Assembly (NCBI GenBank): GCA_026026165.1 | Contig: JAPEUD010000101.1 | Location: forward strand, 1-64,000 | DNA from: Sarea resinae | Taxonomy: Eukaryota | Reading direction: 5' to 3' | Length of the DNA: 64,000 nt | Shown: positions 1 through 64,000 of the stretch, in pieces | Numbering within the stretch: position 1 is the first letter of the stretch | How the letters are laid out: each line of letters starts with the position of its first letter | Notes under the pieces: generated by a model | What the model was told of the DNA's origin: nothing | The model's database searches: none | What the model saw: only the letters and a program-made list of their open reading frames with translations | Translations under genes and position numbers: made by a program

Positions 1-1796
1 CCCCCCCCCACGCTAGGAACTTACGTCTGCTGGCCAGGTGGGCATCGGGAAGGTGCTGCATAGCATGGCTCATACGTAGGTAGGTACGCAACGGGAATGC
101 CATAGTGCCAAAGAAGTCACGAATGAGAAGTGTGCTGCAGAGTGAGCAAGAGACGCTGAAGTGGGCGCGGGCGATGGTGAGATTTGCGATGTGCACGTTA
201 TCGAATGAACCAGCTTCCGGATTGTGCACGCCGGGAGGGTGGCCGTACCGCAGGAGCAAATAAGCATGGGCCAGCCCCTCGCAGGGAAAGAGTGGACTGG
301 ATGGTTCGCAAGGAAAAGATTTTTTCCTCCACCATCATTGCCGTTCCATCATGAATCTGCGATCCCCATGACTCTATATATCTCATGCTAGCATGACAAT
401 CATGACGGTTCGAGAGGGACTCGGGGAGCATGCGCGCTTACGACTACCGATTTGGCCATGGAAATTGAGGGGACCCTCTTCTGACCGGCCAGAGAGACAT
501 CTGAATGGCCTGTGACGGCTGCGATGCCATTACTACAGTATGTATTGCGTACCTAGGGAGCCCGGTAGCATCTAATCGGCAGGGCCAGTACGACTTAGCG
601 CCCCGAGTGTCTCCATCGGCCACCGCCTAATCGCCAGTGGGTTCCGCTTTGTGCAGCCGTCAAGTGGCCCGGCCCCATAATTCTCGGACGGGTTCGTTTC
701 CCCTTGGCCTTCGGTCGCCCGACCTCTGAAGGCTGAAGGGACTTTCACCCTGATCACCGTGGATCCATCTGCCGACGTTGATTCATTTATTTTTGCATCA
801 CGAGTCAGGCTGGTCTGATTTCGGCATTGGGGGCATTTGATGGTTGACAGGGAGATGGAAGGTACCTGAGGTACTGCAGGTATCGTGACCTGAGAGGTCA
901 TAGTGGAGCCTGGTGTGAGTCGGGTTAGGGTACGGAGAGCCTACGTGCGCTACTACTATGAGGTACTCCGAGTCGTTGTCCACGATGATCTTCAATTCTT
1001 CCAGATGATGGGGGGGAGGGGGAACGACCAGGACAGGGCCTCAAGCCAGGTATCTGTCTCCATAATAGTGGGTACTTCCCTGATCCTTTCTTCATTATCA
1101 TCACCCGGGCACGCATTCTTCGAGATGAATTCATTCCTTTTTTTTTTCTCTTTATGATCTTCTTCCCCGACCACATTCCGACCTTGTCATTTTCAAGACC
1201 CTGATCGCATTTCTTCACCCGTCGATGATTTTCCCGGTGCCGATGTCGATCCCCATCCCCCGTGTGCGCGTGTCGTCCGTCCCTGGACGCATGGGAGAAT
1301 GGACAATGCAGCATTCCGTCATGGCGGAAGTGACGGTGTGTGGAATCTCGGCTAATCGAGCCTACGTCATGCGTCGATGTTGCATGCCCTGGAGGTGGAC
1401 GGCCGCCCGGGGATGGATGGACGGATGATGAGGGCGCTGGAGCTGGACTGAACGTCCTTGCCATCTGATTGTTTTCCATTTGACTACCTCAGGTATCTAG
1501 TTCCAGCTGTGTTGTGTGGTGCCGTGCCCGCGCACCTCACTGTTCAAGCCAGCGAAAGTCAACGGGAGTGGCGTACGTACCTTAGCTAGTAGTAGAAAGC
1601 TTCCGTGATGGCAGTGATGTGAGCGAAAGTCCAAGTCGCTGTCATTTCATTGAAGTCAATCGGATGCATCCCGAGGTCGATAGAGAAGCAGAATCAATGG
1701 AAGCGGAGGTGGTGAGCAGGGGCATCCGATCAGATAGGGAGCCATGCGTTTCCCGTTCCTACTATGTATGACGGCCCTGTCCTGCCCTGATCCATC

Positions 1797-2010
1797 GATG
1801 AGTAGGTACGATGAGTAGGTACGATGAGTAGGTACGATGAGTCGAGTACGCTGTACTCCGGAATAAGGTGGTGGACCTTTCCCTTCTCCTATGAACAGCC
1901 CTGCCCCTGTCGGTGACGATGCCATCCATCAAGCGCACCCATCCACTCCATCCACTCCATCCACTCCATCCCATCCATCCCATCCCATCCCATCCCATCC
2001 CAACCATCAT
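1797..2010. repeat. Tandem repeats upstream of the histidine kinase: 13-mer GATGAGTAGGTAC x3 and CCAT/CCACT/CCCAT microsatellites
   Basis: Directly visible at about 1797-1840 and 1938-2000. Confidence 0.85.
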
Positions 2011-2387
2011 CCCCCCTTACGGTGCGGCTGCGGTAGCGGGAAAATACTTCGTCATCGGTAGTCGCCGCCGCGCCCGCCCGCGTAGAAGTACCGGCCATCG
2101 AGGTACTCCCGACAGACCTTAACCTTGGCTCGCCTTGCTTCATCGGGGCTGTCTGCCTTCCATTGTCCTGGCCCTGACCTTCCCTCTTACCTCATACTAC
2201 CTTGCCTTGACCTTGCCGTACGAAGTCCCTCTACCTACTTCAGTAGTAGGCCTTTCTGCCCGCGAACCTTCCTCGACGCGGCACTCTCACTACCTACTTA
2301 CCTTACCTTACCTTACCTACCATACTCCGTAGTACACTCACTACCACGGGCCTACCGGGCGACCACTAATCTGCGACTACGGCGCCA

Positions 2388-2427
2388 AGTACCAGTACCA
2401 GTACCAGTACCAGTACCAGTACCAGTC
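2388..2427. repeat. (GTACCA)n hexamer microsatellite
   Basis: About six perfect copies. Confidence 0.9.
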
Positions 2428-2898
2428 CCATCCAGCACTCGTCCTCTACCGTCACAGCCGTCTGCGTGCGTGAACCCCAAAGTGAGAGAGAGTGAGGTAG
2501 TCCGCACCGGTTGTGGTCGAAAATCAAACTCTCTAAACTTCCAGTTCAACAGATCACCGGCAACCTGCCTCCCAACTGCCTTGAGGTGGTCCGCCCTCCA
2601 CCTGCCGAATCACCGCCATCAATCATCGCCTCTCTCACTTGAGCCGCTCATCTATCGGTCTATCAGCCTCACGTCACCGACCCGACGCATTGACGGCCCA
2701 GACCCCCCCGTTCACATCCTCGTCTTTCTGCTCGTGGCCTGCATCCGTCGTGGCTGGTGACTGGGCAATCCGGACCCGCGTTTGCGACTCGCTACGACTC
2801 AAACGTATGGACGGCCAAACAGACTCCCGTGGCGGGTAGTCGTTCATCGAGATCACGACTCATCCTGGAGTGGCGGAGGAGGGAGGAAAGGGGACGCC

Positions 2899-5800
2899 AT
2901 GGGACCTCCGCCGCCTTCGTCGTCTCCCAAGCCTACGAAATCCACGGCTCGTTCAGAAAGTGGTGTTGCTTCTCAGCCCTTGGACATCCCCCGACCCTAC
3001 ACGCCACCCTCATTTCGCTCGACACAAGACGTGGCAGACGACCACAATGCGACGACTCTCGTCCCAGGACGGCCGACTCGAGCTGCAAAGCCAGCAGTGC
3101 AGAGCACGGCCGGCAATGAAGGCTCAGACACATTGACGAGGGCTTCCGTCGAAGGCGGTTCTCTCACGGCAAATAGAGAGAACGGTAAGGTTGACGAAAT
3201 CGAGAGACTGAGGGAAGCAGTCAACGCAAAACTTCGATTGAGCCAACAGCGCGATCGTTTGGTGAGACAGATGTCGTCTTCATCTCCGGGAAGTCCTCTC
3301 GCGAAGGGCGTCCCTTCAAAGGTCTCTCCGATAATCGAGGAAACCACTGCGCTCCATTCTCCCACACTGGACGCGGCTTTCTCGAGTCCAACAGTATCAG
3401 GACCGCCAACAGCCTCAACCGAGTCTGGACTCACTGTTCGCGACGGGCAAACGCCGGGGGTTCGCCCTGGGCTGACTACTTCTTATCCATTTCCACCGAT
3501 GTCATGGTCTGGAATTTCAAAGGACCCGGGTACGCCACGCCATAAGCCGTTCACGGCATTGTCGCCGACTGTCGCGCCCTTCTCCTTTGGCGGTGGACCT
3601 AACTTTCCGGAATACCAAGACAATCGAGTGATGTCTGGTTCGGCTACTCCAATGTCGACCAAGGCTTTTCTGCCCCCAAATGCTTCGGATGTGAGGAGTT
3701 ATTCGGACTATTCGAGTCCCAATCTCTATGATATCACTCTGACGCTCAATTCGGAGCCCGGCCTTGATTCGTGGTGGACGAACGTCGTGGAAGTCTTGAG
3801 AGACAACTACCAGGCAGATAGAGTCTCGCTCGCGGTGCCAGGTGACAGCACCGACCCAGAGAATGTTCCGTGGGGCCAGAAAGCGACGTTCAATGTAATC
3901 GAAGAAGACCATCTCAGCCTGGCGTATCTGTCCCCAACGATTCAAAGGAGCGATCAGATGGAGGATGCCTCTGAGGCCGTGTTGGAGAAGATGGAGGGCA
4001 TCGATGAACTATTACCATCTTCTCGACGAGCCAGTCGGCCGAACCTCGAATCTCGACATTCGTTCTCGGCCTTCGACAACCGAGAAAATGAGGCACCCAA
4101 CGAGTCCGCACAGGTGCAAGGAGCGAGATTTGCAAGACCGGGCTTAGGCCGGACTATCAGTCACACCGCACCGACTGCAAAAGATCCGCGACGCGTCGGG
4201 GAATTTCTTGGAGCTGAGCTCAAGTCCGATGCGCTTAGGGAATATAATACTCAGCAAAGGGTACAGCAGGCCGCCCAGCAACTTGCCGACATCCATAATC
4301 CGGTGGCTCGTCAACCGCGTGGTCGAGTCTTCTCCGTGCTACAACCATTGTTCTTTGAAGCTGATCCTCTGATTGATATCGGCGGTGTGTCCAGGGTCAT
4401 CGAGCGGGGGAAGATGGTTGTGCTCTCTAGAGAGTATCCGGACGCTTCTCAACCAGGAAGCGATAACACACCTGGGTCTGAGTCGGAGAAGAGGAAGTCA
4501 AATTTGGCTAGGTGGGGCGAAGCGCCTGACATGCGTACCCCCAAGACTACTTCCAAGGCTGGACTCAGCTCTAGTACGGACCAGGAGGAAGCCTCTATGG
4601 CGACGCTACACTTACCGGCCTCAAGTTTTCCTTCGTCAATTGGCCAGCGTATACCGAATCGGCCTAGTGAGGGCTTGAGGGGCTATCCCTTCAAGGGCGC
4701 CGACGGTCCTCATCCGACATCCGTTCAGCCTTTGCTTTACGAAGAATTCGAACAGATTCCTGCTTCTCCTTGGTCGCAGTCGCCTGCCCCTTCACCAGCT
4801 GTTCGCCCCGATCCAGAAGAAAACCCCTTTTTCGCGTCTGCAAAAGCCGAAGAGCAGTCATTCAACCCGTCCGCCAGTCCGCAAGATTATACGAGCAACC
4901 CGCGAGTCGAAGCGATTGGGGTTGACACAGCAAGTACAATAATTCACATTCCTTTGATACATCCCTTGTTATCAAAGCCCTTACATATGTCTGGAGCCCA
5001 GACACCTTCAGACAAGGCACATCAGGGAGCAGAATATTCACGACCAGGCGATCGGTTCAGGGAACACCCTTTTGGCATGGCGCCCGAGAAGAAAATTCCA
5101 ATTGCTATCATCTCCGTCATGTCGCCCGTCATACCGTACCCATCAAATCTCTATCGATCTCTTGAATATTTGTCCCCCCATCTCGCTACTTCTTTCTCGC
5201 AGGCTCGGCATATGTCGAATTTGCAGAGCGAAGCCGCAGGTTTGGCACGTCGTCGCCCGCATGGTCCTTCTAACAGCCTCGGTTTCGGGGCAGTCATCCA
5301 GGACTCGAAGCCTCTGGAGGAACTAGCGAACCTTGATCAAGTTCTCCTGCGATCGAGTTCCGATGAGATCGCCGGTGGCTCCAATAATGGCAGCGTCACT
5401 AGCCCCAGCGAATACTCCGGAATCTCGAAAAGCAGCCCCCCGGGCTCGGCAGCAGGTACCCCAGGATGGGAGTTCTCTCAACTTGGAATGCCGACCGAAC
5501 AGCGTTCGAGCGGGAGCACTCCTGGCTTTCCTTCCACGTCCGAGCCGGTCGATAGCTACTTCAGTGCTAAACAGAGACACAGCTTGCATAAATCAAGCAA
5601 TGGAACGACGTCTGTGCACGTCGCCACTAGTCCAAAGCCGACGGAGCATATCCCTGTTCCTACCGCTGCTGAGTTGCGCGCGTCAAAGAAGGAGTCTGTT
5701 GCAAAATTGGGAACTGGCCAGACAAAAGAGCGCCACTCCCCACAAGGTAACGGAAAAGAATCTCCGAAGGAAAGCAGTTCATCGGGTCGAACATCCGTGC

Positions 5801-8800
5801 GAAATTCTAGTCCCTCTCGGGGGCATGGCGAACATGCCAATTCGCACCGAAAGAGAGCTTCAGGGAGTAACACCCAGAAAGGGGAGAGGCCTCATTCTCT
5901 CTTACATTCTTATGGTGCCGACTTCAACGCAACCTATCAGTCTTTGCCTGCTGCTACCGCTTCTCGACCCCGGGCTACTGTCCGTGACAAAACCCACTCT
6001 CGGAGCAACTCCGCATCATCGCCTACAGACCAATCCAACATGCCTCCTCCATCGGAACGTCTATTGCGTACGATAATTGATTCCATACCTGTGCAAATAT
6101 TCACTGCTGCGCCAAGGACTGGTGCGATAACATGGGTAAACTCGAAATTCCTCACGTACAGAGGTCAAACAGTCGAACAATTTGCAAAAGACCCCTGGCA
6201 ATCGATCCATCCCGAGGAACGCGAAGAGTATCTAAGGATGTGGTCTCAAGCACTTGGCAGTGGGCAGGACTTTTCCCATCAAGTTCGTATCTGTAGATTT
6301 GACGGTACCTATCGCTGGTTCTACGTTCGAGCGGCACCTTTAAGGGACACTCGCGGCATCACAGTGCATTGGTGTGGGACGTACATGGATATTCATGAAC
6401 AACATGTTGCAGAGGTCAACGCTGCCCGGCAGAAGGAGACAGCGGCGTCCGAAGCAAAGTACCGGGCGTTGGCGAATTCAAGTCCTCAGATTGTCTTCGC
6501 AGCGACACGGACGGCTGGAATAACCTTTGCCAACACTCAATGGGTCTCCTACTCCGGACAACCGTATGAGGAGGCTCTCGGTCTCGGATTTATGGCATAT
6601 GTTCATCCAGAGGATATTGTGAAGTGCAAATTACCCAGTTTTATCGACTCGGACTCGAAGTCTCCTGATGTGCCAATCAGTTTGCCAGCTCGCCCACGCC
6701 GGAAACAGTCATCAGCCCCCTCAACTGAAGCCTCAGAGTCTACAGCTGGATCAGACAAGACGATTCAACCTCCAGCGTTGAAACGCATGAATACTCATTC
6801 CAGTGAATTTTCTGGAATGGATCTGCCAGTCACAGAGCTCTCCGAGTTAGCAAGGACAGGCATTCTTAAGGTGTCGAAGAGTAGTAGTGGCAAACCATCT
6901 TATTCTACAGAGGTTCGACTAAGATCGAGGGAGGGTGAGTACCGGTGGCATCTTGTGCGGTGCTTGGCCGTGCAGTCCATAGACCCGGGATCCAGCGAAG
7001 AATCATGGTTCGGAACGTGCACAGATATCAACGATCACAAGCTCCTCGAGCACAAACTCAAGGAAACTATGGACTCAAAGACACGGTTTTTGAGCAATAT
7101 GTCGCATGAAATTCGAACACCTCTGAATGGAATCTCCGGGATGGTCAATTTCCTTCTTGACACTCCTCTTACGGACGAACAAATGGACTCTGTCAATATT
7201 GTGAGAACCAGTTGCGAAAATCTCGGCTACTTGATCAACGATATATTGGATCTTTCAAAGGTTGAGGCGGGCATGGTCAAGCTTTCGTTTGAGCCATTCT
7301 ACGTCCGGTCAGTCATTGAGGAGGTCAACGATCTTATATCGGCACTCGCTATCAAGAAACGCCTTGAGCTCAACTATGTCGTCGATGAGGATGTTCCAGC
7401 ACGAGTCCGGGGTGACAGGATCAGGATTCGTCAGGTCCTTCTTAATATCATCGGAAACGCCATTAAATTCACGTCAGAAGGAGAAGTTTTTCTACATTGC
7501 AAAGTCTATCGGAATGACGAGACGACCGTCCAAGAAGATGAAGTTGCGATTTCGTTCGAGATCGAGGATACCGGTAGTGGTTTCACAGAACAGGAAGCCG
7601 AACTGCTGTTCAAGCCCTTTAGCCAGATCGATGGCAGCAGCACACGGCAGCACGGAGGGAGCGGCCTAGGCTTGGTAATCTCTCGACAACTTGTCGAGTT
7701 GCATGGCGGGAAGATGAGAGCGACAAGCGTGCCCGGACGGGGATCAACATTCACATTCTATGTGAAATTCTCCATGACGTCGCCTGACTTGCAGCGAAAC
7801 GACTCTGCTGAGTCTCATGCAAATGTGGTTCCTTCTGACCATGGGTCGTCTGCGGCCAGCCCTAGCACGAGCTTGCCACCAGTCGCAGACAAGAACATCT
7901 TCAGTCCCATCCTTGCAAAGCCTTTAACTCAGTCACCGTCACCGATAGGCCAGCCCATCGATCCTGGCCACGACTCACCCGCGATGCAATCGTCTGGGAG
8001 TTCTGACCCCTCGATTCGCTCTTTCCAAAGCCTACGTTCCGAGAGATCCTCTGCATCTTCAGTCTTTCCTGGCCTAGGAGCAGCTTTTTTGGAAAACGCC
8101 CATCCTTTGAAGCTTGCTCTTCCTCCTCTCCACGAGCGCAATGCCCCTTCACCACCTCGAAGTGCCACTCCTTCAGGATCACTTCCGCTGCCTCCACCGC
8201 CGATGTATTCGGTGCTTGTTGTCTGCCCCTTGGACCACAGTCGTAGCGCTACAGTCAAGCACTTAGAGCAGACTCTGCCAGAGGAGATTCCCCATCAAAT
8301 TACTGCGCAGGCTGACGTTGAGGAAAGCCTTACGATGCTCGCGGGTGATGACCCTGTTGTCTTCACACATATCGTACTTAACCTTCGGGAATCAGAGGAT
8401 ATAATTGCTTTCCTAGACGAAGTCATCGGCTCTCCTTCTTTCAGTCGCACATCTATGATAATCACATCAGACTCGGTTCAGAAGCGGGAGATCCTTAGAT
8501 TGGCGCCAAAGTACGATTTCGATAGACTTGTCAAAGATCGCCGAGTCCTTTTCATCTTCAAGCCTCTAAAGCCCTCCAAGTTCGCCGATATCTTCGATCC
8601 GTATAAGGTGAGAAATCTAAGCATGGATCGCAATCGCGACAGTGCGCAGCAAGTTGCGGAAAGTCAAAAACAGATATTCGCAAAGATGGAGGATATCATT
8701 GGCAACCGGGGACATCGAATTCTCCTTGTCGAGGACAACGAGATCAATCAGAAGGTACGATCGTAGTGGTAATCTAAAATCATTGAGGCTGACATAGACT

Positions 8801-9240
8801 CCGCAGGTCATCCAGAAATTCTTCCGGAAACTCTCCGTCGAGATGGAGACGGTATATGATGGAGTTCAGTGTACGCGAAAAGTTTTCGATCATGGCCACG
8901 ACTATTACTCGGTGATTGTGGTAAGTGGAGTGCGCAATGGTCAAGCTAGAAACCTTCAGCTAATCGTGATTAGTGCGATCTTCACATGCCCAACAAGGAT
9001 GGTTACGAGACTTGTCGCGAAATCCGGGGATGGGAGCGCCAAAACAACTACGTCGAGAATGATCTCATCCCCATCATCGCCCTTTCTGCAAATGTCATGT
9101 CCGATGTGGTCGACAAATGCGTGGCGGCAGGATTCAATGATTATGTGGCGAAGCCGGTGAACTTCATGGAATTAAGCAGAGCCTTGACAAATCTTCTGGA
9201 TCCGACCAAACCTCATGAATTAATGCGGCATCGTTCTTAG
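2899..9240 (+). CDS. Hybrid sensor histidine kinase (PAS-PAS-HisKA-HATPase-receiver), likely the fungal group V / PhkB-like class; exons 2899-8754, 8807-8920, 8974-9240
   Basis: H-box FLSNMSHEIRTPLNGI, N-box QVLLNIIGNAIKFT, G boxes DTGSG and GGSGLGL, two PAS/PAC segments (IHPEERE...GTYRWF; VHPED...GEYRWHL). The receiver RILLVEDNEINQK|VIQKFF...|CDLHMPNKDG...PIIALSAN...YVAKP is joined by GT-AG introns 8755-8806 and 8921-8973. First in-frame ATG is at 2899. Confidence 0.93.
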
Positions 9241-10327
9241 CGTGGCATGGATGCATGGAAAGCGGGGAGGCTATCTGAAGCCTCCTGTAGTGCAAAGGGG
9301 CGATTCATTCTTGGGGGTCTGCGGGTGACGGCGAGCGGGTGGGTCCAAATAGTGCACACTGCACGCACTGCATCAGCGTCTGGCGAAATGGTTCTACTTT
9401 CTCCCCCCCCCCTATCTTTTTCCTTTCCTGCAAAGTCAGGCGTTTTGTGCTGTGGACATTTGTACACATATCTTTTCTCTTTCCCTCCTTCCATCACCCC
9501 CATACCCCACCCCTCTAGCTGGTGATAATACGTTTTGCATGGTAGCGGTGGAAAGCGCATTTGAGTGAGCGAGCGAGCGAGCGAGCGGGTCCTCATTGTA
9601 TCATAATATCCTTCTCTCGCGCAAACCCGCTCGACTTGGCTTTGTTTCAAGGAGGCTGCGGAGTCGGTTCGTTCTTCATTAGCAGAGATCAGCGTATCTG
9701 ATGGCGCCTAGTTCAGTGAATCCAGTCTGACATCTTGATCGGTGACCTTGAAGTGAGCGATCTGGCTGGCTGTCAGGATAGCGGGCCTGGCTGGATGGCG
9801 GCGCGTAAATACAACTAAGGTAAGTGCAGCGAGAGGGAGGGACCGCTCGAACTGAGTGGGTGAACGAAGCCCTCGGATCCCCTCCCTCGACTGATTCGCG
9901 CGCCCCACGTTGTTTATTTGTCCACGTTGTTGTCTGGACCGAAGGTGTCATGTACGGAACCCAGCTGGCACGCACGAAGAGCTCTGCCCATTGAGCATCG
10001 TAACGACGTTGGAACCATGACATGATTCCTCTTGGACTTGAAGACATTACTGTTTGTGCTGCTTTTACGACGTCGAGATTTGGGTTGGTCTGGTCTGGCT
10101 GGCGTTGCTTGGCCGAGGCGTCTTACTCGCTTCTGGGCGTCCACGACCAGGAAATACCACATTGGGGACTGAGGTTGTTCAAGCACTCCCGTTTCCAGGG
10201 GCGAACTCAATCTGTCCACGACGGCGCATCGAGCAACAAGCTATTCGGATCAGGAGCTGGTCGGTCCTTCTCTCGCTCTGGATCTATCGCTCTGGATCTA
10301 TCGCTCACCCGGCGTTCAGACTGAAGC

Positions 10328-11772
10328 ATGGCATTCTTGTTTGGGCGCAACCGGCAAAAGTCCGCATCCGACCTTGCCAGGACAACAAAAGCATTGATCC
10401 CAGAAGATGGAACGATCTCGCCCAAGGCATGACTTCCTGAACCTACGCTGCTATGCTACACAACTAACGTCTTGCCAAGGCGGAAGAAGAGCTCGTCAAG
10501 AATCTGGCACAGATGAAATTGTTGCTACAAGGCACTCCCGGTGAGTCTGGATTCCTGCCCCGAGCGTATGCATCTGCAACGTTGGGAACAGCGGCTGATC
10601 CAAATGCCCTGGCATCAGACACCGACAGCAATCCCGAGCAGGTCAACCAGCTCGTAACCTCCGCATTGCAGGAAGATCTTCTATTGTCTCTTGCCAAGTA
10701 TCTACGAAGACTACCGTTTGAATCACGCAAAGACTGCCAGGTCATATTCTCCTACGTCCTTCGATTCAACCCTCCAAATAGCAACTCAAATGAGCCGATT
10801 GCTCTTCGTCACGTCATCAACAACAAACCGGAGGTTATCACAGAGTTATGCAAAGGCTACCAGAGGAACGGACCGGGTGAGAGCTCGAGCGCGATAGCGA
10901 GCGGGACCGTCCTGAGAGAAGTCTTGAAGCACGACGCCATTGCCGCCATCATCTTGTACGATGAACCCGAAGCGGGCGGAAGGGCCCGGCGTTTGACGAA
11001 TATCGATCCAGAGGTTCCACAAACAGGAAACGGTGTGTTTTGGCGATTTTTCGATTACATAGATAAGGGCACGTTCGAAGTCAGCGCGGATGCATTCACG
11101 ACATTCAGAGTAGGCACCCTCACTTCTGCTATGGACTGCGATCGCAAGGTCACGAAGCTAAACTCGCTCAGGAAATCCTGACCAAACACAAGTCGCTCGT
11201 CTCTCAATATCTCTCGACCAACTTCGATCTCTTTTTCTCAAGATACAACACCATCCTGGTCCAATCGAACAGCTACGTCACGAAAAGACAGTCGATAAAG
11301 CTGTTAGGGGAGATACTCCTCGACCGCGCGAATTATCAGGTCATGACTGCCTACGTCGACCGAGGCGAGCATCTCAAGCTGATCATGAACCTGCTCAGGG
11401 ATGACCGTAAGATGGTTCAGTACGAGAGCTTCCACGTCTTCAAGGTATATCTTCATCCACCCAGCCCATATTACGTTGAGGCGATCCTAGCAGCTAACAA
11501 AATCCCTCGGAAAGGTCTTCGTCGCAAATCCCAACAAATCCGTCGCCGTCCAACGAATTCTCATCAACAACCGAGACCGCCTCTTGCGCTTTCTACCCAA
11601 GTTCCTGGAAGACCGAACAGAGGACGATCAATTTACGGACGAAAAGAGCTTCTTGATCCGACAGATTGAAAACCTGCCGTCTGTGCCCATCGACAAGAGC
11701 ACCAGCAGCAACAGCAATCCGGTTGAGACCAATGGGGTCGTCTCTGGCACCGCTGTTCCGCAAAGAGGCTAG
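10328..11772 (+). CDS. hymA: HymA/Mo25 (CAB39) family scaffold; exons 10328-10426, 10480-10540, 10619-11109, 11172-11444, 11515-11772
   Basis: Spliced protein has LPFESRKDCQVIFS, FEVSADAFTTFREILTKHK, SNSYVTKRQSIKLLGEILLDRANY and YESFHVFKVFVANP, all Mo25 hallmarks. Intron 1 requires a GC donor. Confidence 0.93.
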
Positions 11773-12751
11773 TCCTTCGACTCAATGTGTGTGTATCGAA
11801 CGCGAAGACCTTTATGGACAAACAGTGCGGACAGAGAGCTTTTTGTGTCTCCTTTCATTTATTGATTTGTTTGGGGCGACATGGAAGGCGAAGACCACCG
11901 AATCTACGATTTCACGAACGAACCGCGGGGCCTCGGATAGGGTCCAAGTATAGCTGTTTACAAGAACAAACCTGCATTTTCCTGGAGCGTTGGCGTCTTT
12001 GTTTGTTTTCTTGCCCTCTCATAAACGAGTGATTTACGGGTTTTGTTCCCTGATCGTTTGGCCGATGGATGGATTGTTTGATCGATCGAAATTTGAGGCA
12101 AATGGAAAGGGAGGCGCCAAATCAAGGGCATTGGCAGGAAAAAGCCGAAATATCAAGTGCATCATTCATGCAGTACATTCGCATTCGTGTTTACAGCCCC
12201 TTCGTCTCATCAGCTTTTACTATCATCATCATCGTCATCCTTTTGGCTTCTCTTTTTCGTCTCCTGCAGTTCTAGTCAGGTACGCATGGGCGGGCAGGTC
12301 ATGGGCATCTCTCCTTTTGCCCGTATCTCGTCTCGTCTCTCTCGCCGGCGTTTTGTTTGCTGGGCTTGCTCGTGTGTGTGCGTGTATGTGTGGGTTACTG
12401 GATTACTGGATTACCAGGATGGACATTTCTATCTATCTGTGTTGTCATGTGCTGTGATGTGAAGCATAACGAAGATAGCTTACCCATAGCCATAACCATA
12501 GCCATAGCCACGTGAATAAAAGAATGGAAAGAAAGAAAGAAAGGAAGTTTTGTCTTGGTGTCTTGGTGTTTTGGTGATCTGTTTTGGTATCCCTCTATCG
12601 CAATACGCTCTTCCAGCACAGGGCCGGAATATGCCGTATCTTGGCTCGCCTGCCTTTGGACACTAATGGACGTGGATTTGTTATGGCAACCGCCTGGCAG
12701 TCGTAGACTCATCTGCTCCAGAACTCTTCAACCGCAGGCACTTCTCAATGA

Positions 12752-13438
12752 ATGATGGAAGGTGACGAGGTGGATATTGCTGCCTCTATGGGGTTCGCCT
12801 CGTTCGGCTCTCAGATCAACAAGAAGCGCAAATACAATCCGCATGCCGACGATGCCACCGATTCAGCTCCAGCGCGGCAAAACCAGAAGAGACCCCCAGG
12901 GAGTGGTAGCAACATGATGCCTTTGGGTATACCAAAGTCGAGAGAACATAGCGCGCCCGAACAATTACCCCTTGCCTGTCCAAGGCCGACACCAGCTTCT
13001 ACAGCCGAGTCGCAGCTGGAAGATGAAGGCGGAGACCCGAAATACTTGGAAGAGACGCCCTCGCCTGAGTCGAATGCTGGAAATCATGTCAACCTTTCGA
13101 CGCTGCCAGATATCACGGCAACGTCAGCGACAGCGACCGGTGGGGAAATTGCGGCTGCGACTGGTGGAGCTTCTTCGAATGCTTTACCTCAAAGACCCGC
13201 CAGGAACGGCCCCCCACCAGGACAGTTCAGTCCAAGGTCTTTCACTGGAGCAGTTTCGCGTGACCTTTCTGGCGACTTGAATACTACAGCTGGAGAAACG
13301 GCACCAAGGACCTCATTACAAGACCTCAGGCGCGGCGTAAGGGATGCGCATGGGGATATTGCCTATTACGACCCAAGCTTCGTCGAGGATCCATGGAAAG
13401 CTCTGTTTGAGGCCAAGAAGACCGGTGATACTGGATGA
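12752..13438 (+). CDS. Single-exon 228-aa mostly disordered protein with N-terminal MGFASFGS..KKRK and C-terminal YYDPSFVEDPWKAL motifs (MPLKIP/TTDN1-like, tentative)
   Basis: ATG-initiated ORF with protein-like composition, a basic NLS-like KKRK and motif-like ends separated by a P/S/T/A-rich linker. Confidence 0.75.
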   Translation: MMEGDEVDIAASMGFASFGSQINKKRKYNPHADDATDSAPARQNQKRPPGSGSNMMPLGIPKSREHSAPEQLPLACPRPTPASTAESQLEDEGGDPKYLEETPSPESNAGNHVNLSTLPDITATSATATGGEIAAATGGASSNALPQRPARNGPPPGQFSPRSFTGAVSRDLSGDLNTTAGETAPRTSLQDLRRGVRDAHGDIAYYDPSFVEDPWKALFEAKKTGDTG

Positions 13439-14904
13439 AAAATAGACAGAGTTGTGGAGATCTTTGTGTAGGGAATTGGAATGGGAAAACATTTATATTG
13501 GCAGGGCTGAAGATCTCTGCAATAGAGTCATTTAGCCTTCGGCTGCAGCCGACTACATATTGGATTTACCATTGCCCAGGTGAGCTTGTACAGGTTCCCC
13601 AGTCTTTGCTTGTCAAGTGACCGGAGCGGTTGCTGCGAAGATGTCGTTTTGCACTGCATTTCGCCCATCTGTCAAGTGCATATCTACTTCTACCATAGCG
13701 AAGCTAATACTATATTAGGGGTACCTCGACCCTCCCAGCAGCTAAGCTCCTGCAGCCTCTGCGGTACGCAATTCTGCAATGCTATCTACGCTAGTGCTGG
13801 TGTCGTCTTATGCCGAGAGAAGAGAGCCTCTACCAGAATCGCATGAGCAACAGATGACAGGGATGGCCTCGCCCGTATCCTGTTATATCAGATGGACAGG
13901 GCTTCCACGTGTTTGCACTCTCCAGCTTGTACCAATAGGCAATAACAATAGCAGACCGGTCTGGTATGAGAGCAGTCATAGAGCATGAACTCTTCCAGCC
14001 TCGTCTCTAATCTCTCCCTTTGCGGTTTAGCTGCCCGGCTCAAGCTGCTCTTGCTAAGCCAGGCTTTCTTCAAATCAGTCAATCACAGTCACGGGAGCAT
14101 CCAACGGTACCAGAAGGGGAAAACGCTTATTACTGCCAGTGCGAAAAGTCCGTCTACACGTGCAAGGGGTTCCAGAAAAAGAAACGAGCCGCCTGAATGA
14201 AAACAAACGATCCCCACCCCATCCCTTTCGTCCATGATGCCCCCCACACCAGGCTAAGAAATCCCGAACCAGAACCAAGGAAACTCCCTAGCCAGGGAAC
14301 CAGCACCCCCTCCTCCACCGTCACCCTAGCCGGCCCGCCTGTGCGTATGTGTGTGATGTGTGACGAAGCAACCCCGTCCTGCAGCCCACAGCACATACCA
14401 CATGGAGCACTAGCAAAGCCCCTGGCAGCCCCATGCCATCCATGTCCTCCACATTTCGGCATGGCAGGCAGGGAAAAGGCGCAGCTAGCAGCCGCACGCA
14501 ACTCCCTGCCCACCCACCCACCCACCCGTCCAATATCCTAGTCACAGGCCGTAGCGTCGTTCACCAAAACAAGCGCGCGGGAAAAGACAAACGAACAGAG
14601 TAAAGCAGCAAGCAGAACAAGCCACACCAGTGCCGAGCAAAAGCAGCGACGAGAACAAAGACATAGCAACGCAGCGGTAGTATAGCGTAGCGGAGAGCAG
14701 CGGAGCGGAACCGAAGTAGTCCACTGCCCCGCCCGCCCGCCCGCCCGCCCGCCACTCCGCCCACGAGTCCGCTTGCTCGCTATCAGTAGGGCGGAAAAGG
14801 ATTAAATGAAGAAGAAAAAAAGCCAGCCGAGCACGCAATCAACCCAGATTACCCATCTTGTTCTGAAACGATCGATCGATCGGAATTTTGGAGGAAGCGC
14901 CGAC

Positions 14905-15840
14905 TTAATAATCCACCGGCGCGGGATACCGGCCCTGCGCGACGCCGTATTGGCCGGGATATTTCCTCTCCGTCTTGGTCTTGAGCTGTCTATATGTCGG
15001 AGATACACCTCGTCAGCGCGTGAATTCCAATTTCTTTCTCTTCTCACTCAGAAAACAATCCGTCTCCGCCGCACAAGGCCCCGCCCCCCCCAAAAAACAG
15101 TAGAGGCGGGAAAGAGAGAAAACAAAGGGAGGCAGGGAATGGGAACCACAGCAGAAAGCACAAAGCACGACGGAAAACGGAAAACTCACGCGGTCCGCTT
15201 GGCCGTCCACTCGAGATCGCGCTTGACCTCCTTGGCGGCCTTGATGCCGTCGGCGAAATTCGCCCGCGAGCCCGCGAGCCGCCGCTGCGCGAGCGCCTGC
15301 AGCTCGCGCAGCTCGCGCGTCTTGGCGTTCAGCTCGCCCGATCTGTGCGCGCGCGAGCGTTGGTCAGTTTTGGCGCCACGCCAGATAAATGGAAAGCGGG
15401 GAAAAGGAAAGGAAAGGAAGGGGCATCACATACGTCTGCGCCTGCGTGACCAGGCCGCGGTCGAGCGGCAGCGGATCAAACGCGCCCTGCAGCCGCTCGC
15501 CCATGAGGGCCACGAGATCGATGCTGCCGGCGCCGGCGCCGTGGGGGCCCGCGCCACCGCCGAGGCCGAGGCCGCTGGCCGAGCTCGACGACGACCCATC
15601 GTACTCGGTGCCGGAGCTGAAGTCGGAGTTCGTGTACGTCGACGGCGCCACGGACGGCCCGTTGCTGTGCGGTGGCGTCGGCAGCGAGGAGGCTTCGGGC
15701 GGCGAGGTCGCGAGGCGCTGGTGCGCGTGGTGCGCGTTGTAGGGCGGTCCGGACGTGGTGGGTTTGGAGGGGTAGGAGATTGGTAGCGGCGGCGAGGTCG
15801 AGGAGGATGTGTAGAGTGGGTAGGGCGTTTGGCTGGACAT
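14905..15840 (-). CDS. KXD1: BLOC-1/BORC subunit KXD1 (KxDL domain); exons 15840-15434, 15342-15190, 14989-14905
   Basis: Spliced: ...LMGERLQGAFDPLPLDRGLVTQAQT|SGELNAKTRELRELQALAQRRL...AKEVKRDLEWTAKRTA|QLKTKTERKYPGQY...VDY*. KRDL matches the KxDL motif; GT-AG introns 15433-15343 and 15189-14990. Confidence 0.85.
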
Positions 15841-16009
15841 TTTTGTTTTTTTTCGTGTTTGGGGGTTTGTTTGTGCCGAGGGAGGGCTTGGTGGGTGAAT
15901 TGATAGTGAAGGAAGTGGGTTGGTAGGTGGAAAAGAATATATCGACTTCGACGTCGATAATTGATGGATAGATAGATAGGAGAGTATGGACGGATATGAT
16001 AGAATCTGT

Positions 16010-17060
16010 GATACAGTACAGTTACAGTATAACAGTATAACAGTATAACAGTATAACAGTATGATAGATGGATACAGATGAAGCTGTGAAGAAAATATAA
16101 ATCGGAATCAGAAAGAGTCGAGCGGTCCCTCCATCCTCCGCCGTCCTTTTATACCCCCGACGCCCTTCTCTCCTCCACCCCCTCCCACCCCCTTCGCTCC
16201 CATTCCCCGGCCGTGAGTAAGTGAGTGAGTGAGTGAGTGAGTGAGCGGACGGGTGGACGGACCGACGGGCGGTGCAAAGACTGTCCGTCTGTCCGTCTGT
16301 CCGTCTGGCTGGCTGGCTGGCTGGCTGGCTGGTTGTTAGTGTGATATGGTATGTATAATATCCCCGAGGGTAGTGGCGGAGGGCAGGGTAGGAGTCTGAC
16401 CTCCCCCCCACCCCTGAAACATAGATAAAGAGAGAGAGAAAGAGAGAGGAAAAAAGTAAAGATGGAATGGCACAAGTCGGCTCAGCTTCCTGATCAATCG
16501 GATCGAATCAACGCGGGTCAGCATAGCATAGCATAGGCAAGCACCGAGCCAAGCCAAGCCAAGCATATCAAACAAGCAAGCATATCAAACAAGTATTCCA
16601 AATCGAATCGACCGATCAGCTCGACAATGCCCGAGGGCGGTGTCTGTCTGTCTGCCTGTCTGTCTGTCTGTGTCCGAGCGGGTCCCGTCGTGGTCTCGCC
16701 ACTCTGTGGACGGGGTGGATGGTTTTGGGATATTCGAGCATTCCCCCCCTTCCCTCCCCCTCCGCTGCCGACGGTTTGACCGTCTGGATGTGTCTTTCGC
16801 TGTGTGTATGTATGTATGTATGTGTGTGTGCATATGTCCTGTCGTATCGGATCATGTCGATTGACGGAGCAGCAGCAGTAGCAGCGGTGGCAGCAGTGCA
16901 GAGGACCCGGCCCGGTCACAGTCAGGTCAGGTCAGGTCAGCCACAGTGTCAAAGCGGCGGGGGACAGAAGTGACGCGGCTAGTTGATCGGCTGCTGCTTG
17001 GAAACAGAAGCCTAGCAGGATAGGATAGGATAGGTTAGGACAGGACGGCAAGGGAAAGGA
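16010..17060. repeat. Dense compound microsatellite block: (CAGTATAA)n, (GAGT)n, (GGCT)n, (AG)n, (AGCAT)n, (GTCT)n, (TATG)n, (GTCAG)n, (GGATA)n and a 17-mer duplication AAGCATATCAAACAAGC
   Basis: Directly visible short arrays of many different units. Confidence 0.9.
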
Positions 17061-20000
17061 CAGGAGAAGAGAAAAGAAAAGAAGACAATGCAATGCAAAA
17101 GCAAGCACAAAGAACGACGTGCATGCTCGTGCATAGTCCCGACCCCCCCACCAGCACATCACTGGACCTCAGTCTAATGCATGCGGACTGGAGACCAGAC
17201 GTCAATCTGGGTTGGGATCTGTTGTGCTTTCCCCCTATGAAAACGACCGTGGGTAGAACGCTCGGATGGAGGAGAGGGACGGAAGAGCTCGGATAGAAAA
17301 GGGAGGGATCGGAGGAGGAAGATAGGATAGCACAATATAGGGGGCTCAGTTGGTAAGCTGGTTGGTGAATATGGGAGAGCTAGGTCATAGAGAGAACGTT
17401 AATTCAATTGATTGATATTGGGGATCATGGTAGAAACGGAGACGAGGATCAAGCAGACCCGCTACCTAAGCCAGCGGAGACTGGACCAGTGAGGTAGGTA
17501 GATAGCTAGGCTGTATAAGGGGCTGGGCATTGGCTGCTGTTGTTTCCATGATGTCGGGTGAATAGACAGGCAGCATTGTCTCGTTGTTTCTGCTCGCTGC
17601 TCTTTCCGTTTCTTTCACTGTTTTGCTTCCTTCCGCCTTTCCGATAGCCATCCCTGTGGGCGGAGGCTAATCATTGATTGATTGTTTGATGACACGACAT
17701 CAGTCGAGATAGAGCTGGATGCCTAATTAACCCCATTGTCACATCCCCCCCTAGCCCTGCTCTCGCCCAACTGACGCCATAACGTAGAGACATGCATCAG
17801 CGGGAGAAGATGGACAACGAGGGGAGGAAAGGAGAGACATGGCCACGAGAACCAGCGGTGGCGGCGGCGGCAGCGGGGGCATAGAGAGGAGGGATGGATC
17901 CGCAGGGGTGGAAAAGCGGCGAGAGAGACACGGACGCTGGCAGAGACGAGACAAGGCCAGCAGCCACTGGCGCCGACGAGCGAGTCCACAGGCGGCAAAA
18001 CCAGTGGCATGTTTAGTGGTCGAAAGCGTAATAGGGTTCCGATCCGCATCGGGGCCTGATAGAGAGAGAGAGGAGCCAGATCAGCGGTGCGAATGTCAAT
18101 ACGGAAAAGGATGGATGAAGCAGGTGGCTCGCTAGCGTCTGGGTCAAGTTGTTGGTCTAGTCTCTTCGTGAGTGAGAGATCGAACGAGCCAGCAAGCATG
18201 CGGCTAACTAGCTCGTGGACGCAGGCAGTGATACAGCATTGATTGATGACCCGTTGGTGACGGGAGAGTTTAGGTTGACAGATGGTCGGGTATGGCAAGG
18301 GCAGGCGAGGTTAGATGAGATGAGATGGGATGAAGTGAAGTGAAGTGAAGTGAGTCGAGGTCAGTCAGGCCGGACCAGGCAGACGCCGAGACGAGACGTA
18401 GTTTGTCGGGTTAGCTCAGCAGAAAACGGCGAACAGAGCATGGCATGGCAGAACATGGCGTCGCATGGGCGTAACCACCAATCAATCAATCATTCAAGCA
18501 AGCACAATTTTCGAGGCGTTGCAATGGGCGGGAAGATCCAGAAAAGCGGATACCATGCGGGATAGCCGTGCGCCGTGCAACTTGGCTCCAATTGCGGGAT
18601 GCCAAAGTGCCGTGGCATCTGCTTGGCGGACGCAAGGTAAATCGTCGGGAACGGATGAGAGAGGTTCAGATCAGGCCTGGTTTAGTGGAGGGAGGGGTGA
18701 AAAGAAGGGGAAGGGGGGGGGACCCGAGATGGAAAACGTCGAGTATGCAACCATGGAAGGTACGTAAGATACAAATGGAGGGGCAATGGAGGGGCAATTC
18801 GAGAAAAAAAATAGTAGAGGGTGGAAAATATGTGTGGAGAAAGCGGAAAAGCGTTAGATGAGTTGGTCAAACGGTCAAGAGTAACTTGGGTAGTTTAGTG
18901 CTCTGCCAACACATCAGTTGGAGGGGTTATCGTAGAGTCGTGGACGCTAAACCATCGAATCGGCCGGATTCGTTTCGCTCGCGCCGCATGAGCCTTGCGT
19001 TGACGTGCGTCTACGTGACGGCTGCGTGGCCGATGCGTGCTGACGGGCATGGAGGGATCAATGGATTAATTGATTGAACGATTGAGCCAATTGATTTGCT
19101 GATTGTTGACGACGCATCATCGACCGAGTAAAGAAAGATGACGACGATGGCAAGTGACAACAACAGAAACATGGTCAACGTCTTCATAATATGATCGATC
19201 TGAGATTCGAGAAAGGCAGGCGGCAGGCAATCGCCCGGTAGAACGAGAACAGAAGGAGAGAGCGTGCGATAATGGCAGAACGATATGGGGCCTGCTTACT
19301 GGATGGATGATCATCTAGTACTCACTGGACGTGGATGGCTTTGGTTGTCCTTGGGATCAGGATGATTTGCTCTCTCTCTCGCAGCGCCTGGTGGGGCCCG
19401 AAGCCAACCATCCATGATCCATGTGCTGGCGACGAGGTCGTCATAGGCGGAGAGAGGTGCTGGTGGTGACAGAGGGAAGATCGTGGGCGAGAAATGTGGA
19501 TAGTTCGTACGAAGTACAGGCACTTCAACTTTGATCCGTGCGCACTTAGTGTGACCAGAGTCCAATATAAGGTATGTAAGGGGGTCTATCGACACTCCCA
19601 ATTTGATCAATCTGGTCCTCGGGCTCTCGAGGCCTCATGCTTGCCACGACTAGAGCTCTACCCGTCTGGACCCCTCCCGCATTGCATCGTCATACACATG
19701 ATTGCCACTCTCTGCACACATCAGCGCCGTTTTATTTGCAGAGCACGAGTGCCGACCACACCCCCTCCCCCCTTCCCGCCCCCCCAAAATATCTTCCGAC
19801 AAATCGCCGACTACGTAGAAGGTTTGGGCCCAAGCTTGTCCTCCGGCACATCAACCGCTCCCGTGATCTCTCGTACAAGATATTCCTATCACTGGATGAG
19901 GTCAATGGAAGCTGAACGCTTGGAGATGAATTGCCTCGAAAGAGTCTCAGTGAATTGAGGATCTGGATATGCTCAGGGACAAGGCAGGCTCGACATCTCG

Positions 20001-20543
20001 GATTTACATCCATGTATGCATCATTAGGTTATCAAATAAGATATTACGATTCTAGTCCCTATGTGTGGCACATGTTACCATCAAACCTTCCGCCCACACT
20101 GCCAAGTGCCTTTCAAGACAACAGGGGCTCTGTCGGCAGCTCGCCTGCTACCTACAATCCGCAAAAAATCGGCATTGCCCGTCGCCTGCCTTGTCCCTTG
20201 TGGAGAAAATAAGAAGAACACCTCGCCCCATCCTGCCGGAAGAAAGAAAAATGAAGTAATGAAGGAGCATAGCAAACGATGAAGCTGCGCCGAGCTATAT
20301 GGGACCGAGAATAAAATCACCGAAATTCGTCATAGCGTCCATCCGCTTGTACCAACGGCAGTTGGGTATCGAGACAACTCCTGCGCTGAGATAATGGTAA
20401 AAGGACCAATGAGAGGTAAGGGAAGAAGACGCGGCGCTTGCGTTGCGGGTATACATGGGTGGAAGAATCGAGAAAGTTTCGTGGAGGGTTCGGAAAGAGA
20501 TTGACTGTAATAATCGTTGGCGAAGAAGGCTAGAAACGGAGGG

Positions 20544-23500
20544 CTATTCCAGCTCCTGGCCCAAGACTCTAATCTCATCATCTGAGAGAGCAGACATCCA
20601 AAGACAGCGATCGATGACCCCTTCGACGGGACGGAAAGAATATTTGTTGGTCGACTCGAGGAGTCGCAGCAAGTTTTTAATGATAGAGGCAGCTGCACGA
20701 TGACGTTCAAAGTTGATCAAAGCTTCGTCGACGCGAGGTCCCGGGAAATCTGCAGGCTTCTGAGCGTTGAAAAGAAGGTCGTGGATATATAGGCCTGCAA
20801 CATTTAGTCTTGAAGATCAGAGAATACGGAAGATCGGGGAGCTCACCAATGAAAGGAACACAGCCTTCCTCTCCTGTGATGGTCTCCATCTCAGTCCTGA
20901 GATTGTGGAAGTTGCGCGTAGGCTGTACCAGCGATTCTAGTTCCTTAAATGTCCGGAGATCGGCGGCAGGAACAAGCTCCCACGTTTTCGAAAGCTTCGC
21001 ACAATCCGCTGACAATAGCGCCATAGTGATCTGGTACATCGTGGCGTAGTTGTGGTACTTCCTAGCATACGCTGCAATATGGATGTACTTGACTATCGTC
21101 CGCGCTCTTTCTTTGATATCGCGTGTTAGGAGACACTCGGACACGGCCCATTTGACCATAAGGTTGAAACGCCCAACCACCATTTCGACACCCTGAGGTG
21201 CCCCTGTCCTGAGAAACTCGACCCAATCTCTGACGGGCGGCGTATCCTGCTTCCATCGCAATTCTGCGAGCTCTTTCCAATCGATCTCATTCAAAGCATC
21301 TTTTTCGATAAGCGTAAGCTGTTCGGCCAGCACTTGAGAGTCAAAAGCGAGTATGAATGGGAGATGAGAGGCTGACTCCTTCAGCACAGATGTGTCTCGA
21401 CCTGTCTTCGCGAGTCCTAGAGTTGATTCTTTGGACACTTTCTGACTGTAACTGACACCTCGTGATCCTCTGTTCGTGGGAGTCAGTTGTGGGGTTGGAA
21501 GTTGATGTTGGTACCCCATCTGATTTGGCTCTGGTGATTTCGGCAAGGTCGGATCGAGAGTCAAAGGTGGGGATGGCGGATGGCGTAAGGGGTGTGATAC
21601 TAAACCCAGCTCTGAGACAATCAACCCAGATCCTGCGTGAGCTAACGTTTTCCCATGCTCGTCCGCAGAGTTGCTGACTACCTCAATCGAAAGCTCCGAC
21701 GAAAGATCACTCGCACTTCCGCAGTCCTCGCTAAGCGGAGGTTCTTCACCGGCAGTCTCGTCCGGAAGAGTAGAGCCTCGAGGAATACGCTGCATGCTCT
21801 CTGTCTCCTCTATGTATTCAAACGAAGGATGCGAAGAAGTAGGATTGCTCACAACGAGACTCTGCCAGTTGCTGACTGGAGGCTCGGGCGCTGAAGGTAA
21901 AGACCATTTTCCACTAGTCTGCTGTATGCTCAGAGAACCATCGCTCAGTCCGCGATCGAGAAGGGGTATAGAGCAATAAGAATCTCCTGATCCAGATGAA
22001 CGAGGGGAATAGCGAACATTGCCCAGCGATTTTCGATATTCTGAATCTCTTACTGAAGCGTCGGAGGGATCAATTTCTCGTACGTGCACCGTCTGTCCTT
22101 CGGGGGCTATTGATGATTGTATGAGCTGGCTTGATGCAATCCTCTGGTTCCGACGTTGCCGTTTGCTAGCAGTGTCATAGTCGGAAGTGCGACTGTCGCT
22201 GGGAGGAGCAGAGTCAGACACATATGACAGGTGGTTCCTTTCTTGGCCAAAGGTCTGTTCGAGAGACCGTCTTGACGCCCTGCTCTTATATTTACCCTCT
22301 AACTTCAGCAAAGCACACTCAATTCCGCCATCCTCGTCATCGTCATCAGGTAGCTGAGCAAGTTTGGCAACCTGTGCTTCGAATGATGGCCTCATATTTG
22401 GCTGCGACGAGTGTGTTTCCACCAATGTTAGTGGACGCTTCAAGCTGGTCTCGGCGAGTGCACCGAGAGAACAGTTCTTGAGTGTGGGCGACAATGAGTC
22501 GCTATAGCGCGTTTCACGAGGAGAAAGGGGCGAAGATGGAATCATGGAACCTTGAAGAGAATGAGAGTATGTCAGAGAACCTGTCGATCGGCTACGCGTC
22601 AATGAGTGGAGATCTTGGACATGTTGTGCAGCGCGGAGATCGCCTCCAGGTCGCCTCCTCAACGTTGGAGCAGCAGGCTTCTCGGCTGAGTCGTTTGAGG
22701 AGTCTTCGAGACTATAGGATGCAGTCGTTGCGTCAAAACTCGGCGCAGCGCCATGCTTGGGCATACCACTCTGGAAAGACGCATAGCGACCTATAGACAT
22801 GGATGCAGATCTGACCGAGTTGAATGATTTGCCGCGGCCGAAGAAAGGTGGCTTTGTCCGGCTTGAAGACGAGCGCTCAGAGTATCTTTGAGACATGGAC
22901 GTGCTGTGCGCGCGATGCAATCGGGAAGCAATAGAAGGGCTGGGCTCAAAAAAATAGCGGCCGCTTATGCTACCGGGAAGATCTTGTTCGGTATTGTTAG
23001 GCGATGATTTTAAAGATGTCTGGTCGGTCTCTTGCGGTGGTGTTATAGGCCTAGCCGGCGTCGGTGAATCGGTTCTCACCTCAAGCAATGGCTCATTAGG
23101 CAAGGTGCCGGACCTGATGGCGTAATCTGGCCCTGTATCATCGACGATAACAATTGATTCGCTAGTCATGGACACTCCACTCGGGGCTTGGGAAATATGA
23201 GATGGTTGGAGATATATGGGTTGATTGTCAAGTGGCAGAGGTGAAGGGTCAAGCTGACTCTGTGACGAGTGTTCTGAGGCTGCCGAGGGCCTTCTTTCGG
23301 CCTCGGCGTTTTCTCTCATGACCTCCTTGAACGTTTCTGCGGTCCTAGCTCCAAGCACATCAATCCGCGAAGTAGATGCCGTTCTAGTCTTCTTCGTTGC
23401 CTTTTCGGGAGAATACATGGGAACACCTAAGCGCTTATGTGCAGAAGCACCTGGATCAGTGCCATCCGTAGCGTTTGAGACTTGGCTTCCGCTCTGCTTG

Positions 23501-25920
23501 GTGCTGAGGGCTCGTCGAACGCTGCCGAGAAGCCTTTTAACCCCAGGGCTGGTACCTGGGATGGGTCTGATAGATCCGGCGAGCACTCGCGCAACGTCCA
23601 TCGTATTCAGGTCAAAATTTGGCGCTTGCTCAAGAGGACTACTAGGAGCAATGCCTGCCACGTGAGGCTGGCCCGGAGGAAGGATGTTACCTCTGACAAG
23701 GCTTCCTCCGAAAGGTAGTGGCGTAAGAGAGTGGGTACTATGAAAGATGGCCTTTTGTAGCGAGATAGGGGCGCGGCTATCTCTCAGCGCATCGGAAAAG
23801 CTACCACTCTTCTTATGAATTTGCACAGGTCTGACAGGCTTTCCGACTGCGGGAGGGATAGAAGCTGCTGTAGCAGTATTCCTGACCATCGCAATATCAG
23901 TGACTGGCACAGGACGAGGCGCAAACCTGGACGCCGCATGTTTGTATCCTTTGGCAGGGATAGAGCAAGACATGACTTGCAAGCTGCGATCGCTTTTTGG
24001 CGAGATTGGCTGCTCCGCGGTTTCCGGAGACATCCTGACGGATGGTACCGACCCAGAGCGTTGGTGACTTGCATTCAATTGTTCGTCACTTCGCTGACTG
24101 TTTTCAGTGGCAAAAATGCGTGAGGGTGCATTCGAGCCTGACTGTAAAACCGTGTCTACCGTAGGCGGTACAGCATTTAGATCGTGATGCGCCAGATGAG
24201 CAAAGGAAGGTGTTCTCAACTCGCGGCTTCCGACAGCTCCGCCAGGTAGAATGTCATCGATTGGATCCCCATCACTGCAGATATTTGGTTCGTCCCAATA
24301 CAAGCAGCTTGTCCGTCGCCAGCATTTTTTCAACTCTCCCAAAATCTTCAGGTCGCCTCCACCACCATCAGCCCTTTGCTGGAGTCGTTGACAGAGTAGG
24401 TTTACCTGATCGCAGAAAAGCTTTCGCAGATTGAAATCAGGGACAAAATCATCGACAAAGTAATTGAGGATCCAGTGTCGTAGAGCAACGAAGGTACGGA
24501 CCCGGATGACGCGGCCACAACTCTCGGCACGGTCAACTGCCCACTGTAGCCGGGCGAGCAAGTAGTCAACCAGCTCATACGTGGAAAGAAAGGATCGAAA
24601 GGTCAGGAAGAAGTCTGATAGCAGGTCATAATCAAGAAATTTGCAAGAAGTGATCTGTACGATGAGCCGAGGAATGGTTGCCGCAACGATCTCGCCGTTC
24701 ACTGGCGAATAGCGCACAACGGATGAGTCGTCCAACTTGCCACTTAAGGCATCATAGACCCCTGGTCCTATCAATTGTCCACAATACGAATTCGGAGTTA
24801 TCCTTGAAAACGAGGAACTGCGTTGGGTTGAATCGTGGAGAAAGAGGGTGTGGTCATAGTGAGACGTCTGTGCCATGCCAGGAGGTATTGGAAACAATCT
24901 ATTGTAGTCGCCTTTGGAAAAAATGGAAGAGTTCATATCTTCTGTTGTCGACTCCCGAGTGTACGCTGAGCTACGAAGGATAGCAGTACCGCGCACGCTG
25001 AATCGCGGGGTGCCAAGTCGATAATGCGGTATCGGAACTTCCAACGTGGGTATCGAATTGGGACCATCAGCCGTTTGAGGGCGTTCGGGTTCACCGTCCG
25101 CTCGGTGAATCACAATCCGGAGTCCTTCTGGATTGCGACTGTGATGATGAGTATTCTCATTGATCGTGGAAAAGGAGTGCGAGCGCTGATGCGTATAAGT
25201 TGGTCTCTGAAAGTACTGAGGTTGAGGTGGGACCTGGCTTGAGGAATCACTTGCTCGACGCGTCATGATCCCCGGCGTACGCGATGCCTGTGACCAGGGA
25301 CTATCTGTGAAGAGCTCGCTGGATCTTGAAGATTGTTTTGCCACGGCAGAGGGTTTACGAAAGAATGGAAAGACGAACGAGGGCTGCTCTAGACGTTGCT
25401 GAACGGGGCGTATGACCGGCCTGCAATGAATCGATAATCAGTATGATGTTCTGGCCGTATCAATTCACCACTGCCACGAGCTCTTGAATCGAAGGACAAG
25501 AGCTCCGAGAATTGAAGCGCACCTGAGATATATCATGCCATTATTCCCAACATTGCCCACCGTGAACTGCCTCCCCGTCCTCCCCGCCGAAGTCCCGTCC
25601 GACGCGATATTCCCACTACTCGCCGCACGCGAACGTTTCCGGAGCTCTTCCGTGCTGTTTTTCGCGTTTCGAATCGAATTCTGCCGTCCTCTTCTCTGCA
25701 CGCTTCGTTTGCGCGAAACCGGCGCAAGTCTAACGCCTCCTTTCGCACCCTCTTCGATCGACCCTGCTTTCTTGGTGTCCGTATTCGTCTCCGTCTCCTT
25801 CGGCTCCTTCTCCTTCCTCGCCTCCTCCAGCGCAGCACCGTTGTCTCCTCCAGCATCTTGCGGTATTGGCTTTGGGCCCGAAGAGGGCTCCTCCGGTGCT
25901 ACGGCCTCCATGATGCTCAT
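20544..25920 (-). CDS. LTE1: Lte1-like Ras guanine nucleotide exchange factor (RasGEF_N + CDC25 domain); exons 25920-25523, 25420-20847, 20794-20544
   Basis: REM domain DFFLTFRSFLS...RVRTFVALRHWILNYFVDDF; CDC25 domain LAEQLTLIEKDALNEIDWKEL...GCVPFIG|LYIHDLLFNAQKP...LINFERHRAAASIIK; long S/P-rich linker between them. Confidence 0.87.
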
Positions 25921-27338
25921 TCCGGCGGCGCCCTCTCACCAGAACCGTCAGGATTCAGCGATGACCATCGAAGCTTGATCGAGAGGATCTCGGCCGTCGT
26001 ATGTACAGCGGGGAAGGATATCTCATTCCGGTCGAGATGCCATGTTCTCTTTCCAACGGTGGTGGCTTCAACGATCGCGAACACGAAGTCTCTAATTTCC
26101 GGCTCTCAGCTGGGGGATGGCTGGGGTAGACGAAGGGACGGATGGACAGACATCAGGGCAGGGCAGGCCAGGGCGAATCCCGACGGGCCGACGAGCCTAT
26201 GGACCAGGGTGGGCGAGAGATGAGCGACAGGAGAGACCTGCCAGGTACCGGCTGTTTACGGCCGAGTCGAGTACTCTCGCCACGGGGCATGGCGGCGACC
26301 GATACCGCCCCTGAGATGGGATGCAAGTCTCCCAGGGGTCCTGCACGTCTACGACGTCTCCTCCGGAGTACCACCCTCGGGTCGAATTGCTTGTGGTCAT
26401 TTCCATTGGGACTTGCCCGATCACACCGATCACACTGATCACACGGCGCACACGGCGCACACGGATGACTTGGTACCTTGGTGTTTTCGATGTTGCAAGA
26501 GTCGAAAGAGGAAGCTGAAAGAGAACGGTCACCCTCTCTTGCTCTCCCTCTCTCCCTCTCTCTCTCTGTCTCTTTTTCTCTGATAGCCAGAGGAAAGAAA
26601 AGGAGAACCGTCGTCACACACTCTCTCTCTGGGGTGGATACTCTACAGACGTCGCGAGGTACGAGGCATGTACTCGTTCCTCCGTTGGGAACATGATCTG
26701 CAACAAGTACCTTGCTCGTATCGGGCATCGGCCCACCCAGGACGCTGGTCACGCTAGGTCATCTGCAAATCTCACGCGGACGGCAGCATGCCAGTCGAGG
26801 GAGAGGTACTTGTTGCAAGGTTCTCTGCCACGGAACCTTCGCCGATGAGCGACTGCCGATGAGGTACCTCATCCCAACATCCCCAACCTTCTCCTCGGCT
26901 CCTGGCTCCTTCGGCGAGCTGCTCGGGATTTGCCTAAAAAGATCCACGATCAGAGCGTCATAAGGAGTCATCGTCCATCGTCCATCTCTGATGCATCATT
27001 ATTCTGACTCTGATCATCTCTGCTTGGTGACTGCCTATCCTACTGACCCCCCCACAGCATGCACGCGAGGGCGATCGATCCTATCTGGCCAGGCCAGGAA
27101 AAGGAACTGGTCGCTCCTTCTTCTGTTGGCCTCATGTTTGTTGGCCTCATGTTGACGGGCCATCAGTAGAGGAAGCCGACCAACGGACACGCAAATGGAA
27201 ACAGACGCTGAACATCAGCATCTCTCACAACCTTTACTTGCTAGATGCTGATAAACAACAGATGCTAATCGGCCAGACAGTTCAATCATTATTCTCACCT
27301 TCCGACTTCACCCTGCGCCACACCATTCCCAGTCGACA

Positions 27339-28409
27339 ATGCCTCGTGAGGCCATCAATGGTATACAGCTCATCTATTCCAGATTCGAACCTTCTCCGGG
27401 CCTCGGTGTCGTCGAAAAGACACCCATCCTCCTCCTCCATGCCCTCGGCACGACTGACAACTCCTACCAGGACCTCAGCCGCGTCTTTCGCAACAGTAAT
27501 AGCTCCTTCGTTGTGATCCGCAACCTGGGCAGCTGGAGCTCACATCGTCCAAAACTTCCGCTTTCGATCCCCCTCCTCGCGTCTCTTATGTTGGAATTTC
27601 TCGATCGCCTCAGCATCGCCAAGGCCGTCGTGGTGGGACATCACTTGGGCGCGTTAGTGGCAGCTTATATGGCTTCAACGTGGTCTGAGCGGGTCGAGAC
27701 TCTGGTCATGATCGGACCCATTCACCCAGAAAAGCGCCGCTCTGAATATGAAGCACTGATACTGAGGATCACCAAGGACGGTATATCTGATTCTCCCCAC
27801 TCCCACATTCCTCGCATGTCGAGTACCATTTCAAAAGAAGGGACGAAATCCCTACAATCGCTTGGAAGCTTACCGGCATGCGTCACCTGATTAGGAAGCA
27901 TGCGTGACTATGCCAATTCGATCGCTGGTTCACATCTCGGTTCCAAAGCTACCGTCCATCACCGCGCGTGTGTCTACGCTACTTTGGTTGCCTGCCGTGT
28001 TGCTGATTTCATCGCCCAGTGCCGGATCATTGCTGAGGCCGCTGAACCGTTCTACCCGGGCATCATCTGTCCCACCCTCATCATCGGTGGGGCCGACGAG
28101 GCACTGGACCCCAGCGAACGATACGGGGACATCTTGGTGCGACTAGGCAAGGCTAGAATACCTTCGGAATCGGCAGGGATGCCGCGGGGTCAACTCGCGC
28201 ATATACAATTAGTTCCCGGGGTCGGCGATTATCAAGTCATTGAGGCAGGCGAGAAGGTCGGGAAGATGATCGTCGGGTTTCTAGATACCACGGCTCGTGC
28301 TAACACGAATGACACGACTCCGCGTCCCGACGAATCTGCTTCGAGCGTGGAATTGGGCCATGGGGCAGATGGCAAACCCGTGGCCGGCTTTTTCGCGATC
28401 CGAAGCTAG
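27339..28409 (+). CDS. Alpha/beta-hydrolase-fold protein (enol-lactonase-like) with degenerate catalytic motifs; exons 27339-27780, 27895-28409
   Basis: TPILLLHALG, AVVVGHHLGALVAAYMA...VETLVMIGP, CPTLIIGGADE and LVPGVGDYQVIEA occur in the expected order; GT-AG intron 27781-27894 keeps the frame. Confidence 0.78.
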
Positions 28410-29338
28410 CATAACTAAGAAATGTGTCTTTCCAAAAGGCGTTTTCAGTGTCAAGGGAATTCGGTCGAGGGAGAAAGTATTCGGTTACATGTTCAAGTTC
28501 ACGATTCACAGGATATGAAACGAATGATGGAAGAAGAACCAGGGACAGGCAGGAAGATGGCGTTTGGTTCGATTTTTTCGAGGAGCATAAGGAGCGTTTG
28601 GTCCGCCAACATCTTGGCAAGACAGAAGAAGCCCTTCTTTCTTTTACCTTCGTTTCAGGGCGGCTGTTTTGGGGCGTACTTTTAGCATCAAGTGTCTTCG
28701 TTCAAGGGTCAGGATTACGGGGTACCTAGGCTTATCATGGAACTCATTGGATTCAGCATCACATACATGCACGATGAGAGGCGATGAGAGGATAAGCATA
28801 ATGCTGTAGTTTTTCAAAGACTCAAGCTTCAGGGTTTGAATTCCCTCTAGCTTCCAGGCCCTGAGCCGGGCTGAGCTAAGCTGGGCTGGGCTTTGGCTGT
28901 ATCTATAATCCTGAGTCTTTTGGCTCCGCTACTGTCTAAATCATCGCACATACATGCAGCTCCAAAGCGCCTCTCTTCCAAAGACAAAACAGATCATAGA
29001 TATAAGCGACGTGCCATGCCGTGACGTGCCGTGCTGGTCGAATCATTTCTTTCTCTCAATGTAGCGCGCAGCGCGCAGCGCAGATTGCATTTTCCGCCCA
29101 GGGAATTGACGTTGAATGGCCAGCCTACAGGTAAGAGGAAGAGCGCTCACACTCCATACTGGTACTCTCGTTTTATATGACATACACATACAAGACATGC
29201 GCTTGAGACCAGAACAGGTAGGATTTCATTCGTCTCGTTCTCCTTTCACTCTCCATAGCAATCCAGATACACCTAACTCCCACCCACCCACTGAATTACA
29301 GGATCCGCCATCAACCATTCCCTTCATTGGAACTAGCT

Positions 29339-32300
29339 TTACCAAAGCTCGCAAACGGGTTCCTTAATGGGACAGTTGAAAGCCGCCTTGAAATCTCTCG
29401 AGTTGGCCATCGTGCCCTGTATTCGCAAGGAAGATGCCGCGTCAGTCGCGTTATTGAAAGGCACAAAGGGGGCAGCCCAGAATGAAGGAAAAGGAAACTT
29501 ACAATGTTTCTCGCCCACTTCGGCGCGTGAGGATCACTGTAGATCCTACCCCTCGCTGCCTCATCCGTGCTCTTCCCACACCAAAAACTGCCAAATGCGA
29601 CGAAGAACAATTGCTCCCTGGTCAGCCTGCCCTCAAGCCCTGGCAGCAGTTTATTCTTGTCAGGATTGGAAGCCTCGCGCCGTTTCCATGCAGCAAAGGC
29701 AGCGGAGACGCCCCCAGCATCGGCAATATTCTCGCCGAGCGTTAGATTACCATTCACGTGGAGGGGCTTCTGTTGTTCGGAAGCGGACGGGATGGTGAAG
29801 TTTGCGTATTGCGAGGCGAAGCATGAGGCCTTTTGTTCAAAGCGTGAGGTGGTGGATGGTGTCCACCAATCTGTCAGATTGCCTGTGGGGTCATAGTGGC
29901 GGCCAGTGGAGTCGAAGGCTGGATGGCGCATTAGAATCGATCATCTAGGGGTGCAGACGAAAGGTGCAAATTGATTAATCCGCTGGGAAGGCGAGGGCAA
30001 AGGTCGGATTGTGGATAAATATGAGGACAACATCGCTTCAAGACTTACCGTGGGAGAGCTCATGGCCGCTTATGGAGCCAAAGGAGCCATAACTGATGTA
30101 TTCGGGGATGGCGACGTCGAAGACGGGGAATTGCATTATACCCGCTGGAAAGACGATCTTTTTCGAAACGCTCACGTATTAGTCGACTGAATCTTGTAGA
30201 TGCGGGGACAAGTATGAGTACCTCATTCCCTTCAGGAGAATAATACGCGTTGACTGTCGGAACAGTCATGCCCCATCTGTCACGATCAGTGGGTTTGCCC
30301 AGCGCGCTCCATTCACGTTTGGTATCGAACGAGGCGATCGACAGAGCGTTGTCGAAGAATCGAGAGGGTGAAATATTAACAGTGGCGTAGTAGTTCTTCA
30401 AGGCGTCGGGGTTCATGATGTCTGGGCTTTTAGTCGGATAGCCGATCTTCTGCACAAGATTGCGGACTGTATTCTCGTTAGCGATTATGTCCGCTTTTGT
30501 CCTATGCGTTCAGAATGACTTGCCCTTCTCAATTGCAAGCTTGATGACTTCTTTATCCATCCAGTCTGACTTAAGAAGCTTATCGGCAAAGACGTTCCGA
30601 ATGTCAGACACGATGCGATCGCCCAACTGTCTAGCTTCCTCGGAAAATGCTTCTTGCACGAAAAACCGGCTGAGGATCCAGCCCAGTCCGTCATCAACCT
30701 CCCTCACACATTTCCGCCATCGATCTTCCGTAGCATCGGCAGGTTTACCTTGAAGTTCGTTTTTAAACCTCGCAAGGGGCTTGAGGGACTCATCCTCGAT
30801 TTTGGACGCATACGCTTGGATCACCTTCCAGACGAAATATCCTCGGATGGTCTCGCGTGGTGTATGGCTGATGAGGTCTGAAACGGATTCGAGATACTCC
30901 GGGAATCCAACGATCAGCCGTTCGGGCTTGTAGCCTGCAGGTGCGAGATTGGAAATGATGAATGATAGGGACAGTGCAGGTACGAGGGATTGGGCCTCTG
31001 CAACAGTCTTTCGATTGTAGAATTTGGTAATATCATTCGCGTCCTCATTGTTAGGCGATGCCTTGGCGATCTTCTGCTCGAACTCCACGACTCTATATCC
31101 CAGTGGAACACTACGCTCTTGGTCGACAAGGTCCGCGGAGTCTGGATCAAAACTTGGAAAAGGTTCGGGGTTCTGGTTGGACGAGCTTTTCTTTACATCA
31201 AGAACGGCAGTTATGACTTTGTCAACCACGTCCTTGTGCTTTGCTAGGACCTCTTCGTCCTCGTAGTACTCTTTCGAAGGTAATCCCAGGGACCCAGGGC
31301 CTGACAATGAGATCACGATCGTGTCTGGGTCTTTGTCATCAGGCTGCATGTTGTGATTGGTTAGCAAAAGGATTGGTTGCTACGCAGATGCACACGATGA
31401 GGATAGAGGCTGGTCAAACATACTCCAACATCGATCGAAGCAAGCGCCTCAACGCCAATTCCTGTCAGATATAGTATGACATTAGAGACATTGCCTGCTT
31501 CTGATGTCCCTTGGGATTTCTCCGAGTTCAGCAAGTCGTCAATCTTATCGACAATGCCCGTGAGTGGATTCAAGCCAATTTCTTTAATGGCATCTTCATT
31601 CATGCAAGCATCATAAGCATCTTTCAATTTGACAAAGTTGGATCTTTCGGCGGCCGGATAGGGCCGCTCTAGGACGTGGCGTAGTAGCGTTTGAGAGTTC
31701 TGGAAACAATCAGCTATCACCCTTCAGAAAACGATCACTACGAGGATGCGAACTTCATTCATTATAGTGCCCGTAAAAAGCTCTGTTTCATGGTAAGCCC
31801 CTGTCAGATATCGAAAGACTCCGGTGACAAATGCAAACCTCCTTGATCTGGTCGAAGATCGTGCCTCGTACGCCATCCATCGCACACAAAGGCATCAAAG
31901 TCGGTACATGGGTCAACCTCCGTCGGAGAAAGGTTGTAAAGAATCTCGGAAGCGGCATGAACACAAGCGGGATCAAGACAGAGATCAGCAGAGGTGTAGG
32001 GTTGTTCGGGGTCGTGGCGCGCTGACAGAGTTCAGTCGACCGTCTTTTGTCAAGTGGGAGAAGAAGGTGCTTTGTTACCTCGAGGGAGAGCAAAGAACAA
32101 TGCAGCAACAAAGACCGACCCGAACAGGATAGGGACAATCAACACTCGTAAAAGTCTCGGCAGACGGGGGCCAGCAGCCCAAGCCCATCTTCCCTTATAC
32201 GCATCTTGCACCTTCCCGTTCTCGGCCTCTGCGAGCTCCAGCTTGCTGGAGAGGAGAGCAGCGTCTTCGTCATCGATGGAAGGGGATCGCGAATCGTAGC

Positions 32301-32370
32301 GGTCGTCCAGCAACCGGTGACTCTGGACGGATGGATCATCCTTTGCATCCATCTCGAGAGGATGGGACAT
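29339..32370 (-). CDS. M13 family zinc metallopeptidase (neprilysin/endothelin-converting enzyme-like), type II membrane; 9 exons: 32370-32079, 32021-31839, 31782-31754, 31699-31424, 31343-30524, 30466-30222, 30157-30049, 29918-29503, 29416-29339
   Basis: N-terminal TM segment VLIVPILFGSVFVAALFFAL, DPCTDFDAFVCDGW, VNAYY, IVFPAGIMQFP, zinc motif GHELSH|AFD, GENIADAGG, C-terminal FNCP..EPVCELW*. Confidence 0.93.
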
Positions 32371-33048
32371 TTTGGTACGTTCAGGATTGGGAGTATTCTT
32401 ATATTTGAGATTGATCAACCAGATGCCATAGCTAAATGGTCTGGGGAAGCACTATGATCGTGATGGTGATCCGGGGATGCCCTCTATGACATAAGGTCAG
32501 ACATCCGAGGAGTACTCTAGCTACCGTCTCCAGCCCGCGGCGATTGCCGCAATGCAGGTCTCTTCCTCGAACCCCCGCAAGATGAGCATGATGGTCGACG
32601 GAGGAAGCACGCTTTCATAGTGCTGGAAAGGGGGGCAGGTTGGACTCTATTGTTTGGGAATCGCAGATGGAAAAAGACCATTTGCTACACGTCGGGCATT
32701 GAGGTTCATGGCGATTTGATCCCCTCAGGCCCTTTCTTTGACCATGGAGCCCGGCTGATCGAGGTACGGATACCAACCGTAGCAAAGGGCCTAGCCATCA
32801 TGTCCCTACCTACCCACCACCCAAAGCTCGCCGCCGCTGCAGTGATCCGCCGCATCTACTTCAGTACTGACATACCTGACATCCATACCTGACGTGCCCC
32901 ACAAGCAGGTCCGGAATCATAAGGGCACATCGCCATCCAGGCCGCAATGATATAGACCCAGCGCCGAGAGTATCCTTCCCATCATCCACCGTCGCATTGC
33001 AGTATCCTACCCGCGAGGAGCTCATGCTCCACTCAATTTCGTCCCGCC

Positions 33049-35667
33049 ATGGATATCGGAGATCCCCACAGCGAGGATGAGGGCGGTCTCGAGGAATCTC
33101 CAAAGCCCCGACAGCTTCCCGATGATTTGCCAAAATCTCTCGATGACAGAAGGACAGCCCCGACCTACAGCGGCGAGACCGAGATTTATGACGCATGGCA
33201 AGGTACGCATTGATTTGTTCATCAGGGTCCCGCAGCTGCTCAACAAAAGACAGGACAATCACAGTTCCTCACGACCCCGGTACCAGCGCGTCCGCTGAAC
33301 TTTAGCCTCTCCCTCGATGACTCTTACGAAGATGAGCACGCTGCTCGAACACTCGAGGACAGCGACAGTCGGCTCATGGAAATGCTGGCCGCCCAGGCCG
33401 CCCATAGAGAGGATGGTTCAGCCGCGGAGGATGAGGACTCCATCATAGATAACCAAAAGCTCTCGCATAAGGAGAAAATGGAAATGCTCCAGAAGTCGTT
33501 GAACATGGCCGCCAGTAATGGAGATGTGGACAAGATCAAGCGTCTTGTGAACGGGAGAGCCAAAGACTTCGTCGACGTGAACGCACCAGATGAGGAGGGT
33601 ACCGCTCCTTTAATCTATGCTAGTTGCTTTGTAAGAGCTTTCCGAGAATTATTTATGGGTTGAGATTGTGCTTACGAATAGTCAGGGCCACCAAGAGGTT
33701 GTCACAGCTCTAATAGATGCTGGTGCAGACGTGGACAAGCAGGATCGAAATCAATGGAGTTCGCTGATGTGGGCCATGACAAACAGGCATAAGAATATCG
33801 CCAAGGCTTTGCTCGATCACGGAGCGTCACCAGAGGTCAAATCCTCGTCCGGTCGGACTGCTTTCGATTTTGTTGCGCCAAATAGTGAGATTTCAGATTA
33901 TCTTCACGAGAGTGGCTACAATATCGGCAATGCTGGTGTGGGCGATGATTTCTATAGTACCGGCTTCTCTCAGGATCGATTCGAGGAGGAAATGGCGGAG
34001 AACGAATTAAAAAGGCGGATGATGATGGAAAGTGCTATCAATCTTGAAGTAGATCTTTCAAGTTTAGGGCTTGACGAGCAACCGGAGGTAGATACCATTG
34101 CTGCCAAAAAAATGTATTTGACCACTAACTTGAGCAGTCTCCCGAGGAACTTGAGGAAGAGGGTCAAGAGTTTGTCTGGGACAAATGTCTCAATGACCAA
34201 ATGTTCGTTTTCCAGGAGAATGAATTAGAGCCAATTCTCGACATTATCATCACCAACATGACCCCCCAAAGGTCTCCGTCTCAGAAGCCTGTCCCTGCGA
34301 ACATCCTTTTTCTCAGCGCAAGATATGCGCATTACCACTCAAGTCCTGAGCTACTGGCGACGCTATTAATAACAGCAATGGACAAGATCAATGACGTGGT
34401 CGAGCGACATCAGTGGGATATGACTATATTAGCCTTTTGGATCTCCAATGCAACCCTCCTTCTGCACTACCTCAAGAAGGATGCTGGTCTTATGGAGTCG
34501 ACCACTGTCTTCCAGCTACAACTTGCTGAGCTCATCAACGAGATATTCATACTCATCATCCGAGACGCCGAGCGAAGAATGGATAAAGTCTTGGATGCTG
34601 CTATATTGGATCATGAAACGATACCCGGATTTGAAGACGTTCATTTCCAAAACGAATGGAAGCTCTTCCGGTCGAAGAATAAGGTGAAGGCGCCAGAGCC
34701 AATGGAAAAGCGATTTCGTCCGCCCTCCCCGAAGAGAAGGGCACAAACGTCTCCTCGAAACATCACATCTCTTCTCTCCTCAACCCTCTTTGTGCTCGAT
34801 TTATACGACGTCCATTCTGTCATAACTGTGCAGACACTGGCTCAGCTGCTCTACTGGCTAGGTGCCGAGCTTTTCAATCGGATAATGTCTAACCGTAAGT
34901 ACCTAGCACGAACGAAAGCTATGCAGATACGGATGAATATATCGGCTTTGGAAGATTGGGCAAGATCCAACAACCGCCAGCCGGAACACTATGAGAGCGG
35001 CTCGATGACTTCAACAGGCGAGAATACTGTCGAAGCTGCAAGACGGCATCTTGCCCCCGTAGTACAGCTCTTGCAATGGCTTCAGTGTTTCAGCTCGCTC
35101 GGTGAAGATTTCGAATCTCTCGTTGGGACCTTGCAGCAGTTACCTCGGCTCACGCCACTCCAGCTCATCCACGCTGTGAAGCACTACCGACCCGAAGTGG
35201 GCGAGAAGGGTCTCTCGAAAAGTGCGATGAAATATCTCGTCAGCCTCCAGAAAGAGATCACCGATCGGAAGGAGAAACAACGAAGGATAGCAGCGTCCCC
35301 GAAACCACCCAGCGTATCAGCTTCGAATTCAGCGGTCAACACACCCGTCAAGAGCAGTCAGGCATCTGCACCTTCTTCCCCCTCTCCAAACAGAACGCTA
35401 TCTCCCAATGAAGCATACTCGGACGACGAAGACGCGCCCGATGACCTGCTCGTGGATCCTGCCTTGATGCTACCATTTTCTCTGCCTACGTCGACAGATA
35501 TGCTTGTGAGCTACGGTGCAGGTTTTGGAGGCTTGAACAGGGAGCGGGAGAGGAAGTATATCCCTACGGTGCCGCCCGAGTTTCTTGCCAAGTTGGATGT
35601 GAACGGACAGCGGAACGGGAGCACTTATGATACCATTCAATGGAACGACGGGGAGGACGAGGGTTGA
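33049..35667 (+). CDS. Ankyrin-repeat and DIL (dilute) domain protein; exons 33049-33202, 33254-33630, 33686-34087, 34138-35667
   Basis: Ankyrin motifs GTAPLIYASCF|GHQEVVTALIDAGADVDKQD and WSSLMWAMTN; DIL-like QLLYWLGAELFNRIMSNRKYLARTKAMQIRMNISALEDWAR; all introns GT-AG. Confidence 0.88.
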
Positions 35668-35949
35668 TGCATGCAAAAGCGCGGGTGTCTTTGATGATGA
35701 GATTCGGAACAATGTTGATTAGCTGTATGCATGATGGGCGTCTGCATCAGGATTGATGAGACATGATTTCATAATTCCATCTCCCAGTGAGGTTCACAAC
35801 AGATGGTCTACATGATTCTTGTTGACTGCGAATGAATGTGGAACGCGGGCTCAGAGAAGTAACGGGTGCCATCGAATAGGAGATGTCATTACTTGGTGAC
35901 TTGGTAGTAATTCGTACCGCTAAGTGGAGATTAGTCGATAGTGGGGTTT

Positions 35950-35963
35950 TCGGGGGGTTCCGA
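35950..35963. promoter_or_regulatory. TCGG-N6-CCGA inverted repeat (UaY/Ppr1-type Zn2Cys6 site) upstream of allantoicase, with HGATAR sites at 35936-35941 and 36039-36044
   Basis: Sequence TCGGGGGGTTCCGA about 250 bp upstream of the likely allantoicase ATG; exact match to the consensus. Confidence 0.65.
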
Positions 35964-36214
35964 AGGGAATGGCGGGGCAGCCCCGACTTCCAAGCACTGG
36001 ACCCCTCCAAATCCAATTCCATCCCTCCGATATCGTATCGATAGCGACTTTAGATTAGTCTGGTTTTCGAAGACGTGCTCAACAGACCTGCTTCACTAAC
36101 CTCGTGAGTCAATTTTCGATTCTTTTGGTCGTCTTGCCCTTTGATTCTTCCATATCTAGAATCGTCATCTTGCGAATGGAGGTCCAAGTGCTTCCACCAG
36201 AACTCATCGACAGC

Positions 36215-37378
36215 ATGGCCGCCATAACAGCGGCGGACTCCTCGACGGGCATTCGCTCAATCGCAGCTGATGACATCGACAAAACATTTTCGGGTTCGAT
36301 AGGTGCGTGCTCAAGATATGAATCACTGGAAGACAAGGCCTCTAATCCCCCGTGGTCTGCTGTAGACCTCATTTCCAAGCCCCTCGGGTCCCGCATCCTC
36401 GCCCTCTCAGACGAATGGTTTGCCGCCGCCGAAAACCTTACCACGCCCACCCCGCCCGTCCGCAAACCCGGCGTCTTCACCCACGCCGGTGCCTGGTATG
36501 ACGGCTGGGAGACGCGACGACACAACACCGAACCCGCCGATTGGGTTATCATCCGCCTCGGTGTCGCGAGCGGCAAGGTGGGAGGCGTGGAGATCGACAC
36601 GGCATTCTTCAACGGAAACCACGCGCCCGAGGTCGGGGTGGACGGGTGTTTCAACGACGACGACGACGCGGCAGTCCTCGACAAGGCGTTCGATAAGTGG
36701 GAGACGATCCTGCCCAAGCAGGAATGCGGGCCCTCAGCACGCCATGCGTGGCAGTTCCCCCTGACGCCAAAACCATACACGCACGTCCGGCTGCTCATGT
36801 ACCCGGATGGCGGAATCGCGCGCTTCCGGCTCTACGGCCACGTTTTGCCCATCCTCCCGCCGCTTTCGGCGACCGGGCCCGAGGGCATCTTCGACCTCGC
36901 GGCCACGGTGAATGGCGGCGTAGCCGTCTCGTGCAGCGACCAGCATTTCGGCCGACGTGAGAACCTCCTGCTACCGGGCCGCGGCGTCGACATGGGCGAC
37001 GGGTGGGAAACAGCGCGATCGCGAGGGAAAGGCCACATGGACTGGGTGATTGTGCGGCTCGGCGCCGCCGGCGAGATCTCGAAGATCGTCGTCGACACGG
37101 CGCATTTCCGGGGCAACTTCCCGCAGACCGTCCGGGTGGAGGCTATCGACAGGCCGGCGCAGGATGAGAAGAGCCGAATCCCATCTGCGGACGAGGCCGG
37201 CTGGACGACCATCATCCCATCGCTAAAGTGCGGGCCGGATAAGGAACACGAGGTCGATGCTTCGGCACTCGAGAATGTCAAGGGCACGTCGTACACGCAC
37301 GTCAAACTTGTCATCATCCCCGATGGCGGCGTGAAGCGGTTCCGTGTCTTTGGAAGACGCAGCCCTGCCCGTGCTTGA
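36215..37378 (+). CDS. DAL2: Allantoicase; exons 36215-36302, 36366-37378 (alternative start ATG at 36176)
   Basis: Two allantoicase repeats: SDEWFAAAENL...WYDGWETRRHN...DWVIIRLG...IDTAFFNGN...YPDGGIARFRLYG and CSDQHFG...MGDGWETARSR...VDTAHFRGNFP...IPDGGVKRFRVFG. Confidence 0.95.
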   Translation: MAAITAADSSTGIRSIAADDIDKTFSGSIGACSRYESLEDKASNPPWSAVDLISKPLGSRILALSDEWFAAAENLTTPTPPVRKPGVFTHAGAWYDGWETRRHNTEPADWVIIRLGVASGKVGGVEIDTAFFNGNHAPEVGVDGCFNDDDDAAVLDKAFDKWETILPKQECGPSARHAWQFPLTPKPYTHVRLLMYPDGGIARFRLYGHVLPILPPLSATGPEGIFDLAATVNGGVAVSCSDQHFGRRENLLLPGRGVDMGDGWETARSRGKGHMDWVIVRLGAAGEISKIVVDTAHFRGNFPQTVRVEAIDRPAQDEKSRIPSADEAGWTTIIPSLKCGPDKEHEVDASALENVKGTSYTHVKLVIIPDGGVKRFRVFGRRSPARA

Positions 37379-39107
37379 TTCGTTCGTGTTAGAGCCTCTG
37401 CATTCTCTGGTAGAAATTCAAGGAGAGAAGGAGGAAAGGAAGGAAGGAAGGAAGGAAGAAAGTGAGGCAATCGAGGCTTTGGAGGAGCGCAAACCGCCCG
37501 TTGGACAGAGGGTCAACCAGGACCGAACCAGCCAACCCCGTGAGCTCCACGGCGGTGAAGACGACGACAAGCGTAAAGAAGCTGAAACAGAAGGGGGAAG
37601 CCCCTTCTTCGCCCCTCATCCCTACCCCCCTTTTTCCCCCAAGCAAACCATTCTAGCATTCCAACATCTAAAAGGTCATGTCCGTACCAGAAACTCAAAA
37701 TCTAGAAAAATCCAATAACATATCAAATCCCCATATCTCGTTTACTTCGGTTCAGATATCTTATTGGTCTTGGTAGCAATGGCTTGTTACGTAGAAAGTG
37801 AGGCTCGGGCTAGGATGAGTAGGACCAGTAGGTATAGGAGAGAGGAAACCGAGGGAAGCGGAGAGGGGGCCCTAGGTGGCATGGACGAGGAGGAAATGGG
37901 GAGTGAACAAGTGGGTGGGTAGCAATAAGCAGTTTGGTCTCCGCAAAGAACTTTACACCTAGCCGAGTCGACTTCTATATGAAAAAACTGCTCATCAATT
38001 GGATCAAGGCAAAGGACGGAGAAATCTCGAGCAATTCACACCGCACAATATCAGTAAAATATGGCCTTCCGTGCTTGAATGCCCTCAAACGGACGGATTT
38101 CGCGTCGTATTCTCATTCTCATTGTGTGAGGCTTCTAGAATCCTTTGGCATCATCCCGTTCCCTGTTTTCCCTAGACCGATCCTGTGTCCCGGTTTCTCT
38201 GCCCGACACCGTTCCCCGTTCGACTCCCATTTCCTGCCCCGAGCCGTACTACCCTCCTCCCTAATCCATAGGACTGGCTCGGTCGAGGCGATCGACACAA
38301 GGCACCGACGGAATATGCGAAGTCAACTGTATATACAAAAAATGCGGCGTAGAAGGGAGGCAAGAAAAAGGAAAGACCGACAGGCACCGGCCGGAGGTGA
38401 ATGTGTTCAAGAAGCGGAGGTAGAAGGTCCTAATATGGTGTCGAAGTTGCATAGGAGATGGTAGATTGGAAAGAGGATGAGAAAAATTTCGCACGGGTGA
38501 AGATGCAGCGCTATATACAGAAAAGTACAGAAGGAGAGAAATGCGAAGCATGTTGTTCAGACAGGCTTTGCTGTCGGAAGATGGAGTGTTGTCGAACTCG
38601 TGCCCGTTGGGTGTAACGGAGAACAAAAAATAAGGAACGATGGAGAAACAATGAATTCCTAAGGGAAGAAAAGACACACGGCCTGCGCATAAGTTCAACA
38701 AGGAAAATTGGTATAGTGGTACAAAAATCATGCCAGATGGATCCGAATCGAAAGTCAAAAATGGTTTGATTGAATTGGTCGACGCTCGCTGAGCGCCCAT
38801 CCCGAACCACGCGGGCTTCCACAGCTGGGGGGCCGAACCGAAATCGAAGGCGCTGAAACGGTGAAATCGTAAACGATTAACGGTGCAGATGGATTGGTTT
38901 GTTTTGGTGGTACGGTATAGTACATCGTACATCGTCCATGCATGCGAGAAGCAAGAAGACATGGATATGGAAATCGGAGTTTCGAAAACGCTCAAATTCC
39001 GGCAAAGCTCGAAGAGAAATGGCTGGATCGTAGCGCCCGGATAATATCATGAAATGTTGTAACGATCAACAGGAAAGAGAAGTTTATCTCGGTCGATGGC
39101 CCTGATG

Positions 39108-40724
39108 TCAGGGTGGCCGATTACTTCTCTGCTCCCGTTCCCGTTCACGTTCAGGGGTACGTGCAGCAGGCTCGTGCTCACGTTCCAGTTTCTCGCGTTC
39201 CCGTTCATGTCTAATATCCGGTCCTGGCGGTTGTGGTAGTTGTGGCGGCGGTGGTGCCTGCGCTTGAGATTGGCGAGTTTCAGGTTGATTAGACGATTGT
39301 CTCGCTCTCGCTTGTTCCTCGGCGCTCGCTAGCCCCGGCGTTTGCTGCTGACCGGTACTGACGCCACTGTGGCCACTACGAGGAACGCTACCGCTACCTC
39401 GACGATGCCGGCTCAAAGGCCTGCCAAAAGAGTCGACCCCCCGAGATGAGACGTCGCTTCGCTGGCGAGAGTGGGCACGTCGACGCCCGGACGGAGTCGA
39501 AGTCGCCGATGATGCCGTTTGCGAATATGTAGGAGACGTGTACTGGGATTGTGAAGCCGGTGGAGGTGCGGCTTGATGCGATCCTTGAGCTTTTCGCTTT
39601 TTGGGTGAACTCGAGTACTCTGGACCACCGGTGTGAGAACGATGCTGAGAAAGACGGATAATTTACTAACCTGACGGCGTCGAAGGCTGGTTCGAGCCTG
39701 AACCTGCTTGAGAGCTGGGTGGAACCCAATGGTGAAAGTATATGGACGGAGATGTTTGTTGTGCCTCTTGCTGCTGAGCCGCCTGCGTCTGCTGCAGCAC
39801 GTGGACAGGCTGTCCTGAAGCGCTTATCTGAATACCCTGAGGTGTTTGCGGTGGCTGTTGGATCTGCATCTCCCCTGTGTTTAGACGAGGAAGCGTGGTC
39901 TGTATGGGTGGTCTCGGCGCAGATGTAGGACCAGTAGGCTGGGTCTGCGACTGTCCTGCCCGCGTGCTTGATGATGGCGATATATTAGCTAGTTGGTAGC
40001 CAGATAGGGGGGTCTGCTGCGATTGCTGGGTCTGCTGTTGGAGAGGTACCACGGATAGCGGTGGTTGTATTATTGACTGCTGGGACGGTCCGTAAATGGC
40101 TGCTTGAGGTTGGCCGATCAGGCGAGACTCTCTGCGCAATTCTGGTGATGTTTGCGGTGGCGGAAGCGCTTGCGACTGTTGCTGTTGCTGTTGCTGCTGC
40201 AGTTGAAGCTGGGCCATATAATGCTGCGCCCACTCGAGGCTCGTATTCGCAAGGTTTCCACCGCCCATTCCAGCGAAGACCATTGGGACCATGTAGGGAG
40301 GAACACCACCTTGGAGCGATTCTCTAAGCATAGACTGCTCTATTTTGCGCTGCTCCAACCTCAAGGTCTCCTGTCGCGTCTTCTCCTCTTCTTGCTTCCG
40401 TCTGTCCTCTTCGGCTTTGGCGTGCAACCAATTTCGCATTGAATCCTCTGCGCCCTGCCACTGCGAAGGTGGAGCAGGCAATTGTCCCATGGGAGGGTTG
40501 ACGGGAGGCGGGCCGCGATCTGGCGCCGGCAGCGTCATCGCCGCCGGCGGTGGTAAGCCGCGATGAGGCGTGCTCATTATCTGTGAGCCGCTCGGCGGCA
40601 GCAAGAAAGGTATGCCACCGGTCACCGGGGAGGGGAATCGAGTGGGCTTGGGCGGTAATGGCGGGGAGACGTCATAGGAATTTCGAAATAAATCGTAAGC
40701 TGGCGGCTTGAGTGTGAGCAACAT
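39108..40724 (-). CDS. Q/P-rich protein of unknown function with a helical core; exons 40724-39671, 39619-39108 (alternative start at 40577)
   Basis: 352-codon ORF joined by a 51-nt GTTAGT...CCAG intron to a frame-consistent second exon (EYSSSPKKRKAQG...). Helical core MRNWLHAKAEEDRRKQEEEKTRQETLRLEQRKIEQSMLRESL, a polyQ tract and a SIYFHHWVPP motif. Confidence 0.8.
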
Positions 40725-41262
40725 GAAGATAGATGGAAGGCGATGACATTGATATCTGTGACATGAGATTGAAAAAAAAAAATAAGCACCTTTTCTGGAA
40801 AATAAGAATGAAATTAATGGGGCGTCAAGCCCTTAAATGAGGTGAGGTGACAGTGACCCCGTGTGAATCAAGTGGCAGAAGCAGCGGCGTTAGGGCGCCG
40901 GATGTTTACAAAGTCGTGTGGACGGCCCGTGCTTGATTCGCCAATAGCGCATAGGGCTATGGGGGAAAGTGGTGGTCGATGGACCGCACTATGCCTGCAG
41001 CGCCGATCTTTGGCTCGCGTGGCCACGGGTGACGATCGAATAGAATTCCGGGTACTGGATGGGGTGGAAATCGGACCTAAAGTTTTGGGATGGACGAATG
41101 AAGGGAAGATTGGCGGTCTTGGTGTGGGTAGGGTTCCAGGTCAGGTCGCATGTAAGGTAAAGGTGAGGTTAGGTTGAGGTGGCAGGTAAAGAAGTATCCG
41201 GATGGGGTGTGTGATATGAGTGAGTACGTCCGTAGTAGTGGTAGTGGTAGTGTATTGTGCGG

Positions 41263-41289
41263 GTGTGTGTGTGTGTGTGTGTGTGTGTG
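41263..41289. repeat. (GT)n dinucleotide microsatellite
   Basis: Continuous GT run. Confidence 0.9.
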
Positions 41290-42773
41290 GCAGTGGCATG
41301 CGACTGAAACGCGACACGGGCGAACAGTTAGTAGAAAAAGTAGGCACGGACGCCAAAACACAGACTTCGAATCGCGGACGCGGGGCCCACGACCAAGGAA
41401 AGAGAGGACCCCAAAGATCAAAACCGCGACCCAAGAACGCAAGCCGTTACAATGCCAAGTGGAAGCGAGTGAATCTAACCCGGTCCAGGCGCGGGCGGCA
41501 AGAAGGTAAAGGGAAGAATAGTAGATGGATCTAAGACCGGCTCGTCAAGAGCTCGTGAGGAGAAAAGGTCATGGGCTCAGAAAGGAAGGAGCGAAGCTAA
41601 GACGGAAGTCGACGACGGCGTGCCGGCCGCGAGCTGAAGGAGCGTATGTGGCTGATGTCCAGCAAGCACTCGTCACCACTTTGAAGGAAAGTATAAGAAG
41701 TGAAAACGGGCAAGTTCGATCGAGAATGGAAAGAGGAAGAGAGTGAAGGGAAGGAGAAGACGAAGTAGTGGACGAGAGAAGAAGAAGGAGGTCGTCTGCC
41801 ACTTCTGACCGCAACGCTATCGGTGATTGAATTGCGGCCTGGACGAAGTAGGCATGAAGACGAGTTTAGTGGGGACTGAGAAGGGTAAGGTGGAGTTCGA
41901 GCAAGTGCGGTAAGGAAGGGACGAGAGGTCAGATCCAAAGTCAAATCTGGAAGAGCGCAAGTACGAAGTCGATAGGTACGGACGAGGTACCGATACGAGA
42001 GGTGTACCGCCAAAGAAGCCTTTGATGGCAGCGAATGGCATGGACGAAATGAATATCAAAGAGAATGGAAGGTGGATCCATGGAGGACTTGACGCCTTCA
42101 CGAGACTACTGCCCACGACCCATGCAGACGAGTGCGCGACTATCACTGCTACGCTCACCAGAATCGGGCATATATCGCCCAAAGAGAGCAAGAGACGGCT
42201 TCTGCGGCGCACAGAGAGGAGATGCATACGACTCTACGTGCGAAAGGCTGCTGCTGCCTCGTTCCATGCTCTGGCCGCGTTCCCGTTTAGGCTTTGAGGG
42301 ACTGGCCTACCTACTGCAGTACTCTAGTAGGTCGATGTCAAGGTCCGATACCAGATAGACTTGCTGCGGGCGTATTCGAGGGAGAGGGACTCTAGCTGGG
42401 ATCTTCGACCGTACAGTAGTCCATCCAAGGGAAGCCAAGGAAGAGTAAATTAGAGTAAGGCATGGCACATGGATGATAGATGGACGGCGGCTTGTCTGGC
42501 GTGGGCACTGGCGTGGACACTGGCGTTGATTGGCGTGGACAGGCGTGGACAGGCGTGGCCATGGTGGTTAGACATGGTGGACATGGCACTGGCCTGCCTG
42601 ACATTTGCAGGGAGGGGCACGGGTACCGGGGATTACGTGGGTTTGGAGGGGGGGGGAGGGGGGGCAGCTCGACGGGCATGCATTGAACTGGGACCCTTTA
42701 CCATTAGGGAGGTGCTCTTGGGACGAGAGCAGTAAGGTAAGGAGGTGGGAGCCCGAACTAGACCGCCCCAGGA

Positions 42774-42835
42774 AGAACCGCAGAACCATAGAGTAGAACC
42801 ATAGAACCACAGAGCCACAGAGCCACAGAACCATC
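42774..42835. repeat. Degenerate 8-mer array AGA(A/G)CCA(C/T)
   Basis: agaaccat/agaaccac/agagccac units in tandem. Confidence 0.8.
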
Positions 42836-45739
42836 CATTGCTTGCCGAACAGCACCTTGTACGAAGTACGCATAGGTAGGTACACATCATCGACCATTGA
42901 ACCGCAGAACCACACACCGCATTGGCGATCGTTACTCGATGCAGCAACCCGTCACGGCAGGTACATACTGAAGTAGTAGTAAGTGGGAATGGAAGCAACA
43001 TTGAAACTCAACGGCCACAACGGGTCTTTTCCTCTCCGCCACTCCTCCTCGAGTGGCATCCTTCATGTTCCGCTTTGCAACGGCTGATGGCACAGCCGGA
43101 CTTGGCTACTCAAGCAGAAGGAGCCGCAACCACAAGCAGGGATCAATGCAACTTGGTAGTATGGTGGCCTCCGATAGCTAGCAACATCATCATCGATGCG
43201 TGAATAAATCTACAGCAAGGAAGAGTCCACGGTACCAGATAGGTAGTGAGGAACGGCCGCATCGTGATCAGTCCATGGCAGTACCGAGACAGCAAGGTAG
43301 CCCAGCGTCCACGTACCTCACCGAGGTGCCTCACCTCTGCCTTGAGGGAGAAGCTGGGATCGCTTCCTCGCCCGTGGGCCATACGCCTCATCAATCGGTA
43401 CGCTGCACAGGGAATAAAAGAGCTGTTTGATGAAAGGACTCGAGGACCCAAGCTGCCATCGCAATTAGTCGCCGAGGGGATCATATATCATGGTAGGAAT
43501 CGATTGATCCATGCCCCATATGCCACATATGCCACATGCAAAAGGTCCCGCCCAGCCCATGTCAAGCGCACACTCGCTAGGCCACAATGGAGCACTTGAA
43601 ACATCCAGGACTCGCGTCCGTCCTCTTTGCGGGTCAGACTAGCCAGTCTCGTTCTTGTTGAAGGGTCCAATGGATCATTTTCGATTTATCATTCTGGATC
43701 GATAAGACGGACCCAGACAGGGCCCGGGTAATGCATGGTTCACTCGAGTGCTGCGTATCCGTACGGCAGAAGAATGGAAGAGCCCCGCGCGCCCGCCCCT
43801 CCGTCTAGAATCATTACGAATTCCTTCGTCAGGCGGATATGAGGCGGACATGAGTAGCACCCGACTCGGACAGTAAGGCAGGGTAGTATTCCACCTGGAA
43901 TGCGTGCGGTACGAAGGGCCATACCTGCTTGCCTGCTTGCCTGCTTGGTAAGAGGTAATCTTGCCTGGGAGCAAGACCGAATGACGAAGACGCGGAACTG
44001 CTCGGCGCCGCCCTTTGCAAACGAGATGGGTCCATTACTTATCCGCCTCGCTACAGTACTGCGTAATTCCGGACAGTCGCCCTTTTGGGGGCTGTTTTGG
44101 TGTCGTTGCTTACCGACTGACTTAGCAGAGCTTACACAAAGCAATTTCCATGCCGCGAGGCCGACGACAGAAGGTTAGAAGGCGAGCAAGTGTCGGAGCG
44201 TTCGAGGGTTCATGACTGCTGCTGGTTGCATCCATCATATGCTTCATTTCACGCAGGGTGCGAGCAGGAACAGCGCATTCGACGGCTCGATCAGTGAATC
44301 GCCATTCGTCTGGCGACACAAGCCTCGATGCGACGATGGCGATGAAGACGATCACGGCCAACCGTACGCAGAGCCTCGGTACGGATACGGCAATGGTAGG
44401 ACGTGAAGGGTCCACGGTCAGGTATCAAACGTATTACGAGGACTCTGCTCTGCACGTCTCTTCGCATCCTTTGCATTTGATCCTTCCAGGTTTGCATCCA
44501 ATCTCTCCGCATGGATCCGATGTACGAGGTTACGAAGTGCTATTCGATAGAGGGAGTGAGTAGTGACGCACCATCCCAGTGTTCGCATTATTGCTGCGAT
44601 ACCTACATTGATACCTACTCCGGAGTACTTCATACATAAGGTACCTTACCTACTGGACCCTCGGACCTAGACAGTAGGGAGTCGGGGTACTCATTCTCTA
44701 GTAGACTATCAAGTACCCTAGGCGTACCTATCGGTACACAAAGTAACTACATGCCTTATTTTGCACCTGGAGTACTTACGTCGTACGTCCACCAAACCCA
44801 CCCAACCCACCAAACCCTGTCCGATCTCTCACTCTCTCACCCTCGCTCGCAATCTTCCTCTCACTCTATCTGAGACAAGCCCTCCCCCCCGGGGCGGAGA
44901 TGGATGCCCGCCCATCTGTCTGCTGTTCCCCATTCCCACCCCTCGAGCACAACCATCAGCCATCCCCGGTCCTCGCTTCGCCGATTGCAGATCGCCTCCC
45001 TCTCGATCCATCCATCCCAGTCCCAAGTAGGCGGGCGGTTTGGCGGCTCACCAGCCACCAACGCTCTAGAATGCATGTGGATGATGTGGATGATGTGTTT
45101 GATTTGAAGGACTGCCCGGCATGGCTCTGCACGGCACTGCACGGCACTGCATGCATGCATGCGCCATGGTAACGGAGGCCACAGCCATCGAGTGGCGGCG
45201 TCCCTCGGTGGCGGATCAAGTGCTAGCTACCTACTGCGTACTTCGTACTTCATACTGCGTACATCACTACGCGCCACTGCTTTCCACCATAGGTCCGGTA
45301 CTCGTACTTACATTTCTTAACTCCAAGCTCTTACCGTTCGATCTTTAGTAAGGTTTCCTTGAGACCCCTAGTCTGAAGTACTAAGTACGAAGTACCTGGC
45401 ATCTGTTTGTTTGTTGTGTTTCTGGAGGATCGCTCCCCTCTTTCTTGGGTGTCTATCGACTCGATTCACATTCAGGTCAACAATCTCAAGCGTCAACACG
45501 TAATCGGTAACGAAGTGAATGTGAGAGGCCAAACATGTCTTTGTCATTAGTCAAGGGTCAGTGGTTCACGACAAAGTTGAAAGAGGCAGCTAAACCCCTT
45601 TATTCCCAGCCTAGACAATAGAGACATAGCTATACCCTTGGAATATGGTACAAACAGCCCGCCAGCCTGATGAATCACAGATCACAACACCACTATATGC
45701 AAATGCCGACAGCCACCATGCGTGAGAAAAGGAGCACCT

Positions 45740-48700
45740 CTAAAAGCCAAAATTATCCAACAAAGAACTGGAATCTGGTTCTTCGAAGACTTTTGCTGGC
45801 TGTTGCCTGAGCGGCACCGGAGGGGCGGGTAGATCGGCCACGACGATAGAACTGCGTCGTTTGAGTAACGCATGCGGGTCCGGTACATCCTCTAGCCCTT
45901 TCTTCGAATCCGGTGGTTGTTGTAGGAATTCCCAGTTGCGTACTATTTTGGAAAACGGCATCAGCCATGGTCTAACTCGCGCTCTGCTCCCTGAGACTTA
46001 CCTAAATCTAAAGCGAGAAGATCGCAACCCATCCGGTCGTACAGACGTGCGGTATGCATGATAAACTCCCATTCAACTTTGGGGGGTACTTTGGAAGCTC
46101 CTCGCAAGGTCTGCAGAGTCTTCGCCCGCAGCTGCTTGTATAGTGCCACGATAGGCGGATCATCAGCGAGAAACAATTTGGCATGAAGGCCCGGAGATTC
46201 TGGCGCCTCCAGCAAAGTGTATATCGGCGACTACGACTAATCAGCCTTGAAGTATAGGGTGAGCATCCAACCTACGATTAATGCACGAACGGCTAGATCT
46301 CGTCGATTTAGCATCCAGAACGCCCATGTGGCAAGCCAGCGGTCGCCGTCCCTTGCAGCCTGAGGAAGCACCCGATCCTCGAGTATTTGCCTAAGAACTG
46401 GACTGTCGTCACCCTCATAAACGCGAGCAATGGCAATAGCAAGCTGCAAATCTCCGATCTGGTTGATACAGACGTTGACGGCGTCCTTCAGGCTTCCGGC
46501 TAAGATAAAAAAGGCAGCGGCGTAACCTAAAAGCATACAATTATCATCGATACTCTTGTCGTCTCTGACCGTATGTAAGAGGTGCCTTACTGAATCGTCG
46601 CTTGCCTAGCAGAGCATAAGCGTTCTTTAGAGCCGCAGTCTTCCACCGAGGCTCTTGGAAGTTGTTCGCCAAGAGCCTCTGAGTTGATCCTTGTTCTCGA
46701 TGCCACGTTGCCATCCTCCAAAGACCAAGAAGAACATTCTTCTTGTGCAGAGCAAGATAGAATAGACTACAATCAATGGGATTTTTCTCATCGGTCTTTG
46801 TGTATTCATTTCGTGCAATGACCTCAAATTGAGCTCTCTGAAAGCATAGCATAAGCACACGGCCTGCCGAAAGTGGGCCGATATTTCAACTCACCAGTGC
46901 GGTTATATCAGTCAGCCAGGAGAACATGCCAGACTCTCGAGCCTGCCCCCAGGTCATCTTGCCTTGGAACTGCCGGGAGACCAGATCTATTAGTATGTCT
47001 TGGCTACCACTATGGTACGCCCAAACAATTTCACGCCAGGAAATTGATCCGGAAACAGCGCTTTCGCGCGCATTTCTTAATATGTGTTGTCGGAAGAAGA
47101 GGAGGAACCGGCTTGCGTTTAAGTCCATTGAACGACGATGTCTCTCCACGGTTGCAACACATTCTATGATATCTGCAAGGTCGAGTTGCTCGTGGCTCGA
47201 TAGTTGCGGAACCGTAATATTCGTCAATTTCGTACAGAGAGAAGCTGCTATTTCTTCTGTGACGGTTTGAGGTTCTTCATCAGAAAAATCTGCGTATGAA
47301 GAATTCACTTCTTTCCTTGCAATACTAGGGTGTTCCTGTAACAATGAGTCCACATTCAAATTGTGTAGACAAATATTACTTACATCAAGCTGCAGGAAGA
47401 ACTCATCCAGTGAAATTCCCAAGAAGCTATCAATCTCGTCTCCTTCAGTAAAATATTTGAGTGCCTTGTGCAGATTGATCAGAATTCTCTGCACAAGCGT
47501 AGATTTCCCGTACAGTATGCACTGGAACAAGAACTGGGGGTGGAAAACAGGCAAGGGGCCGTTCAAGCGGCTAACAATGTCAAATAGATCCTTCGGCACG
47601 GGTTTTGGAGAAGGCAGCCTCATATCAGACACAATCTTATCTGAGACATCGATTTTCTTGTCGTAAACCAAAAGCTGATTGCCCGTCCCAATAACTAAAT
47701 TGCCATTCCCAAGCCAGGTAGAATCTCCAATAGGATGAGGAGTTATATCTCTAATGCGAATCTCCCTGATTGTGGCCCAAGCTGGCCGAACCCCAAGATA
47801 ATCATATCTCAATTGCGAAAGCAGAAGAACTTTATGCGGAAATCCTACCGCAAGAATTGATTGATCATCCGGTGTCGATGTCCAATCCAGATCCTGAATT
47901 GCATCCTCGGAGTCGAAGGCTTTCTCGAACTCTAATTGAGCGCCTCGAGTATCCCATATTGTCAGCGAGGTCCTCTGGGCATTCACTAACGCCGTCTTTC
48001 TTATGGAACTGGCGCTTGCAAGTGATGGATTCTCAATCGACGTCTCTACTGTCGAGGTGAGCAGCCAGTGAATTATGTGCTGCTCAGAGTTGACCTTCGC
48101 CGTCCATGACCTCAGGACGCCGCTGCAAGTGTACGAGATGGCCACATCCCTTGCGAACGTGTCGAGAAAGCCTGAAATGACAGAGACAGAGCCTGCCGGA
48201 TCGACAGGAAGGACGTAGGCGAGATCATCTTCCATACCAAGATCAAAGCTGCAATATTCTTTGAGGGCGACCTGCTCATCCTGGCCATTTGTCGTCTCCT
48301 TTGCGGTTCTCTTAGAAGGTAAGCGTATTTCCCAAGCAATGCCTTTCATCTCTGAACTTATTGTTGCTACATATGCTATCTCGGTGCGGGCTTCTGTGCC
48401 CGGCAGCGCTATGAGACATAGGGGCCTGCCTGATAGATGATAATGGCAAGATATGATCTCAACCGCCCGTGGGAGTCGAGTATCCCATAATGATATTCTG
48501 TCATGGTGTAGAAGAACAGTCAAGCTACCTTCATCCAGCAGGCACATTCGATGAATATGGTCCGGAATGTTCACCTTGCTCTGCCGTACTAGAGTTGTGC
48601 CGGCAACGGCTCGCTGCGTCCACACGAGGATCTCATTACCGACCGTTCTAGACGCCAACGCATTCCCACTTGCGGTGCGAACAAGTTTCTTTACAGAGTG

Positions 48701-50051
48701 AGAATGGCCGGACCATACCGCCACTCGACGTAAACGATCTGAACGCGGAGAAGGGTCAAAGAGATCATCCACTTCACCCTCGAATACCTCGATTCTGCCA
48801 TCAAAATGATGAGCAAGAATAGTGAAGCAGTCTTTCGGTCCATCCCCGCAAAAGCTATAGAATTTTGCAAAGCCTGCGGTAGGATCACCGAGCATGAATT
48901 GGAACGGCATGCCATCAGTGTGCGCCACATTGAAAACGTTCATCACGTCTTGTGCTTTGGCACTGTTACCCTCCAGACCCCAAGCAGACATGTGCCCACT
49001 CTCATCAAGCACCACACAGACTTCTGGAGTCGTGTTCGCTATTTCAATCAAATGATGCAAGCCGTGATGCTCCTCGTTGCTTTCTGGCTGGCGCTGCACG
49101 GCTTTACCTGCAGCCTGGGCGAAATCTCGGCTATCGATTATGAAAGCATATCGGGTATGTGATTGCACACTAGATTGAGAAAGTCGTGGCTTGATGGCTT
49201 CTTCCATATCTATCTCAGCACATAGCTGAAGGAATTGGAGCCCGTGAGGGTCTGTTGACGCCCATATTCTGAGCTTATTGTCGGCGCAATTGGTGTAGAG
49301 AATGTTTTCGACGATCTGTGCGGGATCGAATGGACGTCGCCAATGCATACCCGTGACACTGGCTGGGTGAGCCAGGTATGTGAAGTCGAATCTTACATCG
49401 TCAGGACTCAACGACTGTCTTCTCCATATTTTCATGAGCCGATCATAGCTTCCCGTCGATGCAATCAAGCTGCTGTCGTAAGAAAATTGTGCGTATCTTG
49501 GGGGGTTCGCAAGCTTCCGGCTCCAGAGTACACTTGGAGTGTCAACGATGGAGTAAAGAATCAAAGATGAGCTTCCCACCAGCAGCTCCTCTGACGAGCC
49601 CCAAGACAACGTCGTGATAGTTCCTTCATCTTCATCAAGTTCCAATGAGCACCTCAGCGACCACTATGTTTGGTAGTCAGTCATCAGCCGCTTGCAAACC
49701 GAGCATTATAGGATGAAACCTTCAAGGCCCCCTCATTTCTTCCGTAAGGCTGATAGACATAGATCTTCCGGCCGGCACATGTTGCTATCCTTGCTGAAGC
49801 CTCATCAAAGATCACAGCTTCGAGCTCTTCGTCTTCGTCATGATAGACGGTCTGCAGAATATGGTCGATGCCGCCTAAAACAACCAGGGCGTTGCCGGAA
49901 ATGTATGCCTATTCGCAAGAGACACCATCAGGTCAGAAAAGTCAGGTCTAGTGTAAAAATGAGCACGTACGATCAAGCGCTTCCCCTCCCATTGTCCAGT
50001 GCAAAGAGCTTGAATACGGGCCTGGGGATTTCCGGGTTGCACGGCCCGCAT
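45740..50051 (-). CDS. RAV1: RAVE complex subunit Rav1 (WD40 + Rav1p_C); multi-exon
   Basis: Start MRAVQPGNPQARIQALCTG...|AYISGNALVV; WD repeats (FTYLAHPASVTGMHWR); LNGPLPVFHPQFL, KNPIDCSLFYLAL, WKTAALKNAYALLGKRRF, YAAAFFILAG, LYDRMGCDLLALDL; C-terminal SLLDNFGF*. Confidence 0.92.
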
Positions 50052-50886
50052 GGAGAGAGCTCGAAGGAAACGATCCTAGTCCACGGCTTCAGAACATTTG
50101 CCTCCAGCTCGCAAGCATGCGACGGATATATTGCCCGTGTGCGCGACAGGCCAAGTTGTGGTGTTCGATCAGGATACGGCTCGCAACGGAACGATGCAGC
50201 ATTCAAGGCGAATTCGACGGTAAGGTGTATCTAAATGGCATATGATCATTGATCACGGTCCGCGGAATTAAGCTACAAGCGAATTAGAGGTAGCGGGACC
50301 GGACTCGTCGACGTCAACACAACTCGAGAGCCACGAGTCGAGTACCAGGCACGAAGTACTTTCGTGCCATGCTATGGTATTCGTACTCCGGAGTAGGGGA
50401 AAGGCAAAGCGAAGTCAACGCCATGTGCAGTTGGTGGTCCACGCTCTCAGCTCTCAAACGGATCACGAAGGCAACAATGCAAGACTACTAGTAAGGTGGA
50501 TAACATCCAGTCTACTCGAATCGTGTAGGGATAGAGAGTATATTGGGCCATGAGCATCAATACAAAGGTAGGTGGGTATATAATATACATCGTATCCAAC
50601 GATTCTGCCAAACGCCCAGATGTCTTTTCGCGGTGCCTCAAGGGGCCCAGGAGATGCCAACTGAGACCATGTGCGAAATCCGACCAAGCTTCTTCCAAAG
50701 AACTCCCCGAACGACCCAATCTCTCTACGGAACTCGAAGCCGCGAATCCAATCCTAACGCCAAGGCTGATTTTTGGGGCCAAACCTTTCTAAACGCCAAT
50801 ACATCCAGTGAATCCATCCATTTATTCACCCATCCCTCCAAACAATGAATACCAAGTCAGATAGGCATCGACATTCTCGAGCCTCT

Positions 50887-53800
50887 TTAGCTACGAGAGC
50901 GCGAGGGGCTTTCTTGTCTCTCCCCGAAACCATCGAACAAGTTTCGGCGCTGACGCGTATCGCCCAGGCGTCTCCTGCTTGATTCTCCCCCCAAAGAGCT
51001 TACAAGGGCCAAGGTTCTTGCCGATCGCTTCGAAGGCGTACTCATATAACCTGGCATTGGAGTCATGCTCGCCTGTGCTTCCCATTCAGGCACAAACTCC
51101 TCAAGGTCGAGAGTCTCCTCAAATGCCGCCCAAGTTTCGGCACGCCTTGCCTGAATTGCCCCTGGAGTGTCCACCTCTTCAATTCGACGCGTCGAACCCT
51201 GAAATAGCCGCGCATACTTTTGTCGTTTTCTTTCCGCGGCCTTTCCCGCCCAATATCTTAGAATGTTTCGAAAGTGCTTCTTTTGATTTCGTTCTTTAAG
51301 AAAGCCCGCGGTCTCCTGCCGCCTCCGGATCTCAAAGACCCTAAGACTAAGCTTGCGGAGCGTTACCGCAGCGAAATCTGAGACGTGCATTTCGCAATAA
51401 ATGTCGGCCTTTTGCTCCATCCTCCTCTTTTCCAGTAATCGGCTCGACCAAAATTTTAGCTGGTTATGTGCAAGGGTCTTGTCATATTTTTGTTTCGCCT
51501 CAACGGCTCCACCGGTTTGTTTCCTGCTCAGGTGCGTCCAGTATGCAAATATACCTTCACGCAGCTTGAGCAGATGCTCCTGGTAGAAGCCTGCTGCTTG
51601 ATTCTGCATTTCTGTTTCACTAGCAGTGCGCTGTCGCCAAGCGCCCAAAATTTTAGCTGCCAGATTCACCTTGACCTTGCGTCGGATCAATGCATATGCA
51701 TCTCGACGTTTCTGACGCTTCGAATCCACTTCTGCGCTTCTCCAACGTTTGATCGATTTGGTTGTAAGAAAATAGAACTCCGAATCTTTGGCCCATCGCT
51801 CAAGGTGCATCAGATGCTGAAGACGGTTGTAACAGTGCTGGATGATGACCCGCACGACACGGGAAGCATAAAACTCAAAAGCGATTTTCTCTTTCTCCTG
51901 TTGCGCTTCCCTTCGCTGACGCCATAGAGCGAAGGTAACGCGTAGAATGCGTGTATTTCGCCTTCCCTGAAGGTGGTGTTGGCGATGCGAGAGTTTCTCT
52001 CCTGTGGATCTTACTCCGTCTATCATACGACGGAATACCTTTTCCTTGATTCGCTGATCGAATAGCCTTTTGAGTATATTGCTTCTCTGGATAAGCACAA
52101 GCTTATTCAATACCTGGAGGGCGATGCGATCATCTATTCTCGTAATGATAGACCGTGCGCGAAGATGATCATTCCAGTCGGTCCAAGATTTTCGCAATAA
52201 CCGGAGAAAATTGATGCTGGCGGCTTGCCTTTCCATTCCTGTATGGGTGATCCAAACGTTGAAGTACGATCTTACTCTTCGTTCGTTGACCTTGCGGGTT
52301 ATCTGTGCTGCAAGAGGTTCGAGATGGGCCATCTTATTCCAGTCACCACTCAATCTCTTCATCAACTGTTTGCGCCGGAACTCTTCCGCTTTTTGCTCCA
52401 TGCTTTGACGCTCTACAGTAAGATTCCTCCATTTGTTGAGAACATCCTTCTTAACATGCTGTTCACGAACGACTTCCACCCATTCTTCGGTCATGCGCTG
52501 TTCTCTCAAAGCTCCCATCCACTTTTGGAAGAACTTAGGCTTTGCTCTGGCCGCCCACCATTCAGGGGCTCGACTTTCACAAAACCTCCAAAACCACTCC
52601 CAGTATGTTTTTTTGATGGTTTGTTGTTCATAATGATCTATGGCCCGAACACTATTGGCGACTACATCAGCAGTCTTGCTTCTCCAGACATTGAAGAATT
52701 TTGACAAGCCTTGTCGACGGACTTTTAATTCGTTGACTGCCGTAATGTCACGCCAGGCATTGAAGTACCTAGTCCTAAGTATGTGTCGCCGCGCGATAGA
52801 AGTTCGTTGCACTTCGACTGAAGCGCATTGTGCCCAGTGTGTGAACGCTTTCGTAGCTAGAAACAAATCTCTAGCTCTGCCAGCGCGTTGCTCCAATTTT
52901 TGGAAAAAGCGCTCAGTCTCGTCCCTTTCACGCTTTTCATGGAGGGTAGCACGCCAATTGCTGAATCCTGCACGGAGCAGTGTGAAACGATCATGGGCGA
53001 TAGCCAGATCTTCCATCCATTGATGATCTTCTAGTGCCTGAAGAGCTGCGGCTCGCCATTTATGAAACAAAGTTCGAACAACCCCACTCATCATGCGACG
53101 GAAGTAGAAGGTGCTTGATTCTACAATCATCTGTGCCTTTGAAGGGTGCTGTAGGGGAGGTTTGGAATTGCGTGAGCTTTCAGCTTGCAATGTTGACGTT
53201 GCTGATCGATTCTCAGTATCGGATGGGGTTGGTATATCTGCCTTTGGAGGAATATTTCTTTTGCCTTGATGGCTTTCAGATCTATCTGATGAATCTTCAT
53301 ACTGCGGAAGTCGATGATTCGAGCCACCTGAGAACGAGCGGTTACTAGTTCGAGATCGTTGTACATTACGCGCAGATTCACGGAATGATACGCCCATACC
53401 CGATACACCCCAAGGCTGTGTCCTTTCGGGTGTCCATGAGGCGGCTCTGCTCGAACGGCGCACTTCGGAGACTGGCGATAAAGATAAAGCTCGCCGGGTG
53501 CTCTTCTGCGTCGTGTCTCCATCAATGTTATAGACGGTGTCAACTGAAGCTGCCCTGGGCCTTGTGCGTGGACCGTCGCAAGAATTGTTGCCGGTTGTCA
53601 CATCTGCGTCATTGAAATCGCTCCCAGGATATCCAATCTCTCTGGTGACCTCACGCGACCCATCCTCGTCGATCTCCAGTACGATCCCCACTTGCTCCAG
53701 CAGTGCCTCAAACTTCTGGTACAGTGTATCTCCGGGAATTCGAGCATCGCCCATCCGGAACAGAAAGCGAAAATACACCTGATCATGATCAGGATCTATT

Positions 53801-54053
53801 CCAATCTGTGCAAGCACTTGGTCATAAGCCGCGAAAAGGGCGCGAAAAGGTAAACGCTCGGCATCAGGAAAATCTTGCGCTGCTATAACAATTCGATGGA
53901 GGATTTCAACATCTGATCCAAGCCATTAGCATATTCAACGTGACAACAGTGTGTAAATCATTGACAAAGCTTCTCACCTGCATCTGTAAGGGCATCGAGC
54001 TCATCTGTGACAGAACTCTCTTGCTCTGATGGAGGGGAAAAGTCGAAAGCCAT
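50887..54053 (-). CDS. SFI1: Sfi1 spindle pole body centrin-binding protein; exons 54053-53978, 53912-50887
   Basis: Many Trp-anchored helical repeats (KAFTHW, RYFNAW, KFFNVW, KFFQKW, SYFNVW); the N-terminal exon joins via GT-AG intron 53977-53913 to DVEILHRIV...LPFRALFAAYD. Confidence 0.87.
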
Positions 54054-54693
54054 CGACGCTTCTTCGACCTAGTCCTTGTGATGAGAGGCATCAGAGCGGC
54101 ATGAGTCGGGATGTGTACGTGAGAAGGTAGTCAATGATCTGCGATCGCAGGAAGGCCGGAGGAGCAAGCATGCGGCGCAACAGAAGACGCGACAGGGTGT
54201 GCAAAGAGCCGGACAATCATCAAGGGAAAGTTGCGACAATAGAAAGCATGCGCTCGGAGCAATTATCGCTCGTGGCAATCTTTCATACGTAGGACTTTAG
54301 CTCTTTGCGACGGGCGAGGCCTCAAAGGAAGAAAGAATGAATCAGGTCAACAGACAAGAAAGTAAATAAGTGCAAAGCTTAAGTATGCGCGCGCGTGTCG
54401 GACGTTGATGGAAGTAGGTAGGTGCTCCGTACCTCGTACATCCTTACTTCGTATTGATGGATTCGTCTTTGTTTCACGCTCCGATACTAGAGTGTCGCAT
54501 TGATGAAACCTAGAGCTCTTCCGAGTACTGCAGTACCTCGTACTGCGGTACACTCCAGCTCCTCGACATCATCATCTTTATCATCACAGTATCCAGATTA
54601 CATACTATACCTTCCAGCTTCTCGTCTATCACAGCCATATCATAGATCACGGAAGTTCAATTCCTTTCGTCCCTCCCCGGAGAGATTATCAAA

Positions 54694-55017
54694 ATGCCAC
54701 AAAAGACGAGGCCAATCGAGACATTTGCGAAAACAGTTGCCAAGTGTACCAGCGAGGTATTCGAGCATTCTTCCTACCCATCCATTATGCGTCGATAATA
54801 TCATCAAGCAATCCTAACTATTCACCTCGCAATGGGTGCAGGCTACGATGTATGGGAAGTGTATCATGGTCGACTACAACCATGTTTACAAGGACAGGTG
54901 CTTGACCGAATTCCTGAAACTCAAGAATTGTTGTATCGTGAGTATATCCTGCTTCATGAAGCGTCTTTGACGCGGCAGGCTCACACCTTACGATAGGCCG
55001 CGGCCAAGAAGCCATGA
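54694..55017 (+). CDS. 59-aa twin-CX9C mitochondrial intermembrane-space protein, NDUFAF8-like; exons 54694-54756, 54842-54937, 54997-55017
   Basis: Spliced MPQKTRPIETFAKTVAKCTSE|ATMYGKCIMVDYNHVYKDRCLTEFLKLKNCCI|AAAKKP*; two exact CX9C motifs; phase-0 GT-AG introns. Not in the ORF track. Confidence 0.85.
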
Positions 55018-55704
55018 GCATCGGTTGAAATAATGGGTTGCCAAGCACATCAACAGACCCATCTTCATCCATTTCGTTATCTGGCAAGTGGAACGATGGC
55101 GATCACTTCGAGAGGCAGGCTCTTACCTGATAATTTCTCCGGAATGAGTCATGGCCGCTCTTGAGTGAATAGCGAGACAGGTAGCTTCGCTGTTTCATGG
55201 GAGCAAGAGGCGCCAGATCCTTTATTGCCCCTAGATCAAGGGCAATCAAAGGACGAAAGGGTCTGGGGAAAGGAATCTGGACTTATCCAGGAAGGCTGTC
55301 GCGGGATGTCTAGGTCATCGTAGTCTTCGGTGAGGGAAAGAAACAGTCCGCTAAAGGGGATTACCCTTGCGTTCTAATTTGGTCACTTAGACCAATATCT
55401 ACCTCAGGTGCCTACCTACCTTACCTACTAGGCCAGGTAGATTACCAGCATGATCAGATAAGTGTCTTAAGACTCCAGAATTTCAAAAATCGCGTCATGT
55501 CTCTTTACGACTTAGGCTAGTTCTTGTATGAACGCAATTACAGCCATGGATTTTATGCATGACACCATGATGCTTTGCCATGAGAAAGGCGTAATTACAC
55601 AACGAGACTAGCTTTAGATCGACTCACAGACTAGCATAGCCAGCTAAGGTAGAGAGCCATCTATGCCAGAAGTGTCCGAAAAGGTAAGAGGTGCTATAGG
55701 AGCC

Positions 55705-58700
55705 TCAGTCCACGCCATCCTCTGAACGACTTCCGTTCTCGCCACTGTCGCCCTCCTCATCCTCACTTTCCTCTTCTTCATCAGACAGTTGCTCGCCTAA
55801 AGCTTTCAATCGTTTCTATTATATATTAGCCAGTCTACATGGACCAGGAAACGCAATAGGCAAACCTTGTCTCTAGATCTCTTCTCCTCCAAATCTCCCA
55901 GTATCATTAGTAGGTCATCAAGCTCTGTTTGGGCTGAGCTTCGTGCTTCCTCCTTCTCGCTCGCTTCTTTTTTGGCCTCCCTGAGCTTAGATTCAATGGC
56001 TTTGCGTTTGTCTTCCGCTCGATCCGCTCGGCCTTCGGCGTCATCCGCTCTATCTTCGGCGCGTTTCAGGCGGGATTCAAGTGCAGAAACCTTACTTGCG
56101 TATTCTTCGTGGGCGGTCTGTAAGTCCTGAACATGGTCCTTCTTGACTTTCTCGCACTCCGCCTCTAGACTCTGTACAGAAGCTTTGAGCTCAGCAACCT
56201 CAGCATTATTCCTCTCTCGGACTTTCGCTGCAGCATCGTCGGCCAGTTGCCGTGTTCGCTGAAGCTGGACTTCTAGGTCTTGCACAGTAGCCCTATGCTT
56301 TTTTTGGAGCTCTTCGAGGGCTGCAAGATTGAGGGCATGAATGTTCTTCACGTCCGCTTCATGATGCTTTTGTAAGCTGTCGTTTATGCCTTTGACCCTA
56401 TTGTACTCCATCACTGAGGTTTCTTTAGTCCGTCGATGGTCAGCCTGCTCCTGGCTGAGTCGATGTTCGAGCGTCAACAGATCGGATTCCGCTCTTTGCA
56501 GAGCTTGAACTTTGTCATCGAGCTGCGTACGCAGAGAATCAACTAGTTCACGGGAGATGCCTTTTTGAATGCCATTGGCAATGACTGAGATCTCCAGAGT
56601 AGGATCTCTATCAATCGCTCTGATCAGCCGACTGAAAGTATCCTTGAGAAAATCGACGAAGGTCTTGTCAAAATAGACGTCCGGGAGACGTCCAGATTGG
56701 TCCAGGTCGAGAGCCTGAGGTAATACCTCAAAATCCCGTAGAATGGGATGCTCCCTCAATTTGGTGATCTTGTCGATATATTGCTCCCTGCCGAGGCGAG
56801 AAGTGAGGATGGGATGGAGGGTCGCCCTAGGGATGGGAGAGTCTTTGGTAGAGAATTCGTAGATTATTCCCAAAAGAACAGCACATAGTCCTTGAGCCAA
56901 AGGCCTTTCAACATTGCTATTCGCGATTGCTTGAATGAGGCTCTGAATACTACTTCCTTCCAAAAGAAAGTCATTCACGGCATCTGGATCTTCAAAGAGC
57001 CAACTACAAAGAAGCATTAAGTATCCAACTGATACTCTTTCGTCCTCCCCTCTTTGTAGTCCAGCAATCAGATTAGCTGCAATAGCCTGAATGCATGTGA
57101 CAACCTCTTCTCCACTCGAGGCATCACCTTCGCTAACACTCATCGCCAAGGTCTTGGCTTCAGAGTCCTCGTAAATCAAATGTAAGACGAGGACAGAAGC
57201 AAGCCAAGAGCGATAAGGATCACTAAGTCGCGCAGCCTCTGGCTCCCTGATGAGTGCAGAAAGTACATTTGTAGTTCCGTCTTCTCCTTCATTGTATCCA
57301 TCAATTGCCCTGCGAAGAAAATGTAGCCGGATCGGCGTATGGTTGAAGAAGTAGGCTTTGATGCATTCACAGGCAGCCAGCCGGGCGTCAAAGGCCCGAT
57401 TAGGTGAAGTCGCAAGAGCCAAGTCAAGAAGAGCCTCGATCACATACACTTTGGGGACGCCATTCTGCTGACCAGAAATTTCAGGTGATGAGACTTGTGA
57501 CGCTGTGGCAGGCACTACCTGCAACTGTGCGAAACTCTCTTGTAGATGCGCATTGCCCCTGATGAGGTCAGCACACGTCGTAAGTGCCTGTCCCTCATAT
57601 GTCAATCAGCTCTAATATTTTGACTAGCAACAAGAGTAGAATTCTCAAATACCTCAGCCTTTACTGTCATTTCTGTCGAAGGACTGAAAGCCAACTGCAA
57701 CACTTCCTGCAATACTCCTGTTTGCCAAAAAGAGAACTGATTGGCTTGTGTCCCTATGCCGCCGGCAACCAAGAAAAGTCTGAGCAAAGCGAGCACTCCC
57801 CAGACGTTTTTGTCCCTTTGCGGTCTCATCCATTCGGCCACACCATCAATAGAATCTTGTTCTCGAATTGCGTCTCGAAGAAGGTTCGCCAATTTCGGTA
57901 CACAGCCAGTTTCACGAAAGAAGGACTGATTAGACACGTTTACACGCAGCAGATTGGCGAGCAGAGACAAGCAGTCTTGGACAATGATGCCACCATGAGT
58001 TAAAGAGCCCTCGGAGATAATCAGCGCGAATATCCTATCAAAGGCGTTCTCAAATGCGACCAGCTTTTGTAATTCGGTGGAGGACGGAGTAAGTGCAGTA
58101 AGGAGAAGTAGACCCTCTAGACTTGCATTAGAAACAAAATTTCATAGTGAAGAAGTAGAAGTCAAATAAAGCTTTCAAGCATGTCAACTTACCATTGCGA
58201 ATTGCATCTCTTCTGTCGTCGAGTATGGCGACCAATCGTGCAATGCCCAATGGGGCAGTAAAGACACATTCTTGGGTCCTCTCTGGTCTTGCGGACAGGA
58301 TTGCGGATATCAATTGGAGAGCATATAGTCGAGAGTAGAATTCAGTTGAGTCCAGTAGGTCAAGGAGAACCGTAATATTATCTTGTCGCTATTCTGGTAT
58401 TTGAGTAAAGCATACTTTGAACTCGTAGCGCTATCGGCCGTACCTGCGTAAACTCATCGGCCAGCCAAAGAGCAATGTCATCTGAAGCCTCCGGCTGTTT
58501 TTATTTTGGTGAAGTCAGTAAGCGCCCTCGTCTGCTCATACTGTGGAGATCATCCGTCCCCTGGTACCGTACATACACTCGACTCATCTGGACTGAAAAG
58601 CATCAGCAAAGTCTCCAAGACCACCTTGACCGTATCGACATCCTCAGCATCCTTCCTGAGGCTGCTTATGAGGCCCCGGAGAGCCCCTGAAGCAACGGAT

Positions 58701-58852
58701 GCAGGATACTCATGAGCGAAACTCCTTAGCCCGAGGATGGCCGCACGTCGATCCTCGAGCAGAGTTGCGTTGACCAATCGACTACTCAAGGTATTTATGG
58801 TATCGGTCGCTGTCTGTTTGGCTGGTGCTTGAGCTTCCAGTATCCGAAACAT
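55705..58852 (-). CDS. USO1: Uso1/p115 ER-Golgi vesicle tether; multi-exon
   Basis: ATLLEDRRAAILGLRSFA, armadillo head (LVAILDDRRDAIRN, IIVQDCLSLLANLLR), coiled-coil tail, SAQTELDDLLMILGDLEEKRSRDK|KRLKALGEQLSD and an acidic C-terminus. Confidence 0.93.
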
Positions 58853-59918
58853 GTTGAAGGAACTCCAGATTATTTATTCGTTCACTCATCTATGTAGCCG
58901 GGCACTCAAAATGATAAGTGCTCAACAGTTGATGGTGTGGCAGCTTGTGGGGCTATAACCTCATATTGACAGCTTCTATGACGGCGCGACGAACATTCGG
59001 GTAATTACGTCCGATGAGAACCTATACGGGATCAAGACGGGAAGAGGACGATGAGGCGGCAGCTGCAACTGAATTGTAGGAGGACGAAATAATAAATGGA
59101 ATGGAAGTGGATCGTGGTGTTAGCTGAGGCCAAGTAGGTCGGCCAGGTAAAGGTACCTTACCTACCTACCTTAGCCAGCTCATTGTACGAAGTACCTACT
59201 CGGAGTATCCGTACCTTATGCTTGTTCTTTGTAGACCTCCACTCGTTGACAGAAGGGCGCCGCTACAATGAGTCTACATTTATTCGTGGGCCTGGACCTC
59301 TAATTTTGAGAGTACTGCTCGGGTCACTCTCTTCATCTCAGCCGACCACTTGAGCGGAATCTGCCGTTTCGCGTCTTCCAGTCAATTGAATATTCCGAGA
59401 CGATCATTGCAGTCGATAGCACGCTCTCTCATCCTGCTACCAATAACTTCGACGACCCCCTCACCACCCAGAAACTCACAAAGAAGGCACAAGAGAGGAT
59501 AGAAGGGTGAGAGGGAGTTTTAAGAATTGAAGAGTGGAGGATCGTGAGGTTCAAATGCGCGAGAGGGAAAGCAAGTCTCGCTCTGTCTCGGCCGGCATCA
59601 CGTCTTTGCTACCTTCACACTACTTCTTCGCCATTCAAGCACAATAAGCCAGTCGGCCACCGGTGTTCCTTTCCCATCAATACGATTCGAATCATCGTTC
59701 CTCTATCAAGATCCAATATTGGGGCCTATCGTCTTGCATCAGAACAAACTACGCTCTCACGTCCTTCACTCACAAGTCATTCATTCAGTCTTACGACCAT
59801 TTGCAATAGCGCACCTCCACTCGACCATCGAAATACCGTGTCAAGGTCCTTTCGTTTTTCCCATCCGCAACACTAGTCATTGTCTCAAGGTCCTAAATAG
59901 GCCCATCATTCCGCCATC

Positions 59919-62900
59919 ATGGGTGTTCCCGCGCTGTTTCGTTGGCTCTCGCAGAAGTATCCGAAGATCATCTCGCCAGTCATCGAGGCGCAATCTCAAG
60001 AGATCGACGGCCAGGAAATCCCCGTCGATATTAGTGGTCCTAATCCAAATGGAGAAGAAATGGACAATCTCTATCTCGATATGAACGGGATTGTCCACCC
60101 TTGCTCGCACCCAGAAGACAGGCCTCCGCCAGCCACTGAGGAAGAGATGATGCTGGAAATATTTAAATATACTGATAGAGTCATCAACATGGTGCGGCCG
60201 AGAAAGATATTGATGATTGCTGTTGGTAGGTCTTCGTTTCTGTTGTCGTCAGCGGTTCATTCAATGTTGTAGGCTCCGAATAGCTTGATCTTCTAGTCTG
60301 CTTATCCAGCACTGACATGATTTTCTTCGTAGATGGCGTTGCTCCAAGAGCTAAGATGAACCAACAACGGTCGCGACGATTCCGTTCCGCTAAGGAAGCA
60401 AAGGAGAAAGACGAAAGCAAAGAGGAATTTTTGAAAATGCTAAAATCCAAAAACGGTAGCTCTGTCGGTGATGATACCACAGAACCCGAGAATAAAAAGA
60501 CATGGGACAGCAATGCAATTACTCCCGGCACCCCATTTATGGACATTCTTGCTTCAAGTTTACGATATTGGACTGCTTACAAACTCAACACTGATCCGGC
60601 TTGGGCAAAGGTATGTCTCCTCTGTGGGTCGGTTTGCAAGTCTCAGGCTCACAGGGCTCTAGGTGAAAGTAATCATATCCGATGCCACTGTGCCTGGAGA
60701 AGGGGAGCACAAGATCATGGAGTTTATCCGATCTCAACGTTCCTCTCCTGAACATGACCCGAATACCCGGCATGTCATATATGGACTGGTATGTTAGCTA
60801 TGATTTCATCCATGACAAATAAAACGCCCACGCTAAATCTCTCAAAGGACGCCGATCTGATTATGTTGGGTCTCGCAACCCACGAGCCACACTTCAGAGT
60901 TCTACGTGAAGACGTCTTTTTCCAAGAATCGAAAGCGCGTACGTGTCGAATCTGCGGTCAGAAAGGGCATAAGGCAGAAGAGTGCCGAGGTGAAGCAAAG
61001 CAGAAGGACGGAGAGTTCGATGAAAAGGATAAGGCTCATCCTTTGAAACCGTTCATCTGGCTTCACGTCGCCGTACTCCGTGAATATCTTCAAGCAGAGC
61101 TACATGTTCCTCAGCAACCATTCAGATTTGACTTGGAGAGAGCCCTCGATGATTGGGTTTTTATGTGCTTCTTCGTTGGTAATGACTTCTTACCTCATCT
61201 GCCCAGTCTTGATATCCGAGAAAACGGTATTGACACATTGATCGCAATATGGAGGGACAATCTGCCTGCGATGGGAGGCTACGTCACTAAGGACGGACAC
61301 GTCGATTTAGAAAGGGCGCAGTTCATTCTTTCTGGACTAGCAAGACAGGAGGATGCCATATTCCGGCGTCGACGTCAAACCGAGGAGCGGAAAGAACGGA
61401 ATGCGAAGCGCCGAAAACTCGAAGAGCAACGTAACAACAGCCATCGAAAGTCAGATAACGGTAGCTCCCTTGCTCCTCGAGGTCGCAGAGGTTCCCCAGA
61501 CTATGGCACTCCCACCAATAGGAGGAGCTCGGGTGCGCTGGTCAACCCTACGGTAGCGCCGGATATCCCCCTTTTTACCCCTGGAAAAGGAGATATTTCC
61601 AAAGAAGAGAGAATTGTGACCCACGACATGGCTGTCAATCGTGGTGCCATATACAAGGCAAATATGGCTAACAAGAGTGCCGCTCTTGCCTTGAAAAGTC
61701 AGTTGCTAGGGAAAGGCTCACCCGGTGCAGCATCGAATGGCGAAGGAGATGAAATGGGCAAGACTGACGCAGATGTGACTAGTGATTTGGCTAATGGCGA
61801 AGCAAGCTCAACGGATACGCCTTCCTCTCTTGGGAAGAGGAAAGCAGAATTGATGCAGGACGATGATGCTGGTACGCCCGGACGGCAGAGCCCCAATCCC
61901 GGAAATGCCACCAAACCTGACTCGGATGATCTACCCCCCGATACTGTCCGCCTGTGGGAAGACGGCTACGCTGACCGATACTACGAGCAAAAGTTTGGCG
62001 TGGATCCCAAAAATATCGGATTTCGTAATAAGGTGGCCAGGGCTTACGTCGAGGGGCTTGCCTGGGTTCTATTGTACTACTTTCAAGGATGCCCCTCGTG
62101 GACTTGGTATTATCCTTACCATTACGCTCCATTTGCTGCCGATTTTGTGGACATAGATAAGATGAAGATATCTTTTGAGAGGGGAACGCCATTCAAACCC
62201 TTCGAACAGCTTATGGGTGTGCTTCCTGCAGCGTCTAATCACGCAATCCCTCCTGTATTTCGGGACTTGATGACGGACGAGGACAGCGATATTATTGACT
62301 TCTACCCGGAAGAATTTCCTGTCGATTTAAATGGGAAGAAATTTGCTTGGCAAGGAGTCGCGTTACTTCCTTTCATCGACGAGAAGAGGCTACTGAAGGC
62401 CATGGCCACCAAATATCCTTTACTATCTGCCGAAGATGCAGCTAGAAATGCAATGGGAAAGGATGTATTGTTAATATCCGAGCGGCATCCCTTGTACGAA
62501 GATATTGCGAAGAATTTCTATTCGAAGAAACAGGGAGCGCCGAAGTACAAGCTCGATTCGAAAATTAGTGAAGGATTGGCCGGGAAGATCGAGAAGAATG
62601 ATGCCTATTTGCCGCAAAGTTCACTGACGTTCCCACTCCCAAACGGTGGAATGCCCGACCTAGAAGACGATCACTCTATCAGGTATGCCTGTCGCTCTCC
62701 TTGCTTTCTTTTGTAATTACTCTGCTTACCATTCAATTTATAGTGTTCATTACGAGATGCCACACTCTTCGCACGTCCATAAATCGATGCTGCTCCGCGG
62801 ACTCAAGATGCCCTCCCCAAAACTTGATCGGGCTGACATCGAAGGTACCAAGGGCCGGGCAGGCCGCTCAGGTCGTTCTTTCGGGGGTGCGCCTTTGAGG

Positions 62901-63311
62901 GACTATGGAGAGAGAAATGACCAGAATCGAGGGCCTCCTGTCAACTATTCTGATTCAAGAGCTAATCCTTTTGCTGCTCATCTCAATCCATCGTTCAATC
63001 CTCAAGGCTTCAATGGAAACCAACTCATACCTCCTCCACCTGGAGCCTTAGCAACTCCAGGTTGGGTTCCACCAATGCCAGATCCTAACAGCTTCTGGAG
63101 AGGCCCGCCGCCTCCACCACCCGGACAAGGCTTTCAGTATGGTTATGGCGGCCCGCCACCGCCGCCGCCAACACAGAGGGATAGTGGTTTGTACGGCAGG
63201 GGTGGCCGTGATAGTCAGTATAACAGTGATTATCGCGGGGGACGAGGGGGTCAATTTCCTCGGGGAAGACCAAATGGGCATCACCATTATGATAGTTACG
63301 ACAGGTACTGA
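59919..63311 (+). CDS. RAT1: 5'-3' exoribonuclease 2 (Rat1/Xrn2); exons 59919-60225, 60333-60610, 60663-60788, 60848-62682, 62744-63311
   Basis: [82 protein letters not shown] zinc knuckle [28 protein letters not shown]-rich tail. Confidence 0.96.
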
Positions 63312-63339
63312 ACTTATTTGATTGTCGCAGTGGTATAAG

Positions 63340-63945
63340 TCTAGTGTCTCACTACTTAATAATAAAAAGACTATTGAGCTATTGTACTCTGCCTTATACA
63401 TTTGTGTGTGTATAGTTGTTGTAAGTCATAATTAGCGCCTTCATATTATAGGTAGAGGCTAGTCAAATTATAGGTTATACTGCTGTGCTATATTAATTGT
63501 GATTTTCAAACTTTAGAACTACTATTAGGCTACCTAGTATTCTAATCTTAGGTTTAAGGAAATTATAATATTATTAAATTTAATATAGTACTTACCTAGG
63601 TATAGGTAGGTAGGAAAAGTGCTTATAGACCTATAATTAAGATAACAAGAATGTTATAAGATAGAATACAGAGTAGATTTGACTTTAAATTATTATTAGA
63701 CTTACTCAACTATATACAATAAGTAAGAGTAGGTCAATATATAGATAAGCTTAACCTACTACTAGAATATTCTCTTGCTTATAGATTAACACATTTAATA
63801 CATAATATATAATGCAATTATAATATCTGTAGCAGGAAAGACAGCAGATAAATTAGGAGTTAGTAATACATTAGAAATTCCACTATATTATAGAGAGCTC
63901 TAGAGAGTTCTATAAGAATCTATAGAACTCTACCTAAGAACATCG
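63340..63945. repeat. AT-rich, TpA-rich tract consistent with a RIP-degraded repeat or transposon relic
   Basis: Abrupt shift to AT-rich sequence with abundant TA/TAG/TATA, scarce CG and no ORF of 60 aa or more in the track; composition normalises near 63945. Confidence 0.6.
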
Positions 63946-64000
63946 TAGCAAATTAAGCTCCAAATCGCAAGCCGTGTGTCTTCCGGCCATCACGCACTTA

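Follow-up and report, generated by a model that had tools for sequence, protein, structure and literature searches.

The window, a stretch of 64,000 nucleotides from Sarea resinae (contig JAPEUD010000101.1), contains a conserved single-exon gene whose product joins short conserved islands, three or four in number, through a linker which is rich in Pro, Ala, Ser, Gly and Thr and poor in aromatic residues. On balance, this gene probably encodes a nuclear disordered adaptor that corresponds, in filamentous ascomycetes, to human TTDN1/MPLKIP and Arabidopsis SICKLE. A first-pass annotation, made from the DNA letters, had proposed such an adaptor of the debranching enzyme Dbr1; overall, this interpretation appears partly supported, and each sequence-level prediction accessible to analysis came out as expected.

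A conserved gene with short islands and a disordered linker

The open reading frame at 12752..13438 of the forward strand was found exactly as claimed, as an intact frame of 228 codons with an ATG start and a TGA stop according to the ORF list and the translation, and both motifs sit at the codons assigned to them, namely DIAASMGFASFGSQINKKRK at residues 8-27 (nt 12773-12832) and AYYDPSFVEDPWKAL at residues 204-218 (nt 13361-13405). The features of the gene and its product are the following:

12752..13438, + strand: CDS, single-exon, 228 codons plus TGA, encoding a disordered protein very probably of the fungal MPLKIP/TTDN1/SICKLE-like family
12773..12808, + strand: N-terminal motif D8-G19, DIAASMGFASFG, consensus D-P-x-I-A-A-A-M-G-F-S-S-F-G, a candidate spliceosome-docking peptide
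12821..12838, + strand: basic patch K24-N29, KKRKYN, a probable classical monopartite NLS and possibly part of the docking motif too
12899..12928, + strand: third conserved island G50-G59, GSGSNMMPLG, consensus G-x-N-x-x-P-L-G (G52 in 89%, N54 in 93%, P57 in 65%, L58 in 81% and G59 in 87% of 146 sequences)
13325..13405, + strand: C-terminal module L192-L218, LRRGVRDAHGDIAYYDPSFVEDPWKAL, a candidate Dbr1-binding anchor which holds the MPLKIP core
13376-13396, + strand: MPLKIP core S209-W215, SFVEDPW, inside the C-terminal module L192-L218

Homologs of the 228-aa protein comprise 295 representatives at E<=0.001, of which 37 reach E<=1e-10, and all family members with any name are called 'hypothetical' or 'uncharacterized'. 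One database entry of 227 aa is identical and begins at the second Met of the ORF. Both motifs occur together in 147 of the 157 proteins retrieved, with the N-terminal motif alone in seven and the C-terminal motif alone in three. Likewise, 76 of 80 metagenome loci carry both, either in one ORF (61/80) or with the N-terminal motif in another frame at most 1.5 kb upstream (15/80); in three of the four loci that have no N-terminal motif, the sequence extends less than 320 nt upstream. The family has a median length of 189 aa, with the N-terminal motif starting at a median of residue 17 and the Trp of the C-terminal motif lying a median of seven residues from the C-terminus. A profile search for fused or longer forms among proteins of 600-2000 aa gave nothing at E<=10, which is weak evidence. 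In the alignment of 146 sequences, G14, F15, F18, F210, P214 and W215 are invariant, and M13, G19, K24, R26, K27, S209, E212 and D213 are conserved to at least 90%. Conservation of the motifs in the family is far beyond chance.

This conservation, with hundreds of homologs sharing the same end-to-end architecture and the invariant motif residues, effectively refutes the reading of 12752..13438 as a chance open frame or a pseudogene in which the motifs are coincidental, and its probability is practically negligible. It is true that the sole metatranscriptome contig (the only RNA one among four runs) spans 12300-12475, upstream of the ORF, and does not cover it, but the frame is intact and its competitors on the opposite strand and in the other frames are short, at 40-85 aa only. 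Two contigs of low depth and of unknown or DNA kind span 12685-12921 and parts downstream, and the match over the full length may come from the source assembly itself. A seemingly conserved '+' ORF further downstream (14806-15786) was rejected as the antisense shadow of a minus-strand KxDL gene.

The initial description of the protein as disordered except for two motifs is broadly right according to the AlphaFold2 model (mean pLDDT 59.2, pTM 0.20), but it missed the third island at aa 50-59 and the greater length of the C-terminal module. Mean pLDDT values of at least 70 over ten-residue blocks are confined to residues 11-30 (72 and 71) and 191-228 (80, 75, 78 and 71), and no block exceeds 70 outside the motif regions, so that the protein shows the MPLKIP-family trait of being small and otherwise disordered. 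The third island falls into a block (51-60) with a mean of 68, and its regular expression matches 59 of the 61 metagenome loci with both motifs in one ORF. The linker (aa 36-185) consists to 57% of P, A, S, G and T and contains three aromatics in 150 residues; across the 146 family sequences, the median aromatic fraction of the linker is 2.2%.

The C-terminal module and its relation to MPLKIP

The conserved C-terminal module comprises 27 residues and starts approximately 17 residues upstream of the peptide noted earlier, with L192, R193, G195, V196, G201, D202 and Y205. In the AlphaFold2 model it forms a helix (189-193), a hairpin (196-197/203-204) and a second helix (216-224), with pLDDT values of 71-80. 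Besides the invariant F210, P214 and W215, G195 (98%), G201 (97%), D202 (92%) and Y205 (90%) are highly conserved among the 146 sequences. The core heptad S-M-(L/A)-E-D-P-W near the C-terminus, which characterizes the MPLKIP family, is conserved in the fungal orthologs, with S in 95%, E in 99%, D in 95% and both P and W in 100% of the sequences, so that EDPW is indeed kept in the orthologs, as had been predicted. The second position of the core is Phe and not Met in all 151 fungal motif instances; this position corresponds to human M144, the site of an NP-TTD mutation, and the exchange counts against the adaptor reading.

Profile similarity to MPLKIP, which the first-pass annotation had also expected, exists but remains below threshold. 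The 228-aa protein matches Pfam MPLKIP (PF15502) with an E-value of 1.9e-5 and 25.1 bits, its residues 204-219 aligning to positions 22-37 of the 64 in the profile, and thus does not reach the gathering cut-off of 28.9 bits. At E<=1, 144 of the 146 family members match PF15502 (best 3.4e-10), and 11 of the 146 come near the cut-off level (E<=1.4e-6, our own conversion of the 28.9 bits); a precomputed PF15502 annotation is present on seven of 67 family matches. In the ESM Atlas, residues 185-228 lead to Ascomycota 'hypothetical' clusters only, and in one of these 14% of the members carry PF15502, which serves as a lead only. Because the PF15502 match spans only 16 residues, common descent is inseparable from convergence of a short motif. 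Taken as membership in the family defined by the MPLKIP motif, the assignment of the 228-aa protein is nevertheless very likely correct.

The adaptor had been called an unrecognized fungal DBR1 partner, which is appropriate insofar as most members are unannotated and bear 'hypothetical' names. However, fungal MPLKIP-motif proteins have already been noted: the available text of the SICKLE preprint states that the core SM(L/A)EDPW is present in fungal proteins (InterPro IPR028265) and refers to a supplementary alignment of fungal motifs (10.1101/2023.07.25.550414).

The functional importance of the core has been described in two systems. In SICKLE, replacing SMAEDPW by alanines abolishes DBR1 binding and in-vivo function (10.1101/2023.07.25.550414), and this heptad corresponds to S209-W215 of the 228-aa protein. 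DBR1 binding by human TTDN1 requires the CR1-2 region, which also suffices for it, and E146 and D147 matter (10.1101/2022.11.03.515106); this E-D pair is conserved in 99% and 95% of the fungal family, respectively. By analogy with these motifs, the 228-aa protein is likely to bind Dbr1. For human TTDN1, a 19-fold effect on debranching in vitro has been reported. TTDN1 stimulates human Dbr1 and not Entamoeba Dbr1, and the authors of that study, in the portion available, also allow for TTDN1 binding to the Dbr1 catalytic domain (PMC10470207). If their account is right and Sarea resinae has a yeast-like Dbr1, the surface for the partner may be absent.

The N-terminal motif and its spliceosomal counterparts

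The N-terminal motif consists of a short helix (6-12 in the AlphaFold2 model) followed by MGFxxFG, in which G14, F15 and F18 are invariant and M13 and G19 are found in 95% and 99% of the 146 sequences. It had been likened to SNRNP27, and this likeness stands for the family more than for the single protein: 43 of the 146 members match Pfam SNRNP27 (PF08648) at E<=1 (best 2.3e-4), but the 228-aa protein alone gives a non-significant E-value of 0.2, with 12.2 bits against a cut-off of 23.1 bits, on positions 2-27 of the 56 in the profile. The full C-terminal domain of SNRNP27, including its terminal segment of about 20 residues with M141, was not found in the fungal protein, which therefore has only a sub-motif in common with this family and does not belong to it. 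M141 of SNRNP27K is among the last 20 residues (PMC6140464), a segment downstream of the shared peptide (aa 100-119).

When a 30-position profile of the N-terminal motif was compared with 177,635 distinct PDB sequences, the three best matches were ZMAT2 (aa 180-197, E 1.1e-4), SNRNP27 (the 27K chain, aa 100-119, E 0.022) and WDR70 (aa 18-33, E 0.058), the latter two being individually marginal in this motif-only search. The whole-family profile gave two matches only in the PDB at E<=10, WDR70 (4.3e-4) and ZMAT2 (0.004), both via the MGF peptide. The proposed link to the spliceosome is stronger than the first-pass annotation had it, since the motif is present in ZMAT2 and WDR70 as well. Example PDB entries of the human spliceosome are 5o9z, 6qw6 and 6zym, which we take to represent the B complex, the tri-snRNP and the C complex, respectively; WDR70 also has non-spliceosomal roles. 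Further entries are 6AHD and 8Q7N for ZMAT2 and 7A5P and 8I0W for WDR70. For SNRNP27K there is also 6QX9, the pre-B complex (PMC11098459).

In the fungal protein as in ZMAT2, SNRNP27 and WDR70, the alignments place the MGF peptide in a terminal or disordered region and Lys/Arg residues after it. The resemblance to SNRNP27K (first half of PF08648), the C-terminus of ZMAT2/Snu23 and the N-terminus of WDR70 thus comprises an acidic/hydrophobic helix, M-G-F-[ST]-[SG]-F-[GD], Lys/Arg and a disordered tail. Outside this peptide the proteins are unrelated, the others having an RS domain and the 27K C-terminal domain, a zinc finger or a WD40 propeller. In the ESM Atlas, the second-nearest named cluster for residues 1-40 is 'WD repeat domain 70', with a score of 0.76 that is below a meaningful level and a lead only.

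The basic patch adjoining the motif is well conserved (K24 91%, K25 78%, R26 96%, K27 91%), and KKRK is a probable classical monopartite nuclear localization signal. The KKRK part of the N-terminal profile aligns weakly (E 2.3-2.5) to the CBP80 NLS peptides 3ul0_C and 3ukz_C, whose entries are presumably importin-alpha complexes.

In the searchable literature, an MGFxxFG motif common to the fungal family and spliceosomal proteins is not described, and a published function of the MGF peptide was not found. The same searches returned no work that treats WDR70, ZMAT2 and SNRNP27 jointly, SNRNP27K with ZMAT2, or WDR70 with cryo-EM and the C complex. The strings MGFSGFG, MGFTGFG, MGFSSFG, MGFxxFG and MGFxxF are absent among the literature matches listed, and a structural description was not found among those listed for WDR70 and the spliceosome. 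From the matches in the PDB, the N-terminal motif could well be a spliceosome-docking peptide, with a chance that we put a little short of even.

A proposed adaptor mechanism, its alternatives and known systems

In the proposed mechanism, the C-terminal module, with the pattern LRxGVRNxxGDxxY[FY]xPSF[VIL]EDPWxxL, would bind Dbr1 like the SM(L/A)EDPW cores of TTDN1 and SICKLE, and the KKRK patch would import the adaptor, possibly with bound Dbr1, into the nucleus. The N-terminal peptide, composed of the helix, MGFxSFG and basic residues, would dock on the spliceosome at the site used by SNRNP27K (tri-snRNP/pre-B), ZMAT2/Snu23 (B complex) and WDR70 (C complex), and Dbr1 would thus be tethered beside the excised lariat. 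The MGF peptide would thereby take the role of the aromatic-rich, condensate-forming N-terminal region of human TTDN1, and the scarcity of aromatics in the fungal linker, compared with those of TTDN1, is consistent with a substitute tether of this kind. A broader proposal, which we regard as rather unlikely though worth stating, is that the helix-MGFx(G/S)FG-basic peptide is an unrecognized, portable docking motif which proteins with nothing else in common use at these successive splicing stages, and that filamentous fungi joined it to a TTDN1-like Dbr1 anchor, so that the debranching enzyme would be delivered to the post-catalytic spliceosome via the same pocket, the peptide replacing the aromatic region of animal TTDN1.

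A less likely arrangement would retain Dbr1 as the partner of the C-terminal module and assign MGFxSFG-KKRK another role, as part of a nuclear-import signal, as an FG-type karyopherin contact or as the remnant of a UBA-like helix and 'MGF loop', which ZMAT2, SNRNP27 and WDR70 would share only because, being nuclear, they have comparable requirements for import or chaperoning. The alignment of KKRK to the CBP80 peptides and the marginal E-values of SNRNP27 and WDR70 fit this arrangement, as does the printed use of 'MGF motif', which among the matches listed denotes a UBA-domain loop in papers with titles mainly on UBA or ubiquitin. Nevertheless, the best three of the 177,635 PDB sequences are all spliceosome components and not generic nuclear proteins, and MGF..FG, with its invariant G, F and F, is stricter than the basic patch. 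The UBA reading itself was rejected, with no UBA among the 25 Pfam families most matched by the 146 members at E<=1; a UBA domain is a three-helix bundle of about 40 residues, and the model has one short helix (6-12) before MGF, in a motif of about 12 residues that is too short for UBA helices 2 and 3.

Considerably less probable is that SFxEDPW arose by convergence as a short linear motif for a fungal partner other than Dbr1, with another nuclear function, for instance as a splicing factor or in a Polo-kinase-linked role as the name MPLKIP suggests. The short, sub-threshold PF15502 match and the Phe at the disease position agree with this, as does the fungal-specific upstream LRxGVRNxxGD, which lies outside the part of the profile (22-37) matched by the 228-aa protein; moreover, the C-terminal domain of metazoan Dbr1 is possibly absent in fungi, according to the available part of PMC10470207. 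On the other hand, 144 of 146 members match PF15502, and the interaction of the motif with DBR1 has been demonstrated in human and Arabidopsis, and the residues involved are exactly those found invariant in the fungal family (10.1101/2022.11.03.515106; 10.1101/2023.07.25.550414). The Polo-kinase role was rejected, as a conserved S-[ST]-P polo-box site is absent from the columns with at least 60% identity in the 146-sequence alignment.

As a Dbr1 adaptor, the fungal protein resembles human TTDN1/MPLKIP (C7orf11, PF15502, IPR028265) in being small, almost wholly disordered and, by prediction, nuclear, and in its C-terminal S-x-x-E-D-P-W-x-x-L core, which keeps the E-D pair needed for DBR1 binding. 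The proposed logic is also alike, in that one end would hold DBR1 and the other would address the spliceosome. Unlike TTDN1, the fungal core has Phe in place of Met144 (151/151), and the protein lacks the aromatic-rich prion-like N-terminal domain, its linker being about 2% aromatic; in the human protein, this domain contains 14 aromatics in 122 residues and mediates binding to AQR/XAB2 of the Aquarius intron-binding complex (10.1101/2022.11.03.515106). In place of such a domain, the fungal protein carries the N-terminal MGFxSFG, the KKRK patch, the GxNxxPLG island and the upstream LRxGVRNxxGD.

Arabidopsis SICKLE (SIC) is a proline-rich, disordered nuclear protein with the MPLKIP motif as its only recognizable feature, and this motif binds DBR1 directly, and lariat debranching in vivo depends on it (10.1101/2023.07.25.550414). 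The fungal protein is likewise disordered and carries an MPLKIP motif, with a predicted Dbr1 role, whereas its core is SF[VIL]EDPW and not SMAEDPW; an N-terminal MGF motif is not described for SIC in the available text, the comparison being with the published description only. Drn1/CWF19L1 is the other non-catalytic partner known to bind Dbr1 and to couple debranching to the spliceosome. It is described as Dbr1-homologous (PMC12238851, PMC10470207) and differs from the fungal protein in having no MPLKIP motif and an unrelated sequence.

The delivery of Dbr1 to excised lariats is understood in outline only, through TTDN1 and Aquarius in humans and SICKLE in plants, and for fungi Drn1 alone is discussed in the available parts of the cited literature on Dbr1 recruitment. 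A defined fungal TTDN1-like family, with its functions condensed into three or four short peptides, would make lariat turnover easy to study in genetically tractable molds and would reveal what is ancestral in the disease protein TTDN1. A peptide common to 27K, ZMAT2, WDR70 and the fungal family would point to a shared, sequentially used docking site on the spliceosome. The Pfam threshold misses about nine in ten family members, which therefore remain 'hypothetical proteins' in fungal genomes.

The gene and its conserved islands

The open reading frame at 12752-13438 (+), an unbroken ATG-to-TGA frame of 228 codons in the ORF list and translation, is a genuine gene that belongs to a large family. 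Rival frames over it on both strands span 40-85 aa each, and the two motifs lie where the first-pass annotation had placed them, with DIAASMGFASFGSQINKKRK at residues 8-27 (nt 12773-12832) and AYYDPSFVEDPWKAL at residues 204-218 (nt 13361-13405). Among 1.84 billion representative proteins scanned, 295 were relatives at E<=0.001 (37 at E<=1e-10); a word-indexed search gave 8, including proteins of the lichen fungi Candelina and Pleopsidium, and a profile search gave 67 matches, whose source-given names are all 'hypothetical' or 'uncharacterized'. Among the organisms named in the latter are Coleophoma, Hyphodiscus, Podosphaera, Xylaria, Hypoxylon, Sordaria, Coniochaeta, Toensbergia, Xylona and others, and we take all the named organisms to be Pezizomycotina. 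Leaving aside the window's own record, even the nearest relative reaches no more than 35-40% identity.

Two ATGs in tandem (12752, 12755) open the frame, and the identical database protein, of 227 aa, begins at the second Met. An upstream ORF of five codons (12748-12765 (+), ATG AAT GAT GGA AGG TGA) starts 4 nt 5' of the main ATG and overlaps the main frame out of register. Some 200 nt 5' of the gene, simple repeats of CCATAG-type units and a GAAA-type unit (12476-12553) were passed over as repeat in read placement, and a metatranscriptome contig, 95-99% alike, spans 12300-12475 and ends at them.

The patterns [ML]GF..F and [ED][DN]PW occur together in 147 of 157 proteins, the N-terminal pattern alone in 7 and the C-terminal one alone in 3. 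Family proteins have a median length of 189 aa (range 111-342), with the N motif starting at a median of residue 17 and a median of 7 residues separating the motif Trp from the C-terminus. In the family alignment of 146 sequences, from which the identical P0002 and 10 one-motif sequences were left out, G14, F15, F18, F210, P214 and W215 are invariant, and column counts delimit four islands.

Conserved islands, from column counts of the family alignment
aa 6-19: island 1, D-P-x-I-A-A-A-M-G-F-S-S-F-G
aa 24-29: island 2, K-K-R-K-[YF]-N
aa 50-59: island 3, G-x-N-x-x-P-L-G (G52 89%, N54 93%, L58 81%, G59 87%)
aa 192-218: island 4, L-R-x-G-V-R-N-x-x-G-D-x-x-Y-[FY]-x-P-S-F-[VIL]-E-D-P-W-x-x-L

The GxNxxPLG island was not part of the first reading and is new here. 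Eighty metagenome loci, picked via the C-motif pattern, served as an independent sample: the N motif lies within the same ORF in 61, of which 59 also carry GxNxxPLG, and in a different frame up to 1.5 kb upstream in 15, which are probably intron-containing genes; it was found in neither place in 4, three of them with <320 nt of upstream sequence. An AlphaFold2 model built on the family alignment (mean pLDDT 59.2, pTM 0.20) has only two stretches above a confidence of 70, residues 11-30 and 191-228, and predicts a short helix (6-12), a helix (189-193), a hairpin (196-197/203-204) and a helix (216-224). The linker is rich in Pro, Ala, Ser, Gly and Thr, with 3 aromatics in 150 residues (family median 2.2%).

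The C-terminal module and MPLKIP

The EDPW core on which the proposed kinship with TTDN1 and SICKLE turned is conserved across relatives, each of its residues at 95-100% in the 146 sequences. Similarity to the MPLKIP profile PF15502 was borne out in part: positions 22-37 of 64 match residues 204-219 (E 1.9e-5), and 144 of the 146 members match at E<=1 (best E 3.4e-10), but the 25.1 bits fall below the curated cut-off of 28.9. Only 11 members reach E<=1.4e-6, our own conversion of that cut-off, and PF15502 is therefore precomputed on only 7 of the 67 profile-search matches. The fungal upstream element LRxGVRNxxGD lies outside the PF15502 match of the Sarea resinae protein. Against 177,635 distinct PDB sequences, the whole-family profile matched no chain through the C-terminal module at E<=10, so the search turned up no solved structure of TTDN1 or SICKLE.

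The CR1-2 region of human TTDN1 is reported to be both necessary and sufficient for DBR1 binding, with E146 and D147 important and the effect of M144V modest (10.1101/2022.11.03.515106). Replacing SMAEDPW of Arabidopsis SICKLE by alanines is described as abolishing the two-hybrid interaction with DBR1, weakening co-IP and destroying complementation (10.1101/2023.07.25.550414). By sequence comparison, the residues conserved in the fungal family fit these functional data. At the disease position M144, where the human and plant core has Met, the fungal family differs in having Phe, in 151 of 151 motif instances. Four proteins (P0009, P0067, P0093, P0121), one from the powdery mildew Podosphaera aphanis, carry a variant module, RNE-x-W-Y-x-x-YYDPSFNENPW, with N-E-N-P-W in place of x-E-D-P-W and hence Asn at the Asp position that matters for human TTDN1-DBR1 binding.

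Fungal MPLKIP-motif proteins are already stated in the SICKLE preprint (10.1101/2023.07.25.550414) and InterPro; in the literature searched, the MPLKIP motif or domain was mentioned in two papers only, neither of them on a fungal member. Three things are new here: a Pezizomycete family is delineated whose multi-island architecture is fixed, most of its members are shown to fall under the Pfam threshold, and its N-terminal peptide is found to be similar to peptides of ZMAT2, SNRNP27 and WDR70.

The N-terminal peptide and a proposed mechanism

The suggested likeness of this peptide to SNRNP27 (27K) does not reach significance for the single protein, in which aa 5-30 match positions 2-27 of the 56-position Pfam profile at E 0.2. 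Across the family, the profile is matched at E<=1 by 43 of the 146 members, with a best E of 2.3e-4. The whole-family profile had only two PDB matches, both via this peptide: WDR70 (6zym_p, E 4.3e-4, 'DPQLAVTMGFTGFGKK' at aa 18-33) and ZMAT2 (5o9z_N, E 0.004, 'DDEMAAVMGFSGFGSTK' close to the C-terminus). A profile restricted to the 30 columns of the N motif, built from 40 of the 146 members, placed ZMAT2 at the top (E 1.1e-4, aa 180-197 of 199), followed by SNRNP27 (6qw6_X, E 0.022, aa 100-119 of 155) and then WDR70 (E 0.058). Its other three matches stem from the basic patch and include the CBP80 NLS peptides 3ul0_C and 3ukz_C (E about 2.4), an alignment that supports KKRK as a putative classical NLS.

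ZMAT2, SNRNP27 and WDR70 thus have a peptide in common with the fungal family, of the form acidic/hydrophobic helix-MGF-[ST]-[SG]-F-[GD]-basic. The three are otherwise unrelated, and all were solved within human spliceosome structures; SNRNP27, ZMAT2 and WDR70 belong to the pre-B/tri-snRNP, B and C complexes, respectively. The 27K protein is present in tri-snRNP and pre-B (6QX9) models (PMC11098459), and SNU23 (ZMAT2) is treated as B-specific and 27K as pre-B-specific (PMC11143319). In 27K, the last 20 residues, with the well-studied M141, come after the peptide (PMC6140464). No literature linking the three via a motif was found in a search that took in few subscription-journal structure papers, and this lack is no proof of novelty. 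The MGF peptide is possibly a common spliceosome-docking peptide, which, if true, would be the higher-interest outcome.

From the islands and profile similarities we infer four functional steps: the C-terminal module would anchor Dbr1, KKRK would drive import into the nucleus, the MGF peptide would dock on a spliceosome surface also addressed by 27K, ZMAT2 and WDR70, and the flexible linker would keep Dbr1 close to the lariat. Human TTDN1 is reported to bind Aquarius/XAB2 through an aromatic-rich N-terminal region (10.1101/2022.11.03.515106), whereas the fungal family has no such region, and a separate docking peptide would naturally take its place. Against the proposal stand the short, sub-threshold PF15502 match, the replacement of Met by Phe at the disease position, and the report that TTDN1 stimulates human but not Entamoeba Dbr1, with the accompanying hypothesis that it binds a C-terminal domain of Dbr1 that yeast is said to lack (PMC10470207).

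Genomic neighbourhood

The window is ordinary nuclear DNA of a filamentous ascomycete, and Pfam scans of it found no Dbr1 gene.

Other genes in the window (Pfam scans)
2761-8763, +, PAS/HisKA/HATPase_c hybrid histidine kinase (2001-codon open frame)
10468-11666, +, Mo25
15189-15425, -, KxDL-motif gene (PF10241, E 1.1e-15), likely upstream exon in 15367-16107
20710-25437, -, RasGEF
60758-62713, +, XRN-family 5'-3' exonuclease (XRN_M E 9e-143)
Also in the window: M13 peptidase, ankyrin/DIL protein, allantoicase, Rav1, Sfi1, Uso1

Introns, once debranched, are degraded by exonucleases of the XRN family, and the presence of such a gene 47 kb from the family gene is taken as coincidence. The KxDL gene, the convergent downstream neighbour, recurs 1-3 kb after the family gene in metagenome data: of 41 loci with at least 2.5 kb downstream, 25 have it. 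We read this as retained synteny rather than a functional link. An ORF at 14806-15786 (+) was rejected as an antisense shadow of the KxDL gene, its tblastn matches elsewhere containing stop codons. In two metagenome loci (L001 and L029), homologues of the histidine kinase are encoded close to the family gene on the other strand.
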